Assembly: GCA_016180945.1 (NCBI GenBank)
Contig: JACPAG010000003.1
Coordinates: 107,394-171,393 of the forward strand
Reading direction: 5' to 3'
Length of the DNA stretch: 64,000 bases
Source of the DNA: Candidatus Aenigmatarchaeota archaeon
Lineage (GTDB): Archaea; Aenigmatarchaeota; Aenigmatarchaeia; GW2011-AR5
In this document: in pieces, positions 1-64,000 of the stretch
Layout of the letters: each line of letters starts with the position of its first letter
Numbering within the stretch: the first letter of the stretch is position 1
Translations under genes and position numbers: made by a program
The notes under the pieces: generated by a model
The model's input: the letters and a program-made list of their open reading frames with translations, nothing else
Databases searched by the model: none
What the model was told of the DNA's origin: nothing

Positions 1-20
1 TAGGGGTATGGTTTTCTAAA

Positions 21-1418
21 ATGAAATATTCAATATCCGTCAAACAGTTCCTGGAAGAAAGCGCGGCAGGAAATATTAATTACGAGGATTTTACAGCCCG
101 GTTAAAAGCAGAACTGCAAAAGCTGCAAAGAAAATACAATCTTTTTCAATGCATAAGCAACATGAAAAGCGCACCTTCGCCTCCCTTATTTGGCTTACCC
201 ATTTCTGTGAAGGACAACATTTGCACTAAAGGCATACAAAGCTCTGCAGGTTCGCGCATACTTCAAGGTTATGTTCCTCCTTTCGATGCGACGTGCGTTT
301 CCCGCCTTAAAAGCGAGTCAGCCCTGATAATAGGAAAAACAAACCAGGACGAGTTCGGCTTCGGCACGTTTTCCGTCAACAGCGGTTACGGCATTCCTAA
401 AAATCCGCTGGATATAACGCGCGCATGCGGCGGCTCTTCCGGCGGTGCAGCCGGGGTGACAGCCGCATTGCAGATGCCCCATATTGCGTTAGCCGAATCT
501 ACGGGCGGCTCTATCAGTTGTCCTGCCGCATTTTGCTCTGTTGTCGGCTTAACGCCTACCTATGGATTGGTTTCAAGATACGGTCTTATAGATTATGCAA
601 ACTCGCTGGACAAGATAGGCCCTATAGGAAGAAGCGTTTACGATATCGCTCTCGCACTTTCCAGGATTGCCGGGCACGATAAAAATGATTCCACGTCAAT
701 CAGAAAAGAAACCTACAGTTATACGAAGCACGTTTCCAGAAGGAAAGACCTGAAAGGAATAAGGATAGGAATACCAAAAGAATATTTCAAAAATGTCGAC
801 AGGAAGATAGAAAAGTCCGTGCGGGCTGCGATAAATAAGATGGAAAGCCTTGGGGCCGTATGCAAGGAAATATCGCTGCCCAACACGAAATATGCCCTGT
901 CGTCTTATTACATCATAGCAACAGCCGAAGCGTCAACCAACCTGGCCAGGTACTGCGGTCTCCGTTACGGCCTTCACCAAGAGTTAGAAGGCTCGTTCAA
1001 CGAATATTTCTCCCGCGTGCGAAGCGCCGGCTTTGGCGAAGAGGCAAAGCGGCGAATAATTCTGGGCACGTTTGCAAGGATGTCCGGCTACAGGGATGCC
1101 TATTATCTTAAGGCGATGAAGGTCAGGACGCTGGTAATAAACGAATTCAAGAAGGCATTCAAAAGTTTTGATGTCCTTGCGGCGCCGACGATGCCCATGC
1201 TGCCGCCAAAGTTTTCCCAAATCAAGAAGCTTACTCCGTCGCAGGTTTACCAGATGGACATCCTGACCGTCCCGCCAAACCTCGCCGGCATCCCGATGAT
1301 ATCAGTGCCCGCAGAAAAGAACAGGCCCATCGGCCTGCACCTGATGGCCAACCATTTGGAAGAGGCGAAGCTCATAGAAGTAGCTGGCGTTTTCGAGAGG
1401 AATTCAACAAAGTCATAG
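21..1418 (+). CDS. gatA: Glu/Asp-tRNA amidotransferase subunit A (amidase family)
   Basis: 465-aa ORF. Amidase signature stretch ACGGSSGGAAGVTAA and ISVKDNICTKG. gatB lies 2 kb downstream on the same strand. Confidence 0.9.
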   Translation: MKYSISVKQFLEESAAGNINYEDFTARLKAELQKLQRKYNLFQCISNMKSAPSPPLFGLPISVKDNICTKGIQSSAGSRILQGYVPPFDATCVSRLKSESALIIGKTNQDEFGFGTFSVNSGYGIPKNPLDITRACGGSSGGAAGVTAALQMPHIALAESTGGSISCPAAFCSVVGLTPTYGLVSRYGLIDYANSLDKIGPIGRSVYDIALALSRIAGHDKNDSTSIRKETYSYTKHVSRRKDLKGIRIGIPKEYFKNVDRKIEKSVRAAINKMESLGAVCKEISLPNTKYALSSYYIIATAEASTNLARYCGLRYGLHQELEGSFNEYFSRVRSAGFGEEAKRRIILGTFARMSGYRDAYYLKAMKVRTLVINEFKKAFKSFDVLAAPTMPMLPPKFSQIKKLTPSQVYQMDILTVPPNLAGIPMISVPAEKNRPIGLHLMANHLEEAKLIEVAGVFERNSTKS

Positions 1419-1437
1419 TCGGAAAGCGGTTTTAGTT

Positions 1438-2235
1438 ATGGGCGCTGCACTACCAAAACTAGGAAACAGCACAAATCCACGGAAAGAAATAGTCGGCGAT
1501 ATAGAAACCATAGCCGGAATGGGCTTCGATTTCGCAGAACTGGTCATGGAAGCGCCCCAGGGAAGTGCCGAAATTCTTAACAAAAAGGCCAACAGCGTAA
1601 GGAAAACAATAGAAAAGAACAGCCTCTTTGCAACCGCCCACGCCCCTGCCTCCGCGGACCTGGGCCATTTTTACCAGCCGGTACGGGATGCATGGATTGA
1701 ACAGTCCAAGAAAATTGTTTTGTTGTCGGACAAAATAGGCGTAAAGAAGCTCAACTTCCACGCCAACTACTCGTCCCTGATAGTGAAAAACTCCGATTTG
1801 AAGGAAATAATTTTAGACAACCATGTGGAAAGCTTCAGTGCAATTGTGCACTACGCCAGGAAGTTCGGCATAGAAATATTGCTGGAGAATACAATAGAAA
1901 CCGCAAAAGATGTAGCGTATATAGCAGAAAGGGTGAAAGGGCTTCGTATCAATGTCGATGTAGGCCATGCGTTCATCGGAGGCGGAAACAAGGCGGTTAT
2001 AAATTTCATAAAGACGTTTCGTGACAATTTGAGCCATCTGCATTTTCACGATAACAACGGCAGGAGAGACGACCACCTCTCTATAGGCCAGGGGAAGATA
2101 AATTTCCCGCTTATCGTCAAGGAATTGCAGAAAACAGATTACAGTAACACGATAAACTTCGAGGTCTTCACAAAAAACCGGGCATATGCAAAGCATTCTA
2201 TGAACATATTCAAGAAAATGTGGTCCTCTGAATAG
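1438..2235 (+). CDS. sugar phosphate isomerase/epimerase (xylose-isomerase-like TIM barrel)
   Basis: 265-aa ORF. C-terminal block LSHLHFHDNNGRRDDHLSIGQGKINF is typical of the AP-endonuclease-2/xylose-isomerase-like TIM barrel family. Confidence 0.65.
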   Translation: MGAALPKLGNSTNPRKEIVGDIETIAGMGFDFAELVMEAPQGSAEILNKKANSVRKTIEKNSLFATAHAPASADLGHFYQPVRDAWIEQSKKIVLLSDKIGVKKLNFHANYSSLIVKNSDLKEIILDNHVESFSAIVHYARKFGIEILLENTIETAKDVAYIAERVKGLRINVDVGHAFIGGGNKAVINFIKTFRDNLSHLHFHDNNGRRDDHLSIGQGKINFPLIVKELQKTDYSNTINFEVFTKNRAYAKHSMNIFKKMWSSE

Positions 2236-2448
2236 ACTCATGAAATGAGGGTATGGAGGTAGGGGATACATTCGAAAAGCAAAGCTTTTCGATATGGCAA
2301 AGAATCTTGGATTCTTTGAGCACGACTGGAAGGAGCAAGAATTGTAATACAATCGAAGAACAAAGTTCTTCGATGCATGGAAGGACTGAGCTCAGTCCTT
2401 CGAATGTGGCGCTCGACTTTTTGTCGCAGCAAAAAGGGGAGAGGGATA

Positions 2449-3213
2449 ATGAAAACAGAAACAAAAGCGGCAATACAGGCCGCAAAAGCTGCCGGGCGGA
2501 TAGCAAAAAAATATTTCCGGAAAAAGCTCCTTATAGAAAAAAAGACAGACGATACGCCCGTTACCATAGCCGACCGCGAATGCGAGAAAAAAATAGTCGG
2601 CGTCTTGAAAGAACAATTCCCTGGTTACAGCATACTTGGCGAAGAGTCGGGTTTTACGGACAACAGATCTGAATGCAAATGGATAATAGACCCTATTGAC
2701 GGCACCAAAGAGTTCATAGCCGGATTGCCGTTCTTCGGCACGCTGATAGCCCTGGAAAAGAAGGGAAAAATAGTTTCAGGGGTGGCGTATATGCCTCTTT
2801 TCAACACGCTGGCTTTTGCCGAAAGGGGAAAAGGCGCATACGTCAACGGCAAAAAGGCAGGCGTCTCAAAAAGGGATAAGATAGAAAATTCTCTTGTTAT
2901 GTACGGTTCTATCAAAACCTTTTTCAAAAAAGGAGTCGGGGAAAAGGTTTTGAATATACTGAAAATTGCCCGGTCAAAAAGCATCGGCTCTGTATATGGC
3001 GATATTCTTGTGGCCCAGGGCATCGCCGATGCGTCCGTCGAAGCAGCAGCCCATCCCTGGGATATCGCCGCTGCAAAAATAATTGTAGAAGAGGCCGGCG
3101 GGAAGGTGACAGACTTTTCAGGCAATGACACCATTCATGGCGGCAATGCCGTTGTGTCAAACGGCAGGATACACGAAAAGATTATAGAAATTCTGAATAG
3201 AGGAAGAGAATGA
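2449..3213 (+). CDS. inositol monophosphatase / fructose-1,6-bisphosphatase family protein (SuhB-like)
   Basis: Motifs WIIDPIDGTKEF and HPWDIAAA. The ORF-track start (2377) lies inside a hairpin array. The ATG at 2449 follows the conserved leader cassette ending GGGGAGAGGGATA. Confidence 0.85.
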   Translation: MKTETKAAIQAAKAAGRIAKKYFRKKLLIEKKTDDTPVTIADRECEKKIVGVLKEQFPGYSILGEESGFTDNRSECKWIIDPIDGTKEFIAGLPFFGTLIALEKKGKIVSGVAYMPLFNTLAFAERGKGAYVNGKKAGVSKRDKIENSLVMYGSIKTFFKKGVGEKVLNILKIARSKSIGSVYGDILVAQGIADASVEAAAHPWDIAAAKIIVEEAGGKVTDFSGNDTIHGGNAVVSNGRIHEKIIEILNRGRE

Positions 3214-3429
3214 GATTTAAAGAAGGAAAGTTCGGCAATAAATATCTTGACGAAGTAATACTTCACAAGATTGTGAAGAAAAATAATATGGGATACATTC
3301 GAAAAGCATGGCTTTTCGATGCAAGAAGGACTGAAAGTCCTTCTGCACAGAAGGAGCAAAGTTCCTTCTTGTGTGCCAAAAACCTACGGTTTTTGAGCAC
3401 GACTTGCGACTGAAAGGAGTAAGGGGTAT

Positions 3430-4809
3430 ATGAAGATAGGATTAGAAGTGCACGTGGCTTTGACCACGGAAACAAAGCTTTTTTGCGGCTGCCCGAACAA
3501 AGTCGTCAAAGAACCAAATACAGAGACATGTGAATATTGCATCGGCCTGCCGGGAAGTAAGCCGCAGCTCAACGCAAAGGCCGTGGAATGCGGCATCAAA
3601 ATAGGGCTTGCGCTCAATTGTAAATTCCCGCCAGAAATGTTCTTCTCCCGCAAGTCTTATTTCTATCCCGACATGGGAAAGAATTTCCAGATAACGCAAT
3701 ACGAGATTCCGATAGCCAGCGGCGGCGTTATGCATGTAAATAAAAAACCGATAAGAATAACGCGCATAAACCTCGAAGAGGATCCTGCCCGCATAGTTCA
3801 TGTAGGGACGATAACTAAAGCTGAATACGTGCTGCTTGATTACAACCGGTCAGGGGTGCCGTTATGCGAGATAGTGACTGCCCCGGATTTTGCCGGCACG
3901 AAAGAAGTCCGTAATTTTCTTCAGGAATTGTCAAGCATTCTGGAATATCTTGGCGTTTACGATCCCAACATAGAAGGGTCGATGAGGATTGATGCAAATA
4001 TTTCCGTTGCTGAAACGCGCGTCGAAGTGAAGAATATATCGGGCTTCAGGGACGTGGAAAAGGCATTGTCGTACGAGATAGTAAGGCAGCAGAACATGGT
4101 GCGGCTGGGCGAACAAATAGTCCGCGAAACCAGGGGATGGGACGCTGTTTCCGGAGTCACGAGGTCTCTGAGAGCAAAAGAAGGGGAGGAAGATTACGGC
4201 TATATTTTCGAATCCGACCTGCCGCGCATAGTTCTGGAAAAAGGAAAGATAGGGCATATCAGAAAACAGCTGCCGGAGCTTGCAGCCCAGAAGATAAGGC
4301 GTTACCAGCGCATGGGAATAGCCGAAGAGTTGGCTGTTGCCATAACAACCGAGCCCTCGCTGGCTGACATGTTTGAGCGCGTTTCAAGAGAGGTTGATAC
4401 CCAGCTTGCCGCCAGATGGTTTGCCGGCGAAATAAAAAAGACCCTGAATTACAGCAACCTGAGGATGAAAGAGACAGGAATGAAGCCTGAATACTTGGTC
4501 AAGTTGCTTAAGTTTATAGAAACAGGAAAGCTGACGGAAAGGACGGCCGAAATCATGCTTCGCGAAATCGTAAAAAGGCCCGAGGACCCCGAAGCCATCC
4601 TTAAAGGCAAAGACATAGTAAGGATAGTTGATGAAACCGCTCTCATGGAAATGATAAAAGCCGTTCTCAACGAGAATGCCCAGGCGATTATCGATTACAA
4701 ATCCGGCAAAAAAGAGGCGTTCAACTTTTTGGTCGGCCAGGTAATGAAAAAAAGTCAGGGCCGCGGCGACCCCGAGACGATAAGGAAGTTATTAAGGAGT
4801 AAGTTGTAG
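3430..4809 (+). CDS. gatB: Asp/Glu-tRNA amidotransferase subunit B
   Basis: 459 aa. N-terminal IGLEVHVAL...KLFCGCP and C-terminal tail NFLVGQVMKKSQGRGDP are typical of GatB. The size fits GatB rather than GatE. Confidence 0.9.
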   Translation: MKIGLEVHVALTTETKLFCGCPNKVVKEPNTETCEYCIGLPGSKPQLNAKAVECGIKIGLALNCKFPPEMFFSRKSYFYPDMGKNFQITQYEIPIASGGVMHVNKKPIRITRINLEEDPARIVHVGTITKAEYVLLDYNRSGVPLCEIVTAPDFAGTKEVRNFLQELSSILEYLGVYDPNIEGSMRIDANISVAETRVEVKNISGFRDVEKALSYEIVRQQNMVRLGEQIVRETRGWDAVSGVTRSLRAKEGEEDYGYIFESDLPRIVLEKGKIGHIRKQLPELAAQKIRRYQRMGIAEELAVAITTEPSLADMFERVSREVDTQLAARWFAGEIKKTLNYSNLRMKETGMKPEYLVKLLKFIETGKLTERTAEIMLREIVKRPEDPEAILKGKDIVRIVDETALMEMIKAVLNENAQAIIDYKSGKKEAFNFLVGQVMKKSQGRGDPETIRKLLRSKL

Positions 4810-5127
4810 CGAATAACCTTTTGCAGGTTCTTCAGGCTTGCACATTTCTCTTTTAAACTGCGCAACGTATTCGTGTATCCACCCATTTCCAGAAGGATAT
4901 GTTATTGTGCCGCCACGGATAACCCCATCATGAGTGGATATCTCTGCTCTTATACTAATCGACGCTGCAAACGGAAACGTAGACCTTCGAACTATGAACT
5001 CTCCAGGATACGGCTGTTGTATTACTAATCGGATTTTTCCATCCGCCATCTCAACAGAAGAAGGTGGATAAAAACCACTATGAAGAACTGGCTTACGAAG
5101 TGTATACAGCTCAGAAACCTTTGCCAT
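4792..5127 (-). CDS. hypothetical protein
   Basis: 111-aa ORF occupying an otherwise empty gap between gatB and the tRNA. No motif recognised. Overlaps the gatB end by 18 nt. Confidence 0.35.
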   Translation of the reverse strand: MAKVSELYTLRKPVLHSGFYPPSSVEMADGKIRLVIQQPYPGEFIVRRSTFPFAASISIRAEISTHDGVIRGGTITYPSGNGWIHEYVAQFKREMCKPEEPAKGYSLQLTP

Positions 5128-5167
5128 TTTAAAACTTATACCCCAAAATCCTTTTAACCTTTCTAAG

Positions 5168-5272
5168 CGGGCGCGACGGGATTCGAACCCGCAGCATCTT
5201 GGTCCGAAGCTTCGTTTTCTATTCGCGAAGCGAATAGAATCAAGCGCTCTATCCGGGTTGAGCTACGCGCCC
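5168..5272 (-). tRNA. tRNA-Arg (anticodon TCG) with a ~30-nt intron at non-canonical position 30/31
   Basis: Reverse complement reads GGGCGCG-TA-GCTC-AACCCGGATA-GAGC-G-CTTG[ATTCTATTCGCTTCGCGAATAGAAAACGAA]G-CTTCGGA-CCAAG-ATGCT-GCGGG-TTCGAAT-CCCGT-CGCGCCC-G. The acceptor stem is a perfect 7 bp. A perfect 5-bp anticodon stem forms only after the bracketed insert is removed. No CCA is encoded. Confidence 0.8.
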
Positions 5273-5285
5273 TCACAATATCATA

Positions 5286-5333
5286 ATAATATGGCAATCG
5301 ACTTTTTGTAACAACAAAAAGGGGATTATGTAA
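5286..5333 (+). promoter_or_regulatory. orphan copy of the conserved leader cassette, ending in a start-stop (ATG TAA)
   Basis: AATAATATGGCAATCGAC + hairpin CTTTTTG-TAACAA-CAAAAAG + GGGGATT-ATG-TAA. Same architecture as the cassettes at 2400, 25671 and 27151. Confidence 0.4.
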
Positions 5334-5358
5334 GTAATCTAATTCATTCCAAAGATTT

Positions 5359-6000
5359 ATGTATTTTAGAATAAGTTATAAAGTCATGCTGATGGAGGTC
5401 TACGATACATTATTAAAAGAACACGGTCGCCAGAACTGGTGGCCGTGCAAAACAGGCAATAAGTTCGAGATATGCATAGGCGCCATCCTGACACAGAACA
5501 CGAACTGGGCAAACGCCGAGAAGGCGATAGATAACCTGATAAAAGCCAAGTGCATGGCCCCAAAAAAGATTGCAGAGATGGACGTCAGAAAATTGCAGTC
5601 ATTAATTAGGTCCTCTGGATTCTTCAGGCAGAAAGCCCGGCGATTGAAAGAATTTTCTCATTTTGTCCTTACCTTTGGCAGCGCCAAGCAATTTCTCAAG
5701 AACGTAACAAGAGATGAACTGCTCAATATAAACGGCATAGGCCCTGAAACTGCAGATTCCATCTTACTTTACGCCTGCGGAAAACCCTTTTTCGTTGTTG
5801 ATGCGTATACAAAAAGAATGTTTACGGCGTTGGGCATGGTTGAAGGTACTATGGACTACGAAGGCATGCGGGGTTTTTTTGAAGGGAAAATAATAAAAGA
5901 CATCGCCCTCTACAGGGAATTCCACGCCCTTATAGTGAAGCACTCAAAGACGTGCTGCAAAGGCTTTGTCACGGAGAAATGTATTCTGCGCAATTTATAA
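5359..6000 (+). CDS. endonuclease III-related HhH-GPD family protein
   Basis: GRQNWWP, ILTQNTNW and helix-hairpin-helix INGIGPETADSILLY followed by VVDAYTKR. The true start is probably the ATG at 5386 or 5392. Confidence 0.7.
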   Translation: MYFRISYKVMLMEVYDTLLKEHGRQNWWPCKTGNKFEICIGAILTQNTNWANAEKAIDNLIKAKCMAPKKIAEMDVRKLQSLIRSSGFFRQKARRLKEFSHFVLTFGSAKQFLKNVTRDELLNINGIGPETADSILLYACGKPFFVVDAYTKRMFTALGMVEGTMDYEGMRGFFEGKIIKDIALYREFHALIVKHSKTCCKGFVTEKCILRNL

Positions 6001-6044
6001 ACAGAAATCGACATATAATTATAAATTCATTGGCGGATGGTTTG

Positions 6045-6773
6045 ATGGCGCTTCTCTATATAATCTCAGCAGTAATAGTGGTCAGCCTTATATCGCTTGT
6101 TGGCGCGTTGACAATAGCCGTCAACAAGAGACTTCTCAAAAAAGTGCTGTTCACCTTTGTAAGCTTCGCCGTAGGCACTTTGCTTGGCGTCTCTTTTCTG
6201 GATTTGCTCCCGGAAGCAATGGGGTACGGCATAAAAAGCGTTTTTATATTCCCCCTCTTGGGAATAATATCCTTTTTTATCTTGGAGAAGTTCATATTCT
6301 GGCACCACAGGCACGAAGAAAAAGAAATACACTCGTTTACTTATATGAATCTCATCGGCGACGGCCTGCATAATTTCATAGATGGCGCCGTCATAGCTGC
6401 AAGCTTTTTGCACAGCATCCCGTTAGGCGTAGCGACCACGATAGCTATAGCTTTTCACGAGATTCCGCAGGAGATAGGCGATTTTGGCGTTTTAATTTAC
6501 GGCGGCTTCTCCAGAACAAGAGCGTTATTTTTCAACTTTCTTTCCGCCCTTACGGCGATAATCGGAGCATTTGTAGGATTTCTATTCCTCAGCCATTTCA
6601 ACAATTTGCTGCCTTTTCTCTTGGCATTTACAGCCGGTAATTTCATTTACATCGCCGGCGTGGACCTGCTGCCGGAATTGAGAAAAGAGAGGGGCGCCAG
6701 AACGTCTTTAGTCCAGCTCATTTCTATCATTGTCGGCATCCTTGTCGTGATGCAGATAAATACTGTGGTCTGA
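6045..6773 (+). CDS. ZIP family metal (zinc) transporter
   Basis: Polytopic membrane protein with the HEIPQEIGDFGVLI signature. The ORF-track start 5952 overlaps the previous gene, so Met at 6045 (MALLYII...) is preferred. Confidence 0.8.
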   Translation: MALLYIISAVIVVSLISLVGALTIAVNKRLLKKVLFTFVSFAVGTLLGVSFLDLLPEAMGYGIKSVFIFPLLGIISFFILEKFIFWHHRHEEKEIHSFTYMNLIGDGLHNFIDGAVIAASFLHSIPLGVATTIAIAFHEIPQEIGDFGVLIYGGFSRTRALFFNFLSALTAIIGAFVGFLFLSHFNNLLPFLLAFTAGNFIYIAGVDLLPELRKERGARTSLVQLISIIVGILVVMQINTVV

Positions 6774-6787
6774 AGACCACAGTATTC

Positions 6788-6850
6788 TCGTAGGAATTAA
6801 GAATATTATAAACTACCTGAAGGTCGTAGTGTTAAACTTAATTCCTACGA
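6788..6850 (+). repeat. nested hairpin (14-bp outer stem enclosing an inner hairpin)
   Basis: TCGTAGGAATTAAG (6788-6801) pairs perfectly with CTTAATTCCTACGA (6837-6850). Preceded by the hairpin ACTGTGGTC-TGA-AGACCACAGT that overlaps the ZIP gene stop. Confidence 0.6.
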
Positions 6851-6853
6851 TAA

Positions 6854-7405
6854 TTACGCTATTCCCTGAATAAGCGCCAGAACAAATATCCCGAAAGGAT
6901 ACCCTGCAAGCATGTTGAATACCACGCTTGTCACAGCGCTTAAAATATCCACGGGCTTTGAAATCATGAATTTCTCGGCGAATGCAAAAAAGACGTCCTT
7001 TGCCACGGCCGTTATGAACACCTTTATGAGAAATGAAAACGGCGTCAGGAAGCCAGCCACTAATGCCCCTAATGCATCAACAACATTATAAGGCGAAGGC
7101 ACGAACAACGGCCATTCCGGCTGCGGCAGCGGCAGGAAAAGATACTTGAGACCGTGAAGAATTGGAATCAAAACCAGTAAAAAAAAGAAGGCGAACCACG
7201 GCCCGTACAGCATAGCCAGTATGACGCTCAGGACTGTTGTCAGTTCGACGCCAAAATACCGCACCGCCCCGAAGGCGCTTATTATTGTTTTGTCTATCCA
7301 CAAGAAAACAAAAAGTATCGCCAGCCTGAAATCGAGAACGGCGAAAATAACAAAGCCGGCTATTAAAGTCAGGATAAGGAACGCTACCCCTTTTAAAAAG
7401 TCCAT
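6854..7405 (-). CDS. polytopic membrane protein, unknown function
   Basis: 183 aa, several hydrophobic spans, no recognised motif. Confidence 0.5.
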   Translation of the reverse strand: MDFLKGVAFLILTLIAGFVIFAVLDFRLAILFVFLWIDKTIISAFGAVRYFGVELTTVLSVILAMLYGPWFAFFFLLVLIPILHGLKYLFLPLPQPEWPLFVPSPYNVVDALGALVAGFLTPFSFLIKVFITAVAKDVFFAFAEKFMISKPVDILSAVTSVVFNMLAGYPFGIFVLALIQGIA

Positions 7406-7475
7406 GCAGCAATCACACCTTCTATTATTGCAATACCTGACGCAAGATGAACCCTATTCTTTTTCCTTTGCTTGC

Positions 7476-7494
7476 CGAATGCTCCCTAGGCGAA
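7476..7494 (+). repeat. putative attL core
   Basis: 18/19 identity with 19453-19471. Forms the 5' arm of a 12-bp inverted repeat (CCGAATGCTCCC / GGGAGCATTCGG at 7524-7535). Confidence 0.5.
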
Positions 7495-7619
7495 GCCAAT
7501 CTGAAACGTCATTCCCCGCATTTTGGGAGCATTCGGATTGAATTTATAGCGTGTGATAAGAATTTGAATGCGTAGAGATGTTCGAAGCACTTGATGGAAT
7601 GCAGATAAAAGATATGAAA

Positions 7620-8789
7620 TTATCTGTTAAATTCACTCCAAACATAGTTGCCAGATTTGTCAAAAAGATGGCAGTTCCAGCAGTTATAGTGATTGAATAT
7701 TTCATTCATGATAGATGCAGATATTCTGCTAAAATCTTGTTCCACAGTTGCTAGCGAGAACTCTCTGTCAACTTTTATTATATCTTCATCATTGGGATGT
7801 AACGTAGAAAATGAGTTAGGCAATTTAATAAATGTTCTATTGTAGTTAGTTTTCAAATAAACCTGTATTCTAACATCACCAAAATAATTGTATCGACTTA
7901 GGACATCTGTAGCAAACTGCAAAGTGTGTAATATTTTGATAGCTAATTTTTCATGGATTAGTTTTATACCATTAGCGTGTGCACCAAATTCTTTAGTGTA
8001 CTGTATACAACCATTCCTATGTATTTTAAGAGCCTCGTTGAATTGTACTCCAGCTGGGTGTCTTTTACATGTTATTCCAAATCCAAATGGTTGAGGAAAG
8101 CTTGGTAAATAATCTTTACTGGGAGCTATGAGTGACCCTGAAGGTTTGGGATCTATTAAACTTGGATCTAGCCATGAAAAATCACGAATATCATCAGTAT
8201 TAATTAGTCTTCTATCTAGTATACTCGGTATAACTATTATGTTCCCGAGAATTAGTGCATTTTCTTCTTTCGCTGTAAGATTGTTGATGTACGTTTCTAC
8301 CTCTTCTGCAGTGTAGAACCTCCCCTTATATGCATCAGATATCTCCTGTTCTGTCATTTCAGCAGATTGAAATTCAAACCTTTTATGGAATTTTTTAGTT
8401 CGATTATTATAATGCGGTTTATATTGACTATCTGGGATTTGTAATAAGAGAAATACATTACCATTTATAGCATGATTAACTACGTGAATTCTGGTATGTA
8501 ACCTTGGGGAGACATTCGAAAGTATTAACTGTTCCATTCTTTCCTTGTTCACATTGGATGGGTGAATACCATCTATAGCTACGGGGTATCCACCACGCCC
8601 TGATTCTTGCACGCCAAAAACAACAGTTCCTCCACGTGTATTAGCAAATGCACACACGTCTTTTACAAGATCATCATCGTTAATCGCTTGTTGCTTATAA
8701 TCAAGTATATCACTTTCTGGTATTTTTTGATTAAGAAGAAATTCTATATCATCGTAATTTACATCTGAAAGATTCTTTCTAAATACCAT
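7620..8789 (-). CDS. AlbA_2 (Schlafen-like, divergent AAA-4) domain protein
   Basis: N-terminal block ESDILDYKQQ...VKDVCAFANTRGGTVVFGVQE matches the AlbA_2 putative DNA-binding domain pattern. The C-terminal ~250 aa are unassigned. Confidence 0.6.
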   Translation of the reverse strand: MVFRKNLSDVNYDDIEFLLNQKIPESDILDYKQQAINDDDLVKDVCAFANTRGGTVVFGVQESGRGGYPVAIDGIHPSNVNKERMEQLILSNVSPRLHTRIHVVNHAINGNVFLLLQIPDSQYKPHYNNRTKKFHKRFEFQSAEMTEQEISDAYKGRFYTAEEVETYINNLTAKEENALILGNIIVIPSILDRRLINTDDIRDFSWLDPSLIDPKPSGSLIAPSKDYLPSFPQPFGFGITCKRHPAGVQFNEALKIHRNGCIQYTKEFGAHANGIKLIHEKLAIKILHTLQFATDVLSRYNYFGDVRIQVYLKTNYNRTFIKLPNSFSTLHPNDEDIIKVDREFSLATVEQDFSRISASIMNEIFNHYNCWNCHLFDKSGNYVWSEFNR

Positions 8790-8922
8790 GAGATATTTTG
8801 CTCAGAGAAAACTCTTAAATCATTGGTTGAGCCTTTGGCTCCTTTTTGAAACTTACCAAATGATATGTTTCGGATGCACTCTGAAAAATTGTATATAAAG
8901 GGTAGATTATCGTATATTTGTC

Positions 8923-10539
8923 ATGACAGTGCAAATTTCATTTGAAAAAATTGTTAAAATTTTAAGGCTACACTTCGATGGTGTCCCTCAGGAAAAGATT
9001 GCAAAAATAGTCAAAGTGTCTCAAAGCACAGTCGCCGAAACGATAATCAGGTTTGAAGAAGATGTGAGAAAATATGGAATGAAAGCAGCTTCCGAGAAGT
9101 ACGGAATTTATGACCAAATTGAAGCACTAGCCAGATTAAGTGCCGAATTGAGAAAAAACAAGATTGTAGTGGAAGAAGCAAAAGATGGTTCTAAACTGTT
9201 GGCTGAAATGTCAAAAATAGGAATCGAATCATCAGAAGTAAAAAATTTTTTAATGGCTTGTAAATCTGCCAAAAACAAAGAATTTATGAGGTGTGCCATT
9301 AAACTGACTGATTTACAGATTAGAAATGACATGTCTTATGACGAAGTTGTGACAGACTATCAAAATAAAGCTCTGCAAAAGAAGAATTTAGGTGCGGATA
9401 TTGAAAATTTGAAAGCCGAAAAGGCTCATCTGAACACTGGTATTAAAAAACTAAAGAGTAGTTTTAATAAAAGGCTCACTGAACACAATTTGAGTATTAG
9501 AAAACTCGATTATATTCTAGAAATTATACCGAAGGAAATGAAAAAGGGTGGGCTGAATTCTCAAGAAATACAGGAACTGCTGAGAGCTATACGTGATGCC
9601 ACAGGTCTTTCTGAATACTTGAAACAGGCAAGAAGAAGCAAAATCTATCTTGATTACCAAATCAATGAATCAAGAAATACCGAAAAAAGATTGTATATCG
9701 TCATTGAAAATTTGTATCGAACCAGAAACGAGTATACTGCAGAAATAAGGGAAAAAGAATCTAAGTTGGAAGGTCTTATCGCAAGAATAGAATACGCCAA
9801 CAAAAAACTGGCGCAAATGTCAAAGGCAGAAGAAAGAAAAAAAGAAAACATCATGGTAAGTAAAGCTATTCTGTCTTTCCTAGCGAGCAAAGATTCTCAG
9901 GCATGGCATATAGATGATATAATTACAACCCTGCAGGCTGCAAAATATTCGAAGAACATAAAAATGGAAGGACAATCGGTAGAGCTAATAGAATCTGCCA
10001 GAATAAAACTTGCCAGAATTATACTTCCGCTTGTTGAAAATGAACTGGTAAGCAAATCCATCTTGAATTCAAAAGAAACTGAAATCGAAACGCTAAAACA
10101 AGATATAGCCAGCAATTACGTTCTCAGGTCAGAAGTTGATGATGTTAAATCAGAGTTGGAGAAGATTAAAGAACATTCAGATAAGATCGAAGAGTCGTCA
10201 AAGAGCACTTACAAGCTTTACGAAGATAGCATAAATAAATTCACAGAATTGAATAATCAAGTAAGCGGAACGATAACGAAGTTAAAAGAGGACACTTCAA
10301 AAATTGAGTCGGAACGGGATGAATTACAAAGAAAGCTGGCTGAATTGGCTAATTCTACGGAGCAACCGCTTTTATGGTACAAGGCAAATATCAAACCTGA
10401 AGAACTTGCTTATGAGAATCTAGAAAAACTTGAGAATATAATCAAGGATGTTAGGCAAAAGAAACTTCCAACAAAAGTCCTGTCGGATGCTCTTGACCTA
10501 TTTGCAAAGCTCTATCTAAAAAATAGACTAGAAAGGTAA
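8923..10539 (+). CDS. HTH plus long coiled-coil protein
   Basis: N-terminal HTH-like QEKIAKIVKVSQSTVAETIIRF, followed by ~450 aa of heptad-like K/E/L-rich sequence. Confidence 0.5.
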   Translation: MTVQISFEKIVKILRLHFDGVPQEKIAKIVKVSQSTVAETIIRFEEDVRKYGMKAASEKYGIYDQIEALARLSAELRKNKIVVEEAKDGSKLLAEMSKIGIESSEVKNFLMACKSAKNKEFMRCAIKLTDLQIRNDMSYDEVVTDYQNKALQKKNLGADIENLKAEKAHLNTGIKKLKSSFNKRLTEHNLSIRKLDYILEIIPKEMKKGGLNSQEIQELLRAIRDATGLSEYLKQARRSKIYLDYQINESRNTEKRLYIVIENLYRTRNEYTAEIREKESKLEGLIARIEYANKKLAQMSKAEERKKENIMVSKAILSFLASKDSQAWHIDDIITTLQAAKYSKNIKMEGQSVELIESARIKLARIILPLVENELVSKSILNSKETEIETLKQDIASNYVLRSEVDDVKSELEKIKEHSDKIEESSKSTYKLYEDSINKFTELNNQVSGTITKLKEDTSKIESERDELQRKLAELANSTEQPLLWYKANIKPEELAYENLEKLENIIKDVRQKKLPTKVLSDALDLFAKLYLKNRLER

Positions 10540-10544
10540 TAAAA

Positions 10545-10640
10545 AGTAAAAAATATCGAGTGTATCGTCCAATATCGAATGAATAGGCGTCTATGCCGTA
10601 TATCTGGTGTATCGAGTATATCGAGTGTTGCATCAAGCGA
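10545..10640. repeat. iteron-like short direct repeats (candidate element origin or partition site)
   Basis: ATCGAGT at 10555, 10611 and 10620, plus variants ATCGAAT (10574) and ATCGTCC (10564). They lie at the start of a ~450-bp AT-rich non-coding gap. Confidence 0.35.
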
Positions 10641-10994
10641 ACTACTAAGAAGACGGTATTTAGAGTCTCTTAGGTGCTAATGTAGTGCCCTTATAGCTTG
10701 CTATCATAAGCCATCCTAATTACTCATCAATAATCATCACAGTTTATCAACATTTATAAGATTTACGTGAGTTTAGAAAGAAAACAGCTTGTATTCATTG
10801 TTTGGAAGCAAAGACTGCATTAAAAGAGTGCGTTACATAAAATATTGATGAATACTAAATCAAAGAAGAAACTCGAAAGAGAAGAAAGAGTAGAAGAATT
10901 TAATAAGTACCCAGAAAATTTTAATATACGACATAGACGTGATTCCAGATTACTTTGGATTCAGAGAAAAAGGAAAAAGCAATAATTACTGGCA

Positions 10995-12131
10995 TTATAT
11001 CCTTTGTTCTAGAAAATCCAATATTTTGTCCAGCTCCAAATTTGTAATATCCCTAACAAGCTTGGTAATCGAATGCGAATTTGACTTGGTAATCTCTAGC
11101 AGTTCGGGTACGGTCAGATTGCAAGCCAGTTGGTGCTTCACAGAAATCTCAATCCAGCCCAAGAGCTGGCTTCTCAGTTCTTCGTTATAGCAGTGCCTAG
11201 TCTGCTCGAATCCTTTTATAGTAAGTTTGCCATCGGGCTCAAATGATATCAGCCCTTTATTTCCGTCAGTAAAATCTCTGTGCGGTACTATGTCAAAACC
11301 TAAGTCAAATAGTCTAGTTCCCAAGTATTTATCTATCTGGGTATATCTTGCAGAAGTTTTCGCCTCAAAAACTATTGTTTCGTTATTACCATCAACTTTT
11401 TTCGTGTCCTTTACTTTTCCAAATATTTTCAACAATTGGAGCTCCCTAAGAAACCCTCCAGAAGAAATAAACTTTCTCTCTACGAGCTTGTTTATTAATT
11501 CTACATGTTTATAGGCGGCGGCATCTGGAACACCCTTGGTGCTCCACTGTATCTGATTTTCCACAAGATAACCGAGATTCTTGAACCAGTTGCATGCTAC
11601 AAATTCGCAGAACGGCTCCATACTTCCTCCTTTTGCACTTACACTGATAGGGGAGAATATAAAATTTTGAATTTCTTTGCCAGAGTCTTTAATTTTCCTT
11701 ATTACTTCGCTCAATTCCTTTCTGGTTTTTCTTTCATCATTGTAAACAAAAAGCGGAACTATAAATTTCGTACCGTGAAATAAGTCTGGATATGATTCTG
11801 AAAGTTGCAAAGCTGTGGAACCCATCAGAGGCGTTAATATGCTGGGCACCAGAACTTCATAATTTCTGAGCAGATAATCTTTTTCCAGATATTTTTCTGT
11901 ATACCTGAAATCCCGTACATAAAATCCTGTTTTTTCTGTGGAAGCTGGTGTAAGTTTTTTCTCCTCATCCAGCATGACAAAATCTCCAGTACAGTCCATA
12001 AACAAAAAAGCAGTTCTGACATCAGTTTTGATAATTTGTCCTAAGAACTCGTCATTCACCATTTCAAATTGGTCTGGAAAATTGGTCGTTAGTATTTTTA
12101 TGAACTCTTCTTTGCCAATATTCGGAATCAC
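10995..12131 (-). CDS. hypothetical protein, possible PD-(D/E)xK nuclease fold
   Basis: 378 aa. EFVACNWF...GVPDAAAYK...IVFEAKTS resembles an E...PD...ExK arrangement, but the spacer is long, so the call is weak. Confidence 0.35.
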   Translation of the reverse strand: MIPNIGKEEFIKILTTNFPDQFEMVNDEFLGQIIKTDVRTAFLFMDCTGDFVMLDEEKKLTPASTEKTGFYVRDFRYTEKYLEKDYLLRNYEVLVPSILTPLMGSTALQLSESYPDLFHGTKFIVPLFVYNDERKTRKELSEVIRKIKDSGKEIQNFIFSPISVSAKGGSMEPFCEFVACNWFKNLGYLVENQIQWSTKGVPDAAAYKHVELINKLVERKFISSGGFLRELQLLKIFGKVKDTKKVDGNNETIVFEAKTSARYTQIDKYLGTRLFDLGFDIVPHRDFTDGNKGLISFEPDGKLTIKGFEQTRHCYNEELRSQLLGWIEISVKHQLACNLTVPELLEITKSNSHSITKLVRDITNLELDKILDFLEQRI

Positions 12132-12146
12132 GATGTATCACCTAAA

Positions 12147-12365
12147 TCACCCCAAGCTCCTGTTCAACTGCTCTAGTGCGCCTTTAATGTTCATTATGTC
12201 GCTGGTAACATTCTGCTGAATCTTATTGGCGTCTACATCACTTGTAACTTTGACAGGCTGCGTAACTTTTGTCGGGTAAACGCTGACATAAGCAAATGCA
12301 AGCAATAGGACTATGATTATCCCAATCAAAATGTACATCGTCTTCTTGTCTTTCTTTTTAGCCAC
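12147..12365 (-). CDS. small single-pass membrane protein
   Basis: 72 aa. Basic N-terminus, then the hydrophobic span MYILIGIIIVLLLAFAYV. Overlaps the end of the upstream LamG gene. Confidence 0.5.
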   Translation of the reverse strand: MAKKKDKKTMYILIGIIIVLLLAFAYVSVYPTKVTQPVKVTSDVDANKIQQNVTSDIMNIKGALEQLNRSLG

Positions 12366-13674
12366 CTAAAATCACCCTAACAATAGCATCTACTACGAGG
12401 AGAATATTGCCAATCCGATTCTTTATTTCAATTATGTCAAGCTGTGTTGGTGCATCCTTTACAGAATTTATGTAATTCTCTGTCTGTGTAATATTGGCTA
12501 GTCCGTAGCCAAAGTGCATCATAACAGCAGACCATTTTCCTGCATTGTTTGTATCGTTTATAGAATCGTAATAATTGAACAGACCTGCCGCAGAATTGTT
12601 TAGAGAGACAAAAGACGTTTTCAACGTTTCCATCTGAATCAATATTCCAAGAAGAACTGTCTTATCTACTAACTTTGCTCCGCATTGGCAGATATTGGTT
12701 ATGCATCTTTCAGTATCGTTTCCTATTATTTGTGGGCATGTTATTTTTCCTGCACACTCAGAATCTAGAGCGCACGACAGATTTTGTGTTGCAGGCACTG
12801 TAGTTGTTGTAGTAGAAGGCGGAACTGTCGTTGAGGATGAAGCTATAGTAGTAGGTATAGTTTGAGGAATTGTTGTCGTTGTGGTTTGATTCGTCTGATT
12901 CAGTGATATTGTTGTTGTAGTTGCTGTAGTAACTGTTATAGTCGTGGTAGTTTGATTTGTCTGGTTTGTTGGTATTGTTGTTGTAGTAGTTTGATTAACA
13001 GGAATTGTAGTTGTGGTAGTTGTTGGTGACGGCATTGCAGTAGTAATTCGCACTTCATCAATTATACCGCCAAAAGCCACATCAGAATAGCCATCGTTTC
13101 CTATAATAAGCGGAGCTGTAACTGCTTTGATATTTCCCAAATTCAGGCTTTTTGTCGAGTCTAGAACATCATTTATGTAGAACTTTACTGTCGAACCGTC
13201 ATAAGTGGCTGCTATATGAGTCCATGCATTTAACGGCACAGTGCCATCGCTCCTAGCTGCATTTCCAGAAGATGGGCTATTTATGTAAAGGGCTAGTCCA
13301 GCTCCTTCAAAAGTAAGTAAATACGAAAGCGAGCCAGAACCGTATCTGCCAATAATTCTGCCATATTTAGTCGGATAAACCCACGCTTCTAAAGTTATCT
13401 GGTTAGTTATTCCTTCCGTGCTGCTGGACGATACAACCACAGCATCATTAACGCCGTCAAAGCTCAATGCATTGCCATACTTTCCTGTCGTCCATGTAGC
13501 CCCATCGACTGTTCCGTTAAACCTGCCAGTCTCATCTTTGGCAAGACTACCAGAGCCTTCGTTAAAGTGCCATAAGGCTACTGTGTTGCTATTTACAGTG
13601 TATTCTTGGGCATAGGAGAGGGTAGAAAATAATGTAAAGGTTAGGATGAGAAGCAGAATAGGTGTATGTTTCAT
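12358..13674 (-). CDS. secreted LamG (concanavalin-A-like lectin) domain protein with Thr-rich linker
   Basis: Signal peptide MKHTPILLLILTFTLFSTLSYAQE from the ATG at 13674. LamG_3-like blocks LWHFNEGSG...GNALSFDG...LEAWVYP...WTHIAATYDG...FGGIIDEVRI. Then a T-rich linker and a Cys-containing C-terminal domain. Confidence 0.75.
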   Translation of the reverse strand: MKHTPILLLILTFTLFSTLSYAQEYTVNSNTVALWHFNEGSGSLAKDETGRFNGTVDGATWTTGKYGNALSFDGVNDAVVVSSSSTEGITNQITLEAWVYPTKYGRIIGRYGSGSLSYLLTFEGAGLALYINSPSSGNAARSDGTVPLNAWTHIAATYDGSTVKFYINDVLDSTKSLNLGNIKAVTAPLIIGNDGYSDVAFGGIIDEVRITTAMPSPTTTTTTIPVNQTTTTTIPTNQTNQTTTTITVTTATTTTISLNQTNQTTTTTIPQTIPTTIASSSTTVPPSTTTTTVPATQNLSCALDSECAGKITCPQIIGNDTERCITNICQCGAKLVDKTVLLGILIQMETLKTSFVSLNNSAAGLFNYYDSINDTNNAGKWSAVMMHFGYGLANITQTENYINSVKDAPTQLDIIEIKNRIGNILLVVDAIVRVILGG

Positions 13675-13789
13675 ATAAAATTCATTATTCTCCACTCCTT
13701 TTAAATCTATTTCTTTCGGATAGTTTATCAACTGATAGATTAGTATATCGCTTAAAAGGAGTTTCCCTATATTTGAATAGGGAATACTC

Positions 13790-14107
13790 ATGCGATATGC
13801 ACCAAAGAAGTGGAGTTCGGTAGCGATACTTATGCGTGACTCAACTTATTCTGTGCTCGAGACACTTGTAGAGAAGCCGAAAGGCTGGAAAGAGTTAAAA
13901 GACGCTACTGGCTTGACAGATGGTGGTTTGCAAAAGGTTCTGAAGGAATTAGTAAAAAGTAATGTCGTGGAGGAGGTACTTGTCGAGAATCCATATGGTC
14001 TCAAGCAGAAAAAGTATGTCATTACTTCGAAAGCGAAGAAAGAGAGGATATTCGAAAAGGCGAAGGAATTGAAAGAGGCACTTGAAAGGTTATCAAAAAA
14101 AGGTTAA
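13790..14107 (+). CDS. winged-HTH transcriptional regulator (ArsR/MarR-like)
   Basis: 105 aa. YSVLETLVEKPKGWKELKDATGLTDGGLQKVLKELVKSNVVEE is a typical wHTH pattern. Confidence 0.6.
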   Translation: MRYAPKKWSSVAILMRDSTYSVLETLVEKPKGWKELKDATGLTDGGLQKVLKELVKSNVVEEVLVENPYGLKQKKYVITSKAKKERIFEKAKELKEALERLSKKG

Positions 14108-14111
14108 AATA

Positions 14112-15122
14112 ATGGAAGCTACAAGTTTGGTCGAGAATAAAGAAAAATTACTTGCGTTTTTAATCAATAATTCTGAAGACATATTTAAAAAAATTTATGA
14201 GTTAAAGAAAAATAACATAGGTAGTATTCTATCAGAATTTTATATTTCTAGAGGATTCTGGGAAGACTATAGAAATTTTGAAAAGGTTTTACTTTTCATT
14301 AAAAGCAGCAGAGAAAAAGATTTATTGGAAAAACTGGAAAATAACTTATTACCCAATTATGTTAAAGAATTAATTGAATATTTTGAACTATTCAAAGAAG
14401 GTTGTAAAAAATATCCAAATGTGGAAAAATTAATACTATTCGAATGTAAAGTGAATGTGGACAAAGGATTTGAAAATCTTATAAACTTTTTAACAGAAAA
14501 TCCTAAATTTCAAAAATTTCTTCCAGAAACAAAATTAATCCAATGTTATTTCTTTTCAAAGAAAACTTTTATCCTCAAAAATTGGTTTGGATTTTATTAT
14601 AAGGAAGAATTACAAGAAGATGTTGCTAGATACATGATGAGAATTTTTGATTATTATTTTTCATCTTTAGACAACATTTTCTTTTTATACGCTAAAATTT
14701 TTAAAATTCCAACTGTTGAGCATACAATAAAAATTATTGAAAAAGATTTCATTCCTAAAAATTATGATATTTTGCCAAAAAGAGAGCAAATTTTATATTC
14801 TGAATGCTTGAATAGTATGAAATCAGGTTTAAGTAATTCTACGGTTTTGCTTAGTGGAGTTATTATTGAATCTTTACTTAAGAAAATACATAAAGAAGTA
14901 GAAAGACAGGAATTTAAGAGTAATTTTGAAGATTTAATTAAATGGATGAAAAACAAACTTGGAGTGAAAACAGACCCATTTGCTGACGGTTTAAGAAAAA
15001 TTAATAACTATGCAAAACATGATGTAGATTTTTTGGCTGGTGTTGATGAAGCTAAACTCTCTCTATTAACATTAAAGTATGTTGTTGAGAATCTAAAATC
15101 ATATTTAGATGAATTGGAATGA
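14112..15122 (+). CDS. protein with C-terminal DUF4145-type HEPN-like domain
   Basis: C-terminal ~110 aa read ...LLSGVIIESLLKKI...GLRKINNYAKHD...EAKLSLLTLKYVVENL. The R-x3-N-x3-H spacing is as in the DUF4145/Abi-type HEPN motif. Start taken at Met 14112, after the upstream stop. Confidence 0.5.
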   Translation: MEATSLVENKEKLLAFLINNSEDIFKKIYELKKNNIGSILSEFYISRGFWEDYRNFEKVLLFIKSSREKDLLEKLENNLLPNYVKELIEYFELFKEGCKKYPNVEKLILFECKVNVDKGFENLINFLTENPKFQKFLPETKLIQCYFFSKKTFILKNWFGFYYKEELQEDVARYMMRIFDYYFSSLDNIFFLYAKIFKIPTVEHTIKIIEKDFIPKNYDILPKREQILYSECLNSMKSGLSNSTVLLSGVIIESLLKKIHKEVERQEFKSNFEDLIKWMKNKLGVKTDPFADGLRKINNYAKHDVDFLAGVDEAKLSLLTLKYVVENLKSYLDELE

Positions 15123-15178
15123 ATTAAGTTGAACTGTGGCGGTAAATAATTAGTGCTGGTCATCCGCTCTCTGTAAAA

Positions 15179-15547
15179 TTATAAGTTTCTAATTTCTTCT
15201 ACTGTCATATAACCTTCTGTTAGAGTCTTTTCTGGCATAAAGTATGAGAGTCTCTTAGGGTCTAAACAATAACCCTTGTACCATGCATAATGCACTTTCC
15301 TTGTAACGTCTTTTATCTTTGATGGGTTTGAACCAGAAACAGTACCGACTGCAATCATTTCCTCATCTGGTGTTTTTTGCCTGTCTTGTTTAACAATTTT
15401 TGAATACAGCTTCTTTGCGATAGCCTGTAATTCATTCTTCATTTGTTGTGGATTATCCTTACTTACATCGTACCATTTTGTAACTTCAAAAGATTCATTA
15501 GGAGAATTTATCACAACAATCAATTGAATTAAATTAATCTTACTCAT
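15179..15547 (-). CDS. hypothetical protein
   Basis: 122-aa ORF with no recognised motif. Divergent from the 15604 gene. Confidence 0.45.
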   Translation of the reverse strand: MSKINLIQLIVVINSPNESFEVTKWYDVSKDNPQQMKNELQAIAKKLYSKIVKQDRQKTPDEEMIAVGTVSGSNPSKIKDVTRKVHYAWYKGYCLDPKRLSYFMPEKTLTEGYMTVEEIRNL

Positions 15548-15603
15548 TTAATCACCTATAATTAAACATTACTTTAGCATACATTTTAATATTCTTGAAA
15601 TAG

Positions 15604-16746
15604 ATGATCCTTATGCAAGACGAGAAACTCAAAGAACGTATATCTTTATTAATGCGATTCTTCTGGTTAGATGACTTATTCAAAATTGGAAAAGAGTTAA
15701 ATCTACTATTCTTTGAAAAGATACAAAATTATTGGGAAATGAATCAGTATCAAGCTGCTACTGAGATAGCAAGAAACATTGACGATACTAAACTGCTTGA
15801 ACTTACAAAGAAGTATATTCCTAAGTATGGATTACAATTAGGCGGATTTCATGGAAAATACTATACTACAACAGAGACTGGTGAAATTAGATTTGAAGAC
15901 TCAAGTAACCTCATAAAGACAAATGTTCAGAAAGCTCTTAAAAAATGGGGAGACAGAGCATACGGGTTACTTCAAGCAATGGTAAATAAAAATGGTCATG
16001 TTACATACTTTGACCTTATAGATGAAATTGAAAAGGTATTAGGCTACGAATTTATTCCATCTTATCTTCTTTCAAGATTTGCACCATTAAACCTTGTGTT
16101 CAAAACAGGTAGCAATAAATACCCAGACTGGACAATGCCAAGTGAGATAATTCCAATAGTTCAAGAAGAATTAAGGAATTTCAAACGTCCTGCACGTCGA
16201 TACCTCACTAAAGAAACACCTGATATACATTTACTAAAAATTGAAAAAGAAACTAGTAGTATTGTTGATAAAATTGTTGAATTTAGACGAAATATCAATC
16301 TTCTCTTTGAACAAAAATTTAAGACTAAGTTTTTTAAACAAAATGAAATGGCAATTAATGATATACGCAAACCGTGTAGCAACGAAGAAGAGTTTAATAA
16401 TAGAATTATGAGCCTCGCACTTTTAATAGACGAAATAGAAACTGAAAGTATTTTGAAGCTCGTTACAAGTAAGCCGCAATATGGTTCTATAAATATACTT
16501 GAGAGTTTTCTAAATGAGAAATATCCTAATTACAATAAAACTATTATCAAAAATTTGAGATTTATAATGACTCTAAGAAGTAAAAAGTATCCAGTTCATC
16601 GTGATGATGTGGCTTTGATAGATGCATTGGGCTATTTTGGTTTTACAGAATTGCCTCCTGACTGGCAAGAATTATGGGAAGCTTGTCTAAAAAGATACTT
16701 GGATAGTATCCAAGGTCTAATATCCATTCTTATAGCAACTAGTTGA
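15604..16746 (+). CDS. hypothetical protein with central wHTH-like segment and C-terminal HEPN-like R-x6-H motif
   Basis: 380 aa. C-terminal helical region contains NLRFIMTLRSKKYPVHRDD (R-x6-H). Lies 22 nt upstream of the cyclase gene on the same strand. Confidence 0.4.
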   Translation: MILMQDEKLKERISLLMRFFWLDDLFKIGKELNLLFFEKIQNYWEMNQYQAATEIARNIDDTKLLELTKKYIPKYGLQLGGFHGKYYTTTETGEIRFEDSSNLIKTNVQKALKKWGDRAYGLLQAMVNKNGHVTYFDLIDEIEKVLGYEFIPSYLLSRFAPLNLVFKTGSNKYPDWTMPSEIIPIVQEELRNFKRPARRYLTKETPDIHLLKIEKETSSIVDKIVEFRRNINLLFEQKFKTKFFKQNEMAINDIRKPCSNEEEFNNRIMSLALLIDEIETESILKLVTSKPQYGSINILESFLNEKYPNYNKTIIKNLRFIMTLRSKKYPVHRDDVALIDALGYFGFTELPPDWQELWEACLKRYLDSIQGLISILIATS

Positions 16747-16786
16747 TAGACATCAAAATAAAAAACTTTTGTATAATTATATTACT

Positions 16787-17737
16787 ATGCCTACCAAAGA
16801 CAATATATTCAGAATGGATTTTATACAGGAAATAGAAAGTGTGGATGAAGAAAAAAGAACATTCAGAGCAAGACTTATACCTAATCCAGAAAGATATGAA
16901 GTCAAGGAAATAAATGGAGAAAAAGGTTATTATGATAAATTTGACAACTTTTTCATATCTCTTAAAGAAATAGAAAAGGGGCTTAAGAAAAGTATAGGAG
17001 CACCGATTTTTTATACCCCACCTAAAATAAGAGATAGTTTGGAGTATACAAAATCACGAATACCAGAAATAAAAAGGCATTTTGAAGAAGACACAGAAGA
17101 TTACGTATTCTCTGATGCTTCAGAAGAATTCCTAGAAACTTTGCCGCAAGGTGAAAAAACATTTGTAATTTTGAATATAGATTTAATGGGTTCTACAAAA
17201 ATGAGCCAAGAACTTGAAAGTGAAGAGAATGCAAAAGTTATTTCATTATTCTCAAAAGAAATGGCACTCCTTGTTCATGCATTTAATGGTTATGTGTTGA
17301 AGTATTTAGGTGATGGACTTATAGCTTATTTTCCAGAACCAAATTTTAATGGAATGAATGATAATGCACTAGACTGTGCATCTTCAATGAAATTGTTAAT
17401 ACTTTGCGGAATAAATCCTGTGTTAAAAGAAAAGGGTCTGCTAGAGTTGAGTTTTAGAATAGGACTTGATTCTGGCGAAGCAACGGTAGTTATAGTTGGT
17501 GCTGACAGAATCAAAAAACATAAAGATTTAATAGGAGAAACTATAAATTTGGCGTCTAAAATTCAGAGTATAGCTGAGAAAAATCAAATACTAATTGGTG
17601 ATGCTACTGCAAGAAATGTTCATACTTTTTGGAGAAAATTACTTATAAAAAAAGAGCTTCTTCCAAATTGGGAGTATACAGTTAGAAATACAAAGGAATT
17701 CTATCCACTATATTTTTTGAAAGAACCTAACATATAA
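16787..17737 (+). CDS. class III nucleotidyl (adenylate/guanylate-type) cyclase domain protein with unknown N-terminal domain
   Basis: Cyclase homology blocks FVILNIDLMGSTKMS, GYVLKYLGDGLIAYFPEP, SFRIGLDSGEATVVIVG and DLIGETINLASKIQSIAEKNQILIGD. Both metal-binding Asp positions are present. The ORF track starts at TTG 16769; the first ATG is at 16787. Confidence 0.75.
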   Translation: MPTKDNIFRMDFIQEIESVDEEKRTFRARLIPNPERYEVKEINGEKGYYDKFDNFFISLKEIEKGLKKSIGAPIFYTPPKIRDSLEYTKSRIPEIKRHFEEDTEDYVFSDASEEFLETLPQGEKTFVILNIDLMGSTKMSQELESEENAKVISLFSKEMALLVHAFNGYVLKYLGDGLIAYFPEPNFNGMNDNALDCASSMKLLILCGINPVLKEKGLLELSFRIGLDSGEATVVIVGADRIKKHKDLIGETINLASKIQSIAEKNQILIGDATARNVHTFWRKLLIKKELLPNWEYTVRNTKEFYPLYFLKEPNI

Positions 17738-17845
17738 GAATTTTATTTAAGCTTTCTTTATCCTTGTCACAAGATTAATTTACACTTGTAGTAAGAATTA
17801 CAGAGAAAATAAGAAGAATGTAAAAATAATAAAACTAACGCTTTT

Positions 17846-18007
17846 CTACTTCCTTATGAACGCCATCGACCCAACAGCCACTGCAAATCCGCCTGCAAAC
17901 ATGGCGTCCAGTACAGGATACATGGCTGGGCTTGCTGTCAAGTTCAGGAAGAAACCCGACAAAGCTGCCACAATGCCTATAGACCCGACTGTTCTCCAGA
18001 AATCCAT
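17846..18007 (-). CDS. 53-aa predicted two-TM protein (below the ORF-track cutoff)
   Basis: Manual translation: MDFWRTVGSIGIVAALSGFFLNLTASPAMYPVLDAMFAGGFAVAVGSMAFIRK. Lies downstream of the integrase on the same strand and is convergent with the cyclase. Confidence 0.4.
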   Translation of the reverse strand: MDFWRTVGSIGIVAALSGFFLNLTASPAMYPVLDAMFAGGFAVAVGSMAFIRK

Positions 18008-18082
18008 TTTTACCACCTCTTTTGTTTATAGCCCTCTACATATAGGGTATGTAAAAAAGAAAATAATGACAGTGCTTTCACC

Positions 18083-19399
18083 TCATTTTTCCGCCTTTAA
18101 CATCTCAATCCAGTTCTTCATTCTTTCAAATTTCTCTAAAAGTTCCTCTTCATCGGCTGGATTCCTGCCGCCGCTTATGGTAACTTTTGCCTCTTTCATG
18201 CCCGTCTTTTTCAGCTTTTCGTTAGCCACGTAATCGAAAAATCTCTTCTGGTAATTTCTGTCCTGTTTCAGCATAAAATCGCCCATCGTTTCTTTCATTT
18301 CTTTGATGGCGAGCTCCCTCTCTCTTTTCTTCTCGTCCAGTATGAGACCACAGCGACCACAGAAATCTACAGTGGCAGGGTTCTGCATCCTGCATCTGAT
18401 ACATACTTTCGGTTTTAATTTTGACTTTTCTTTTTCCGTTTCCTCTTTCTTTATGCCGTATACGTTGAGCAGCGCATTATCAACGTCCCTGCCTGACAGA
18501 TGAACGTAAGTGGCTGCCTGACTTGAACGCTGCGTCCATCCGAATATTTCCTTAAGCTGTGCTTCTGTCAGCTTGTTCGCCAGCTCTGTTGCTCTGGAAT
18601 GCCTGAACAGATGCGGGTGTATCTTCTTTTTTATCCCAGCCTTCTCGCCTAGATTTTTCAGCATCATGGCTATTGCGCCGTAGCTCATCATTTTGTTCTT
18701 GTTCTTTGTGCCGATGCCCAGCCACAGAAAAGCGTCTGGATTGTCTTTCTCTGGATGGATGCTGACCCATGACCACAAAGAAGGAGATGATGCGATTAAT
18801 CTAACCCTTCTGTCGCCTGTCTTTCCGCTGACATGGATAACTGCCCCGTATTCGTCTGATTCGAGATTTTTCAATTTCAGCGTTGCCATCTCTCCGATTC
18901 TGCAACCAGATTCGTACAAACAGAAAACCAGTGCTTTATCTCTGGGATGGTCTGCGACATTAACCATCGTTATTATTTCGTCCTGCGTGAGCATGTCGTC
19001 TGGAAGCTTGTGGCTGTTGTTTCTTAACGTGGCTTTCAGCCATCTGACTTCTGGCGGATATTCATCGCTTTTTCTCAGCCATCTGTAAAATCTTTTGCAG
19101 ATTACACGGTAATCTTTTTTCGTGTAGTCCGCAAGAGGAGAAGTTTCTATAGTCCTGAAAATTCTTTCAATGCCTTCCCTGTCAGCATCTTCAAAATCCT
19201 TTTTGACAAGCTCGGAAATTTTTTTCAGGTGAGAAATATATTTTATGACTCTTGCCCTGCTGAGACCTTCAGAAAAAAGATAATCGCAGAATTTCAGGAT
19301 TGTTTTTTTATTCTGTTCCGAAGTTTTAAAATTGCCGATTCTTTTCAGCGTGGATTTCAGTCCCTGCTCGTAATTATGGAAATCCACTTTCACGCCCAT
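18083..19399 (-). CDS. tyrosine recombinase / integrase (XerC/D-like) with C-terminal zinc-ribbon extension
   Basis: Catalytic blocks SGCRIGEMATLK (Arg), HPHLFRHSRATELA (H-x-x-R) and AATYVHL (Tyr). Extra C-terminal CIRCRMQNPATVDFCGRCG, then a helical tail. Confidence 0.85.
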   Translation of the reverse strand: MGVKVDFHNYEQGLKSTLKRIGNFKTSEQNKKTILKFCDYLFSEGLSRARVIKYISHLKKISELVKKDFEDADREGIERIFRTIETSPLADYTKKDYRVICKRFYRWLRKSDEYPPEVRWLKATLRNNSHKLPDDMLTQDEIITMVNVADHPRDKALVFCLYESGCRIGEMATLKLKNLESDEYGAVIHVSGKTGDRRVRLIASSPSLWSWVSIHPEKDNPDAFLWLGIGTKNKNKMMSYGAIAMMLKNLGEKAGIKKKIHPHLFRHSRATELANKLTEAQLKEIFGWTQRSSQAATYVHLSGRDVDNALLNVYGIKKEETEKEKSKLKPKVCIRCRMQNPATVDFCGRCGLILDEKKRERELAIKEMKETMGDFMLKQDRNYQKRFFDYVANEKLKKTGMKEAKVTISGGRNPADEEELLEKFERMKNWIEMLKAEK

Positions 19400-19452
19400 A
19401 GATTATTTATGCCCCGCCTAGTATTTAAAGGCGGAGCATCTCGATTGCATTT

Positions 19453-19471
19453 GAATGCTCCCTAGGGGAAG
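19453..19471 (+). repeat. putative attR core
   Basis: 18/19 identity with 7476-7494. Preceded by the hairpin GGAGCAT...ATGCTCC. Confidence 0.5.
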
Positions 19472-19625
19472 TTCCCAGCTTTTCCGCCAGCGCTTTTCAG
19501 CAGAAAAGGGCTGTTTTGAACCCCTGTTTCAAGCTGCTTCCGTTTCTTTCCAGGGTTTCTTCCTAAGAAAGCCTCGAGAAGCTCGCATCCTTGACCGGAC
19601 TAGACGAAGGGAGCTTTCTAATTAA

Positions 19626-19754
19626 TACCACACATACCACCAATCTTTAGATGGTGGTAGTATCAGTGGTATGTGGAGTGTAAAAAACACTGCTATAGTA
19701 TCAGTGGCATCAGATCTAATAGATGTCACTGCATTTATGCAGTGGTTTTTCACA
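19626..19754 (+). repeat. family-B nested-hairpin element, copy 1
   Basis: Upstream hairpin CCACATACC...GGTATGTGG, then outer stem TGTAAAAAACACTGC (19679-19693) / GCAGTGGTTTTTCACA (19739-19754) enclosing an inner hairpin. The same frame occurs at 25210-25287. Confidence 0.6.
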
Positions 19755-19804
19755 AAATTGTCAAATCTTTATACACAAAAAGACTATAAATACAGGATTG
19801 TGGT

Positions 19805-20440
19805 ATGGCACCCGGTTCAAAAATAACACAGCAAGAGGTATGGGGCTCAATAGCCGAGCCATGGCACCGGGCAAGAACAAGAATGTATGACGACCTGAAG
19901 GAGTTTCTAAGAAACAACACCGGCAGAAATTTTGTGCTGGATTTGGGCTGCGGCTCCGGCCGCAGTTTTATGGCAGGCAAAAAATACGTAGGCGTGGATT
20001 TTTCTGAAAATATGTTAAGGCATGCGAAACAGAATGCAGAGAAAAATGGAATAGAAGCTCACTTGGTTAAGGCTGATGTATGCCACCTGCCTTTCAAATC
20101 AAATTCATTCAATACGGCCCTGCTTGTTGCCACCCTCCATTCAATGGAAGACCGTGCCATGTGCTTGGAAGAAATGAAAAGGGTTATGGAAAAAGGCAGC
20201 GAAGCCTTCGTAACCGTCTGGAACAAAAACCAGCCAAGATTTTTAATGTCAAAAAAAGAAAGCTATGTGCCTTGGAAAGTAAGCGGCAAGATTTATTGGA
20301 GATATTATTATCTTTTTGCCGAAGGGGAATTAAGAAAACTTCTCTCCGCCTACTTTAACGTCAAAAAAATATACGGCGGCAGGGAGAGGGTTTTAAAGTT
20401 ATTCCCGAAGAATATTATCGCTATCGTGAAGAAGATGTGA
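19805..20440 (+). CDS. class I SAM-dependent methyltransferase
   Basis: Motif I VLDLGCGSGR, then a post-I acidic residue and Methyltransf_11-like layout. Confidence 0.8.
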   Translation: MAPGSKITQQEVWGSIAEPWHRARTRMYDDLKEFLRNNTGRNFVLDLGCGSGRSFMAGKKYVGVDFSENMLRHAKQNAEKNGIEAHLVKADVCHLPFKSNSFNTALLVATLHSMEDRAMCLEEMKRVMEKGSEAFVTVWNKNQPRFLMSKKESYVPWKVSGKIYWRYYYLFAEGELRKLLSAYFNVKKIYGGRERVLKLFPKNIIAIVKKM

Positions 20441-20475
20441 TTTTCCAGTTTTTTAGCCTATATTTAGAGATTCAT

Positions 20476-20578
20476 GCGGGGGTACCCAAGTGGCCAAAGG
20501 GGCTAGATATCTGAAAATAGGCCATGCTTAGGACCTAGTGGCTTAGTGCCTTCGCAGGTTCGAATCCTGCCTCCCGCA
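20476..20578 (+). tRNA. tRNA-Leu (anticodon TAG) with a 19-nt intron at position 30/31
   Basis: GCGGGGG-TA-CCC-AAGTGGCCAAA-GGG-G-CTAG[ATATCTGAAAATAGGCCAT]G-CTTAGGA-CCTAG-TGGCTTAGTGCCTTC-GCAGG-TTCGAAT-CCTGC-CTCCCGC-A. The long variable arm indicates a class II tRNA. Confidence 0.8.
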
Positions 20579-20603
20579 TTTTTAAGACTTATGGATAAAA
20601 TAG

Positions 20604-20696
20604 CTTTGTTGAAAAAGTCGTGTGCATCTGTTTGATGCACACATACGGGTAACCCATTGGCGTCAAAACAGCCAATGGGTTTCTTTTTCAACAAAG
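20604..20696 (+). repeat. nested hairpin element between the two tRNA-Leu genes
   Basis: 14-bp outer stem CTTTGTTGAAAAAG / CTTTTTCAACAAAG encloses two perfect hairpins (GTGTGCATC...GATGCACAC and AACCCATTGGC...GCCAATGGGTT). Flanked by GGATAAAAT direct repeats. Confidence 0.6.
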
Positions 20697-20717
20697 CAGG
20701 ATAAAATGTATCAAGTC

Positions 20718-20836
20718 GCGAGAGTAGCCAAGTCAGCCCGGCATCTTAGAAGATGCCGTTCCTTGATTGGTCAAAGGCGCAAGGTTCAGGGCCTTGTCCC
20801 TTAGTGGGTTCGTCGGTTCAAATCCGGCCTCTCGCA
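20718..20836 (+). tRNA. tRNA-Leu (anticodon CAG) with a ~35-nt intron in the D-loop
   Basis: GCGAGAG-TA-GCC-AAGT[CAGCCCGGCATCTTAGAAGATGCCGTTCCTTGATT]GGTCAAA-GGC-G-CAAGG-TTCAGGG-CCTTG-TCCCTTAGTGGGTTC-GTCGG-TTCAAAT-CCGGC-CTCTCGC-A. Without the insert the D-loop (AAGTGGTCAAA) matches that of the neighbouring tRNA-Leu. Confidence 0.8.
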
Positions 20837-20838
20837 TC

Positions 20839-20993
20839 AATTATCGGATTTCCGTGAAGAAAATAATTTTCTTCAGGATGCCAAAGAACTTTTAGTTCTT
20901 TGAGCATGAACCTCGGTTCATCTTCGGCTGAGCGAAGCTCGCCGAGACCTCAAAGAAGCTCTGCTTCTTTGCAGGAATCCGGCCCTTCGCATC
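20839..20993 (+). repeat. hairpin array bracketed by a duplicated tRNA-Leu(CAG) 3' end
   Basis: AATCCGGCCTCTCGCATC (20821-20838, tRNA 3' end) recurs as AATCCGGCCCTTCGCATC (20976-20993). The 137 bp between them are consecutive hairpins. Confidence 0.55.
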
Positions 20994-21035
20994 TGCTTTC
21001 TTTAAAAAGAAAGTAGCCAAAGAAATTCATTAATT

Positions 21036-21452
21036 ATGTACCGAAAAGGAGTTCTTGGAATAGTAATAGACAAACGCAAGAGATTTCTTATTCTGTGCCG
21101 TGTCCTTCACTGGCGCGGCTGGGAATTCCCGAAAGGCGGCATAGATAAAGGCGAGACCGCCGAAGAAGCGCTGCTTAGGGAAGTAAAAGAAGAAACCGGG
21201 CTGGATGCAAAAATTATCTGCAGAATGCCATACGTAATTACTTATGATTACCCTGAAAGTTTCATAAAAAAGACAAAAACAAAATATGCCGGTGCAAAGC
21301 AGACGGTCTATCTTCTTTTAGCTGGCGGCAGTGTAAAGTTGTCCAAAGAACACAAAAAATTCAGGTGGGCCTCTTACAAGCAGGCAAGAAAGCTGTTGAA
21401 ACACGAAAGCCAGAAGAAAGCTCTTGATGCCGCTTACCAGTATGTTATCTAA
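21036..21452 (+). CDS. Nudix hydrolase
   Basis: Nudix box GGIDKGETAEEALLREVKEETGL. Confidence 0.85.
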   Translation: MYRKGVLGIVIDKRKRFLILCRVLHWRGWEFPKGGIDKGETAEEALLREVKEETGLDAKIICRMPYVITYDYPESFIKKTKTKYAGAKQTVYLLLAGGSVKLSKEHKKFRWASYKQARKLLKHESQKKALDAAYQYVI

Positions 21453-21566
21453 GAAGACATTGAAAACTGCCGTCTTTAGACGGCAGATGAAATACAATGT
21501 CTTCTGGATCCCATCTTCTCACAAACCACCGACTTTAGTCGGTGGTATATAAAGAAGATGTGATTT
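21447..21566 (+). repeat. family-A modular nested-hairpin element, copy 1 (120 nt)
   Basis: Frame ATCTAAGAAGACATTG...CAATGTCTTCTGGATCCCATCTTCTCAC...ACCACCGACTTTAGTCGGTGGT...AAGAAGATGTGATT, with one extra hairpin (CTGCCGTCTTTAGACGGCAG). Its TAA supplies the Nudix gene stop codon. Confidence 0.8.
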
Positions 21567-21570
21567 AGAA

Positions 21571-22668
21571 TCAGGCTCCGTTAAAGTGGCAGCGGATGAA
21601 AAGTTTCATATGCTGTATAATGTTTCTGCTCTCGGCAAATTGAAGTCGTGAATCTTTTGCTGAAACAGTCAGCATCTTCATATCTTCCGGCTTTTCGTAG
21701 TCTAGTTTTTTCAGCCTTCCTTTCGACTTAAAAAATCCAGAAACCGCCCCTTTTACTATTGCAGCGATGTGTTTGTTTGCACCTTCCTTGATTAAGTAAG
21801 CCCTGTTTATTCTTAAATCGCCTGCAATCACCGAAGAGATAAACTTTTTCGATTGAAAATAAGTTTTTCTGATGGCATCAAAAAAATCAAAATGCCTGAG
21901 AAACAGAATCGTCGTGTTCCTGAAATACCAGTAAAGGAAATGGGCCATTGTAGATATGTCTCTGGTGCCGCCGTCTTTTGCTGTATTGTGATAAGCAATT
22001 GCTCTGGGCTCAAATATTATTTTGCCTTTTTTTGACACACGCAGGCATATGTCCGTTTCTTCCCTGTACGCATTGCCCTTGAACCGCGTGTCAAAGCCGT
22101 GCAACCTTATAAGAGCATCCCTCCTGAACGACATATTCCCGCCCATGAGAAATTTGACAGGCGACGGCTTCATAAGCCGCGCGTCCTTTGCATATTTTAT
22201 TCTGTAGTTATGGGATATATCCCCTTCAGGCGTAATCCTGCCTTTCCATTTCCGGTTTATGCCCGCCGCTCTTTTAGATTCGACCACCGGCCCGCCTGCG
22301 CCGCCAACAGATTTGCTTCTGTAATGTTTTGCCAGGTTACGCAGCCAGTGCCTGTGGGCATAACCATCGTCATCTACAAAAGCAACAACCTCGCCTGAAG
22401 AAACAGCAATGCCCAGATTCCTGGATTTTGTTACGCCCTGTCTTTTTTTGTTTCTTAGATAAATTATGCTGGCGTCTTTTATTGTATTTTTACAGTTAAT
22501 GGATACGGAGTTCATAGCATTAACAAAATCTTTTTCTTCAGAGGCATCGTCTACCACTATAATTTCTTTTGGTTTGAGTGACTGGCTCAATAAGGAAGCT
22601 ATGCATTTCTGGAGATGCGCCGCCCTGTTCCTCGTGCAGACGACTACGGATATAGAAGGGAAGGACAT
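21571..22668 (-). CDS. glycosyltransferase family 2
   Basis: GT-A N-terminus ISVVVCTRNRAAHLQKCIASLLSQ, IIVVDDASE and DxD-like VAFVDDDG. Confidence 0.8.
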   Translation of the reverse strand: MSFPSISVVVCTRNRAAHLQKCIASLLSQSLKPKEIIVVDDASEEKDFVNAMNSVSINCKNTIKDASIIYLRNKKRQGVTKSRNLGIAVSSGEVVAFVDDDGYAHRHWLRNLAKHYRSKSVGGAGGPVVESKRAAGINRKWKGRITPEGDISHNYRIKYAKDARLMKPSPVKFLMGGNMSFRRDALIRLHGFDTRFKGNAYREETDICLRVSKKGKIIFEPRAIAYHNTAKDGGTRDISTMAHFLYWYFRNTTILFLRHFDFFDAIRKTYFQSKKFISSVIAGDLRINRAYLIKEGANKHIAAIVKGAVSGFFKSKGRLKKLDYEKPEDMKMLTVSAKDSRLQFAESRNIIQHMKLFIRCHFNGA

Positions 22669-22690
22669 AATAATAAATGTCTCTTGAATG

Positions 22691-23443
22691 TTATAAACAT
22701 TTTTTAGTACCGCAGGCTAAATAAGACTCTGAAACTATTAAAGCAATTGGCATTAGATTATCGGGAAATTTTCTTGAAATTTTAGTTACTCTACCAAAAA
22801 TGTTTAAAAAATATTTCTGAAGCGGCTTGGGTACAAGAGGCAATTCGTCGTTGCCCTCTGTGAAAATAGGCAGGCGAATAATCGCGGGTTTTAAGGTTAC
22901 GTCATCAAAAAACTGTGAGAATAGCCTGCGAAGCACTCTATAAGACACCTTTTCCTGACAGAACTTTTCTTTCTTCCATTTTTGCATATAGACAAAATCC
23001 CAGAAGCACGGCTTTGACTTTGTTACGACAACTAGCTTGCCGTTATCCCTTAATAGATTGTTGAACCGTTCGATTGCCGCCGCCTTGTCCTTTATGTATT
23101 CAAAAGAGCGCACAGCAAAAATCTTGTCGAATTTGAAGTCAGTTTGTGAAAAGGAATCGGATAATAAGAATTTTACATTTTTTCTATTTACATACCTTTT
23201 TGCCCGTTTCAGCATATCTTTTGATATGTCTATGGCAATTAATTTTTTGCATTTTTCGGCTATTAATTTTGTCCATACGCCAGGGCCGCAGCCAACCTCT
23301 AGAATTACATCATTTTCTTTGGGCTCCAAGTATTCCAGCAGGATGCTTTTGGTAAGGGAATAATCTGACCTCGCAACAGCCGACTTAAGCCATTGGCTAT
23401 AGGCATACGTTTTCGATAGAATATCCCAGTAATGAGCCTTCAT
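22691..23443 (-). CDS. class I SAM-dependent methyltransferase
   Basis: Motif I ILEVGCGPGVW, followed by LIAIDIS. Confidence 0.8.
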   Translation of the reverse strand: MKAHYWDILSKTYAYSQWLKSAVARSDYSLTKSILLEYLEPKENDVILEVGCGPGVWTKLIAEKCKKLIAIDISKDMLKRAKRYVNRKNVKFLLSDSFSQTDFKFDKIFAVRSFEYIKDKAAAIERFNNLLRDNGKLVVVTKSKPCFWDFVYMQKWKKEKFCQEKVSYRVLRRLFSQFFDDVTLKPAIIRLPIFTEGNDELPLVPKPLQKYFLNIFGRVTKISRKFPDNLMPIALIVSESYLACGTKKCL

Positions 23444-23446
23444 AAT

Positions 23447-23536
23447 TATCTAAGAAGACATTGAAAATGTCTTCTGGATCCCATCTTCTCACAAACCACC
23501 GACTTTAGTCGGTGGTATAATAAGGAAGATGTGATT
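23447..23536 (+). repeat. family-A element, copy 2 (minimal 90-nt frame)
   Basis: TATCTAAGAAGACATT-GAA-AATGTCTTCT-GGATCCCATCTTCTCACAA-ACCACCGACTTTAGTCGGTGGT-ATAATAAGGAAGATGTGATT. Fills the spacer between the methyltransferase start and the lysS stop. Confidence 0.8.
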
Positions 23537-23537
23537 A

Positions 23538-25124
23538 TCAGCTACCCGCTGTAAGCCTGTCCAGCATCTTCGCAACCTTCTTCTGCCCAAGCGCTATGAT
23601 AAACTGCGCCAGCCTCGGCCCCAGGCGGTTGTTCAGCAGAACGACATACGCCGCCTCAAAGAACTCCCTCGGCTGCAGATTGTTTTCTTTCGCTATTTCA
23701 AACAATCTCGATGAAAGCTCCTCTTCAGTAAATGTTTTTGACTTCAGCTCTGCTGCCAGCTGAACAAGCGAGCGTTTCTGGCTTTCTGACAGCGCGTATT
23801 CAATCTTTTCCTCAGGTATCGTATCCCTGACCCAGTTCTCGGCGTATTTTATCCTTTTTTTAATTTCTGTTTCATCGTTCTTGCCAACTTCTTTTGGCAT
23901 GTGCCCAGTTCTTTTCAGCATGTCCACGATTATCTTCTTGTTTTTCGCAATCCTGAAAAGAGTTGTCAGCATTCCGTACTGGACCATTGCCGTCGGCTCT
24001 TTCGGCTTCAGGAAATTCACGTATTCGTGCAGCCTTTTCATGTGTTCCAGTTCCTTCTCATTTCCAACCTTCACCTTTCCGGAATACACCCTTGCAAGTT
24101 CGTCGACCTCGTCCATGTAAGCCGGTATGGCATCCGGGTCTACGACGCGCGATGTTCCTAACCGTTTCAGGAACAGCAGCCGCAGGCTTGCAGGGCTTGC
24201 GTATCTTAGCCATCTTTCAGGCGTGAATATATTTCCCGCGCTCTTGGAAATCTTTTTGCCGTTGCGTTCCGTGAACATCTCATAGAACGAATGCAGGGGC
24301 GGCTCATAGTTTAATATTTCCTTGCATATGGCATCATTGCAGCGGACGCTGTCCAGAATGTCTTTGCCGTACGCCTCGTAATTTATTTTTAGCGCGCGCC
24401 AGCGCGCTGCAAACTCTACCTTCCAGACAAGCTTCCCGTCTCTTATGCCGGCTTCGCTCTCGATGCCGCAGCCCTTTATCACTATTTCCTTTCCCGTCGA
24501 CGAATTTTTCCCCACGAACTCCAAATCACATTTGTACAATATTTTCCCGTCAACGAATTTGTACGCGCGCGTCGTGTATATCCGTCCGCAGTTTTTGCAT
24601 ATCGGCAGGAACGGCAGCTGCGTCAGGTATTTGTCCTGGCCGGTTACACGCTTGATTATTTCTCCCGCCTGCTGCCATTTCGAGAGTATTTCCGTGATTT
24701 CTTTGTCCAGCGTCCCTTTTGCGTACTCTTCGTTCGCGCGTTTCAGACGGAATTTTACATCAACCATCCTGAAAGCTCTTATCAGCAGGGACGATATGTG
24801 GTAGGCATAACTTTTGTGGCACCCGAAGGGGTCGTCAATCATCGAGACAGGCTTTCCAACATCCTTTTCCAGGGAATCCGGCATGCCGGCCGGTATTTTT
24901 CTTAACCCATCGCGATCGTCAGAAAACGCAATGAATTCGCTCTTCTCGCCCAGCCCTTTCAGCGCGATGCTTACGACATACGAGCGCACGCCGTCGCCCA
25001 GCGAGCCGACATGCGGTATGCCCGAAGCTCCCAGACCCATTTCAGTCCGCAGTTTTTTCGTCCTTCCGCCAAACCTCTCAGCAACCTCTTTCGCCGTCTG
25101 GTCAACCCAGAATAAATTATTCAT
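23538..25124 (-). CDS. lysS: class I lysyl-tRNA synthetase
   Basis: HIGH-type SGIPHVGSLGD and KMSKS-type KISKSAGN. The size and layout are those of archaeal class I LysRS. The ORF track starts 9 nt upstream at 25133. Confidence 0.9.
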   Translation of the reverse strand: MNNLFWVDQTAKEVAERFGGRTKKLRTEMGLGASGIPHVGSLGDGVRSYVVSIALKGLGEKSEFIAFSDDRDGLRKIPAGMPDSLEKDVGKPVSMIDDPFGCHKSYAYHISSLLIRAFRMVDVKFRLKRANEEYAKGTLDKEITEILSKWQQAGEIIKRVTGQDKYLTQLPFLPICKNCGRIYTTRAYKFVDGKILYKCDLEFVGKNSSTGKEIVIKGCGIESEAGIRDGKLVWKVEFAARWRALKINYEAYGKDILDSVRCNDAICKEILNYEPPLHSFYEMFTERNGKKISKSAGNIFTPERWLRYASPASLRLLFLKRLGTSRVVDPDAIPAYMDEVDELARVYSGKVKVGNEKELEHMKRLHEYVNFLKPKEPTAMVQYGMLTTLFRIAKNKKIIVDMLKRTGHMPKEVGKNDETEIKKRIKYAENWVRDTIPEEKIEYALSESQKRSLVQLAAELKSKTFTEEELSSRLFEIAKENNLQPREFFEAAYVVLLNNRLGPRLAQFIIALGQKKVAKMLDRLTAGS

Positions 25125-25162
25125 AGATATCATTTAGAAAGAGAAAATTAAAAGATATGGAA

Positions 25163-25287
25163 ATCTGGCATTCCACTGTTTTAAAACAGCGGTGGAGTGG
25201 AATGCTGGCTGTAAAAAACACTGCATTAATATCCGTGGCTTCAGTAATCGTAAAGAAGCCACTGCCTTTAGGCAGTGGTTTTTCACA
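25163..25287 (+). repeat. family-B nested-hairpin element, copy 2
   Basis: Upstream hairpin CTGGCATTCCAC...GTGGAATGCTGG, then TGTAAAAAACACTGC (25210-25224) / GCAGTGGTTTTTCACA (25272-25287) enclosing GTGGCTTC...GAAGCCAC and CACTGCCTTTAGGCAGTG. Confidence 0.6.
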
Positions 25288-25557
25288 TTATCGCGGCTGG
25301 TAAAACGGGCAATCTAGGCAGTCGGTCTGAGGATTTATTTTCAATTGATACCCATCCTTGTTAAGGACCCAGTTATCAGTACCAAGTCGTTCTTTCTTTG
25401 TGCCACCCGGTGCGGGATAACCCCTCCTTTTGCCGTTACTTGTGCAGTACGATACGTCTTCAACTCTGTCCCTTAATCCGCTGAATCGAGTTCTGCCTGC
25501 AAATATGCACTCCCCGTTCGGCCATATGTGCCCTGATCGTTGTGCAACAAGCGTCAT
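25288..25557 (-). CDS. hypothetical small protein
   Basis: 89-aa ORF in an otherwise unassigned gap. No motif recognised. Confidence 0.3.
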   Translation of the reverse strand: MTLVAQRSGHIWPNGECIFAGRTRFSGLRDRVEDVSYCTSNGKRRGYPAPGGTKKERLGTDNWVLNKDGYQLKINPQTDCLDCPFYQPR

Positions 25558-25670
25558 CTATCCCACCCCTGTCCCACTTTTATGTGGCAAATTATTTAAA
25601 GTTATGTTATACGTAAATTTATTACGAAATTCGGAATCATGTATAATTTGAGGCGAGGAACAAATTTTAT

Positions 25671-25705
25671 AATATGGCGCTCGACTAACCGGAGGTTAGG
25701 GGAGT
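25671..25705 (+). promoter_or_regulatory. conserved leader cassette upstream of the lrp-like gene
   Basis: AATATGGCGCTCGA + hairpin CTAACC-GGA-GGTTAG + GGGAGT + ATG. Confidence 0.5.
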
Positions 25706-26095
25706 ATGGACGAAACGGATTTTAAAATTATAAACATCCTGAGAAAGGATTCAAGGGAGAGTTTTGTTTATATAGCCAAGGCGCTCGGCGTGACAGAGGG
25801 CACCGTAAGAAACCGCGTCAAAAGGCTTGCCAGGGAAGGCGTGATAAAGGGGTTTACAATCGATTATCAGGCGCCTGTAGAAGGACTTGTTATCTTGAAG
25901 AGCAGTCTGAAAAACAGCAAGGCGTTGCTTGCAAAACTGAAAGAATTTTCGACTAATATATTTGAAATCTCAGGCGAATATGACATAGCCGCAATCGTAG
26001 AAGCGCAGAATATAAAAGAACTGAATAAAAAGGTCGACAGGATAAGGGCGTTGAAAGGCGTGTCGGGCACGAACACGGCAATAAAGCTGCACTGA
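25706..26095 (+). CDS. Lrp/AsnC family transcriptional regulator
   Basis: HTH SFVYIAKALGVTEGTVRNRVKRLAREGVIKGFT plus a C-terminal AsnC-type ligand-binding domain. Heads the lysine gene cluster. Confidence 0.85.
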   Translation: MDETDFKIINILRKDSRESFVYIAKALGVTEGTVRNRVKRLAREGVIKGFTIDYQAPVEGLVILKSSLKNSKALLAKLKEFSTNIFEISGEYDIAAIVEAQNIKELNKKVDRIRALKGVSGTNTAIKLH

Positions 26096-26151
26096 TTATC
26101 CTCATCATCGTGTTAAATACTTTCCTGAAATAAATCCTATGGGGTGGGAGT

Positions 26152-27036
26152 ATGGAACTTAGTGGATGCATAACAGCATTAGTAACGCCCTTTGACAAAA
26201 ATCTCCAGATAGACTATGCCGGCCTAAGAGAAAACGTCCGATTCCAGATAAAAAATGGCGTCTCTGGCTTGGTGCCGCTGGGCACGACTGGCGAATCGCC
26301 TACGGTGACTGACGACGAAAGGGACAAAATTATTTCTGCAGTAGTTGAGGAAACCAATGACAAGGTCCCTGTGATTGTAGGTACAGGTACGAACTCGACG
26401 GAAAAAACGATAAAATATACAAAGCATGCCAAAGAACTGGGCGCAGATGCCGTGCTGATAGTTTCGCCATACTATAACAAACCAACGCAGGAAGGCCTCT
26501 ACAGGCATTTCAAAGCCGTTAGCGATTCAGTGGATATACCGATAATAGTTTACAACATTCAGGGCAGGACGGGCGTAAACATAGAAACGCCAACGCTTCT
26601 GAGGATGAGCGAACTGGAAAATATTGTTGCAGTCAAGGAGGCGTCCGGCAGCATCGCCCAGATGATGGACGTCATCGACCAGCTGGCTGGCTTCACTGTC
26701 CTAAGCGGGGATGACAACATGACGCTGCCGCTGATTGCGGCAGGCGGAAAAGGCATTATTTCTGTTGTCAGCAACCTTCTGCCGCGGCTGGTTTCTGATA
26801 TGGTTGCCGCAGCATTGAAAGGCGACTTCGCTAACGCCAGGGCGCTGCATTACAGGCTGATGCCTATTTTCAAAGGCGCTTTCATAGAAACAAATCCTAT
26901 ACCGATCAAAACAGCCATGCAACTGGCTGGCATGGCCGCAGGGCCGTGCAGATTGCCATTGTGCGAGATGCTTCCGCAGAATCTGGAGAAACTGAAGGGC
27001 GTACTTAAGAAATACGAGGAATTAAAGATAAGTTGA
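26152..27036 (+). CDS. dapA: 4-hydroxy-tetrahydrodipicolinate synthase
   Basis: TALVTPF, GTTGES, YNIQGRTG and VAVKEASG blocks. Confidence 0.9.
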   Translation: MELSGCITALVTPFDKNLQIDYAGLRENVRFQIKNGVSGLVPLGTTGESPTVTDDERDKIISAVVEETNDKVPVIVGTGTNSTEKTIKYTKHAKELGADAVLIVSPYYNKPTQEGLYRHFKAVSDSVDIPIIVYNIQGRTGVNIETPTLLRMSELENIVAVKEASGSIAQMMDVIDQLAGFTVLSGDDNMTLPLIAAGGKGIISVVSNLLPRLVSDMVAAALKGDFANARALHYRLMPIFKGAFIETNPIPIKTAMQLAGMAAGPCRLPLCEMLPQNLEKLKGVLKKYEELKIS

Positions 27037-27150
27037 AAATAGGTATCAAAATAATATGGCAATCAACTTGCGAAGTGTAGCGACCAAACCTTACAAACGA
27101 ATGCCATAAGAATTCGTTACATCGAAGAACCGTTTACGGTTCTTCGAATG

Positions 27151-27186
27151 TAATATGGCGCTCGACTTTGCGGAGCAAAGGGGAGT
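27151..27186 (+). promoter_or_regulatory. conserved leader cassette upstream of dapB
   Basis: TAATATGGCGCTCGA + hairpin CTTTGC-GGA-GCAAAG + GGGGAGT + ATG. Preceded by a hairpin array (27068-27150). Confidence 0.5.
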
Positions 27187-27933
27187 ATGAAGATAGCTAT
27201 CATAGGCTACGGAAAAATGGGGCATGAGATTGAACGGCTTGCAAAGACAAAAGGCATAGAAGTAGCCGCCGTTATAGACCCGACGGACAGCAGCGCTGCT
27301 TTCAAAGAAATAAACAAAGAGGCGTTGTCACAAGCAGACGTTGTCATAGATTTCTCTGTCCCTGATGCTGTAGCAGAGAATGTTCGCCGTGTTTCCAGCC
27401 TCGGCAAGAATATGGTTGTCGGCACGACAGGCTGGTACAACTCTCTTAATGATGTCAAAGACCTCGTTAAGAAAAGCAATATAGGGTTTATTTATAGCCC
27501 GAATTTTTCCATAGGCGTAAACCTGTTTTTCAGGATTGTTGACGAATCCTCGAAGTTGGTAAACAAAATCAGCGACTACGACGTTTTTGTTTACGAAGGG
27601 CATCACAATCAGAAAGCAGATTCGCCTTCCGGCACGGCTAGGGCGCTGGGCGATATAATTCTCAGGAATGTTAAGAGGAAGAAAAGGCTCGTCTTTGACA
27701 AACTGGACAGGAAAATCCTGCCGGAAGAGCTGCACGTTGCAAGCTTCCGCGCCGGCTTTATTCCCGGAACCCATGTCGTAGGTTTTGACAGCGAAGCCGA
27801 CACAATAGAGCTAAAGCATACGGCGAGGAGCAGAGCCGGCTTTGCGCTGGGCGCCCTGCTCGCAGCCCAGTGGCTAAAAGGCAAAACAGGATTTTTCACC
27901 ATGGATGATTTCATAAGCGATTTTTTCAAGTAG
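27187..27933 (+). CDS. dapB: 4-hydroxy-tetrahydrodipicolinate reductase
   Basis: KIAIIGYGKMG Rossmann start and EGHHNQKADSPSGTA signature. Confidence 0.9.
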   Translation: MKIAIIGYGKMGHEIERLAKTKGIEVAAVIDPTDSSAAFKEINKEALSQADVVIDFSVPDAVAENVRRVSSLGKNMVVGTTGWYNSLNDVKDLVKKSNIGFIYSPNFSIGVNLFFRIVDESSKLVNKISDYDVFVYEGHHNQKADSPSGTARALGDIILRNVKRKKRLVFDKLDRKILPEELHVASFRAGFIPGTHVVGFDSEADTIELKHTARSRAGFALGALLAAQWLKGKTGFFTMDDFISDFFK

Positions 27934-27967
27934 CAATCCTTTGGATGTATCAGAGGGAGAGGGGATT

Positions 27968-29284
27968 ATGATAGTAATGAAATTTGGCGGCACTTCTGTT
28001 GGCGACGCAGAGAGAATTAAAACCGTTGCCGAAATTGTTAAATCACAAATTGACAGAGACCCTGTAGTCGTTGTCTCCGCCTTTAGCGGCGTTACCGACG
28101 GCCTTATAAGACTGGCAAATGACGCAGTAAATAAAAACTCTAGTCTGGAAGAAATAAGAAATAGGCATTTTGATGTCATGAAAGACCTTGGGCTCGACGC
28201 ATCTTTGATACGGCACGAACTGGAAGAACTGGAAATTATAATCAGGGGTATTTCGCTCCTGAAAGAGCTTACGCCAAGAAGTCTTGATCTGGCCATATCC
28301 TTTGGCGAGCGGATGTCGTCTAAAATACTTGCAGCGTACATGTCTAAACTGGGTTTGGATGCAAAGCCGTACAATGCATACGACATCGGCTTTGTCACGG
28401 ATTCCAATTTCGGCAACGCTGAAATACTGGAAGAAACAGAAACTAACATACGAGAATTTTTCAATAACGTCAAGAGTCCTGTGACCGTGGTTGCCGGTTT
28501 CATAGCAAAAGACAAGCAGGGAGAAATAACGACCCTGGGAAGAGGCGGCAGCGATTATACAGCTTCCGTAATAGGCGCTGCTCTCGATGCAGAAGAAGTG
28601 CAGATATGGACAGATGCAGACGGAATAATGACAGCAGACCCGAAAATTGTTAAGGGCGCAAAAACCATCGATTATGTCTCTTATGACGAGGCTTCGGAGC
28701 TTGCATTTCTCGGCGCAAAAGTCCTGCACCCGAAAACCATACTGCCTGCCGTAAAGAAAAACATACCTGTTAAAACATTGAACACCTACAACCCAACGCA
28801 TAGAGGAACGACTATTTTGGAAAAGGTAGATAAGCAAAGCGGCATAATCTCAATAGCGTCCAAGAAGAACATTAAGGTCATAAATATCCGCTCCCCAAAA
28901 ATGTTTCTTGCGTACGGCTTTATAGCAAGAATATTCGATATCTTTGCCAATCTAAGAATACCTGTTGACTTGGTTTCAACATCAGAAGTGAACATCTCTG
29001 TTACAATCGATGGAAAATACGATACCGAAAGGCTGGTAGAAGAATTGAGAAGGCTTGGCGATGTCGAGATTAGAAATAACAGGGCAAGCATTTCAGTAGT
29101 GGCAACAAGGCTTGCTTCCACCCCGGGCATAGCTGGAAAGGTATTCTCATCTTTGGGAGATAACAAAATAAACGTAGAGATGATATCTTCAGGGGCCTCG
29201 AAAATAAACGAAAGCTTCGTTGTGAAGGAAGAGGACGCGGACGACGCCGTAAGGATACTTCATGAGGCGTTCTTTGGTGAGTGA
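27968..29284 (+). CDS. lysC: aspartate kinase
   Basis: VMKFGGTSVGD, GRGGSDYTAS and C-terminal ACT repeats. The ATG at 27968 is preceded by GAGGGAGAGGGGATT. Confidence 0.9.
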   Translation: MIVMKFGGTSVGDAERIKTVAEIVKSQIDRDPVVVVSAFSGVTDGLIRLANDAVNKNSSLEEIRNRHFDVMKDLGLDASLIRHELEELEIIIRGISLLKELTPRSLDLAISFGERMSSKILAAYMSKLGLDAKPYNAYDIGFVTDSNFGNAEILEETETNIREFFNNVKSPVTVVAGFIAKDKQGEITTLGRGGSDYTASVIGAALDAEEVQIWTDADGIMTADPKIVKGAKTIDYVSYDEASELAFLGAKVLHPKTILPAVKKNIPVKTLNTYNPTHRGTTILEKVDKQSGIISIASKKNIKVINIRSPKMFLAYGFIARIFDIFANLRIPVDLVSTSEVNISVTIDGKYDTERLVEELRRLGDVEIRNNRASISVVATRLASTPGIAGKVFSSLGDNKINVEMISSGASKINESFVVKEEDADDAVRILHEAFFGE

Positions 29285-30349
29285 ATGATTCCCGTAGGCA
29301 TACTTGGCGCAACCGGCATGGTTGGCCAGCGTTTTGTACAACTATTAGAAAACCATCCCTGGTTCGAAGTTAAACATGTAATCGCCAGCCCGGCGTCGGC
29401 AGGGAAAAGCTACAAAGATGCGGTAGCAGGGAGATGGCATATGCCGAAAGATATGCCCGAAGACGTGAAAGACCTTATTGTTCGGCCAGTAGATGATGTC
29501 AAAGGGGCTGGAAAGAACTGCCGGTTTGTATTTTCTGCCCTTGATTCAGACATAGCCAAGGACTGGGAAGAAAAGTATGCAGAGGCAGGCATTCCTGTGG
29601 TTTCCAATTCGTCCGCGCATAGACATACAGACGACGTGCCCATGCTTATTCCCGAGATAAATCACAATCACACTGATATGATACCCATTCAGAAGAAAAA
29701 CCGAGGCTGGCAAGGATTTATTGTCGTGAAACCGAACTGCTCGCTGCAAAGCTATATGACCCCTCTATTCGCGCTGCACAGGAAATTTCAGTTAAAGAAA
29801 GCCGTAATCACCACCATGCAGTCCGTGTCCGGTGCAGGCCATCCCGGCGTTTCATCGTTTGATATAATAGACAACATAATCCCTTACATAAGCGGCGAAG
29901 AACTGAAATCCGAGGTCGAACCGAAAAAAATTCTGGGAAGAATAGAAGGTAGTAAGTTTGTCCATGATAATTCATTCGAGATATCGGCGCACTGCAATAG
30001 GGTAGGAACTGTGGACGGTCATATGGCGTGCGTTTCCGTTGAATTCGAAACCAGGCCTGAAAGGGAAGAAATCCTGAAAATCTGGAAAGAATTCAGGAGC
30101 CTGCCGCAGCAGCTGAAGTTGCCTTCTGCGCCCGAGCAGCCGATAATTTATCGTGAAGAAGAAAACAGGCCGCAGACGCGGCTTGACAGGGATGCGGGCA
30201 AAGGCATGGCCGTGACAGTCGGTAGATTAAGGGAATGCAACGTTCTCCAGTGGAGGTTTGCCGGGCTTAGCCACAACACCATACGCGGGGCAGCAGGCGG
30301 CGGTATATTAAACGCAGAACTGCTTAAAGCAAAAGGATATTTGAATTGA
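29285..30349 (+). CDS. asd: aspartate-semialdehyde dehydrogenase
   Basis: GILGATGMVGQ, active-site Cys context KPNCSLQS and GAAGGGILNAE. Confidence 0.9.
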   Translation: MIPVGILGATGMVGQRFVQLLENHPWFEVKHVIASPASAGKSYKDAVAGRWHMPKDMPEDVKDLIVRPVDDVKGAGKNCRFVFSALDSDIAKDWEEKYAEAGIPVVSNSSAHRHTDDVPMLIPEINHNHTDMIPIQKKNRGWQGFIVVKPNCSLQSYMTPLFALHRKFQLKKAVITTMQSVSGAGHPGVSSFDIIDNIIPYISGEELKSEVEPKKILGRIEGSKFVHDNSFEISAHCNRVGTVDGHMACVSVEFETRPEREEILKIWKEFRSLPQQLKLPSAPEQPIIYREEENRPQTRLDRDAGKGMAVTVGRLRECNVLQWRFAGLSHNTIRGAAGGGILNAELLKAKGYLN

Positions 30350-30382
30350 AACATTTTTTATCACTGCAGAGTGTGAATCATA

Positions 30383-31555
30383 ATGACAAAATATTTTCGT
30401 TCCGGTAGATTGAAACAAATCCCTCCTTATCTATTCGCAGAAATTAGCAGGAAGATTGCCCGGGCAAGGAAATCCGGCATTGATGTCATTAGCCTTGGCA
30501 TCGGCGACCCGGACATGCCGACGCCGAAGCACATTATTGCGGAGCTGGAGAGGGCTGCAAACGACCCAAAGAATCACCGGTACCCTGATTACGAAGGCCT
30601 GCTTTCCTTCCGCCAGGCAGTCTCTGACTGGTACAAGAAAAGGCACAACGTTTCTCTAGACGCTGCCCGTGAAGTTCTTGCTTTGATCGGCTCGAAAGAA
30701 GGCAGCCTTCATTTATCGCTTGCGTTTATTAATCCAGGCGACTATGCGCTTGTTCCGAATCCCTCTTATACGACTTACAGGACAGCCACAATACTGGCAA
30801 ACGGTTTTGTTCATGACATGCCTTTGGTCGAAGACAATGATTTTCTTCCGCAGCTTGATGACGTGCCTAAAGAAATTGCAGAGAAGACAAAGATTCTGTA
30901 CGTCAGCTATCCTAATAATCCCACAACCGCAGTTGCGGAAAAGGAATTTTACAAAGCCGTCATAGACTTTGCAAGGGACAATAACATTATCGTCTGCTCT
31001 GACAACCCGTACAGCGAAATCGCATTCGACGGCTACAGGCCCCTGAGCTTTTTAGAGGTCGAAGGAGCAAAAGATGTCGGCGTTGAGTTCAATTCCCTTT
31101 CAAAACCGTACAACATGACCGGCTGGCGCATCGGAATGGCCGTAGGCAACGAAGAAATAATATCGGCCATCGCTACAGTCAAGAATAACGTCGACTCCGG
31201 CGTCTTTAACGCAGTCCAGTATGCCGGAATAACTGCACTGCTTAATACGCCTGAATCTGACATAGCGGCGCTGAACAGCGTTTACCAGAGAAGGCGCGAC
31301 CTCGCTTATGAAACGCTTACAAGCGTCGGCATAAAAGCCAGAAAACCAAAGGCGACATTCTATATGTGGTGCAGAGTCCCTGAGAACCATACAAGCGCCA
31401 GCTTTGCAACGCTCATGCTTGAAAAGGCAGGCGTTGTTGTTACGCCGGGCAGCGCTTACGGCATCCACGGCGAAGGATACTTCCGCATCTCGCTGACCGT
31501 GCCGGATGCAAGGTTAGAAGAAGCGATGGCAAGGATAAAAAAAACAATGGCGTAA
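30383..31555 (+). CDS. dapL: LL-diaminopimelate aminotransferase (DapL-type class I aminotransferase)
   Basis: IPPYLFAEI, SLGIGDPDMPTP and PLP-Lys context NSLSKPYNMTGWRIG. Sits between asd and dapF. No dapD/dapE-type genes are seen in the window. Confidence 0.7.
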   Translation: MTKYFRSGRLKQIPPYLFAEISRKIARARKSGIDVISLGIGDPDMPTPKHIIAELERAANDPKNHRYPDYEGLLSFRQAVSDWYKKRHNVSLDAAREVLALIGSKEGSLHLSLAFINPGDYALVPNPSYTTYRTATILANGFVHDMPLVEDNDFLPQLDDVPKEIAEKTKILYVSYPNNPTTAVAEKEFYKAVIDFARDNNIIVCSDNPYSEIAFDGYRPLSFLEVEGAKDVGVEFNSLSKPYNMTGWRIGMAVGNEEIISAIATVKNNVDSGVFNAVQYAGITALLNTPESDIAALNSVYQRRRDLAYETLTSVGIKARKPKATFYMWCRVPENHTSASFATLMLEKAGVVVTPGSAYGIHGEGYFRISLTVPDARLEEAMARIKKTMA

Positions 31556-31589
31556 AAAGAAGTATTGACAGTACCCTTTAGTCCATATC

Positions 31590-31877
31590 ATCTAAGAAGA
31601 CATTGAAAACTCCTACCTTTAGGTAGGAGATGCAAGCAAAAGCAAAGCTTTTGCTGCACAGAAAGACCTGAAGGGTCTTTCTTGTGAAATACAATGCAAG
31701 CAGAAAGCAAAGCTTTCTGATGCTACAGAAAACAAGGTTTTCTGTATGTCTTCTGGATCCCATCTTCTCACACAAGAAGGAACCGTGTTCCTTCTGTGCA
31801 GACAACGAAGAACCTTTTGTTCTTCGATGTCTTGCAAACCACCGACTTTAGTCGGTGGTATACAAAGAAGATGTGAT
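31590..31877 (+). repeat. family-A element, copy 3 (expanded, 288 nt)
   Basis: Same frame as the other copies, plus seven additional perfect hairpins: five inside helix 1 and two inside helix 2. Confidence 0.8.
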
Positions 31878-31910
31878 AACCTTTAATATTTTAACATTTA
31901 TTTTGAGAGC

Positions 31911-32732
31911 ATGGATATTCAAATCACAAAAATGCACGGCATAGGCAACAGCTATGTGATTATAGAAGATATCGATAGGGCATTGGAACCGAAATATACT
32001 GCATTGGCAAAACTGATTTCTGACAAAAATTTTGGTATCGGCTCTGACGGGATTCTTGTTGTAAACAAAGGCAGGCTGGCAAAATACTGGATGCGTGTTT
32101 TTAATCCGGACGGTTCCGAGGCCGAGAAGAGCGGCAATGGCATCAGGATGTTTGCACGGTATCTCTATGACAAAAAATTAATCAGCAACGAATCCGATAT
32201 AGAGGTCGGTGGCCGCCACGGCGGGCAGATTGTACGGCCGAGGATAACCAGCGATAAGTCCGTAACAGTCAATATGGGAAAAGGCGAAATACTGGAAAAG
32301 GAGATCATAGTAGTAGAGGAAATGGAGTTCAATGGTATTCGCGTCTCTGTCGGCAACCCGCATTTTGTCATATTTGCAAAAAATGAAAAAGAAGCCGATG
32401 CCTATGCAAAAAAGTACGGCTCCGCAATCGAGAATCATGGTGCATTCAGTCCTGCAAGAACCAACGTAGAATTTGTATCAGTTCCGGATAAAAGGAAAAT
32501 TTTCGTGAGTGTATGGGAAAGAGGAGCCGGATTAACGCTTTCATCGGGAACCGGCTCCTGCGCGGCAGCTTTTGCAGCGTTTAAAGAAAATAGAATAGAA
32601 AACAAAGTAACCGTCAAGCTTGCAGGCGGCGATCTTATGATAGAAATTAGAAACGATGATTCTGTTTTGATGACGGGGCCGGCAGAATACATTTTTTCCG
32701 GCGCCGTTGATTTGGATAAATTGCTGAAGTGA
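31911..32732 (+). CDS. dapF: diaminopimelate epimerase
   Basis: HGIGNSYV, NPDGSEAEKSGNGIR, VGNPHFV and SGTGSCAAA (the two catalytic Cys contexts). Confidence 0.9.
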   Translation: MDIQITKMHGIGNSYVIIEDIDRALEPKYTALAKLISDKNFGIGSDGILVVNKGRLAKYWMRVFNPDGSEAEKSGNGIRMFARYLYDKKLISNESDIEVGGRHGGQIVRPRITSDKSVTVNMGKGEILEKEIIVVEEMEFNGIRVSVGNPHFVIFAKNEKEADAYAKKYGSAIENHGAFSPARTNVEFVSVPDKRKIFVSVWERGAGLTLSSGTGSCAAAFAAFKENRIENKVTVKLAGGDLMIEIRNDDSVLMTGPAEYIFSGAVDLDKLLK

Positions 32733-32767
32733 ATGGTTCTGATGGTGAGAAACCGCAGGTGTCTTAT

Positions 32768-33985
32768 ATGTGGTGGGAGAGTCCAGGGCATCTTGATGTG
32801 AAGAACGGCCGGCTTTACATAGCCGGCATGTCCGCCATTGACATAGCCAACAAATTCAAAACGCCATTGTATGTTTATGATGGAAATCGTATCATGGATA
32901 TTTACAGAAAATTCTACAGTACAGTAAAGAAGCATACAGATTTAGAAGTCCGTCTGCATTATGCAATGAAAACCAATTCGAACAGAAAAATCCTTCAACT
33001 GCTTCTTAAAGAAGGCGCGTGGATAGACGCCGTTTCGCCGGAAGAGTGCAAAGCGGCTTTGGAAGCCGGCTTCCTGAAAGAAAAAATACTGTTCACAGGC
33101 ACTAGTGTTAGCAGCGAGGACATGAAACAGCTCGTCGGCATGGATGTAAGAATTAATATCGATTCATTGTCGCAGCTAAAGAGACTCGGTAAAATAACAA
33201 CAGATGCGGAAATCTCGCTGCGAATGGACCCCGGCATAGCCGGAGCCGGCCACAGCTGGCGGACAATGACAGCCGGCAAAGAGTCGCATGGCGTGCCGAT
33301 AAAATTTTCTATCCCCGAAAACCAAATAGTGGAAGCTGCAAAGCTAGCAAAGGATTACGGCTTTAACGTAGTAGGCCTCCACGAACACATAGGCTCTGGA
33401 TGGCGTACCAGTGAAGAGGTAAACGAGTTTCTGCAAACAGTTGATATAGTATTGGACAAAGCAAAGCAGATAAGCGAGTTCTGCAATTTAGAGTTCATAA
33501 ACTTCGGCGGCGGGCCCGGCGTTAGGTACCAGGAAAACCATCCGGAATTTCCTTTAGAAAGATATGCAGAGGAAACATGCAGAAAAGTAAAAGAGTCTGG
33601 AGTTGAAATAAATGCGTTATGTTTCGAGCCCGGACGATATATTGTTGCTGATTCAGGTCTGCTGTTAGTCGAAGTAGTCGACGTAAAGGAAAGATACGGC
33701 GACATCATAGCCGGCGTCAACAGCGGCTTCAACCATCTTATTCGTCCCGTAATGTACGGCTCTTACCACGAGATAATAAACTGCTCTAAAGCGGACGCAA
33801 AACCAGAAGCAGAAGTAACGGTAGCCGGAAACCTATGCGAAACCGGCGACGTATTCGCAGCAAAAAGGATGATGCCGATGCCGGAAGAAGGCGACGTTCT
33901 TGCCATACACAGCGCAGGCGCATACGGTTTTACGATGGCATCGCGATACAATATGCGAAGCCTGCCGAAGGAAGTTTTGTTGTAA
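32768..33985 (+). CDS. lysA: diaminopimelate decarboxylase
   Basis: HYAMKTNSN (PLP Lys), HEHIGSG and EPGRYIVADSG. The ATG at 32768 follows the shared leader GAGAAACCGCAGGTGTCTTAT. Confidence 0.9.
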   Translation: MWWESPGHLDVKNGRLYIAGMSAIDIANKFKTPLYVYDGNRIMDIYRKFYSTVKKHTDLEVRLHYAMKTNSNRKILQLLLKEGAWIDAVSPEECKAALEAGFLKEKILFTGTSVSSEDMKQLVGMDVRINIDSLSQLKRLGKITTDAEISLRMDPGIAGAGHSWRTMTAGKESHGVPIKFSIPENQIVEAAKLAKDYGFNVVGLHEHIGSGWRTSEEVNEFLQTVDIVLDKAKQISEFCNLEFINFGGGPGVRYQENHPEFPLERYAEETCRKVKESGVEINALCFEPGRYIVADSGLLLVEVVDVKERYGDIIAGVNSGFNHLIRPVMYGSYHEIINCSKADAKPEAEVTVAGNLCETGDVFAAKRMMPMPEEGDVLAIHSAGAYGFTMASRYNMRSLPKEVLL

Positions 33986-33998
33986 GGATAAATTATTT

Positions 33999-35288
33999 TT
34001 ATTCTTCTATTCTCAGGTAAACAGGCTTCCCATGAACACCATCGCATGTAGCTAATTCTCTCATCGCCTCTTTTACAAAACTATCATTTGTCGGCTCTAT
34101 AGTTATAATGTCAGGAATTACAGTCTTACCATCACCGTCCTCATATCCAAATGTGCGTCTCTGAAGAGAATCCATTACATTTATTCCATGACGGCCTAAG
34201 ATATCAAAAACTTTCGCTGCAGTTCCAGGAACGTGTTCCAGACTTGCTCTTATATACCCGCCACTTACAGGGTTCTGAACTAATTCAACGTGCCCGTCCA
34301 GAGTAGGCAAATCATCACGAACATCAGTTCTAAGATTTCTTGCAAGGCGTCTGATATCCGCAACTACGGCACTTGTCGTAGGATATCGCCCGGCTCCTCT
34401 TCCATAGTACAATTGAGGGCCGCACAAATCGCCTTCGAGATAAATTGCATTGAATTCGTCTCTTACTCCTGATAATGGATGAGGGCCTGATGGATGAGAA
34501 GTACCTCTTATTAGAGCAGGGTTCACCCTTACTTCCAGCTTGCCGTCATGAGTTCTGGCGGTTGCCAGCAATTTAATCGTATAGCCAACATCGCCTGCGT
34601 AATCAAAATCCTGCGGAGTTATTTCTGGTATACCCTCACACGATATGGAAGCCGGATTAATCCACGCATTCCATGCCAGAGATGAAAGTATTGCCAGCTT
34701 GTATCTTGCATCCTCCCCGCTTACATCCGAAGTAGGGTCCGTTTCAGCGAAACCTTTTTGCTGCGCTATCTCCAATGCATCCTCATATTTCATGCCTTCG
34801 CCCATTCTTGTCAGGATATAGTTTGTTGTGCCATTCACTATTCCCCTAATCACAGAGATTTTGTTTCCAGCAAGGTCTTCCCTTAATGTCTGAACTATAG
34901 GTATGCCGCCGCCAACCGACGCCTCAAAGCCGACATCAACGCCTTTTCTCCTTGCTGCTTCAAAGATTTGCGGTGCATACCTAGCTATAACAAGCTTGTT
35001 GGCTGTGACGAGAGATTTTCCTTTTTCTATAGCTTCCATGTGGTATTCTAAGGCTTGTTCTCCACCGACAAGCTCTACGAGTATCTGCACATCAGGGTCT
35101 CTTATTACCCTGTAAGCATCGTCTGTAACATACGGAACGGAGGTGTCTCTTGGTTTTGACAGGTCCTTAACAGCGGCGCCTACCAAACGCAAACCTCCGG
35201 AATCGCCGTGCTTATGCAGATATTCTGCTACCCCGCCCCCGACATTCCCAAGACCGAGCAAACCGACACCTATAGGCGAACCTGTCAT
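33999..35288 (-). CDS. hom: homoserine dehydrogenase with C-terminal ACT domain
   Basis: GLLGLGNVGGGV NAD-binding start, a central homoserine dehydrogenase catalytic region and an ACT-like tail. Confidence 0.85.
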   Translation of the reverse strand: MTGSPIGVGLLGLGNVGGGVAEYLHKHGDSGGLRLVGAAVKDLSKPRDTSVPYVTDDAYRVIRDPDVQILVELVGGEQALEYHMEAIEKGKSLVTANKLVIARYAPQIFEAARRKGVDVGFEASVGGGIPIVQTLREDLAGNKISVIRGIVNGTTNYILTRMGEGMKYEDALEIAQQKGFAETDPTSDVSGEDARYKLAILSSLAWNAWINPASISCEGIPEITPQDFDYAGDVGYTIKLLATARTHDGKLEVRVNPALIRGTSHPSGPHPLSGVRDEFNAIYLEGDLCGPQLYYGRGAGRYPTTSAVVADIRRLARNLRTDVRDDLPTLDGHVELVQNPVSGGYIRASLEHVPGTAAKVFDILGRHGINVMDSLQRRTFGYEDGDGKTVIPDIITIEPTNDSFVKEAMRELATCDGVHGKPVYLRIEE

Positions 35289-35292
35289 AATC

Positions 35293-36675
35293 TCACCTCA
35301 CTGCAAACAGCTCTGCTGTTAATGCTTCAACAGACGATTCTAATTTATCAGGGTCGACTTCAAGTGTTATGCTGGTAGACGGTATAACCTGTTCATTGCC
35401 CTGAAGAGCAAAGAGTACAGATATGCCTTTTTTGCCCAATAAACCAGCCAAGTAAGAAAATGTGTTCTGTCTTCCCCGCATTCTGTCGCCTACTACAGTA
35501 ATCACGCCTACTCCTTGCCCCTGAACAGTCGGTCTATAGCCCTTTTCGTGAAGGTAACCAGTTAATTTTTCTAGATGCTCCATGAACAACGCTGCTGTAT
35601 CCGCAGGATTTTTCCTATCACCTACTATTACTCTGTAAGAAATCCATCCTGAATCAGCTACAGGCGGGGTAAATCCATTTGCTCCACACCCTTTTTGAAA
35701 CTGAGCCATTGTCGAAGGATAATCCACGCCTTCTGGCGTGTCTATTAACGGGTCCTGCACAATTACCTCGTACACCCTTTCAGCTACAAGTGCAGCAACA
35801 AATCTTTCATCCGTTGTTTCAGATTCATCGGATATAAGCGTTCCTATACTATCTATATCTTTGACAATTAGCGGCATGCCTTTAGCTCTCGCTATCTGTA
35901 TTGCAGAAGGGTGCACAACAGCAGGCCCCCTTCGTGTCATTCTTCCCGACTCATCGTAACTTAGCTTTCTTAATAAACCATAATCACCAAATCCAGGAGT
36001 CACACGGAAAACGCCAGGCACATTTTTTATAATTTCAACCACACCCCCGTCTAGTGCATCACCAAGAGCAACTGCACATGCATCATTGCTATCCCTTCCA
36101 GCTAGCTTGTATTCTCGGGGTCTTCGATAATGCCTTCCCAGAAAACCGCTGGCGACAGCTATTCGCCCTCTGCTTAAAATACCGCCTACATTAACTCTAA
36201 GAAGTTCCCTGCTCGCTTCCATGTCTATCAGTCCATGGTCGTTGATGCGAAAGCCGGCATCAGGTCCAAATATATATTCAGCATCTCCGCCTTGCGCTAT
36301 GAGGTGATAATTTTCTAATATCGCTGAATGCCCTTCTGGTGAACCTACAAAAGCATCCCTATTCCCAGCTTCCAAGAATGTTTGTGCTCTTTTCATATCG
36401 TCTGTTATTCTGTCCATTGCCTCGTCGTGAAATTGGCGTGGAAGAGCTTTGGCAACTGGCCGGTATACAGTGTCACGTACAACCAGCAGTTCTTTTTCAT
36501 CTTCTGCGTCGTATATCCTCCCGAACCTGTTTGTTAATCCGCTCATTGCAGAAGGAACGACAACAACCTTCCCATTGCCACGAGTCTTACCTAAAGCATA
36601 AGAAGCGGCAGCCCTAAAAGCTTCCGGACCGGTAAGAACGCTCCCGCCATATTTGACAACAGACAAGTCTGGCAT
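35293..36675 (-). CDS. amino-acid-kinase family protein (divergent aspartate kinase-like) with ACT-like C-terminus
   Basis: VVKYGGSVL start. The canonical GRGGSD block is replaced by GRDSNDACAVALGDAL. Lies 4 nt upstream of hom on the same strand. Confidence 0.6.
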   Translation of the reverse strand: MPDLSVVKYGGSVLTGPEAFRAAASYALGKTRGNGKVVVVPSAMSGLTNRFGRIYDAEDEKELLVVRDTVYRPVAKALPRQFHDEAMDRITDDMKRAQTFLEAGNRDAFVGSPEGHSAILENYHLIAQGGDAEYIFGPDAGFRINDHGLIDMEASRELLRVNVGGILSRGRIAVASGFLGRHYRRPREYKLAGRDSNDACAVALGDALDGGVVEIIKNVPGVFRVTPGFGDYGLLRKLSYDESGRMTRRGPAVVHPSAIQIARAKGMPLIVKDIDSIGTLISDESETTDERFVAALVAERVYEVIVQDPLIDTPEGVDYPSTMAQFQKGCGANGFTPPVADSGWISYRVIVGDRKNPADTAALFMEHLEKLTGYLHEKGYRPTVQGQGVGVITVVGDRMRGRQNTFSYLAGLLGKKGISVLFALQGNEQVIPSTSITLEVDPDKLESSVEALTAELFAVR

Positions 36676-36827
36676 AAGAATCTTAAACTACTTTTCAGCA
36701 GCATTTTTAAATGCATGTATTTCAGAAGAATGTAATTGAATCGTAATTTCCATGTGCTTCGAACAAAGAATAATTTTATCAGCAACCTAACATAACTTTT
36801 ATTAACCTTTGCCCCTATGATTAGAGC

Positions 36828-38060
36828 ATGCTCTTTGCAGTCGCGATTTTCGCTACACTAATAACATTATTTGGCATAGGTCTTCTTTCCTTTGATCTGC
36901 TCCTGTTTCTCGCATTCATTTCATTTCTGGGCATACTTATCTATTGTGACAGGAGAAAAATAAAACTGGAGGGCATCATCCTTATCCGCCGGACTGCAAA
37001 AGGACGGAAAACTATAGACAGGATAGCCAACAGCCACAGAAGTTTCTGGAAATTCATGTCCATAGCCGGCATAATAATAGCAGTCCCTGCCCTGCTGATA
37101 ATCTCCGCGTTTCTCATCAACAATTCTTACCTGCTTGTTACAAAGCAGACAGAGGAAGGGGCAGCTCGCTTGCTGTTGCCGGCGCCTGTGGCTTCTCCGA
37201 CAAGCGCGCCCGGCATATTCTTCGTGCCATGGTGGATATGGGTTGTCGGCGTCGCCGTCGTCGTTGTCCCGCACGAGCTTTTCCACGGGATAATGTGCAG
37301 GCTGGAAAAGATAAGGATAAAGTCTGTCGGCTGGATTCTTTTGCTGTTCATACCCGGCGCGTTCGTCGAGCCTGATGAAAATCAGCTGAAGAAAGCAAGA
37401 CGCTTGGTCAAGCTGAAGGTATACGCAGCCGGCAGCTTTGCAAATATCGTCGTCGGTTTTACAGCTCTTATAGTGCTTTTGTTTTCCGCCTCATCGTTCA
37501 GTCAAGTCGGCTCTTCATTCTTGGTCATAAAAGACTCGCCTGCCGACATGGCCAACCTGTCCGGCTCGATAGCGGAAATTGACGGAATGAAAATATCTTC
37601 CCTGAAGGATTTGCAAATAGCGTTAGCCGATAAAAAGCCTGGCGACATAATTGTTGTAAAAGCGCTGAAAAACAAAGATGTCGTGCCTGTATTTTCAGGC
37701 GTCACGCCAAAGGCTTCAGTAATTGTTTCTGGTGAGAATACTTATTCCATCAATCTAACTCAGCGTCCGGACAACAACACCCGCGCATACTTTGGCATAG
37801 ACGGCTCTTCGTTTATTCCAGCCGTAACATTTCTGCCCGGTATTCAATTCCTGTTCCTTTACCACCTGCTTTTCTGGATTTTCCTCTTCAGCATCGGCAT
37901 CGGCTTGGTCAACCTGCTGCCTATAAAGCCGCTCGACGGCGGCTTGGTTTTCGAAGAGCTTTTAGGACACACAAAAAAGACAAAAACCATAGTGAAAGGC
38001 ATTTCAACGGTTATGCTGCTGCTCCTTATATTCAACTTAGTCGGGCCATTTTTCTTGTAA
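36828..38060 (+). CDS. site-2 protease (M50 family) with PDZ domain
   Basis: HELFHG zinc motif, NLLPIKPLDGG second motif, polytopic membrane topology and a central PDZ-like segment. Confidence 0.85.
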   Translation: MLFAVAIFATLITLFGIGLLSFDLLLFLAFISFLGILIYCDRRKIKLEGIILIRRTAKGRKTIDRIANSHRSFWKFMSIAGIIIAVPALLIISAFLINNSYLLVTKQTEEGAARLLLPAPVASPTSAPGIFFVPWWIWVVGVAVVVVPHELFHGIMCRLEKIRIKSVGWILLLFIPGAFVEPDENQLKKARRLVKLKVYAAGSFANIVVGFTALIVLLFSASSFSQVGSSFLVIKDSPADMANLSGSIAEIDGMKISSLKDLQIALADKKPGDIIVVKALKNKDVVPVFSGVTPKASVIVSGENTYSINLTQRPDNNTRAYFGIDGSSFIPAVTFLPGIQFLFLYHLLFWIFLFSIGIGLVNLLPIKPLDGGLVFEELLGHTKKTKTIVKGISTVMLLLLIFNLVGPFFL

Positions 38061-38215
38061 GAAATACCCAGAGATTGCAAAGGAACGAGAGAAGAAAAGG
38101 CAGCTCATCTGGAAAGGAGTACATTAGAAAGTATGGCATCAGAAACCTGTGGAAATACAACTTACCTAATGCATGGCGACTGATGTATTCCATAGTACTG
38201 ATAAATGTTTTCGAC

Positions 38216-39901
38216 TTACTTCTGGCTTACTCTGAAAAACGCGTAGTCGTGGTTGTCGACCTTTATCGCCGTGAGCTGCGTTATATTGAATTTGCCTTCG
38301 AACGTATCCCTGCACACGGATGTTTTATACGGCTCTATGTTGCACCAGAAGCCGTCGTCAAATATAACGCAGCCTTGGAGAAGCGTATCCATTCTTTCCT
38401 TGTTGTTCACGTTCCATGTCTGCAGCGAATTCACGCCATACATCAGATAAATGCTGGACACATGAGACATTACATAGCAGCCTTTGAGGCTGGGCATATT
38501 GTCCAGAACAAATTTATGGTAGGTTCTCGCCTGGCGAGCTTCTTCTATCTTTTCCGTAGGCGTTGATATGCTGGGCAGGTAAAACAGAAAAGAAATTATT
38601 ATCAGTGCTGCAGCAACCATGAACGATTTATCCTTCAGTAAAGGGGCAATTCTGCCCAGTGATTGCGAAGCAGACAGCACTCCAAAGCCGGCAGCAATCG
38701 CAAAAGGCACGTAGTTGCTTAGTATATACCTTACATCCACGCCAAACCGCACGCTTCCCGCGTAGAAGAAACTGTACAGAGAGAAGAAAGAAAAAAACCA
38801 GACGCCTAGGAAAAGCAGAAGCCGCCTTTCTTTTTTCGCCAAATATCCGATTCCCATGAGGGCAAATATCGTGAACAGGACAGGGTGCTCTATCGTCGGA
38901 TAACCGAAGACCCAGAAACCGAGATTTTCAGGTACGTTTTTGGCAGCGTGATCTAAACTGAATTTGTCTCCGCTGCTGCCGAACTGGTCGTAGAGGAACG
39001 CATAAAATATATGCGTCAGAAACGGCGCAATAAGAACGAACAGCGCAATCCATAGAAAACAGAACCTGTAGCTGGATAATTTTTTCAGCAGATTTTTATC
39101 GAACAGGATTACAAGCAAAGCCGCAACCGGTAACAGAAGAACGCCTTCTGTTTTGGTTTGCATTGCGTACGCTAGCGCAGCTATTGCCAGTGCATACATC
39201 TTTAACGAATCCGATTTTGCCGCCAGAGAAAAAAACGAAATCGCCAGCAGCGAAAAGAAAACCAGAACAGGCTCGGCAGCTGCAGTAGCCGACCACATTA
39301 TGTGAATAGGAATAAGAGAAAACAGCAAAGCAGCGAAGAGCGATATTTTTTCGTTTTTCGAGAATACGTAAGACAGAAGAAAGATTAGAACGACGGATAA
39401 GCTTCCAAGCAGCGTTACAAGACCAAACCCAACCCCTTCAGAAGCGCCGAAAAACATATAGGAGATAGCAAGCAAAAACGGATAGCCGTTGGGCCACTTC
39501 ATAAACGCATATTCCCTGCACGGCTCGCCGTAGTTGCACAAAGCCGCTTTTCCGTTCACGAGTATCTCTTTTCCTATGTCCAGATATATGTCCTCGTCAA
39601 AATATACGCGGTGCGTCTGCGGAGCCGCAAACGCCCTCAGAAAAACTGCAAGTATAAAAATAGAAAGCAGAATAATCCACGTTCCGCGGCTTATTTTTTT
39701 GAAATGTTCTTTTATGTTCCGAAAATTTAATGCGAACAAGGCCAGCATCGATAAAAATATGACAGTCAGAACTATCGGTTCTGTCTCCCTGAGGCCGTTT
39801 TCAACGGCGCCCCTGTCGGTTTTTGTGTCTGTGTAGTAGACAGCGTAGCCTATTGCAGCCGCAGAAATAAGAAGTATAGCCAGCGGAAGGAATTTTTTCA
39901 T
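38216..39901 (-). CDS. polytopic membrane glycosyltransferase (GT39/ArnT/PMT-like)
   Basis: ~12 hydrophobic spans plus a soluble C-terminal domain. Paralogue of 42489..44132 (similar C-terminal tails AIKVDN... / VVKVIN...). Start taken at MKKFLPLAILL (39901), downstream of the duplicated leader. Confidence 0.65.
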   Translation of the reverse strand: MKKFLPLAILLISAAAIGYAVYYTDTKTDRGAVENGLRETEPIVLTVIFLSMLALFALNFRNIKEHFKKISRGTWIILLSIFILAVFLRAFAAPQTHRVYFDEDIYLDIGKEILVNGKAALCNYGEPCREYAFMKWPNGYPFLLAISYMFFGASEGVGFGLVTLLGSLSVVLIFLLSYVFSKNEKISLFAALLFSLIPIHIMWSATAAAEPVLVFFSLLAISFFSLAAKSDSLKMYALAIAALAYAMQTKTEGVLLLPVAALLVILFDKNLLKKLSSYRFCFLWIALFVLIAPFLTHIFYAFLYDQFGSSGDKFSLDHAAKNVPENLGFWVFGYPTIEHPVLFTIFALMGIGYLAKKERRLLLFLGVWFFSFFSLYSFFYAGSVRFGVDVRYILSNYVPFAIAAGFGVLSASQSLGRIAPLLKDKSFMVAAALIIISFLFYLPSISTPTEKIEEARQARTYHKFVLDNMPSLKGCYVMSHVSSIYLMYGVNSLQTWNVNNKERMDTLLQGCVIFDDGFWCNIEPYKTSVCRDTFEGKFNITQLTAIKVDNHDYAFFRVSQK

Positions 39902-39903
39902 CT

Positions 39904-39963
39904 TAATCCTCCTTTCTTTATCAAGGTAAGACATAATCCTCCTTTCTTTATCAAGGTAAGACA
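39904..39963 (-). repeat. perfect 30-bp tandem duplication of the SD-containing leader
   Basis: Plus strand reads TAATCCTCCTTTCTTTATCAAGGTAAGACA twice (39904-39933 and 39934-39963). On the coding strand each unit carries AAAGGAGGATTA. Confidence 0.9.
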
Positions 39964-40085
39964 ACAACACAAGCTTCGTTGTCTAACAGTTTCCTTATGG
40001 TATGCATTTTCATCTTCCTAGCTAACAGTTGCATACACATCCACCATAACATAGCTTCAGACAATAAACATCTTTTTTACGCAAC

Positions 40086-41777
40086 CTACTTCTTGTTTTC
40101 AACAAAGAAATTTCCCATTGCCATATATCTGGTATTTGTCTTGAGCATTGTATCTATCGCGTCCGCCGGCGTTAATACTATCGGAAATCCGTGCAGATTA
40201 AAGCTTGTGTTGAGCACGATTCCGTTCCCGGTATTTTTCTTCACCTGTCTTAGTAGCCTTCTGTAACCCTTATTCTCGTCCTGAAGCATCTGCGGCCTTG
40301 ATGAGCCGTCTACATTAATGACGCTTTTTATCCCGTCCACCTTGTCCTCTTTGGCCATGTAAGCCATTGTCATGAAGCTGTCAACGCCGTTGACGTCTTT
40401 AAACAGCCTGCGGCTTTCAGTATCCAGCACAGACGGGCAGAACGGCTGGTACCATTCCCGCTTCTTTACTTTTATGTTCAGCAGGTCCTTTATTCTTTCC
40501 GAGCCCGCAGGCGCAAGAATGCTTCTGTTGCCTAATGCCCTCGGACCGAATTCCATGCGTCCCTGAAACCAGAAAACATAATTTTCTTTTGAAATAATGT
40601 CAGCGGCATGCTCAGCTATGTCACCCCCCTCTTCATATTTTAATTTATTCTTCTTTATTTCATCCTCAATCTCATCATCCGAATACTCCGGACCTAGATA
40701 CGCATCTGCCATCCTATACGGTTTCGTTCCCTCGACAAGATTGCTTACATAAAGCGCCGCTCCGGCTGCCAGCCCGCCGTCCCCCATGTGCGGGAACACG
40801 AACCAGTTTTTTATCTGCGGCAGAAGCCTTATTCTCATATTTGCCTTTACGTTCGCCGCAACCCCGCCTGCCCAGCAGACATTCCGCAATCCTGTCTCTT
40901 CTAATGTATTCTCAAATAACTTTGTAAGATTCTTTTCCAGTACCCGCTGCGCCATATATGCCACCTGTTCTCGCGGATGGTTCCACACAATCCTGTTTAT
41001 GTGCGAATACATCTTTGTTGCAGGAAACCTGGCCTTTAATTTCAGGCCGTCAACAGAAAAAAAATCCATCATCCTGTTTTTTTCGTCTTCGATAGGATAC
41101 GAATAGTCAGCCATGCACATGACCTTGCCCTCGTCCTCCAGCTCCCGGAAGCCGAGCAATGTCGTAACCTGCTCGAAGAAAATGCCTATCGAATCCCTTG
41201 CAGGTATTTCAGCTATTCTTTTTATCGCGCCGTTCTCGAAAATGTTCACGGAGCCGGACAATGCATCGCCTACGCCGTCCAGCGTCAGGCATAACGCCTT
41301 GCTAAAGCCGGACGCATAGCAGGCACCGGCAGCATGCGCCAGATGATGGTCAACAATGTACAGCTTGCCGGCCAATCCAAGATTCTTCAACTCCTTTTTC
41401 AGGTAGTATTCGCTTATCCTTTTGCAGATGCCATGCAGGTTACCTGTCGTAGTTGTATTGTATTTGAAAGCCCGTCGCAACCCGACAAATCTTGGCTTTT
41501 CTATCTTGCGACGCCTGAACAGATAGTAAGATTCCTTCAGAGAGGGGAAAATTCTTGTCAGTGTCTTGGAAAAATCGCTCGTCGAAGCGGCAACTATATT
41601 TATGTCCGTAGGCTTCAGCCCCAGATAATTAAGGCAGGCTTGTATAGAAAGTCTTGGAAATCCAACATCAAGCTTTCTCTTGCTGAGGCGCTCTTCGTTG
41701 ATAGCTACTTTAATTACACCACCCTCTGCTATAGCCGCACCGGCGTCGTGCCCGTCCCAGATGCCGAGTATGTACAT
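40086..41777 (-). CDS. carbamoyltransferase (NodU/CmcH family)
   Basis: 563 aa. N-terminal YILGIWDGHDAGAAI, and the overall size and blocks are typical of carbamoyltransferase N+C domains. Confidence 0.8.
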   Translation of the reverse strand: MYILGIWDGHDAGAAIAEGGVIKVAINEERLSKRKLDVGFPRLSIQACLNYLGLKPTDINIVAASTSDFSKTLTRIFPSLKESYYLFRRRKIEKPRFVGLRRAFKYNTTTTGNLHGICKRISEYYLKKELKNLGLAGKLYIVDHHLAHAAGACYASGFSKALCLTLDGVGDALSGSVNIFENGAIKRIAEIPARDSIGIFFEQVTTLLGFRELEDEGKVMCMADYSYPIEDEKNRMMDFFSVDGLKLKARFPATKMYSHINRIVWNHPREQVAYMAQRVLEKNLTKLFENTLEETGLRNVCWAGGVAANVKANMRIRLLPQIKNWFVFPHMGDGGLAAGAALYVSNLVEGTKPYRMADAYLGPEYSDDEIEDEIKKNKLKYEEGGDIAEHAADIISKENYVFWFQGRMEFGPRALGNRSILAPAGSERIKDLLNIKVKKREWYQPFCPSVLDTESRRLFKDVNGVDSFMTMAYMAKEDKVDGIKSVINVDGSSRPQMLQDENKGYRRLLRQVKKNTGNGIVLNTSFNLHGFPIVLTPADAIDTMLKTNTRYMAMGNFFVENKK

Positions 41778-41779
41778 AT

Positions 41780-42472
41780 TTATCTCTCTTGAAATCTAAG
41801 TTTTAATAACGAAAATAAAAGTCTTGGAGAATTCCTTAGGTATGTCTTTGACTGTTTTCCATGAGACCAAACTATTGGAATCTCTTTTATTTTATAACCG
41901 TTCCGCTTTAATCTCCATAATAGTTCTACGTCAAACTCGAAAAATGTGAGTTTTAGCTTATTTTTTATTTTATTGTAAGTCTCTTTTTTCAAAACCTTCG
42001 CCCCACATTGAGTATCCTTTACGCCTAGATTAAACATAAGGTTTACTAACTTGTTGAAAACAACGCTCGCGACACGTATACTTAAGGGACGATTTGTTGA
42101 TATTTTAGACCCTATTGCTCTTCTGGAGGCAATGGCGCAATCGTGCCCGTTGATGGTTTTTATTAGTTTAAAGTAATCTTCTGGGCTTACGCTTAGATCG
42201 GCATCAGTAAATCCTATTATTGACCCCTTGGCTGCATTAAAGCCCGCATAAACAGCACCGCCTTTTCCGAGTCTTTTATTAAATACCAGAAGACGAATCT
42301 TTCTGTTTCCTCTCTTGATATCCCGTACTATATCCACAGTTTTATCTGCGCCATCACAGACGACTATTATTTCATAATTAGTAAGGTGCTTTTTGAAATA
42401 TTTGCTATAGTTGGTTAGAATCTTTCGTATACCATCTTCTTCGTTGTATGCGGGAATTATTAATGAAAACAT
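41780..42472 (-). CDS. glycosyltransferase family 2 (dolichyl-phosphate sugar synthase-like)
   Basis: FSLIIPAYNEEDGI, IIVVCDGADKT and GFTDADLS. Confidence 0.8.
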   Translation of the reverse strand: MFSLIIPAYNEEDGIRKILTNYSKYFKKHLTNYEIIVVCDGADKTVDIVRDIKRGNRKIRLLVFNKRLGKGGAVYAGFNAAKGSIIGFTDADLSVSPEDYFKLIKTINGHDCAIASRRAIGSKISTNRPLSIRVASVVFNKLVNLMFNLGVKDTQCGAKVLKKETYNKIKNKLKLTFFEFDVELLWRLKRNGYKIKEIPIVWSHGKQSKTYLRNSPRLLFSLLKLRFQER

Positions 42473-42488
42473 CGTCTCAATATTTTCC

Positions 42489-44132
42489 TTATTTTGAAGA
42501 GTATATAATCAAATCTTTATAGTTTTTGGCAAACTTCTTTGAAGGATTGTTTATCACTTTAACTACCATCCATTCGTTTGTCGCATTTCTCAGATATTTT
42601 GGCCTTATAGATTCTATAGCCTGAGGGCTAATATCCATACCTCTGCTTCCATAGTCCACAATATACGCATCCTTTATAGCAGTTTCATCAGATGGAAATC
42701 CAGAAATACGTTTTTTATTTCCTAGATAAACCTCCAGCATCCCCGCAGCCATATGGTCAGCATAAATAGATCTATCCGGTTGTGTCTCCAAAAAGTTAGC
42801 AGCTTCTTTAATGGATGAAACGCCAGAAACAAAAAAGTCTCTGGTCGTATTGATGGCTATCAGAGAAGACAGAAAAAGTATAAGTATCATCATAGTAGAA
42901 ATTTTGTATTTCAGTTTTGTTAAGAATAAAGACACTAAAATTAGAGCAGGGGTGGTTAATGCCATTAAAATTCTGGCCTTTTTGAGTATTAGAAAGTTGA
43001 TTAGGCTACCATGCTCGAAAAATCTCAGAAATGTGGGGCCTAATTCAAGATATAGAAAAATTGAAATTAGAGAGAGGACGAGCAAATAAGATCTTTTCAC
43101 CTTCTTGCATAATAAGAATGCAACAGAAAAGAATACAAGATAATAAAATAAGCCAAAATAATTCATGCTATTTAGTGCTTCCCCGCGCAGGGCCAAAATA
43201 CCTAAAACTGTCGGCAAATAAAATATTTGTGTCGAGCCGTCCAAATACCATATTCGCAGAATATTCGGTATTAAGTTGATGTTATCTATATTATCGTATT
43301 TTATTTTGTTATCATACACCCCATTCGATATATGGTAGTTTAAGAAAAAATCTCCAGTAGAAGCAGCAAAATAAAGTCCTTCAGAGATAAAGACAGCCAA
43401 AAAACCCAAGAGCACAAAAAGTTGGACAAATTTTACTTTGCGAGTATAAAAGAAATAAGCAACAAATAAGATTAGAACCAAGAAAATAGATATTTTTGCT
43501 AAGTATCCTAAGCCAAAAGACAAGCCCGAAAGGAAGTATAAAAGTATATTTTTCTTATACCAATGACTTTTATTTCCTTTGATTTTCTCGGCAATGAAAA
43601 ATAGCAGCATGCCGAGCCACATGTAAAATGAAACTACTATATCTGGCATCAATCTGGTGCTAAACAGAACATCTAAAGGAAAGAACGATAAAAGAAAAGC
43701 GGCTAGCAATCCTACCTTTTCATTAAAAAATAGCTTTGCTATATAAAAAATTACTATTATGCCAAGCAAAGAATAAACGAGAGAAAAAAAGATGGCAGAA
43801 AATTCGTTTAAACCGAAAAGCCTAAACATAATCGAAGGCGGATAGTAAACCATGGTTCTGAAATCGAACGCCTCAGACGGATTTGGAAGAAAGCTTTTTG
43901 GCAGATTTGCATATTTTGAGAAATCCATTCTCCCTTCTGATGTAGTCAAAGCAGTCCGCAGATAAATTCCCTCATCCTGCTCATCAGTATAAACTAAACC
44001 AACAAAAAACCACAGCCTCAGCGCCAGCGCAAACAGCACAATCAGAAGCAGCCAGAACTCCGCCTTGTATTTTCCTTTTTTGTCTTTCGGATTCAGTTTC
44101 TTTAGTAACTGAAGCTTTGGAATATTGAACAT
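42489..44132 (-). CDS. polytopic membrane glycosyltransferase (GT39/ArnT/PMT-like)
   Basis: 547 aa with many TM spans. Paralogous to 38216..39901. Confidence 0.6.
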   Translation of the reverse strand: MFNIPKLQLLKKLNPKDKKGKYKAEFWLLLIVLFALALRLWFFVGLVYTDEQDEGIYLRTALTTSEGRMDFSKYANLPKSFLPNPSEAFDFRTMVYYPPSIMFRLFGLNEFSAIFFSLVYSLLGIIVIFYIAKLFFNEKVGLLAAFLLSFFPLDVLFSTRLMPDIVVSFYMWLGMLLFFIAEKIKGNKSHWYKKNILLYFLSGLSFGLGYLAKISIFLVLILFVAYFFYTRKVKFVQLFVLLGFLAVFISEGLYFAASTGDFFLNYHISNGVYDNKIKYDNIDNINLIPNILRIWYLDGSTQIFYLPTVLGILALRGEALNSMNYFGLFYYLVFFSVAFLLCKKVKRSYLLVLSLISIFLYLELGPTFLRFFEHGSLINFLILKKARILMALTTPALILVSLFLTKLKYKISTMMILILFLSSLIAINTTRDFFVSGVSSIKEAANFLETQPDRSIYADHMAAGMLEVYLGNKKRISGFPSDETAIKDAYIVDYGSRGMDISPQAIESIRPKYLRNATNEWMVVKVINNPSKKFAKNYKDLIIYSSK

Positions 44133-44214
44133 TACAAGCTAATTGTAAGTTCTTCCTTAAATTATTTAATGAGAACTAACCTAAAGGAAGTAAGCTCAAA
44201 GAAATGGCATATAG

Positions 44215-44436
44215 CTATAGAAGCATTCTCAACTCATCATCGCTTATTTCAGCATCTCTGATTATGCTCTTCAGAACTTTTGGATGAAGAATCTTCCCAG
44301 AATGATAAGGGACAGTTACCCTTTTTCCTTCCATATTTTTGTAAATTTTGTGACTACCGGACTGCCTTGCAAGTCGGAAGCCTTTCTTTTCCAGAATTTT
44401 AATAATTTCATTTGCCGTAACCCTCGGCAACTTCAT
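44215..44436 (-). CDS. hicA: HicA toxin
   Basis: KLPRVTANEIIKILEKKGFRLARQSGSHKIYKN...VTVPYHSGKIL, the classic HicA pattern. Overlaps hicB by 4 nt. Confidence 0.85.
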   Translation of the reverse strand: MKLPRVTANEIIKILEKKGFRLARQSGSHKIYKNMEGKRVTVPYHSGKILHPKVLKSIIRDAEISDDELRMLL

Positions 44437-44666
44437 ACAGCAACCTCTATGGTGGTAAGGCTTGTCATTTCAACTTGCGGTACCTCCTCGCCGCTAGCTT
44501 TTCTCTCCTCCAGATGCAATTTTATTGCATCTTTTATGTTTTTTATAGCCTCTTCGTACGTTTCTCCTTGTGTATAGCATCCTTGCAATTCTGGACAGTA
44601 AGCATAATAACCATTCTTATCTTTTTCAATTACTACGGACAACTTATAACTTTTCATTGAAAGCAC
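44433..44666 (-). CDS. hicB: HicB antitoxin
   Basis: YKLSVVIEKDKNGYYAYCPELQGCYTQGETYEEAIKNIKDAIKLHLE. Confidence 0.85.
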   Translation of the reverse strand: MLSMKSYKLSVVIEKDKNGYYAYCPELQGCYTQGETYEEAIKNIKDAIKLHLEERKASGEEVPQVEMTSLTTIEVAV

Positions 44667-44725
44667 CCTTAAACTAATTAGAATGAAAAATATTTATATG
44701 TTCTTTTACTCAGCCACGCTCGCCA

Positions 44726-44810
44726 CCATAACTTTGTTCTTCTCGGCCACAGAACCGCTCTTCGTCCAGTTGCTCAGTATCAGCTGGTGCGCCTCGCATG
44801 GCGTCCAGCA
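44726..44810 (-). pseudogene. displaced duplicate of the radical-SAM gene 3' end
   Basis: 79/85 nt identical (by-eye alignment) to 45704-45788, the true 3' coding end of the radical-SAM gene. Would encode ...WTKSGSVAEKNKVMVASVAE*. Confidence 0.7.
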
Positions 44811-44816
44811 CTAAGT

Positions 44817-45128
44817 TCACTGCATATACTTTTTTGCCGCCTTTCTGCTCTTCATACCCTGCTCAACGGTACCGCCAAGTTTCACGCCATGCTTCTCAGC
44901 AAGCTTGCATACGTCGTACACTGAGACTTTTAGCAGTTCTGCTGCCTTTCCTATAGAGATTCTCCCCAAAGAAACAATCTCCAGTACATATTCTTCAGCG
45001 CCCAAGTGCAGAAGCTGCCTCAATGCTGTAGACTGATCTACGTATTCTTCTTTGCTTCTTAGGGCTGCCAATTCTACAATCTCCTTAGGTATTCTTAATG
45101 GATACGATACAGTTTTCATTTTAATCAC
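44817..45128 (-). CDS. UPF0175-family putative antitoxin
   Basis: 103 aa. LRIPKEIVELAALRSKEEYVDQSTALRQLLHLGAEEYV...GKAAELLKVSVYDV. Overlaps the upstream PIN gene. Confidence 0.6.
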   Translation of the reverse strand: MIKMKTVSYPLRIPKEIVELAALRSKEEYVDQSTALRQLLHLGAEEYVLEIVSLGRISIGKAAELLKVSVYDVCKLAEKHGVKLGGTVEQGMKSRKAAKKYMQ

Positions 45129-45600
45129 CTATTTCGTTTTTAGCTTTTGTATAAAGCTCTTCTCTGATGAATAGCTTCATTTTTTCTAGCGCTTCAAACG
45201 CCATCTTTGTTGTTATCTTCCGTCTCTTCAAAAGACCAAGTATTACATCTACGGGCATTATGAATGGGATTCTCTGTTCTTCCAACACAGACAAAAATTT
45301 TCTATCATCGGTTATAATGGCGTTGCATCTCTTTTTCTTGTAAATCGCCAATGAAGATGCTTCACCTTTTCCTAAATTATTTATTTCTTCAAAGTTAATC
45401 TTCTCAACCGACAATAATTTTCTATCTATCAGATCTTCTATCGCATACGCGTCTTCGTAAAGTCTTTCTTTTCCTTGTTTTACGGCTTCGTTAAAAACGT
45501 CCTGCGTAATTAAGCATTTCCTGTACTTTGCTAATTCCTCCATTACCCCTGATTTTGTTAGTTTAATTAATCCATCCGTGTCTAAAACGAATGTTATCAT
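45121..45600 (-). CDS. PIN-like (DUF3368-type) putative toxin
   Basis: ITFVLDTDGLIKL N-terminus and AIITDDRKF. Paired with the UPF0175 gene. Confidence 0.6.
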   Translation of the reverse strand: MITFVLDTDGLIKLTKSGVMEELAKYRKCLITQDVFNEAVKQGKERLYEDAYAIEDLIDRKLLSVEKINFEEINNLGKGEASSLAIYKKKRCNAIITDDRKFLSVLEEQRIPFIMPVDVILGLLKRRKITTKMAFEALEKMKLFIREELYTKAKNEIGD

Positions 45601-45695
45601 TCTTATACAATTGTATACACTAATTATTTAAGGTTTGCGTGCAGCTTGGAACGAATCAAGATTTCGAGAAATCGAATAAGCTTTGGCACTTTCAA

Positions 45696-46772
45696 TTATT
45701 CCGCCATAACTTTGTTCTTCTCAGCCACAGAACCGCTCTTCATCCAGTTGCTTAATATCAGTTGGTGCGCCTCGCAAGGCGTCCAGCAGTTGGGGCACTG
45801 CAGCTTTTCCGTCTTTTCCTTTGTTATTCTTGTCTGTTCCGACCCAAGTATTTTCCTCAGGTCATAATCCGTTTCTCGTAAATTTCCTACTTTCTCGTTG
45901 AAGATTATGCACGGAAATACGTTTCCCCAGGGGTCGACGAAGCAGGACATGTCCATTATGTTGCACGGCATCGGCGTCTTGCCTTGCTGCAGGTATTGGA
46001 TGCCCATCTGCAGGTACCTGTTTTCAATGGTTCCGATTATCCCTTTTTTCTGCCGCATTGAAAGTATGGACTCAATCTCCTTTATCGCCTTTGCTGCATA
46101 GCCGTCCGGCAGCTGCGCTCCGCCAGTATGGAAATATGTTTCCGATGTCTGGTAGATATTGACATGAAAATCATTGACGGTTATTTCTGGCATTATTTCC
46201 TTTATACCAGAGAGCATTTTGCTGAAGACGCCCACGTTTTCAGGATACATCGTATAGCCGAAGAACACGCCGAAATTTTTATGGTCTTTTTTCAATGCCC
46301 GCAGCTTCTGGTAAAGACTTATTGCCCGGTCCCAGTTGCCAGGAACCCCCCTGACTCTGTCGTGCGTCTCCTTGTCGCCGTCCAGGCTGACAGTGATCAC
46401 GTATTTCTTGTCAAAGAACTCCAGCACTTGGCAGATTTTCTTGTATATGTCATCAGGCATGATAGAGTTCGTCGGCGTCGTTACTACGTATAGGTTTGGC
46501 AATTTGCTGAAAGCCCTTACTATCTCAACATAATCCTTTCTCAGCGTCGGCTCGCCGCCCGTTAGCCGGACCCACTGGATGAACGGAATCTTGCTGACGA
46601 ATTTTTCTATCTCTTCAAGCGTTAGCTCGTTTTGCGGTTTCAGCTCCCATATCTTGCAAAAAGTACAACGCGAGTTGCACCAGTAGGTGATTGCAAAATT
46701 AAGCTGGTAAGGCATTGAAAAGCCCAGGTTTGTCGCAGCGATTTTATAGCCGAGTTTTATTTGCGATAGCAT
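45696..46772 (-). CDS. radical SAM protein with Cys-rich (SPASM-like) C-terminus
   Basis: CNSRCTFC (CxxxCxxC) near the N-terminus. C-terminal ...MPCNIMDMSCFVDPWGNVFPC...CPNCWTPCEA. Confidence 0.8.
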   Translation of the reverse strand: MLSQIKLGYKIAATNLGFSMPYQLNFAITYWCNSRCTFCKIWELKPQNELTLEEIEKFVSKIPFIQWVRLTGGEPTLRKDYVEIVRAFSKLPNLYVVTTPTNSIMPDDIYKKICQVLEFFDKKYVITVSLDGDKETHDRVRGVPGNWDRAISLYQKLRALKKDHKNFGVFFGYTMYPENVGVFSKMLSGIKEIMPEITVNDFHVNIYQTSETYFHTGGAQLPDGYAAKAIKEIESILSMRQKKGIIGTIENRYLQMGIQYLQQGKTPMPCNIMDMSCFVDPWGNVFPCIIFNEKVGNLRETDYDLRKILGSEQTRITKEKTEKLQCPNCWTPCEAHQLILSNWMKSGSVAEKNKVMAE

Positions 46773-46798
46773 TTATCTTATCCCCAAAGTTTTTGTTT

Positions 46799-47039
46799 AT
46801 CTAAGATGAACATTGAAAACCATGGTCTTTAGGCCATGGATAAAATACAATGTTCATCTGGATCCCATCTTCTCACACAAGAAGGAACCGTGTTCCTTCT
46901 GTGCAGACAACGAAGAACCTTTTGTTCTTCGATGTCTTGCAAACCACCGACTTTCCGTCAGAAACCAGAGGTTTCTGCGGAATTCAGGAAAGCTCTGCTC
47001 TCCGTGAATTAGTCGGTGATATATAAGGAAGATGTGATT
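46799..47039 (+). repeat. family-A element, copy 4 (241 nt)
   Basis: Helix 1 is changed on both arms (GATGAACATTG / CAATGTTCATC). Carries a 56-nt two-hairpin insert inside the CTTTAG loop (46954-47009). Confidence 0.8.
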
Positions 47040-47077
47040 AAAGTATCTTGACTTACTTCAATACAGCGGATGACGGC

Positions 47078-47752
47078 TTACCCGCCTACCTCCTTCAGTA
47101 TCGTCTTCAGTATAACCCACCCGTCGCGGAACGTTCTTAATTTGCCAGCCCCGCTGTTCCTTGCCTTTTCGAAACTGGGAACTTCCAGTATTCTTAGTTT
47201 GCTTTTAGCCGCCTTTATGGCAATCTCGGCCTCTATCCCGAAGCCCTCTGATTCCGTTTCAAGCAGCTTCACGCCTTTTTTAGAGAAAGACCGGTAGCCG
47301 TAGCACAAATCCGAATATTTCGTCTTCCAGAACAGGTTTACAAGCCTGACAAAAAACTTGTTGCCCAGCCTGCGGTAGAACGGCATGTCAGCCGTTCCGC
47401 CCCCCTGAAGGAATCGAGACCCCATGCAGACGTCGAATCCTGCTTCTATCCCTTCTATCAGCAGCCCCATTTCTTTCGCCGTGTGGGAACAGTCCGCGTC
47501 CATTGTTATGACTATGCTCCCCTTCGCATGGTTCATGCCCTTTTTCAGCGCAGAGCCCTTGCCCTTGTCGTCGAAAATTATTTTGGCGCCGTGTTTTTTT
47601 GCTATTTCAACCGTTTTATCGGCAGAATAGCCGTCCACGATTATTATCTCATAATCGTATCTTCTTTTATTCAGAAAATCAGCCGTATCCCTCACGACTG
47701 TTCCTATGTTCTTCTCCTCGTTCAGCGTCGGTATCACGACAGAAACAAGCAT
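47078..47752 (-). CDS. glycosyltransferase family 2
   Basis: VSVVIPTLNEEKNI, IIIVDGYSADKT and ITMDADCSH. Confidence 0.8.
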   Translation of the reverse strand: MLVSVVIPTLNEEKNIGTVVRDTADFLNKRRYDYEIIIVDGYSADKTVEIAKKHGAKIIFDDKGKGSALKKGMNHAKGSIVITMDADCSHTAKEMGLLIEGIEAGFDVCMGSRFLQGGGTADMPFYRRLGNKFFVRLVNLFWKTKYSDLCYGYRSFSKKGVKLLETESEGFGIEAEIAIKAAKSKLRILEVPSFEKARNSGAGKLRTFRDGWVILKTILKEVGG

Positions 47753-47840
47753 ATGTTAGATTATTATAGCAATTGTTATGTAAAGTTAACGGCTTCCTTT
47801 TTACGCCTATCAATCTTCTAATTTATCAAATTCCTGAGTA

Positions 47841-48419
47841 ATGACAAGATATATAAATCGTACTTCCTATACATTACTTATGGCAGCGGCAATAAACTTC
47901 GACCGTATCTTCTTCCACCGACGTCATTACGGCGTTATGCTGTCCGTGATATTTCTCGTTCTGTTAGTCGGGCTGGCCATGCTTTACCAGTACCAGAGAC
48001 CAAAGCATCAAGCGTCGCAAGACACCCCCTCAATCAGCAGAGAGGAAGCTGAAAACATAAAAATGCAGCAATACGGCGGTAATAAACCACAGCGCATTGA
48101 TTTGCCCAGTTTTTCTGCTGCTTCTTTATGCAAAGAATTTGGTAACATTTCAAGTGAAATTAGCTGCGAAAAGGCCGCAGAGGCTGCCCTGATAAATTAT
48201 AGCGGGGATATTTTATCTATAAGCAAAAAGGAGAATTCTATAGTTGGCATATCGCGCAACGGGTCTACGGCGCAAATCAAAAGCACCATCTGGATTATCC
48301 AGATGAATTTGTACGAGTCCAAGGAAGTAAAACTGCCGGATGGCAGCTCAGAGTTCAGGTATAGGGCATCTATAGCAGTCGATGCCAAAAAAGGTAACGC
48401 ATATCTGTATGGTGTTTGA
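47841..48419 (+). CDS. membrane-anchored hypothetical protein
   Basis: 192 aa. One TM span (VMLSVIFLVLLVGLAMLY) and a ~130-aa ectodomain. Its stop overlaps the start of the next gene. Confidence 0.45.
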   Translation: MTRYINRTSYTLLMAAAINFDRIFFHRRHYGVMLSVIFLVLLVGLAMLYQYQRPKHQASQDTPSISREEAENIKMQQYGGNKPQRIDLPSFSAASLCKEFGNISSEISCEKAAEAALINYSGDILSISKKENSIVGISRNGSTAQIKSTIWIIQMNLYESKEVKLPDGSSEFRYRASIAVDAKKGNAYLYGV

Positions 48420-48424
48420 TAAGT

Positions 48425-50584
48425 ATGAAAATACATTCTTTTGTTTTTCCTGTAGCAATGTTGGCTTTCTTGATTGTCAACACTGGCATTTCATTGGCAA
48501 GCGTTTGTTACGGGCCTGTTGATGGGTGCTATGCCTCTGGGGTTTGTAGTAGCAATTGTGATGCGTGGTGTCAAGGTCAGGGATATACAGGGGGTGCATG
48601 CCAAGGTTCAACATCTTCCTGTGGTGACACGAATTATCCTGAATCATGCAATTGTTATAATAGTCTGACATGCCCTGCCAGCTGCAGCGCAACTTCCGCA
48701 GCATGCAATCCAACGCCGTCATGCTGGACATGCACGAGCGATAACAGTTACACCAATTGGATAGGCGACGCAGCCTGTGATGATTTCTGCGGCGAAACCT
48801 CAGGTCCTGGTTCATGTCATTCTGCTGCATGCGTGACATCAACTACAACCTCAACATCTACGAGTACAAGCACCAGTACTTCCACATCTACCAGCACTTC
48901 TACTTCCACCACCTCTACGTCCACCTCGACATCAACATCCACTTCAACATCAACAAGCACATCGACATCAACGAGCACTACTAGTACTTCAACATCCACC
49001 ACCTCAACCTCCACAAGCACTTCAACCAGCACGACGACTACGGCGCCTGGAGGTTGCCCGGCACCTACAATTCGCGATTTCTCTCATACGGAGAACACCT
49101 TGCTTATAGCACTTAACAAAGTGTCTCAGGCAGACCATTACGAGGCTCAATGGTGCATGAACGAGCACGGCGTATCCTCTTTCACCGATCCTCTATGCTG
49201 TAGCAATCCTAATGGTTGCTCCAAAACCGTTGCAGTTGGAAGCTCTCCTTGGGATGTGACCGTTCCTGCATACCATCATATTGATATAGAAAACTATGTT
49301 GATACGTCATCAACACCAAATGCACTTTTCTCGAAAACGAAATATAACATGCGGGTAAGGTCGATATGTGGCACCTTGCAAAGTGGATGGACGCCAGCGG
49401 ACAATGACTGGCTTGGTTGCACCGTTTTGGGCTTCTGCTACGGCACAGGAGATACGACATGCTCGAATCTAGTGAAGACAGGAACCCCATCCTCAGAGTC
49501 TGTACAATTTGGCCCACCTGGTTCGTGTTCTGTTAGCGTCGCACCATACGCGCAGAAAACAGGCGCGCCAATAGGCGCATATGGAAATACTTTCGTATCT
49601 ACATCAGGCGTCTTAACCGTGAAAAAATTTGAATTTGACGATCAGGACGGCGGAAGCTGCGACATAGACTACGGATTTACAAATAGTTGGTCAAAACCGC
49701 AGACAGACTGGCTAGACGTGCATGCAAAAGTCTACAGGAAAGACGGCGGCAGCAATCAGCAGGAAATAGGCTTCAGGGTATGGACGATATCATCAAACTG
49801 TGGAATAAGGAAATGGAACGGAGTAACTTCAACTTGGGGAGACTGCCTATCAACAACTGACCTGTCAAAATTATCGCCAAACGCCGTTCCTGGAAACGAC
49901 ATAGGCTCGACTTATAACATAGAATATTGCGGCGACGGGACTGTAACCAGCGGCTTGGCAGGCTGCACTGCATCGGGAGTTAACGAGATCTGCGACCCGC
50001 CTGGGAGCTGGCGCGGAACTTGCAGCGTGGGGAATACAAGAACAGAGGACCAGTGCAACAGCGCCTGCACTGGAAATGCTGATACGAACTCCTGTGAATC
50101 AGACTGTGGAGCCGAAGTTGCATGCGATGAAAAGAACATAGGAGATCTGTGTATAACTGGAAACGGGGATAATGGAACGTGTACTAGCTTATGCGAATGT
50201 AGGGCTAGCTGCACTAGAAATGCAGACTGTGGTGCAGGCAGATGCTGCCTTGGTCATACAGCGCCGCCAGAAGCCGCTGGACCTCTATACGGAACAGGAG
50301 ACCGGGCTGCTGCCACTTGTGTTAGCAAACAGGTGTATGCTGCAAATTCCGCTTATCTCTGCGACCCTGGAACATGGATTGTATGCGACGAAAGCAAAGT
50401 AGGTATCAAGAAGGAATTTGATAATCGTGTTTTCGTTTGTATCAAAGAAAACGAAACTTACAAATGGATTGAAACGACAGCCACTCAGTTACCGCAGCCA
50501 ACCAAAAGCGAAGAATTTGTTATAGATTTGCCGAATATCTTCTCAGAGATAATAAAGCTGTTCGCAATGATGTTTGTACTCTAA
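48425..50584 (+). CDS. large secreted Cys-rich protein with (Thr-Ser)n linker
   Basis: Signal peptide MKIHSFVFPVAMLAFLIVNTGISLASV, a ~110-aa Cys-rich head, a ~65-aa TSTSTS linker, then a ~500-aa Cys-containing body. Confidence 0.7.
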   Translation: MKIHSFVFPVAMLAFLIVNTGISLASVCYGPVDGCYASGVCSSNCDAWCQGQGYTGGACQGSTSSCGDTNYPESCNCYNSLTCPASCSATSAACNPTPSCWTCTSDNSYTNWIGDAACDDFCGETSGPGSCHSAACVTSTTTSTSTSTSTSTSTSTSTSTSTTSTSTSTSTSTSTSTSTSTSTSTTSTSTSTTSTSTSTSTSTTTTAPGGCPAPTIRDFSHTENTLLIALNKVSQADHYEAQWCMNEHGVSSFTDPLCCSNPNGCSKTVAVGSSPWDVTVPAYHHIDIENYVDTSSTPNALFSKTKYNMRVRSICGTLQSGWTPADNDWLGCTVLGFCYGTGDTTCSNLVKTGTPSSESVQFGPPGSCSVSVAPYAQKTGAPIGAYGNTFVSTSGVLTVKKFEFDDQDGGSCDIDYGFTNSWSKPQTDWLDVHAKVYRKDGGSNQQEIGFRVWTISSNCGIRKWNGVTSTWGDCLSTTDLSKLSPNAVPGNDIGSTYNIEYCGDGTVTSGLAGCTASGVNEICDPPGSWRGTCSVGNTRTEDQCNSACTGNADTNSCESDCGAEVACDEKNIGDLCITGNGDNGTCTSLCECRASCTRNADCGAGRCCLGHTAPPEAAGPLYGTGDRAAATCVSKQVYAANSAYLCDPGTWIVCDESKVGIKKEFDNRVFVCIKENETYKWIETTATQLPQPTKSEEFVIDLPNIFSEIIKLFAMMFVL

Positions 50585-50598
50585 ATAGTATAAGAAAT

Positions 50599-51720
50599 TT
50601 ATGCAAACTGTTCGTAATAAGTCCGTATATAAACTGGTGTATTGAGGCCAGGATTTTCTTCTAAAATTCCCGCCAGCGCAACACTCCTGTCATTGATAAC
50701 GGCGCTAGTTTTTTTACGCCCCTCTCTGAAACCTTTGACTCCGTAGTCTATTCTATCAAGCGCACTCAAATGCCTGCCGGCTACTGCATCCGCTTCAGCT
50801 TTGAACTGTTCCCATCTGGCTTTCTTGCCTTCCAGCCTTTGGGCCAATTGCGTTATTTGCTGTTCTGTGAAGCCTTCGAGATATAAGGATGCATAGATGC
50901 CCACTCCTATTGCTTGTTGTTCGAATGGTGCTCTATCATAATGTTTTAAATCATCCATGGTACTTTCTTTTTTAGGTCCTCCAAGCCACAAGCTTGAATT
51001 GCGCATGCCCCAGAATTCAGAAAGAAATACTTCACCAGTATAACCTAATGCATCATCGAAAGCACCTGTCATCTCATATACCATCTGCCCGAAATCTTTG
51101 TTGACATGCCAAGGGAAGGACTTATCTTTGTCTCTTCTAGTCGGCCTGTCGTAGAAATCTATTGCAGCGCGCCCTATGTCTCCGTCCTTTGCAACGTTGT
51201 TTACAGTAATGAACAGCTTAGGTCTCCTGGAAACCCCCTGCTTGTCCGCTATGAAATTGTAGGCTTCCTGTAATTTTGAATCTATCCAATACATCGTTTC
51301 GTTGTCGCAGGGGGGACACTGCAACTCTAATCTTCGCTCATCCGTATCCGTATAGCGCCACAACTGCTTTTCCGGAGTGAGAACAGCATTAAACTTCGCA
51401 TTTTCACGAAGAGCTTGCTGATGGGCGCTTTCAAGATAAGGCTTCGCTTCTGCCTCAGTCAATCCAGGAAATTCTATCCTTGCCAGTCCGTCAGCGGTTT
51501 CAATAAAGTTTTCAATAAAGTATTTGGGCGCAGGCGTGGCAGTTGCAGGCGCCGCTGCTGGCGGCCTTTCAGGATAAGTAGGCACTGTTGCCTGCCCGCC
51601 TCCGGTAAGGGCTTTAACAGCCAGATAGGCAGCAAGACCCAATCCAGCCATACCCGTAAGTACATAAGGCAATACGCTTCTTCTTTCACTTCCTGTTACA
51701 ATTCCGTGCTTCGGCTGCAT
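50599..51720 (-). CDS. N-terminally anchored hypothetical protein with Pro/Ala-rich linker
   Basis: 373 aa. TM span VLPYVLTGMAGLGLAAYLAV, then the PERPPAAAPATATPAP linker. No motif recognised. Confidence 0.5.
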   Translation of the reverse strand: MQPKHGIVTGSERRSVLPYVLTGMAGLGLAAYLAVKALTGGGQATVPTYPERPPAAAPATATPAPKYFIENFIETADGLARIEFPGLTEAEAKPYLESAHQQALRENAKFNAVLTPEKQLWRYTDTDERRLELQCPPCDNETMYWIDSKLQEAYNFIADKQGVSRRPKLFITVNNVAKDGDIGRAAIDFYDRPTRRDKDKSFPWHVNKDFGQMVYEMTGAFDDALGYTGEVFLSEFWGMRNSSLWLGGPKKESTMDDLKHYDRAPFEQQAIGVGIYASLYLEGFTEQQITQLAQRLEGKKARWEQFKAEADAVAGRHLSALDRIDYGVKGFREGRKKTSAVINDRSVALAGILEENPGLNTPVYIRTYYEQFA

Positions 51721-51831
51721 GCCTTCACCTACTTACATTTACACCTGAAACTACTTGTCTTTTTGAGCCTGCAAATATAGTTACTGCTTGGTAGTATATA
51801 AAGGTTGCGGTGAAGGTATTTATAGGATGAA

Positions 51832-52080
51832 TTGAAAATATCTCACAGGGTGTTAAAAATGAGCGAGATAGTGTTTAATCCTAAAATATTGGGCGGCAAG
51901 CCTGTAATAAAAGGAACGAGGATTTCAGTAGACTTTATTCTGGAACTTTTATCTTCAGGCATGTCCGTCGACGACATTATAAGAGAATATCCCCACCTTA
52001 AGAGACAGGATATTTTGGCTGCGCTGAATTACGCAGCAAAAGCGATCAAAAAGGAAGAGATTATATCGCCCTTAAAGTAG
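51832..52080 (+). CDS. DUF433-family putative antitoxin
   Basis: PKILGGKPVIKGTRISVDFILELLSSGMSVDDIIREYPHLKRQDILAALNYA. The likely start is the Met at 51859. Confidence 0.7.
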   Translation: MKISHRVLKMSEIVFNPKILGGKPVIKGTRISVDFILELLSSGMSVDDIIREYPHLKRQDILAALNYAAKAIKKEEIISPLK

Positions 52081-52091
52081 TGGGTTTTGAA

Positions 52092-52445
52092 ATGAAATTA
52101 AAGCTTCTTACAGACGAAAATATAGCGAAGTCTGTGGTTAACGCCCTGCGCAGAACAGGCTACGATGTTAAGGATGTAAAGGAAGAAAAACTTTTTGGAA
52201 TAAGTGACGAAGAAGTACTCGAGCTTGCGAACAAAGAAAATAGGGTAATTATTACCCACGACAAAGATTTTGCAAATCTGATTAACAACCCGAATCAAAA
52301 GCATTCTGGCATTGTGTTAGTGCGATTTTCTGACCAGACTCCAGAAAATGTAATAAACAAACTTCTGCCTTTGTTGAAGAAGTTAAGGGACAAGATAAAA
52401 AATGCATTTTTACTAGTTGCCGACGATATGGCAAGAATTATTTGA
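52092..52445 (+). CDS. DUF5615 / Mut7-C-like PIN-type putative toxin
   Basis: MKLKLLTDENI... and VIITHDKDF. The usual partner of DUF433 genes. Confidence 0.65.
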   Translation: MKLKLLTDENIAKSVVNALRRTGYDVKDVKEEKLFGISDEEVLELANKENRVIITHDKDFANLINNPNQKHSGIVLVRFSDQTPENVINKLLPLLKKLRDKIKNAFLLVADDMARII

Positions 52446-52657
52446 GTCGTATATAAAAGTTGCGATGAAATTTATCTGCAACGTCATTGAAAACTACTAT
52501 GCTGAAAAAGACCTGAAGGAAGAACAAAGAAGCTGATTTAGCATTTATGCGGTTGAATTGTCCCAGCGAGCCAGCGAATTCTTAGAAAGGGCTTTTGCAA
52601 AAGTCTTATGCCAGTGGTATCCGCCAGCTTTAAATAGCACTGGTATACTAATACTAC

Positions 52658-52906
52658 TTGGTGGAAAAAGTGGAAAAAACTATTAAAGTAAGCGAAAAAA
52701 CCTATAGGAGGATAAACGAACTCGTAGGAGCATTGAGGGAAAAGAAAGGAAAGCCCGTTTCCATTAATGAGGCACTTTCAGAAGTATTGACTGAAATGAA
52801 AAAGTCTAAACCGTCCGATTTCGCGGGGAGCTGGAAGATGAGCGACAAAGAAGCGGCCAATTTAAAGAAGGAAATAAGAGAATTGTGGAAATCATGGAAA
52901 ATATAG
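52658..52906 (+). CDS. putative VapB-type antitoxin
   Basis: 82-aa ORF overlapping the downstream PIN gene by 22 nt. Non-ATG start in the ORF track. Confidence 0.5.
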   Translation: MVEKVEKTIKVSEKTYRRINELVGALREKKGKPVSINEALSEVLTEMKKSKPSDFAGSWKMSDKEAANLKKEIRELWKSWKI

Positions 52907-53295
52907 TTTTCGATTCGGATATACTGATAGATTTGGTTAAGGGCGCACCAAAAGTAGTGGAGACTGTAAAAAAGTTAGAGGTCGAGAATGAACTGTATAC
53001 GACAGACATAAACGCCTTTGAACTTTACTGGGGAGCCTATAAAAGCAAATATCATGAAAAAGAGCTCGCATCTGTAAAAGGTTTATTGAATACGTTTCGT
53101 TTAATAGGCACAAACGAAAATTCAATGGAAGTTGCGGCAAAAATTATAGCTGATCTGGAAAAGAAAGGCAAGCCAGTAGCATTGAGGGATTTATTCATCG
53201 GCGCTATGTGTCTTGCTAATTCTTTCAGGCTTTTCACAAGAAACACAAAGCATTTCAAAAATATGGAAGGATTAAAAATTATTGAGGTCGAATGA
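52885..53295 (+). CDS. vapC: PIN-domain toxin
   Basis: IVFDSDILIDLVKG (first acidic residue) ... LFIGAMCLANSFRLFTRNTKHF. Confidence 0.8.
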   Translation: MEIMENIVFDSDILIDLVKGAPKVVETVKKLEVENELYTTDINAFELYWGAYKSKYHEKELASVKGLLNTFRLIGTNENSMEVAAKIIADLEKKGKPVALRDLFIGAMCLANSFRLFTRNTKHFKNMEGLKIIEVE

Positions 53296-53338
53296 TGTTC
53301 ATGAAAATCTTTATATTTTCCCATCGTCAACTACTTTC

Positions 53339-53851
53339 ATGAAAAGCGCCCTCATCCTTGTTCTCATGCTTTTTGTTGCAGGATGCGTCACTACGGATTA
53401 TGGGTCTCAGAAAACAGTACAGACAACAGCGCCGGCAACCGTAGCAACAACTGTGCAGGCATCGGATGTGAGCATTTCTTTTGTTGAATTGCCGGATTCC
53501 ATAAAACCGAACAGCAAATTTGTCGTCAAATGGAAAGTCGATTCTAATCAAGGGAAAAACATAACGCATACGGCTGTGCACTACGGTTATGAATCCAGGC
53601 CAGGCGAATTTTCTCTGGAAAAAACGCCACAAGAAACCGGATATGCAGAGCTTACTCAAGAATTTGCTTCCGGCAAACATATAATACCAGCCATTTTTAA
53701 TTCAACAATTTCGCCTAAACAAAGCCCGATATATCTGAGAGCCCATGTCATAATAGACGGGAAAAATTATTGGACGCCGGAAAAACAAATTAAAGAGGTA
53801 ATGGCAGAGGCTGCCACAACTACAACAGGCAGCAAGCCTCGGGCTCCATGA
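53339..53851 (+). CDS. secreted/lipobox-like protein, unknown function
   Basis: MKSALILVLMLFVAGC signal with a Cys, followed by a beta-rich ~150-aa domain. Start moved from 53282 to the Met at 53339. Confidence 0.5.
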   Translation: MKSALILVLMLFVAGCVTTDYGSQKTVQTTAPATVATTVQASDVSISFVELPDSIKPNSKFVVKWKVDSNQGKNITHTAVHYGYESRPGEFSLEKTPQETGYAELTQEFASGKHIIPAIFNSTISPKQSPIYLRAHVIIDGKNYWTPEKQIKEVMAEAATTTTGSKPRAP

Positions 53852-53913
53852 TTCTGTTCTGCGCATTTGAGCAGTTCTAAATCTTTAAGTCGCAGAAATA
53901 ACAAAGTTTAATC

Positions 53914-56880
53914 ATGCGTATATCGGCAATCTTAATAGTTGTTACAATATTTGCAGTCTTGTTATCTAACACTTCTTATGCCGCTTTAGCTGATGCTTGG
54001 AATATTTGTAAGTCATCAGCTAGTGCCTGTCCTGATACAAATACGCGCGACTACGCAGTAGGGTGCTTTTACAATGACCCACAAGATACAGTAGACTCAT
54101 ACTGTTGCTCATATCCGAATACCGATGACCTAACGAGTCCTGCTGCCTCGACGTATATACCTTATAAATGGAAACTTGGTGGTGCAACGCAAGGTGCCGG
54201 CTGCAGCTGCGCAGTTGATGACGGCTTCGTCATCCCGAATACTGGCGTCTGGCATTACGCAGACGAATCAAGCGGAGGCAGCAGAAAAGGTGTCCACAGC
54301 CCTCGTCCAGACGACTCCTATACATTCTACGAAACGCCACATAGATATTCTAGATACATGTCATGCGGCGAAAGCGGCTTGTTTACATGCCCTGCAGGAA
54401 GCACTGGCATAAAATTCTGGGTTAGGGCTCAGACAGAAAATGGCCCAGACAAGTTAGAAATTAAAAACAGTGCCGGCACAGTTTATGCAACTTTGACTGG
54501 TCAATATGATCCAGATGGTGACGATGACGTTACCGAATACTTTTCGACAGACGTTTATCCGCAAACCACAGCAAAATTCCTATTCACCTCTGATGTGAGC
54601 TATCAAACCTGGGGCGTTGATGTTTATGGCATAAAGTGCATGGGAGGGGATTCCACATCCACCAGCACATCAACATCTACTTCAACAAGCACTAGTACTT
54701 CCACTTCAACTTCTACGTCCACCAGCACGTCATCAACATCCACAAGCACCTCAACATCTACGTCCAGCACAAGTACTTCATCCACCAGCACATCCACTTC
54801 AACAAGTACTTCAACGTCAACCACAAGTACAAGCACGTCTACAACCACAACCATCCCTTGCGTCCATGCGAATCCTTCTGTGACTATAACCCCTTCGCCG
54901 CAGAATGACGTAGCCGGCTCGGCGCTGGCATATACCGTCGCGGTGACAAACAACGATGCAAGCTGCGGCTCGGAAACGTACAGCTTACGCAGTTCAGGAA
55001 CAGCCTGCACCGCTCCCTGGTCCTGCTCATTAGCTTCATCGTTGGGGCCAATTGCATCAGGCTCTTCTGGTTCGACTGCAATAACCGTTACATCGCCTGC
55101 CGCTGCTGCCACAGGCAGCTACCTATTTTCAGTGACCGCCTCTATTGCATCGCCTGCACATACAGGAACCGGCTCTGCAACTTACGTAGTCAGCGACTTT
55201 AGTGTTGTCGCAACATCAGCCATTTTTGTAACAAAGCCGCAGACCGTCTCAAGGGACGGCACAGGCACGATAACCGTAGGCTCTGTCAACAGCTTTAGTT
55301 CGCCTGTAGCGCTGTCTGGAGCCTGGTTTGATTTAATCGGTAATCCTATTGCAGCCCCGTCTGGTGTTTCAACAACCTATAATCCTTTATCAGTTACCCC
55401 ATCTGCCGGCGGCTCGGCTGCATCAACATTGACAATTACCGTTCCATCAACAGCCGCTACAGGAACATTTATTCTCAGGACAACAGGCACTCGGAACAGT
55501 ACAACACACGCGTTTGATACGAAGGTTATTATAAGCTCTTACGGTCTGGAATTTAAGCCGAAAAGCAAGACCTACGTAGGTAACGATTATGTCTGGGGTG
55601 ACGGTGATGTGGACAAATGCGACCTCCCTGATGCTGGAAAATGTATAAACGTGACAGACAAATCCGAACTTCCCGGTAATCCGCAGATAACATATGGCAT
55701 TGCATCCAAAACCCGCACCGGAGCATGTGATGCCGCCAACACAGACATATTTGACGCTGACGGCGTGGTCGTAACCCAGTTCAAAATCCAGAAAGGCACT
55801 ACAATAACCAATCCTTTCAACATAAGGGTCAAGGCAACGGACGATACGTTCTGCACGCTTTCATTCAAAGTAGTCGCCCCTGACAGCGCCGAAGTCGACC
55901 CAAGCTTCACCGTTAACCCTGCTGGTCCGCTGCCGCCTCCTGGCCCTGTCGGGATGAGTATAGAAGTCAAGTACCCGTTCGCCGAGAAGAAGCTTATACC
56001 GCTGACTGGCGGAAAGCCGGATTTCACCAAATCAATGCCTATAGGGTTTTTAATAAAGGCAAGGTCACTTGACCTGCTGCCAGTAGACTGCACCTTTGAT
56101 AACTGCGAGGTCAAATACGGCATAAAGGAAAAAGACGGCACGCCGGCCGTTCCGGACGGCGCAGTTTTCCCTGCGTGCGCCGGCAACGAGTATAAACCCG
56201 GCCAGTGCGCAGCCTTTGACAAGTTCACGCCCATAGGCCCTGCATGGAAGGCCCAGCGGCCGAGCAAAGACCTGTTAAGCGGCGTTATAGACCTGGCATG
56301 CGATGCTGATTATACGCTTGTTATAAAAACCAGAATAACATCCGGCCTTGGTGTCGGCGCATCCGGCTCGCTGGAAACGCCAATCCACATAAACTGCAGG
56401 CCGCGCTTAACGGTCGACCCGCCTGAAAAATCTGTCGTTTTGAACCAAAATAACGCAGATGCCTTCACGGTAACCGTCTGGGACCCCCAGACAAGAACTT
56501 ATGCATTGGGCATGACAAATGCAAAACCAGAGCATACATTCCTGGCAGGCGCCGACAGGTGGATAGAATTTGTATGTCCTTCGGCTCCTGTATCATGCAG
56601 CGCGGATAAGCTTCAATTAAGCGGCATACAATCCGGCAGCGAAACGCCTCCGCAGTTTACCGTCCGCCTTACAACCAAAGCAGCGGTAAGGGCCGGCAAC
56701 TTCCCGGTGCGCTTCACAGCATCGGCGACAGGCATCACGCCTGCCGAAACAGAAGCGACAATCAAGGTCTTTGCCGAAGGCCTCAATGAATTCGCATTAT
56801 GGCAGCTGGCTGTACTTGTTATTCTGAGCACAGCATTTGTTTACAGGCAGAGCATTGGAAAAAAGCGGAATAGTACCTAA
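53914..56880 (+). CDS. giant cell-surface protein (signal peptide, Cys-rich head, CUB-like segment, TS linker, Ig-like repeats, C-terminal TM anchor)
   Basis: 988 aa. N-terminal signal ILIVVTIFAVLLSNTSYA. KFLFTSDVSYQTWGVDVYGIKC resembles the end of a CUB domain. ~65-aa TSTSTS linker. C-terminal anchor LAVLVILSTAFVY followed by basic residues. Confidence 0.7.
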   Translation: MRISAILIVVTIFAVLLSNTSYAALADAWNICKSSASACPDTNTRDYAVGCFYNDPQDTVDSYCCSYPNTDDLTSPAASTYIPYKWKLGGATQGAGCSCAVDDGFVIPNTGVWHYADESSGGSRKGVHSPRPDDSYTFYETPHRYSRYMSCGESGLFTCPAGSTGIKFWVRAQTENGPDKLEIKNSAGTVYATLTGQYDPDGDDDVTEYFSTDVYPQTTAKFLFTSDVSYQTWGVDVYGIKCMGGDSTSTSTSTSTSTSTSTSTSTSTSTSTSSTSTSTSTSTSSTSTSSTSTSTSTSTSTSTTSTSTSTTTTIPCVHANPSVTITPSPQNDVAGSALAYTVAVTNNDASCGSETYSLRSSGTACTAPWSCSLASSLGPIASGSSGSTAITVTSPAAAATGSYLFSVTASIASPAHTGTGSATYVVSDFSVVATSAIFVTKPQTVSRDGTGTITVGSVNSFSSPVALSGAWFDLIGNPIAAPSGVSTTYNPLSVTPSAGGSAASTLTITVPSTAATGTFILRTTGTRNSTTHAFDTKVIISSYGLEFKPKSKTYVGNDYVWGDGDVDKCDLPDAGKCINVTDKSELPGNPQITYGIASKTRTGACDAANTDIFDADGVVVTQFKIQKGTTITNPFNIRVKATDDTFCTLSFKVVAPDSAEVDPSFTVNPAGPLPPPGPVGMSIEVKYPFAEKKLIPLTGGKPDFTKSMPIGFLIKARSLDLLPVDCTFDNCEVKYGIKEKDGTPAVPDGAVFPACAGNEYKPGQCAAFDKFTPIGPAWKAQRPSKDLLSGVIDLACDADYTLVIKTRITSGLGVGASGSLETPIHINCRPRLTVDPPEKSVVLNQNNADAFTVTVWDPQTRTYALGMTNAKPEHTFLAGADRWIEFVCPSAPVSCSADKLQLSGIQSGSETPPQFTVRLTTKAAVRAGNFPVRFTASATGITPAETEATIKVFAEGLNEFALWQLAVLVILSTAFVYRQSIGKKRNST

Positions 56881-56962
56881 TTAGTCCTTTGCATGACTAT
56901 AAATTCCTTGCCGTTTAATTATAGCCAAAGAAAAAACAAAATTTATTATAGATGTGGGGCAT

Positions 56963-57229
56963 ATGCCAGCACCTTACAGGCGCGGTTATCATCACACAAA
57001 ATCAAAGGGCCACGAATCCATGGTCAGCTGCGGCTTCTGCGGAAAGCAGGTCCCGAGATGGAAGACATTTGCCACATACCGCGGCTTCCGCATAAACGAC
57101 CCGGTGCTTATGAAACAATTAGACAGGCGCCTGATAAGCACCTTCCAGCAGAAGACGTACGCCTGCCCGTCATGCGCGCGTTTCCGCGGCATCGTCAAGA
57201 TTGGAAGAAGCCGCGTCTCGAGAAGATAA
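56963..57229 (+). CDS. rps26e: ribosomal protein eS26
   Basis: SKGHESMVSCGFCGKQVPRWK and YACPSCARFRGIVKIGRSR align with the eS26 pattern GRGH..P..C..C...VPKDK / YCVSCAIH...VR.RSR. ATG at 56963 (the ORF track uses GTG at 56954). Confidence 0.8.
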   Translation: MPAPYRRGYHHTKSKGHESMVSCGFCGKQVPRWKTFATYRGFRINDPVLMKQLDRRLISTFQQKTYACPSCARFRGIVKIGRSRVSRR

Positions 57230-57234
57230 ATTTT

Positions 57235-57274
57235 TGTTACAGATTCTTAGTTATTGTTACAGATTCGCAGTTAT
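57235..57274 (+). repeat. 20-bp tandem direct repeat
   Basis: TGTTACAGATTCTTAGTTAT / TGTTACAGATTCGCAGTTAT. A 12-bp tandem AACTCCAGATGA x2 follows at 57312-57335. Confidence 0.7.
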
Positions 57275-57517
57275 TATCTATATAAAATCGTTTCCACTAG
57301 ATCTCCACTCGAACTCCAGATGAAACTCCAGATGAAGTTTGATTTGTTGTTTCCTGTCCTGCCCAAGAACTGTAGTGGAAATAGGGATATGTGTGTGTCG
57401 TTCCACATGATGAGATTAATACGAAAGCAATAAGAAGTAAGACAAGAATAGAGGTTTCCTTTTCCGTCCTACTTTTATTCCAAAAATGTTATATACTGGA
57501 AAGAGGGATAGATATGT

Positions 57518-59371
57518 ATGCCCGACAAAAAATCCCGTGCGGCGCAGATGCTCGAAATCATGAAAGCCCGCGAAACCGGACGTGCAAAACCTGTTATCCA
57601 GGAGAAGCAGCCGGCGAAACGCATGGAATTTTCAAAAAGCGAAACAGAGGAAAGCGAGATGATGTACCCCTCTGCGTCTGTCTCTTCTGCGTCGTCCCTG
57701 GCCAGTCTGGAAAAATCGCCTGAACCGTCTGCCAAGCCGGAAAAGTTTTCATTTAGGGGCGTGCTTTACAGGAAACTGAAAAACAAGGGCCAGCTAAAGA
57801 TTAAGGAGGCATTCAAGATACCCAAGAGGGTTGCCGCATATCCCAAGTTCACGATAGTCCCGCAGGCCGCGCTGACATCCATCTCATCAATAAAAGAAGC
57901 CCCGGCAAAAACGACCCTCTATCCGCTGATAAAGCCCTATGCGTATGCAAGCATAACGCACGACCCTGTCCAGAACGAGCTTGTCTATCACGTGATAGAG
58001 CCCGAATTAAGCGAGTACGAACGGCATGTTCTGGGAAAACTGAAGGACGGCCTGATGCAGGTGATAAACGTCAGCCTCGAGGACATAAAAAAGCATGACA
58101 AGATGATTGATTTTCTCGAATCCAACGTAAGAATACTTCTCGGCCAGTTTGATTTTCATCTCGACGATAAAAGCTACCTGAAGATAATGTATTACATCTC
58201 CCGCGATTTCATAGGGCTCAATGAAATCGAGCCCCTGCTGAGGGACCCTTACATTGAAGACATCGGCGCAGACGGGATTGGGATTCCTGTTTACGTCGTT
58301 CACCAGCGTTACGGCTCGCTGAGGACAAACATTGTTTACAATGACGAGAAGGAGATGAAAGAGTTCGTGACAAAGCTGGCCGAGCGCAGCGACCGTTACA
58401 TCAGCTATGCAGAGCCGCTGCTGGACGGGACGCTGCCCGACGGAACGCGTGTGCATGCAACGCTTGCAGGAGACGTCACAACGCGGGGCCCGACGTTCTC
58501 GATAAGAAAATTCCGGGAAACCCCGTTCACGCCCGTCGACATAGTCAGGCTCAATACGGCGTCGGCGGAGATGCTTGCTTATCTCTGGTTTTTGGTCGAG
58601 AATGGCGCTAACATTTTAATAACCGGCGGAGTCGCGACCGGAAAGACCAGTTTCCTCAATACTTTGTCCATGTTCATACCGCCCGAGGCAAAGGTCGTGA
58701 GCATAGAAGATACCAGGGAACTTTCATTGCCGCACGAAAACTGGATTCCCGGCGTCGCCAGGGTCGGCTTCACGGGCACCGGTGTCGGCGAGGTTTCAAT
58801 GTTCGACCTCCTCAAGGAATCGTTCCGAGAAAATCCGGATTACCTGATAGTAGGCGAGATCCGCGGCAAGGAAGCGTACGTTATGTTCCAGTCCATGGCA
58901 TCCGGCCATCCGTCAATGAGCACTATGCACGCGGGCAGCGTTGACGACGTTGTCAAAAGGCTGCAGACCGAACCCATAAACATTTCGCCCGGCCTTCTCG
59001 ACGCCCTGGACATGATAATCGTGATGATTCATGCGCGCGAGAAGGGAAAGTCCGCCCGCCGCGTAAAGGAGCTTATAGAAGTGGAAAGCATAGACTCCGA
59101 AACAGGCCGACCGCGCACAAGCAAAGTCTTTGTCTGGCTGCCGTCCGTCGATTCTTTTGAATACCGCGGCGATTCGTGGATTCTGCACAAGCTTTCGACA
59201 GAAAAAGGGATGTCAATGAATCTCGTTATAAGGGAAATAGCAAGAAGGAAAAAGGTTATAAACTGGCTGGTTGAAAACAACATCACGCAGCTCAGCGAAA
59301 TTGTAAAATACACAAACATGTACCACCGTGACCCGGACAGCATGAAGCACATTTTGGGCGAAACGTACTGA
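57518..59371 (+). CDS. type IV pilus/archaellum assembly ATPase (PilB/ArlI/VirB11 superfamily)
   Basis: Walker A GGVATGKTSFLN, EDTRELSL and LIVGEIRGKEA. Has a ~100-aa acidic/Ser-rich N-terminal extension. Confidence 0.85.
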   Translation: MPDKKSRAAQMLEIMKARETGRAKPVIQEKQPAKRMEFSKSETEESEMMYPSASVSSASSLASLEKSPEPSAKPEKFSFRGVLYRKLKNKGQLKIKEAFKIPKRVAAYPKFTIVPQAALTSISSIKEAPAKTTLYPLIKPYAYASITHDPVQNELVYHVIEPELSEYERHVLGKLKDGLMQVINVSLEDIKKHDKMIDFLESNVRILLGQFDFHLDDKSYLKIMYYISRDFIGLNEIEPLLRDPYIEDIGADGIGIPVYVVHQRYGSLRTNIVYNDEKEMKEFVTKLAERSDRYISYAEPLLDGTLPDGTRVHATLAGDVTTRGPTFSIRKFRETPFTPVDIVRLNTASAEMLAYLWFLVENGANILITGGVATGKTSFLNTLSMFIPPEAKVVSIEDTRELSLPHENWIPGVARVGFTGTGVGEVSMFDLLKESFRENPDYLIVGEIRGKEAYVMFQSMASGHPSMSTMHAGSVDDVVKRLQTEPINISPGLLDALDMIIVMIHAREKGKSARRVKELIEVESIDSETGRPRTSKVFVWLPSVDSFEYRGDSWILHKLSTEKGMSMNLVIREIARRKKVINWLVENNITQLSEIVKYTNMYHRDPDSMKHILGETY

Positions 59372-59422
59372 AAGAAAAATGAAACGGAGAACGTTTAAAT
59401 AAACTTAGGGGAGTGTATTGGC

Positions 59423-59632
59423 ATGTCAAGAGAATTTAATGTAATTATAGAAGAGGGCGAAGACGGCTATCTGATTTCTGAAGTAGTAGAATTGCCGGGC
59501 TGTCATACACAGGCAAAAACATTGGATGAACTAATGAAAAGGACAAGAGAAGCAGTTTCCCTTTACTTAAAATCCAAAAGGAATGTAGAAATAACAGAAA
59601 AATTTATAGGGGTACAAAAGATAAGGGTCTAA
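59423..59632 (+). CDS. hicB: HicB-family antitoxin
   Basis: EFNVIIEEGEDGYLISEVVELPGCHTQAKTLDELMKRTREAVSLYL. Confidence 0.8.
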   Translation: MSREFNVIIEEGEDGYLISEVVELPGCHTQAKTLDELMKRTREAVSLYLKSKRNVEITEKFIGVQKIRV

Positions 59633-59867
59633 AGTTATACCTAGTCTGCCGCTTCTAACGGCTAGAGATTTAATCAAAATTCTTCTAAAAATGGGCTTTA
59701 CAAATGTGAGGCAAGAAGGAAGCCATATATTTTTCCGACATCCAGACGGAAGGGCTACGGTCGTTCCATATCATAGCAGAGAAGAAATAGACAGGGGCCT
59801 TTTGAACAAGATTATCAAAAAAGACCTGAAGATTTCAAGAAAGGAATTTGAGAAATTGGCTACTTGA
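59625..59867 (+). CDS. hicA: HicA-like toxin lacking a canonical start codon for its conserved N-terminus
   Basis: The frame open from 59625 reads ...VIPSLPLLTARDLIKILLKMGFTNVRQEGSHIFFRHPDGRATVVPYH.... The first ATG/GTG/TTG is at 59691 (inside the fold). Near-cognate ATA at 59637. Not in the ORF track. Confidence 0.5.
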   Translation, partial: GSKVIPSLPLLTARDLIKILLKMGFTNVRQEGSHIFFRHPDGRATVVPYHSREEIDRGLLNKIIKKDLKISRKEFEKLAT

Positions 59868-59879
59868 TTCGGCTTACTT

Positions 59880-60160
59880 ATCTTAGATTCATTGAAAACA
59901 CACGACTTTAGTCGTGTGATGCAAGCAGAAGCTTCGCTTCTGCTGCACAGAAAGACTCCTAGAGTCTTTCTTGTGAAACACAATGAATCTGGGATCCCAT
60001 CTTCCAACACAAGAAGGAACTATGTTCCTTCTGTGCCGAAGGACTCATAGAGTCCTTCGTGCAAACCACCGACTTTCCGTCAGAAACCAGAGGTTTCTGC
60101 GGAATTCAGGAGAGCTCTGCTCTCCGTGAATTAGTCGGTGGATATAAGGAAGATGTGATT
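59880..60160 (+). repeat. family-A element, copy 5 (281 nt)
   Basis: Helix 1 is changed on both arms (AGATTCATTG / CAATGAATCT). Same 56-nt loop insert as copy 4 (60076-60131). Five additional hairpins. Confidence 0.8.
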
Positions 60161-60201
60161 AATTCTAATTTTTATATACTCCGAAATGCAATTCTATTGT
60201 A

Positions 60202-60912
60202 TTGTCAAGAGGGGGTTTTATCATAAACAGAATAAAAACCGGCGTCAGCGGACTTGACGACCTGATAGAAGGGGGCTTTCCTGAAAAAGATTTGGTCCTG
60301 CTGAGCGGGACATGCGGCGCAGGCAAGACGGTCTTCGGCCTCCAGTTCCTGTATTCCGAAGCTTCCAGAGAGCCGGGCATTTATGTCAGCTTCGAAGAGG
60401 GATTGCCGCAGATATTGGGCACAGCCAAGAATTTCGGCTGGGACACGCAGAAACTGGAGAAAATAAACAAATTGCGCTTCCTTAAATACGACCCGTTCAA
60501 GCTGGAAGATATATTCGAAATAATAGAAAGCAATATACGCGAAATAAATGCAAAGCGCGTTGTTATCGATTCTATATCCGCCTTAGGCATTTACGTGAAG
60601 GATCCGACAGAGCTCAGGCGCATGATTTTGCAGGTCAGCAACATGCTGCGCAAGAATGACTGCACGTCGCTTCTTATATCCGAGATACTGGCCAATGAAA
60701 ATTCCCTTTCCCGCTTCGGCGTCGAGGAATTTGTTACCGACGGCGTCATACTGCTGCATAACGTTCTTGTCGGCGGGGAATACCGCCGCGGCCTGAGCGT
60801 GTGGAAGATGCGCTCCACGGACCATTCAAAAAAAATTCATCCGTACAGGATTTCGCAGAAGGGTTTTGTCGTATACCCCAGCGACACGATTTCTCTGGAA
60901 ATCAGACGATAG
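60202..60912 (+). CDS. KaiC/RecA-superfamily ATPase (ArlH/FlaH-like)
   Basis: IKTGVSGLDDLIEGGFPEKDLVLLSGTCGAGKTVFGLQFL (Walker A). Single KaiC-like domain of 236 aa. TTG start in the ORF track. Confidence 0.75.
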   Translation: MSRGGFIINRIKTGVSGLDDLIEGGFPEKDLVLLSGTCGAGKTVFGLQFLYSEASREPGIYVSFEEGLPQILGTAKNFGWDTQKLEKINKLRFLKYDPFKLEDIFEIIESNIREINAKRVVIDSISALGIYVKDPTELRRMILQVSNMLRKNDCTSLLISEILANENSLSRFGVEEFVTDGVILLHNVLVGGEYRRGLSVWKMRSTDHSKKIHPYRISQKGFVVYPSDTISLEIRR

Positions 60913-61007
60913 TTTTTTTTCAAAAATTTTATATGGGAGCAGGTCAATATAATTACTACTGGTTATGCGGGAAATGAAACCGCAGCTATTATGAGGGAAG
61001 TTGATAA

Positions 61008-61121
61008 GAAACCGTAGGTGTCTTATATGCACTGCAGATTCAGTAAAGGGAAATGAATGAGAAACCGTAGGTGTCTTATATGCACTGCAGATTCAGTAAA
61101 GGGAAGTAGGTGTCTTATATG
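61008..61121 (+). repeat. 53-bp tandem duplication of an SD-ATG leader, creating twin 9-codon uORFs
   Basis: GAAACCGTAGGTGTCTTATATGCACTGCAGATTCAGTAAAGGGAA occurs twice (period 53). uORFs 61027-61056 and 61080-61109 both encode MHCRFSKGK. A third partial unit supplies the ATG at 61119 of the downstream gene. Confidence 0.85.
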
Positions 61122-61985
61122 TACAGGCACATGGTAAAGAAGTTCGGCAACATAGGCATCAGGTACATGCCAAGCTATGTCGAGCCGCTCAAGGCGGAAC
61201 TCTCGAAAGCAAACCTCGGCATTTTGTTCGAAATTTATGTCGGCAGGATGCTCTTCGTTTCTTTTGCGTCTTTCATCGTTACGTTTTCCGTTGTCTTTGC
61301 TATATCGCTTGTTTTCACCCTCCCGTTGATGATAGCCCTCTTCAGCGGCCTGATAGCAGCGGCAACAATTGCGCTTATAGTGTTAACCTTGTACCACTCT
61401 TATCCGTTTCAGCTGCTGACAACAAAGAAGAATATGATAGACACAAACATGCCCTTTGCAATAAACCACATGGCGGCTATCGCATCCGCAGGCGTCCCGC
61501 CTTTCGTCATATTCAGGCTGCTTGGGGATATCAAGGAATACGGAGAAATCAGGCACGAGGCAAAAAGAATTGTCAGGAACATAGAAGTTTTTGGCATGGA
61601 CCTGACGACAGCCATCCAGAACGTTGCGGAAAGAACGCCTTCCGACACCTTCCGCCAGTTCTTGTACGGCATCGTTTCTACCATAAACACAGGAGGCGAC
61701 CTGAAGAAGTTTTTCGAAAATTCTGCAAAAGACGCATTGTTCGATTACCGTCTGAAAAGGGAAAAGTATATGAAGACGCTGGAAACATACGCGGACTTTT
61801 ATACTGCCGTCCTCATCGCCGCTCCTTTGTTTTTCATATCCATACTCGCCGTCATGGCGCTTATCGGCGGCAATGTCTTCGGCCTTAGCATTCCGCTGGC
61901 AATGCGCATAGGAATATTTGTATTGATACCGCTGCTGAACACGGCATTCATAATGTTCATCCACTATACGCAGCCGAAAGTGTAA
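61119..61985 (+). CDS. type II secretion system F-domain membrane protein (TadB/ArlJ-like, N-terminal half)
   Basis: Polytopic, with a cytoplasmic helical domain (AINHMAAIASAGVPPFVIF...IEVFGMDL). Adjacent to a second F-domain gene. Confidence 0.7.
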   Translation: MYRHMVKKFGNIGIRYMPSYVEPLKAELSKANLGILFEIYVGRMLFVSFASFIVTFSVVFAISLVFTLPLMIALFSGLIAAATIALIVLTLYHSYPFQLLTTKKNMIDTNMPFAINHMAAIASAGVPPFVIFRLLGDIKEYGEIRHEAKRIVRNIEVFGMDLTTAIQNVAERTPSDTFRQFLYGIVSTINTGGDLKKFFENSAKDALFDYRLKREKYMKTLETYADFYTAVLIAAPLFFISILAVMALIGGNVFGLSIPLAMRIGIFVLIPLLNTAFIMFIHYTQPKV

Positions 61986-61989
61986 AAAA

Positions 61990-62799
61990 ATGAAAATAAT
62001 AAAATTGAATTTCAAGAGGGTCAGCCTGCTGACAACACTTATAGGCCTGGTTATAATTTATTTTAATTTCACATACGTGCCCAGCTCGTCGCAGGTATTT
62101 TCCCTTATCAATCTCGCAGCAGGGGTAATAGTACTTGGCGTCCCCCTGATTTACAGGTATTCCCAGTATTCCAAAATAAAGACAATCGAGTCATTGTTCC
62201 CGCGTTTTCTGCGCGACATAACGGAAAATATAAATGCGGGCATGACGCTGCCCCAGGCTATCCGCACCTCGACAAACAACGAATACGGGATACTGACGCC
62301 TTACGTGAAGGAGATGAACGCAAAAATTTCCTGGGGCATATCTTTTGAGCGCGTGCTGTCGGATTTCGGAAAGAAAATGGGCAGCGACAGCCTGAACAGG
62401 ACTGTGCAGACAATCATAGAAGCCCATCGTTCCGGCGGCACGATGAACACCGTCCTTGAGGGGGTCGCCGATTCCTTGAAAGAGCTGGAAAAAATAAAGA
62501 AGGAAAGAAGCTCTTCGGTGTACGGCCAGATGATAAACGGCTACCTGATTTACATAGTCTTCCTGGGCGTCATGATAGGCTTGTCGACGTTCCTGATTCC
62601 GACATTCCGCTTTGAGGAAAGCGCCGCCGCCGACCTGCCTAAAGTCTTCCCGGAGCTGTTCCGTTCGCTGATAGTCATACAGGGCTTCTTCGCCGGCATG
62701 GCCGTCGGCAAGATGGCTGAAGGAACGCTTCTTGCCGGCGTGAAGCACTCGCTTGTTCTGGCCACGTTCGGGTATACCGCCTTCCTGTTTTTCGGGTAG
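61990..62799 (+). CDS. type II secretion system F-domain membrane protein (TadC/ArlJ-like, C-terminal half)
   Basis: FLRDITENINAGMTLPQAI...WGISFERVL is typical of T2SSF. Three or four TM spans. Confidence 0.7.
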   Translation: MKIIKLNFKRVSLLTTLIGLVIIYFNFTYVPSSSQVFSLINLAAGVIVLGVPLIYRYSQYSKIKTIESLFPRFLRDITENINAGMTLPQAIRTSTNNEYGILTPYVKEMNAKISWGISFERVLSDFGKKMGSDSLNRTVQTIIEAHRSGGTMNTVLEGVADSLKELEKIKKERSSSVYGQMINGYLIYIVFLGVMIGLSTFLIPTFRFEESAAADLPKVFPELFRSLIVIQGFFAGMAVGKMAEGTLLAGVKHSLVLATFGYTAFLFFG

Positions 62800-62848
62800 A
62801 GGGTATACTTAAATAGTTAGATATAATTAGATTATTATAGGCGATGTT

Positions 62849-63070
62849 ATGAAAGAGTTTGAGGCTAAACCAAAGAAATGGGGGAATTCGCTAGGCATAA
62901 CAATCCCGAAGGAGATTATAGAAAAGGAAGGCATCAAGGAAGGCAAAAATGTTAAGGTCTTCGTCATCGTAGAAAAGAAGAGCACGCTCAAAGAAATGTT
63001 TGGCTCCCTGAAAGGATGGAAAAAACCAACGCAAAAAATAATGAAAGAGATAGACGAAGGGTATGACTGA
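62849..63070 (+). CDS. AbrB/MazE/SpoVT-type antitoxin
   Basis: KKWGNSLGITIPKEIIEKEGIKEGKNVKVFV. Overlaps the downstream PIN gene by 8 nt. Confidence 0.75.
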   Translation: MKEFEAKPKKWGNSLGITIPKEIIEKEGIKEGKNVKVFVIVEKKSTLKEMFGSLKGWKKPTQKIMKEIDEGYD

Positions 63071-63431
63071 AACCTTTTTCTTTGATACCTATGCTTTTAT
63101 CGAAGTAATTAAGGGTAATGAAAATTACAAAAGATACAGTAATAGCAATCCCATAACTGCGATATTCAACATAAAAGAACTCTATTACATTCTGCTGAAA
63201 GACTTCGGAAAAGATATCGCCGATTTGCATGTGGATAAGTATGCTAATTTTGTGGTTGAGGCACCTCTCTGGGTAATAAAGAAGGCGATGGAATTCAAAT
63301 TACTCCATAAGAAGGAAAACTTAAGCTATACGGACTGCATAGGCTATATTCTGGCAATGAAAAGCGGAGTTAAGTTCCTCACAGGTGACAGCAAGTTCAA
63401 AGATAGGCAAAATGTAGAATTCGTCAGGTAG
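63063..63431 (+). CDS. vapC: PIN-domain toxin
   Basis: FFFDTYAFIEVIKGN ... YTDCIGYILAMKSGVKFLTGDSKF. Confidence 0.75.
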   Translation: MTETFFFDTYAFIEVIKGNENYKRYSNSNPITAIFNIKELYYILLKDFGKDIADLHVDKYANFVVEAPLWVIKKAMEFKLLHKKENLSYTDCIGYILAMKSGVKFLTGDSKFKDRQNVEFVR

Positions 63432-63433
63432 CC

Positions 63434-63655
63434 ATTTCTCTTTCTTGTAAATACCAGACCACAATACCTGAGGATGTAAGAAATTTTTTAGGTGTCGAAG
63501 CAGGCAAGGAGGTAGAGTGGGATATAGTTAAGGGTATCGTTATTGTAAGCACCTCGAGAAAAATTAAAAATCCGGTAAAGTTTCTTACTTCTCAGATTAA
63601 ACTCAATATCGATGCCGTTAAGCTGGTGAAAGAATCACGCGAGGACTTTAGATGA
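63434..63655 (+). CDS. AbrB/SpoVT-type antitoxin lacking a canonical start codon
   Basis: The frame open from 63407 reads ...AISLSCKYQTTIPEDVRNFLGVEAGKEVEWDIVKGIVIV.... There is no ATG/GTG/TTG upstream of the fold; ATT at 63434 is the nearest near-cognate codon. Stop overlaps the next PIN ATG (ATGA). Confidence 0.5.
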   Translation: MSLSCKYQTTIPEDVRNFLGVEAGKEVEWDIVKGIVIVSTSRKIKNPVKFLTSQIKLNIDAVKLVKESREDFR

Positions 63656-64000
63656 TTTATCTTGACACAAACGTGATAATTTATGCTATCGAAAATCATC
63701 CAAAATACGGGAAAAAATGCAAACAGATTATGGAAGATATAGAATCAGAGAAACTGAAGGCGCATTGTTCTGTTCTTGTATTGGCAGAAATGTTAAACGT
63801 TATGGAAAAGTTGAATAAGACCCTGAAGGGCCGGAAGGAAAAACCGCTTGACATGAAGAAAAATATTGATGCTCTTTTATCGCTGCCTATAGTATGGCTG
63901 GATTTGGGTTTTGCAGCCATCAAGAGGGCTTCCGAGTACAGCTACAATATTTCAGGAATAGACTATATCCATATAGCAACAATGGAATTGAATTCTGTCA
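63652..64000 (+). CDS. vapC: PIN-domain toxin (3' end beyond the window)
   Basis: MIYLDTNVIIYAIENHPKYG... is a PIN N-terminus. The ORF runs off the window end. Confidence 0.7.
   Translation, partial: MIYLDTNVIIYAIENHPKYGKKCKQIMEDIESEKLKAHCSVLVLAEMLNVMEKLNKTLKGRKEKPLDMKKNIDALLSLPIVWLDLGFAAIKRASEYSYNISGIDYIHIATMELNSV

Follow-up and report, generated by a model that had tools for sequence, protein, structure and literature searches.

Family A, a set of short hairpin-rich repeats in Aenigmatarchaeota (DPANN archaea), defines a previously undescribed repeat family, and it is probably a non-autonomous PATE-like element of the IS200/IS605 type. It is a clean natural case of multi-helix covariation, and the folded form under constraint is most likely a single-stranded DNA (ssDNA) transposition intermediate rather than an RNA. 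We favor the ssDNA form because the copies follow a TNATCT flank without target duplication and are co-oriented by chromosome strand, not by genes, and because there is neither a conserved promoter nor an Rfam family but there is an IS200-type Y1 element with the same target and a similar left end. [quoted passage not shown] No relevant report was found in the literature on Aenigmarchaeota repeats or MITEs.

Copies, ends, and target site

The DNA studied was 64,000 nt of the forward strand of contig JACPAG010000003.1 (GCA_016180945.1; positions 107,394 to 171,393), which is called the window; coordinates below are window positions unless a contig is named. The core motif of family A occurs five times in the window (0.03 expected). 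Our collection, drawn from Aenigmatarchaeota MAGs and from metagenomes, amounted to 73 distinct sequences and 69 distinct insertion sites; the source metagenomes include SRR12113431, SRR22387835, and the Rifle samples. Family A was found across several of these MAGs and in groundwater metagenomes, and copies that share a MAG were near-identical to each other. Overall the elements were 64 to 392 nt long, with lengths quantized at about 118, 171, 224, and 283 nt. They are too short for a transposase gene, and the open reading frames (ORFs) that cross them are spurious. In viral contigs the core pattern had zero matches; a looser hairpin pattern had ten, which we rejected because all were within coding sequence and their number was about that expected by chance.

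Each element consists of two abutting stem-loop domains plus optional two-hairpin cassettes of about 53 nt, which sit at fixed positions and number up to four per element. Such cassettes also occur outside family A within the same genome. Besides copy 4, the window copies are as follows.

21451..21564, + strand: copy 1, the basic 114-nt form, with target TTATCT at 21445-21450
23452..23535, + strand: copy 2, a short form whose helix 1 is no more than a simple hairpin, with target TTATCT at 23446-23451
31594..31877, + strand: copy 3, a long form with three cassettes and target TCATCT at 31588-31593
59884..60159, + strand: copy 5, a long form with helix 1 AGATTCATTG/CAATGAATCT and target TTATCT at 59878-59883

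Copy 1 occupies the gap between convergent NUDIX and GT2 genes, with the NUDIX stop codon lying across the junction; copy 2 is between two minus-strand genes (encoding a methyltransferase and LysRS), and copy 3 is between the aminotransferase and dapF genes. The parts of copy 4 are given below with the evidence for each.

46797..46802, + strand: target motif TTATCT (TAM-like), from the motif at 69 sites and the empty site in a relative, L141
46803..47038, + strand: element body, 236 nt, from AAGATGAAC... to ...GAAGATGTGAT (sequence, DNA fold, covariance-model match)
46804..46815, + strand: helix 1 5' arm, AGATGAACATTG (sequence, fold)
46820..46839, + strand: inner left hairpin, CCATGGTC-TTTA-GGCCATGG (sequence; covariation in 6 of 7 pairs)
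46848..46859, + strand: helix 1 3' arm, CAATGTTCATCT (sequence, fold)
46862..46872, + strand: helix 2 (P2) 5' arm, ATCCCATCTTC, the sequence-conserved core (core-motif count, covariation)
46877..46937, + strand: optional two-hairpin cassette of domain 2 (bounds approximate)
46941..47019, + strand: right subterminal hairpin, CCACCGAC...GTCGGTGA (bounds approximate; repeat D9, fold)
47028..47038, + strand: helix 2 (P2) 3' arm, GAAGATGTGAT, forming the element's right end (TEM-like GTGAT)

The TTATCT that flanks copy 4 is most likely preexisting target DNA outside the mobile segment. The inner left hairpin is a candidate for the subterminal hairpin at which the transposase would bind the left end. 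The domain 2 cassette, which is present in copies 3 to 5 and absent from copies 1 and 2, reads CAAGAAGGAAC-CGT-GTTCCTTCTGTG and then CAGACAACGAAGAAC-CTTTT-GTTCTTCGATGTCTTG in copy 4. A second two-hairpin cassette interrupts the TTTA loop of the copy 4 right hairpin, whose repeat D9 is common to copy 5.

Across the 69 distinct sites, the left-junction motif was TNATCT, the successive positions being T (69), T, C, or G (52, 14, and 3), A (67), T (69), C (68), and T or C (66 and 3). At the right, elements always ended in ...GAAGATG-N-GAT, with the final GAT in 69 of 69 sites. There was no sequence conservation upstream of the target motif or beyond the right end at these sites, and no TSD, since TNATCT never recurred after the 3' end. 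TIRs are also absent: the 5' end is (A/T)AGA..., the 3' end is ...GAAGATGTGAT, and the reverse complement of the latter, ATCACATCTTC, is unmatched at the 5' end. Without TIRs and TSDs, family A is not a MITE. Sixteen nucleotides separate the left hairpin from its junction, and 18 to 19 nt separate the right hairpin from the end. The two are alike, with 7- to 8-bp stems and a C-TTYA-G loop (examples are CACACGAC-TTTA-GTCGTGTG and CCCACGAC-TTTA-GTCGTGGG). On contig L102 (10707-10770) there is a 59-nt "terminal-only" copy, joined through these two similar hairpins. "Terminal-only" derivatives fused through palindromes have been described for haloarchaeal PATEs (PMC3119063).

Perfect hairpins of ≥9 bp are numerous in the window, with 28 found versus about 1 expected, and many of them are not within family A.

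Paired changes in the helices

The initial annotation had proposed that the two arms of helix 1 changed together so that pairing stayed perfect, and this is true of all five window copies, which carry the versions AGAAGACATTG, AGATGAACATTG, and AGATTCATTG. In copy 4 the helix has 12 bp with arms separated by 32 nt; in copy 5, AGATTCATTG (59885-59894) and CAATGAATCT (59981-59990) have 86 nt between them. One helix 1 form had been assigned to copies 1 to 3, and that description needs amending. It fits copy 1, with AGAAGACATTG at 21452-21462 and CAATGTCTTCT at 21495-21505, but copy 2 has the minimal hairpin AGAAGACAT-TGAAA-ATGTCTTCT, without CAATG. The arms of copy 3 are indeed complementary, but its 3' arm is split by a cassette into CAATG (31693-31697) and ATGTCTTCT (31746-31754). 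Helix 2 had been described as unchanged, and ATCCCATCTTC/GAAGATGTGAT is identical in 5 of 5 window copies. The alternative pairing between AGAAGA and TCTTCT tracts is, as suggested, possible in copies 1 to 3 and gone from copies 4 and 5.

The further suggestion that the fold with helices 1 and 2 is the preserved single-stranded form is supported by a sample of 30 distinct basic copies of family A, all from genomes other than that of the window. Shuffles and slid partners served as controls. Among the 30 copies, 97.1% of the paired cells were base paired, compared to 79.5% after shuffling and 31 to 45% with slid partners. Two-sided changes were found in 23 of 39 pairs (2 to 9 with slid partners): 10 of 13 pairs in helix 1, 6 of 7 in the inner hairpin, 2 of 11 in P2, and 5 of 8 in the right hairpin. 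Thus, in place of the contrary pattern that had been named, one-arm changes as frequent as two-arm changes, two-sided changes were vastly commoner. At least 11 versions of helix 1, perfectly paired, were present in the collected copies, and P2 covaried with its partner arm in L077 and L121 (CATGTTC/GAACATG). As DNA, copy 4 folds at −61.1 kcal/mol (z = −11.6). The hairpin structure and the paired changes of family A are far above chance.

One-sided changes were evenly divided, 12 G.T and 12 A.C, so they look like random decay after insertion.

Compensated arms could in principle arise mechanically, by intrastrand template switching at quasi-palindromes or by mismatch repair in a folded strand. 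The stems are near perfect (97% paired, 7 to 13 bp), and some helix 1 differences are complex multibase changes (AGA-AGACATTG versus AGATGAACATTG) mirrored exactly in the opposite arm, as such a process would leave them; the 28 perfect hairpins in the window, many beyond family A, also fit it. But the helix 1 arms are 32 to 142 nt apart and enclose other hairpins, which makes them a poor substrate for snap-back, and uncorrected one-sided changes occur. Mechanical correction also leaves unexplained the conserved unpaired junctions, the invariant P2 sequence and the conserved C.T mismatch in it, and the fixed positions of the cassettes. We consider this origin highly unlikely.

Strong covariation in four helices is one point in favor of RNA. 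Family A could be primarily a structured noncoding RNA that is carried on a mobile unit or spreads as one, with a regulatory, protein-scaffolding, or transposon guide-type role and with selection on the RNA fold. Its conserved junctions and loops (GAAAAC, GATGAAAYA, YMACAAACC, and TATAYAAG) are consistent with this, as are the optional arms, which have fixed positions and their own compensated changes, typical of large functional RNAs. In addition, the + strand folds slightly better as RNA than the − strand (better in 46 copies versus 22; mean difference, −1.4 kcal/mol; P = 0.02). However, A.C was as frequent as G.T among one-sided changes, so tolerance of G.U on one strand was not seen; a functional RNA strand was not supported by this count, and the energy difference between strands is small. 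Most of the hairpins are perfect palindromes with 3- to 4-nt loops and are strand symmetric. The upstream flanks are unconserved, and hence family A has no promoter there. Rfam offered no match even at E ≤ 10 apart from miRNA- and snoRNA-type hairpin families for copies 1 and 4, which we rejected as chance matches (9 to 29 bits versus gathering thresholds of 40 to 107); at the gathering threshold, Rfam 15 had a single match in the window, to a tRNA. H/ACA, C/D (K-turn), and hammerhead motifs, compared by eye with the internal loops, did not fit and were without Rfam support. Together with the orientation and partner data below, these results make an RNA unlikely to be the form selected. Family A is a reason for caution in covariation-based discovery of RNA motifs in metagenomes.

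Empty sites, orientation, and gene context

Relatives lack family A at orthologous sites at protein identities of 68 to 88%, so individual copies are not conserved. The site of copy 3 is empty in L141, L140, L047, and L049. In L141, whose DapF is 86% identical, there is a 70-nt spacer in which TTATCT aligns to the left junction of copy 3; that the target motif predates insertion rests on this one informative empty site. The alignment of the L140 right flank starts directly after the ...GATGTG(AT) of copy 3. L047 and L049, at about 70% identity, are too divergent to fix the element boundaries. At the copy 4 site, the same two genes are 27 nt apart in L144, a relative at 85% identity, versus 305 nt in the window; the element is absent from both L144 and L142, and the junction there is not clean. 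Short-read contigs of the same strain yielded no usable empty site, since every one of them breaks at a family A element. Family A fragments Aenigmatarchaeota assemblies.

All five window copies are on the + strand although the neighboring genes are on mixed strands, and 2 of the 5 are antisense inside minus-strand gene pairs. Across contigs, adjacent family A pairs were co-oriented in 19 cases and opposite in 3 (13 versus 3 without the pairs <1 kb apart). On a 433-kb AR5 contig the orientations were +, +, and then −, a single switch. GC skew was uninformative about the direction of replication. The gene contexts, with E for the element, were >E> in 19 cases, >E< in 15, <E< in 10, and <E> in 9. 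That orientation tracks the chromosome strand rather than the adjacent genes is a further point against the RNA interpretation.

Family A is strictly intergenic and frequently abuts stop codons or fills the gaps between convergent genes. This would suit a host-domesticated repeat of the REP/BIME or BOX kind, spread by a domesticated Y1 enzyme and serving the cell in transcript end formation, mRNA stabilization, protein binding, or as a portable TATA-like promoter. The modular composition is also in its favor, as is the TATAYAAG situated 11 nt short of the right end, with TTTATATA on the opposite strand, and Y1 enzymes are associated with REPs (PMC3333891). TATAYAAG was rejected as a promoter; downstream genes are close, but distances on the upstream side are just as short, so the proximity is nonspecific. 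Against domestication are the empty orthologous sites in relatives and the representation of all four gene configurations. Moreover, the Y1 gene described below belongs to a mobile IS that is inserted in several contexts, unlike a single-copy RAYT with repeats on both sides. A domesticated repeat is therefore quite improbable.

A tnpA-only IS200-type element and known systems

Contig L102, which carries the terminal-only copy, has an ORF at 11064-11492 that is a Y1_Tnp of 142 aa (PF01797; E = 2e-30). It also has a 5'-truncated family A copy with the GGATCC core and without the helix 1 5' arm. This truncated copy and a homologous flanking ORF are found in L013 too, a contig of MAG RIFCSPLOWO2_01_FULL_48_10, which is the richest in family A copies. 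From five contexts we defined the element as an IS200-type element of about 590 nt with tnpA only. Its left flank is TTATCT at 2 of 4 independent sites (the others are ATTTCT or TTTCCT), and its right end, ...GACGTCAT, terminates in GTCAT. At the left end, GACCGA pairs with TCGGTC in an outer helix that encloses a C-TTCA-G hairpin, and GATGAA follows, as it does in family A domain 1. In L159/L160 the element has TTATCT directly on one side and a remnant of family A directly on the other.

The IS and family A thus have in common the TTATCT target, a 16- to 18-nt linker, an outer helix, the C-TTYA-G hairpin (the loop of the inner left hairpin recurs in the hairpins of the L102 element), GATGAA, and a terminal GT(C/G)AT. 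The likeness is one of motifs and architecture only: there is no alignable homology between the ends of the two, and the family A covariance model had no match to the IS left end at E ≤ 10⁻⁴. The 4 to 5 nt just 5' of the hairpins, which are the "guide" positions in IS608, differ between the IS200-type element and family A, and no convincing scheme of IS608-style guide/target base pairing was found for TNATCT or GTGAT. No tnpA was found in the 64-kb window, and among family A copies only those in L102/L159 adjoin one. ORF clusters from 139 loci consisted of housekeeping families and spurious ORFs across family A, giving no neighbor-protein partner. A crude regular expression for TnpB-like zinc ribbons matched genes for RNA polymerase and tRNA synthetases and nothing else. 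The associated IS has neither tnpB nor iscB, which leaves family A without a known RNA-guided partner and also counts against a family A RNA. The 114-nt mini-element and the 590-nt tnpA-only element, both sizes approximate, with TTATCT common to both, form a testable pairing.

In the mechanism that we propose, the top (+) strand would be excised and reinserted as ssDNA by a Y1 (HUH) TnpA acting in trans, presumably of the L102 type. Insertion would always be 3' of T-N-A-T-C-T and without target duplication. It would prefer one replication strand, the relevant strand perhaps being the lagging-strand template, and neighboring copies would therefore share an orientation. Once single stranded, the element would fold as two neighboring domains, in each of which an outer helix (helix 1 at the left, helix 2/P2 at the right) encloses a C-TTYA-G hairpin, and this fold would draw both cleavage junctions close together. 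Transposition would be limited to copies still able to fold, and thus the fold would be kept. Because copies that do not fold could not transpose, spreading lineages would carry compensated arm changes, whereas changes after insertion would be random. We infer that helix 1, beyond the inner hairpin alone, is required for transposition.

IS200/IS605 elements insert 3' of a 4- to 5-nt target, have subterminal hairpins but no TIRs or TSDs, and favor the lagging-strand template (PMC5027513). As in IS608 and ISDra2, the left end of family A is 3' of a specific short target (TNATCT; TTAC for IS608) (PMC5027513). Family A also resembles IS200/IS605 elements in having subterminal hairpins about 16 to 19 nt from the ends, in being strand specific, in its co-oriented neighbors, as lagging-strand targeting predicts, and in its link, through the copy-rich MAG, to the L102 Y1 TnpA with HUH and Tyr motifs. 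Unlike those elements, it encodes nothing and has no demonstrated guide/target pairing, and its outer helices and modular arms depart from the paradigm. IS200/IS605 ends are not known to require an outer helix that sequesters the linker beside the cleavage site, and we know of none that carries as many as ten optional hairpin arms, each in a fixed place. Arms of this sort are more commonly a mark of functional RNAs.

There is a small chance that family A is more than a passive PATE and that its architecture, with two coaxial outer helices that would draw the cleavage junctions together, evolves like that of a functional nucleic acid. Under this reading, either the cassettes may be separate ultrasmall mobile hairpin modules that nest in defined sites, analogous to haloarchaeal SMR-A but much smaller, or family A may specify a structured cofactor, RNA or DNA and so far undescribed, that serves an IS200 system with tnpA only in DPANN archaea. 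Should the outer helices or two-hairpin cassettes prove functional, they would broaden what is known of the substrates that Y1 transposases accept.

Under the PATE-like assignment, which we prefer, the nearest known systems are haloarchaeal PATEs and the PATE-like elements described in Geobacillus stearothermophilus, all of them non-autonomous IS200/IS605 derivatives (PMC3119063, PMC10055086). Like them, family A is noncoding, lacks TIRs and target duplication, and has a short fixed targeting sequence at its 5' junction. Also shared are near-terminal palindromes similar at both ends, terminal-only deletion derivatives between the palindromes, many near-identical copies per genome, and other small elements inserted into them. 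Family A differs in several respects. Its basic form is much smaller (about 114 nt), each subterminal hairpin is within an 11- to 12-bp outer helix, the domains directly abut, and there are up to four cassettes of about 53 nt at fixed positions. With a full-length IS it shares sequence only at the level of motifs. It lives in a DPANN archaeon whose genome is small, which raises the question of how elements like family A are tolerated and spread in very small DPANN genomes. Some PATEs of other organisms encode omega RNAs, a point for the RNA interpretation (PMC10055086), but none is expected for family A because its sole candidate partner is the tnpA-only element.

Similarly to REP/BIME repeats with their RAYTs, family A consists of short, intergenic, many-copy hairpin repeats with mosaic units and a link to an HUH Y1 enzyme (PMC3333891). 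REPs are single imperfect palindromes of 20 to 40 nt with a conserved GTAG-type head, and RAYTs are single copy and REP flanked (PMC3333891). In contrast to these, the ends of family A are defined and asymmetric, its flanking target is fixed, and the Y1 gene is in a mobile IS. The BOX repeats of Streptococcus pneumoniae, modular boxA-boxB(n)-boxC units, share with family A conserved terminal modules, variable internal hairpin modules, and an intergenic, noncoding nature; they are unrelated in sequence and host domain. To our knowledge, no mobilization mechanism or fixed flanking target motif is established for BOX.

Integron attC sites are folded bottom-strand recombination sites and resemble family A in that an ssDNA fold is recognized by structure, the arms show compensated variation, and orientation is uniform. 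Unlike attC, family A has no R''/R' (RYYYAAC/GTTRRRY) boxes, cassette array, or IntI. We rejected an attC identity because the GTTRRRY/RYYYAAC ends are missing and housekeeping genes, in both orientations, flank the copies. The sole tyrosine recombinase in the window lies within a separate low-GC island.

Paired changes in the helices of family A

The hairpin-rich intergenic repeat family A has five copies in the window, part of a Candidatus Aenigmarchaeota MAG:

21445-21564, +, copy 1, intergenic
23446-23535, +, copy 2, intergenic
31588-31877, +, copy 3, intergenic
46797-47039, +, copy 4, intergenic; site of the initial annotation
59878-60159, +, copy 5, intergenic

The basic element is ~114 nt long and has two adjoining domains. 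In domain 1, the outer helix (helix 1) leads through an internal loop (in most subfamilies, GAAAAC / GATGAAAYA) to a 7- to 8-bp hairpin with a C-TTYA-G loop. Domain 2 is built from the outer helix P2 (helix 2), the internal loop YMACAAAC / TATAYAAG, and another hairpin shaped as in domain 1. The domains adjoin directly (helix 1 - G - P2), and the fold therefore places both ends of the element side by side.

As initially annotated, the arms of helix 1 are AGAAGACATTG / CAATGTCTTCT in copy 1, AGATGAACATTG (46804-46815) / CAATGTTCATCT (46848-46859) in copy 4, and AGATTCATTG / CAATGAATCT in copy 5. The same helix had been ascribed to copies 1 to 3, but copies 2 and 3 differ in detail: copy 2 lacks CAATG and is reduced to a minimal hairpin, and the 3' arm in copy 3 is split by an inserted hairpin pair. 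P2 is indeed unchanged, with ATCCCATCTTC / GAAGATGTGAT identical in 5 of 5 window copies, and copy 4 takes the fold proposed for it (−61.1 kcal/mol as DNA, z = −11.6).

An exact-pattern scan for the family A core, using one genome per species, gave 42 loci, nearly all in Aenigmatarchaeota MAGs; bearers include RIFCSPLOWO2_01_FULL_48_10, SO_2017_SWC_7, several NC_groundwater MAGs, and GW2011_AR5. Metagenomes added 90 loci, and viral contigs gave chance matches only. The 119 copies extracted represent 73 distinct sequences and 69 distinct insertion sites. Among the collected copies, helix 1 has at least 11 perfectly paired versions (for example, TGAATGCGCCT / AGGCGCATTCG, TGAAGGCGTCC / GGACGCCTTCG, TGCATTCTTCC / GGAAGAATGCG, AGAATGCATTGA / TCAATGCATTCT, and GTCGGCATTG / CAATGTCGAC).

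We counted covariation in 30 distinct basic copies, using a MAFFT alignment that was not fitted to any structure. Standard pairs occupied 97.1% of cells versus 79.5 ± 0.7% when shuffled and 31 to 45% with slid partners. Two-sided changes were found at 23 of 39 pairs versus 2 to 9 with slid partners, and one-arm changes were clearly not as frequent as two-arm changes. Covarying pairs numbered 10 of 13 in helix 1, 6 of 7 in the inner left hairpin, and 5 of 8 in the right hairpin; P2 covaries in one lineage (CATGTTC / GAACATG) and is otherwise invariant. Compensated arms might also come from purely mechanical arm-to-arm copying, which we regard as very improbable.

Even strong covariation among intergenic repeats of metagenomes does not necessarily signify RNA. 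An Rfam search with family A found no matching family, and the upstream flanks at the 69 sites contained no conserved promoter. One-sided changes within helices were divided equally between A.C (12) and G.T (12), and thus there is no G.U signature on either strand; these changes look like random mutations gained after insertion. As RNA, the + strand folded with only a slight energy advantage over the − strand, and most stems are perfect palindromes with 3- to 4-nt loops. A transcript is possible, but the Rfam, promoter, G.U, energy, and stem data lend RNA function no positive support, and we consider a function at the RNA level unlikely.

Insertion sites, orientation, and modules

At the 69 distinct sites, conservation begins abruptly at the left junction, T / [T52 C14 G3] / A / T / C / [T66 C3]. 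Every right end reads ...GAAGATG-N-GAT, with no conservation past it. Inverted termini and target duplication were sought at these sites, and neither was present.

Close relatives show copies 3 and 4 to be insertions. At the copy 3 site, the Logan contig L141 (DapF 86% identical) has a 70-nt spacer versus 355 nt in the window. Its sequence ...ccaataTTATCTttaaaac... aligns with ...ccatatcATCT|AAGAAG... of the window, and therefore TTATCT pre-existed in the target. In contig L140 (88% identity), the right flank alignment begins just past ...GATGTG(AT). At the copy 4 site, the window has 305 nt, of which a relative at 85% identity has a counterpart of just 27 nt. Relatives at ~70% identity are also without the element, and same-strain short-read contigs all end at it, as expected for a repeat.

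All five window copies are on the + strand; the neighboring genes are on both strands, and two copies are antisense, between minus-strand genes. All four gene configurations occur among the sites (>E> 19, >E< 15, <E< 10, <E> 9). Nevertheless, adjacent copies on one contig were co-oriented in 19 pairs versus opposite in 3 (binomial P ≈ 4e-4), or 13 versus 3 without pairs <1 kb apart (P ≈ 0.01). A 433-kb AR5 contig has copies at 53 kb (+), 320 kb (+), and 414 kb (−). Family A orientation therefore tracks the chromosome strand, not transcription.

The genes beside the five copies are ordinary housekeeping genes, encoding NUDIX, two GT2 glycosyltransferases, a methyltransferase, class I LysRS, an aminotransferase, DapF, a radical SAM/SPASM protein, and a KaiC-like ATPase. 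A domesticated, REP/BOX-like role for family A seems to us very doubtful. The TAA stop of the NUDIX gene (ORF 21036-21452) spans the junction of target motif and copy 1 (atC TAA gaag; 21445-21452), and the convergent GT2 gene stops 6 nt past copy 1; the insertion may have reshaped the NUDIX gene's 3' end.

Family A lengths are quantized (about 118, 171, 224, and 283 nt). The cassettes, hairpin pairs of ~53 nt, carry their own compensated differences; a copy has or lacks them at each of four fixed places:

Place 1, after GATG, domain 1
Place 2, within the helix 1 3' arm
Place 3, after YMACA, domain 2
Place 4, right hairpin loop

Partial or miniature forms also occur:

L003 3640-3690, −
L111 6581-6660, +
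L016 1715-1781, −
L023 1720-1801, −

The partial types are solo domain 2 and solo domain 1 ending in GGGATCC; minis of 66 to 82 nt have the helix 1 and P2 hairpins only. Solo domain 2 begins after TGATC and domain 2 of full copies after GGATC. Both resemble the TNATC target, which hints that each domain may originally have been a unit of its own.

The window contains 28 perfect hairpins (stem ≥9 bp, loop 3 to 4 nt) versus about 1 expected. Outside family A, such hairpins with arms of the GAAGA/TCTTC type form intergenic clusters at 2240-2410, 3287-3400, 20850-20990, 27122-27147, and 6759-6853. At 3320-3375, the cluster repeats the copy 5 domain 2 cassette in reverse complement. The cassettes may therefore be modules common to several repeat families, or may be independently mobile.

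An IS200-type element with the same target

A tblastn search of all collected DNA with Salmonella IS200 TnpA found a match in contig L102 (E = 8e-13). The ORF (11064-11492, 142 aa) has an HUH motif (HVHAEV), a Tyr motif (ENYIRKH), and a Pfam Y1_Tnp match (E = 2e-30). L102 has a 5'-truncated family A copy and a homologous flanking ORF in common with L013, a contig of RIFCSPLOWO2_01_FULL_48_10, the MAG with the most family A copies. Homologues of this TnpA (75 to 87% identity) are on many short metagenome contigs and an Aenigmatarchaeota-like MAG contig. Five compared contexts delimited the element:

L102 10919-11509 (also L155, L157-L161), IS200-type element, tnpA only, ~590 nt; candidate partner of family A

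It starts AATTCCGAGACCGAGAG... and ends ...GCCCAGAGAGGACGTCAT; at the right end (...GACGTCAT), the tnpA stop codon lies within the hairpin loop. Aenigmatarchaeota MAG contigs carry it, as do many short metagenome contigs. Of its left flanks, two from independent contexts read TTATCT, and two more read ATTTCT or TTTCCT. At the left end, an outer helix (GACCGA / TCGGTC) encloses a hairpin whose loop is C-TTCA-G; the hairpin is 18 nt away from the junction, and GATGAA follows it. This layout and the GATGAA motif are like those of family A domain 1, and the last bases, GTCAT, resemble GTGAT of family A. In L159 (84-806) and L160, the IS is bounded exactly by TTATCT on one side and a family A remnant on the other, and thus used the target motif flanking family A. 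This remnant is of the terminal-only type; its hairpin loop holds a two-hairpin cassette, and the first two expected bases (TA) are missing. A 59-nt family A copy (L102 10707-10770) has the left hairpin 5' arm fused to the right hairpin 3' arm, the same kind of terminal-only derivative as described for haloarchaeal palindrome-associated transposable elements (PATEs) (PMC3119063).

IS200/IS605 elements and PATEs, their derivatives without a protein, are defined by a fixed short left target, no terminal inverted repeats, no target duplication, similar subterminal hairpins at both ends, strand-specific orientation, insertion polymorphism, and deletion derivatives (PMC5027513, PMC3119063, PMC10055086). 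Family A shares this behavior, and an IS200-type element uses the same target; therefore, we read family A as a probable PATE-like element, which a Y1 TnpA acting in trans would mobilize as folded single-stranded DNA. Under this mechanism, compensated changes between subfamilies would be the footprint of selection for transposition competence in spreading lineages, and the rare uncompensated changes would be decay after insertion. We infer that family A is a substrate of the L102-type TnpA, that helix 1 is needed in addition to the inner hairpin, and that the favored strand is the lagging-strand template. Three points count against the PATE-like reading: no tnpA was found in the 64-kb window, the ends of family A and the IS are similar only at the level of motifs, and outer helices plus optional arms at fixed sites exceed what the IS608 paradigm needs. 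Elements of this kind are known; neither Rfam nor the literature searched describes family A, its DPANN host range, its double-helix-enclosed ends, or its modular cassettes.

Neighboring repeats and a low-GC island

A different hairpin repeat (GTGAACC...GGTTCAC, then ATACAAGG-hairpin-TGTACAGG-hairpin) often lies directly 3' of family A (L004 4415-4500, L031 880-960, L098, L102 10780-10830, L119), which suggests that small elements cluster or target one another. A second, divergent Y1 transposase-like ORF (L097 1596-2135, −; 35% identical to L102 TnpA) has a different hairpin repeat on both sides (CTGCGGGTTT...AACCCGCAG).

Window positions 8000-20000 form a low-GC island (0.34 to 0.38 versus about 0.45) that is probably an integrated element. 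It holds a Schlafen/AlbA_2 protein (7620-8789), a lectin-like protein, an adenylate/guanylate cyclase-domain protein, several ORFs with no Pfam match, and an integrase:

18083-19399, −, tyrosine recombinase (Phage_integrase)

A direct repeat of ~90 nt (80 to 83% identical) occurs at 19665-19754, adjoining the integrase island, and 5.5 kb away at 25196-25287; each copy has the hairpin CACTGC-ATTTAT/CTTTAG-GCAGTG, then GTTTTTCACA. By eye, 20470-20840 and 19400-19600 have tRNA-like acceptor and T-arm ends (for example, gcggggg...ttcgaatcctgcctcccgc and gcgagag...ttcaaatccggcctctcgc), for which ARAGORN and Rfam gave no call. A near-copy of the second 3' end, ggaatccggcccttcgca, lies at about 20975, after a hairpin cluster. 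These sequences could represent interrupted tRNA genes or duplicated att sites.

At 60994-61124, upstream of ORF 61110-61985, a 53-nt unit (AGGGAA.TGA..AGAAACCGTAGGTGTCTTATATGCACTGCAGATTCAGTAA) is repeated two and a half times in tandem, and a related 28-mer is at 32743-32770. Short degenerate repeats (CATCnACnAGCACnTCnAC) at 48837-49032 and 54656-54842, inside the large ORFs 48416-50584 and 53914-56880, are probably low-complexity Thr/Ser/Pro-rich stretches of surface proteins.

Follow-up and report, generated by a model that had tools for sequence, protein, structure and literature searches.

The 64,000-nucleotide stretch of DNA analysed here (the window) belongs to a MAG of Candidatus Aenigmarchaeota (DPANN) and carries five copies, c1 to c5, of a non-coding intergenic repeat of about 120 nt with four helices, which we call the frame (Table 1). 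The canonical frame runs from TTATC to GTGAT, a span of 120 nt in c1 and of about 115-120 nt elsewhere. Its 5′ domain is closed by helix P1 (10-11 bp) and holds CATTGAAAAC, the hairpin hpA and GATGAAAYACAATG. The linker GGATC leads to a 3′ domain that is closed by P2 (12 bp with one fixed mismatch) and holds ACA, CAAACC, the hairpin P3 and ATATAAGG. The stem of hpA varies in sequence, and the loops of both hpA and P3 read CTTTAG. The five P3 hairpins in the window correspond to the five frame copies, all of them on the plus strand.

Table 1. Frame copies, cassettes and hairpins in the window, numbered from its first nucleotide.
Feature	Position	Strand	Remarks
Frame c1	21445..21564	+	canonical, all slots empty; between the convergent stops of the NUDIX and GT2 genes
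Frame c2	23446..23535	+	minimal, without hpA; fills the gap between the LysRS and methyltransferase genes, both on the - strand
Frame c3	31588..31877	+	P3 loop empty (CTTTAG); slots A2 and B filled
Frame c4	46797..47038	+	A2 empty; B and P3 loop filled
Type-1 hairpin-pair cassette of c4	46954..47009	+	same cassette as in c5; one mismatch, GGAAAGC vs GGAGAGC
Frame c5	59878..60159	+	TTATC...GTGAT; P1 5′ domain, P2 3′ domain
hpA of c5	59899-59918		5′ domain; CTTTAG loop
Type-2 cassette, slot A2 of c5	~59920-59975		5′ domain
Type-2 cassette, slot B of c5	~60010-60061		3′ domain, followed by P3
Host hairpin P3 of c5	60066..60141	+	arms 60066-60074 and 60133-60141; encloses the cassette as a T-shaped three-way junction
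Type-1 hairpin-pair cassette of c5	60076..60131	+	splits the P3 loop, GACTT/.../TAGTC; independent assemblies agree
H1 of c5 cassette	60077..60102	+	3 bp, bulged T, 8-bp stem, AGA loop
H2 of c5 cassette	60103..60132	+	6 bp, internal loop, 6-bp stem, TCT loop
Diverged frame relative	6752..6855	-	28.4 bits, E = 3e-4; TTATC start, P1

Besides its filled slots, c3 has an additional type-2 cassette within the 3′ arm of P1. The diverged relative on the minus strand has hpA-like and P3-like hairpins with CTTCAG loops. Copies of the frame repeat account for about 1.6% of the window, and related hairpin arrays occupy more of it; arrays of similar style were seen at 2272-2436, 3261-3395, 20620-21013 and 27122-27147. 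TTTA tetraloops closed by a stem of at least 5 bp occur 11 times on the plus strand of the window and once on the minus strand, and the runner-up tetraloops occur 3 times each. A preliminary description of this DNA had regarded many hairpins with a CTTTAG loop as unrelated. Most of them proved to be hpA or P3 of the one repeat family, whereas those at 19636, 19727, 25259 and 27122 do lie in other repeats. The LysRS encoded in the window is of class I.

Paired-hairpin cassettes in hairpin loops

Direct reading of the sequence gives GACTT, 56 nt and TAGTC at 46949-47014 and at 60071-60136, and the 56-nt two-hairpin module reported earlier for these two P3 loops (46954-47009 and 60076-60131) was confirmed to the base. 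In the remaining window copies (c1-c3) the P3 hairpin has no cassette and reads GACTTTAGTC. The uninterrupted ACCACCGACTTTAGTCGGTGGT is found in these copies at 21525, 23495 and 31838, with 0 matches expected by chance, and removal of the module restores exactly this hairpin, as had been stated. The 56-mer is present at only two places in the window, with one mismatch between them (chance expectation 0), and the single difference, G versus A, falls in the 5′ arm of H2. The two hairpins of the module are as described before: H1 is CCG-T-CAGAAACC/AGA/GGTTTCTG-CGG and H2 is AATTCA-G-GAGAGC/TCT/GCTCTC-CG-TGAATT. Together with the host stem they are predicted to fold into a T-shaped three-way junction, with z = -16 for the whole copy. 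The boundary of the cassette can slide over up to two T residues, such that CT^, CTT^ and CTTT^ are all possible in the window copies; cassettes at other loci restrict the insertion point to CT^TTAG or CTT^TAG.

Two short-read Logan assemblies from other samples (SRR12113424 and SRR12113422) start within H2 of copy c5 and extend into the flanking gene; because these independent assemblies show the sequence from cassette to gene, the filled state of this copy is no assembly artefact. An 84-nt segment that spans the cassettes is 98% identical between c4 and c5, and c3 and c4 are 99% identical across the 101 nt that lead up to the insertion point, where the loop of c3 is empty and that of c4 filled. 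The 5′ halves and outer flanks of c4 and c5 are dissimilar, and therefore the two are not a simple segmental duplication of each other, a possibility that the preliminary description had asked to be checked. Their P3 arms are identical, so homologous exchange between them could take place without transposition; c3, c4 and c5 are mosaic relative to one another. Two other identities for the module were considered and rejected by eye. The cassette ends are not complementary and so provide no central helix of a bulge-helix-bulge motif, which argues against an archaeal intron, and neither a D box nor a standard K-turn was seen, as would be expected of a K-turn or C/D-box element.

The optional blocks of the frame are of two kinds, type-1 and type-2. 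Type-2 blocks, hairpin pairs that read CA...TG, occupy slot A2, which follows GATG, or slot B, which follows ACA. Type-1 blocks consist of an H1 with 3 bp, a one-base bulge and 8-10 bp, and an H2 with 5-6 bp, an internal loop and 6 bp; the H1 architecture recurs at four loci outside the window (L099, L024, L062 and L022). In a hand count of 41 parsed copies, about 10 had slot A2 filled and about 13 slot B; a cassette was present in the hpA loop of 2 copies and in the P3 loop of 3, and hpA was missing in one. Empty loops number about 34-35 against 2-3 filled ones for hpA and for P3 alike (hand count on parsed copies), and partial cassettes in loops numbered 0 among the parsed copies. Every optional block is bordered by 2-3 nt of microhomology (TT, TG, CA, AA or ATG); the cassettes are flanked by 5-nt identities, GTCTT/TAGAC or GACTT/TAGTC, and b-type cassettes have a border repeat of 1 nt only. 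Alignment of the cassettes with MAFFT placed the H1 arms out of register, and scans for generic T-shaped hairpins gave output too noisy for use.

Homologous type-1 cassettes are hosted by three hairpin contexts: P3 (c4 and c5 of the window, and L046), hpA (L099 and L024), and the hairpin CCACCGTCTT/.../TAGACGGTGG of another multi-hairpin repeat (L062). In all five settings (c4/c5, L046, L099, L024 and L062) the loop is split as CTT/TAG with an ambiguity of at most 1-2 nt. The H2 of the window cassettes is homologous to that of L099 and L062, with at most 5 substitutions, and a second H2 variant is common to L046 and L024, so at least two different hairpins carry each H2 variant. Nearly identical hosts with and without a cassette were found in L099 versus L100 and in c3 versus c4. 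L099 has 62 nt in its hpA loop that L100 lacks, and apart from these the frames differ only by three single-base changes, of which one affects the last base, and by a loop flip. The nested architecture noted in the preliminary description was also borne out. In two Aenigmatarchaeota MAGs (L022 and L026) a homologue of the cassette lies within another element; its 19-nt H1 core is identical, the T bulge is present and its H2 is similar. The loop of this H2 is intact in L022, whereas in L026 it is split as GGAAAGCTT/TGCTTTCC and holds an extra 54-nt hairpin pair. As this pair occupies a loop of a cassette hairpin, the nesting at tips is both real and recurrent.

Searches for the module elsewhere thus returned homologues in other loops, and no match to the exact 56-mer beyond c4 and c5, including in the species-representative genome collection. 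No lone cassette between unrelated flanks was seen within the lineage of the window, and no autonomous copy was found; where the core matched without the tail, the match was a false positive in CysRS or another coding sequence. The preliminary description had also called for filled and empty states of one orthologous site. BLAST searches with the flanks of 147 loci revealed none, returning only identical duplicates or deep orthologues, and the orthologous site shared by L046 and L138 was too diverged for placement of the boundary.

The 19-mer core of H1 was present at 22 loci among species-representative genomes, versus about 4 expected by chance (calculated). These matches are mostly in DPANN MAGs, where the 19-mer adjoins similar purine-first hairpins. 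One MAG, titled Aminicenantes and with archaeal-type genes, carries the same hairpin pair of about 50 nt in frame in three genes, which encode an FtsY-like protein (SRP54-type GTPase; pair in the N-terminal region), Spt5 (in its N-terminal extension) and a KOW-domain protein (in its tail). Two Woesearchaeota genes contain similar pairs, also in frame. The in-frame pairs (L013, L020, L023, L014 and L016) all fall outside Pfam domains and are translated as ...KEQSSFV.QKPEVSV....

Distribution and strand symmetry of the host repeat

With the conserved core GGATCNCATCTTCYMACA as query, a scan of metagenomes gave at least 120 loci, and about 40 of the loci listed contain true frame copies. A covariance model (R1) built on 13 canonical copies found about 45 frame copies among the loci listed. 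In an alignment of the 34 best model matches, which was fitted to the model and so favours structure, 98% of cells were paired and 26 of 38 pairs had changes on both sides. The observed covariation score was reached by 0 of 500 shuffles. Covariation is present in all four helices of the frame, and P2 covaries also in diverged subfamilies. That the hpA stems are unrelated is evident by eye (CTGCCGTC, CACACGAC, GCACGGC, CTCCTACC and CCATGGTC). Decayed copies with imprecise deletions were found at three loci (L035, L036 and L146). Scans of viral contigs gave no true copy and false-positive matches throughout.

Approximately 40 of 41 frame copies are intergenic. With respect to the neighbouring genes their orientation is same/same in 14 cases, opposite/opposite in 10, divergent in 6 and convergent in 5, and three contigs (L062, L134 and L137) each carry frames in both orientations. 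A replication-strand rule, suggested by the five of five plus-strand copies in the window, was dropped in view of these mixed contigs and of the minus-strand relative at 6752-6855. The GC skew of the window tracks gene orientation and is uninformative on the direction of replication. The upstream flanks of the frame contain no conserved promoter-like sequence. Reading the TATA-like ATATAAGG near the 3′ end of the frame as a promoter was likewise rejected, as the downstream gene is co-oriented in only about half of the cases.

Two relatives, with a LysRS 86% and 83% identical to that of the window, keep the LysRS-GT2-NUDIX synteny and lack c1 and c2; c1 is missing from its site in L025 and L026. 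The sequence in L025 is cagtacG^TGATTTAAGA, and in the window it is cagtatG followed by TTATCTAAG...GAAGATG and then TGATTTAGA. This comparison, the one empty site that was reconstructed, suggests that the frame inserted adjoining TGAT and without target duplication. The frame is thus present in one genome and missing from related ones, and it behaves in the manner of mobile DNA and not of an RNA gene.

The frame is also symmetric with respect to strand. Among 35 copies, G·U pairs make up 82 of 2050 on one strand versus 76 of 2055 on the other, and both strands have equal folding energies. In three hpA and three P3 hairpins the loop is inverted from CTTTAG to CTAAAG with the stems unchanged, and the loop of a slot B hairpin is inverted from TAC to GTA. 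Neither the G·U symmetry nor the flipped loops would be expected of an RNA selected on one strand, and both indicate that the frame is a set of DNA palindromes and not a gene for an RNA. Searched against Rfam, the window gave one tRNA only at the gathering score, and copy c5 gave nothing credible at E <= 10.

Comparison with known repeats and mobile elements

In searches of the literature on hairpin and palindromic repeats in archaea and DPANN we found no account of this repeat family. A 2024 review of prokaryotic MITEs names archaeal taxa that contain them, with no DPANN lineage among these (PMC10969869). The repeat is a real and apparently undescribed modular palindromic element that resembles BOX elements, BIMEs and RPEs, with cassettes apparently inserted at hairpin tips. 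In behaviour it comes nearest to BOX, REP/BIME and RPE elements, to IS200/IS605 derivatives without ORFs and to REP-targeting ISs, and we assign it to none of these.

Like the BOX elements of Streptococcus pneumoniae, the repeat is non-coding, strongly folding and intergenic, encodes no transposase, and combines a constant frame with internal modules whose number varies between copies, as is typical of BOX. BOX elements are, however, bacterial and unrelated in sequence to the archaeal frame. They vary by tandem boxB units and not by hairpin pairs at a hairpin apex, and we know of no specific loop target described for them. The pneumococcal repeats BOX, RUP and SPRITE are reported to insert into one another (PMC10969869). 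With REPs and BIMEs, which are mobilised by RAYTs, the frame shares the intergenic mosaics of short palindromes, hairpins with conserved irregularities, and, probably, a structure recognised in single-stranded DNA. REPs are palindromes of 20-40 nt, RAYTs are IS200/IS605-like Y1 HUH transposases, and REPs are not known to nest in one another's loops. REP hairpins are described as carrying a GTAG or CGTC tag (PMC3733652). The hairpins of the frame and the cassettes lack this tag, and no Y1 gene was found in the searched ORFs.

IS200/IS605 elements and their derivatives without ORFs (PATEs and "double hairpin" MITEs such as Nezha) have two subterminal hairpins and a short conserved flank, and the family has neither terminal inverted repeats nor target duplication. 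The cassette similarly consists of H1 and H2 with conserved bulges and has the short flank CTT; the frame consists of a P1 domain and a P2/P3 domain, has no inverted-repeat ends, and is flanked by TGAT at its one reconstructed empty site. The differences are that no TnpA was found in the searched ORFs, that orientations are mixed within contigs, that the 56-nt cassette is far shorter than known minimal ends, and that it is too compact to contain linkers of 10-19 nt and guide tetranucleotides such as those of IS608. The preliminary description had suggested a search for an IS200/IS605 TnpA-like or related enzyme, and this search gave no Y1 enzyme of that type in the approximately 40 window ORFs or in the six-frame ORFs of 1.1 Mb of related DNA. 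A Y1/HUH profile derived from four solved TnpA structures had no match at E <= 10 in 10,636 six-frame ORFs from the window and the 1.1 Mb of loci, the host genome being represented by its 64-kb window. Pfam searches of the window ORFs returned a tyrosine recombinase (18083-19399) only, with no Y1/HUH or other transposase, and clustering of ORFs revealed no multi-copy transposase-like ORF. A classical MITE was rejected: the ends TTATC and GTGAT are neither complementary nor inverted repeats, and no direct repeats were found in the flanks of 35 copies.

The palindromic elements of Rickettsia are inserted in frame in unrelated housekeeping genes and are translated (PMC10969869). The palindromic hairpin pairs found in frame in unrelated genes at the five DPANN loci resemble them, and this likeness holds for the related DPANN pairs, whereas the window cassettes sit in non-coding hairpin loops. 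RPEs also differ in being 100-150 bp long, bacterial and unrelated in sequence. IS1397, ISKpn1 and other REP-targeting ISs insert specifically at the loop or centre of an extragenic palindrome; they are full-size ISs with their own transposase and with target duplications, whereas the cassette is a gene-less hairpin pair of 50-60 nt. The T-shaped terminal hairpins of parvoviruses, such as the AAV ITR, likewise consist of a long stem with two small hairpins at its end, and occur as flip and flop inversion variants. Here the likeness is architectural only, the archaeal elements being chromosomal and internal and having neither a Rep gene nor a telomere function.

Origin of the cassettes

Cassettes are present or absent to the base at the dyad centres of hairpins, they occupy the same position in unrelated stems, and they nest. 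Given that empty hairpins outnumber filled ones in each subfamily and that loops contain no partial cassette, the direction of change would be gain. The cassettes are probably small mobile DNA modules, and on balance we lean towards an explanation in which a mobile palindromic cassette was joined as a unit into an exposed hairpin tip, at the dyad centre CTT^TAG. The 56 nt would then belong to a family of small palindromic cassettes, made of paired hairpins with conserved bulge positions. The event would occur on DNA, at a hairpin tip that has become exposed through extrusion or in a single strand; this tip would be cleaved or serve as the point of entry, and a cassette copied from another element would be joined to it without duplication of the target. 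The agent would be a structure-specific enzyme acting in trans, and, given that the cassettes are mobile in this way, a dedicated enzyme of this kind is only moderately likely. Repeated rounds of insertion could build nested mosaic elements such as c3-c5. The preliminary description had likewise proposed hairpin modules that insert into loops; the discrete module and the CTT/TAG position in three contexts stand as observations, and the direction of gain and the mechanism are what we infer.

A serious but less favoured alternative requires no dedicated enzyme. Replication forks could stall at a hairpin tip, and the nascent strand could change over to the tip of another copy, replicate the cassette there and return, guided by the shared loop and the loop-proximal bases (GNCTT...TAGNC); slippage across hairpins would delete cassettes, and intrastrand templated correction would keep the arms complementary. 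This would account for the microhomology of 2-3 nt at every optional block and the 5-nt identities GTCTT/TAGAC or GACTT/TAGTC around the cassettes, and loop flips are an expected by-product in inverted repeats. The symmetric use of G·U, the near-perfect arms, the mosaicism of c3/c4/c5 and the lack of a transposase in the searched ORFs agree with it as well. However, for one cassette family to occur with both kinds of flank in unrelated stems, strands would have had to switch again and again on 3-5 nt of homology; in five contexts the insertion point agrees to within one base, and the near-identical pairs in three unrelated genes of one genome had no tip for entry. Against the mobile-cassette explanation, besides the negative searches for an enzyme, for a lone or autonomous cassette and for a site in both states, the microhomology at optional blocks fits slippage or deletion equally, and the perfection of the stems could reflect intrastrand templated correction instead of selection.

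Two further explanations fit the data less well than mobile cassettes or template switching. The three-way junction could be ancestral and the short CTTTAG loop the remnant of a precise deletion between T runs, with the 56 nt retained in c4 and c5. The two-T ambiguity of the boundary permits deletion between TT repeats, imprecisely deleted and decayed copies exist (L035, L036 and L146), and the fullest copies (c3, c5, L024 and L046) resemble complete versions. This history is nonetheless unlikely: empty loops prevail in every subfamily (~34-35 versus 2-3 for hpA and P3 each), the ancestor would have needed the same cassette in hpA and in P3 followed by dozens of base-perfect losses, 0 partial cassettes are left in loops, and the borders of b-type cassettes are a 1-nt repeat only. 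Improbable to a slightly greater degree is that the frame is a multi-copy functional structured RNA, with cassettes as optional expansion domains that its loops and junctions accommodate, as happens in other variable RNAs. Strong covariation in four helices, the conserved junctions CATTGAAAAC, GATGAAAYACAATG, GGATC and CAAACC, very low folding z-scores, and the near confinement of cassettes to unpaired regions of the fold are what such an RNA would show. Against it, no Rfam match was obtained even at E <= 10, orientation is independent of adjacent genes and no promoter-like sequence is conserved upstream, G·U pairs and folding energy are symmetric between strands, and loop inversions alter an RNA loop and leave the DNA palindrome as it is. 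Moreover, frames are missing at the orthologous sites of relatives and the same domain is found in two different helices.

If cassettes do enter hairpin tips, they would be among the smallest mobile units known, with clean targeting directed by structure and not by sequence, and CTT^TAG in a 9-bp stem would be a defined substrate for tests in vitro. The genomes of DPANN archaea are among the smallest of any cell, and yet copies of the frame and related hairpin arrays take up the share of the window given above. The in-frame copies in the FtsY-like, Spt5 and KOW-domain proteins suggest that core proteins are remodelled by this process too, much as they are by RPEs in Rickettsia. A broader reading, which we put forward only tentatively, is that DPANN carry a hitherto overlooked class of gene-less mobile DNA, hairpin pairs of 50-60 nt, which a novel structure-specific enzyme would place at hairpin apices (CTT^TAG) and, with lower specificity, at unpaired or low-complexity targets, including coding ones. 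Were this the case, insertion upon insertion would give rise to self-similar elements of many hairpins, and housekeeping proteins would acquire extra stretches of peptide. On the practical side, short-read assemblies break at these repeats, within which the Logan contigs end, and the repeats give rise to spurious ORFs when MAGs are annotated.

Hairpin pairs within protein-coding genes

Hairpin pairs bearing CAGAAACCAGAGGTTTCTG sit in frame within long ORFs at five loci from other genomes or metagenomes (L013, L020, L023, L014 and L016; see table for the genes). All five lie outside Pfam domains, and their translation reads ...KEQSSFV.QKPEVSV.... Three of the five genes belong to a single MAG, which is titled Aminicenantes, yet its genes are archaeal in type.

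Features of the window and of loci from other genomes or metagenomes (L handles, own coordinates)
Feature	Location	Strand	Remark
FtsY-like protein ORF	L013:3871-5331	+	in-frame hairpin pair
KOW-domain protein ORF	L020:559-1068	-	in-frame hairpin pair
Spt5 ORF	L023:5336-6175	-	in-frame hairpin pair
Kinase-deaminase fusion ORF	L014:1193-2530	-	in-frame hairpin pair
Transglutaminase-like protein ORF	L016:1-1542	+	in-frame hairpin pair
Intergenic hairpin arrays	window 2272-2436, 3261-3395, 20620-21013, 27122-27147		near-perfect hairpins
Diverged frame relative	window 6752-6855	-	opposite orientation
Second conserved multi-hairpin element	L024:2410-2550, L019:4490-4640		~140 nt
tRNA gene	window 5168-5272	-	Rfam match
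Schlafen/AlbA_2 protein	window 7620-8789		
Nucleotide-cyclase-domain protein	within window ~8000-20000		low-GC stretch
Tyrosine recombinase	window 18083-19399	-	
~90-nt repeat	window 19620-19758, 25196-25287		two copies
102-nt direct repeat	window 44723-44824, 45701-45802		88% identity
CATCAACATCCAC-type repeats	window 48837-49032, 54656-54842		short, degenerate
53-nt tandem unit	window 60994-61124		~2.5 repeats, 92% identity
Small toxin-antitoxin-type genes	window, including 52080-53295, 62849-63431		several; Logan annotation: PIN, DUF5615, MazE-like

Other hairpin arrays and relatives of the frame

The hairpins of four further arrays in the window present their purine-rich arm first on the + strand, with loops that include AAA, TCT, TTT and TTTA. 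These arrays share the "vocabulary" of the cassettes (the hairpin pairs) and are located outside the five frames, the ~120-nt four-helix repeats. The diverged frame relative begins with TTATC, has P1 and carries CTTCAG loops on two hairpins, without a clear P2. The second multi-hairpin element is common to two 'uncultured archaeon' MAGs, and in one of these (L024) a frame copy immediately precedes it.

A perfect 10-bp hairpin (5217-5239) was also found within a tRNA gene, inside an insertion of ~35 nt in the anticodon-loop region that is probably an intron. The tRNA gene is detected with Rfam and missed by ARAGORN.

Low-GC stretch and other repeats

The GC content falls to 34-38% at ~8000-20000 of the window, compared with ~45% elsewhere, and several ORFs in this stretch are without a Pfam match. 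The genes for the Schlafen/AlbA_2 protein, the nucleotide-cyclase-domain protein and the tyrosine recombinase listed in the table also belong to it. The stretch may be an integrated element. The tyrosine recombinase gene adjoins the first copy of the ~90-nt repeat, which follows the hairpin ACCACCAATCTTTAGATGGTGGT (19636-19658). The two copies, 5.5 kb apart and ~80% identical, each carry a terminal hairpin with a (C/A)TTTA(G/T) loop and then a T run.

The CATCAACATCCAC-type repeats fall within two long ORFs (48416-50584 and 53914-56880). The probable products of these repeats are low-complexity stretches in large proteins that are secreted or located at the surface. The 53-nt tandem repeats begin just upstream of the ORF at 61110 and overlap its start, and there is a related 28-mer at 32743.
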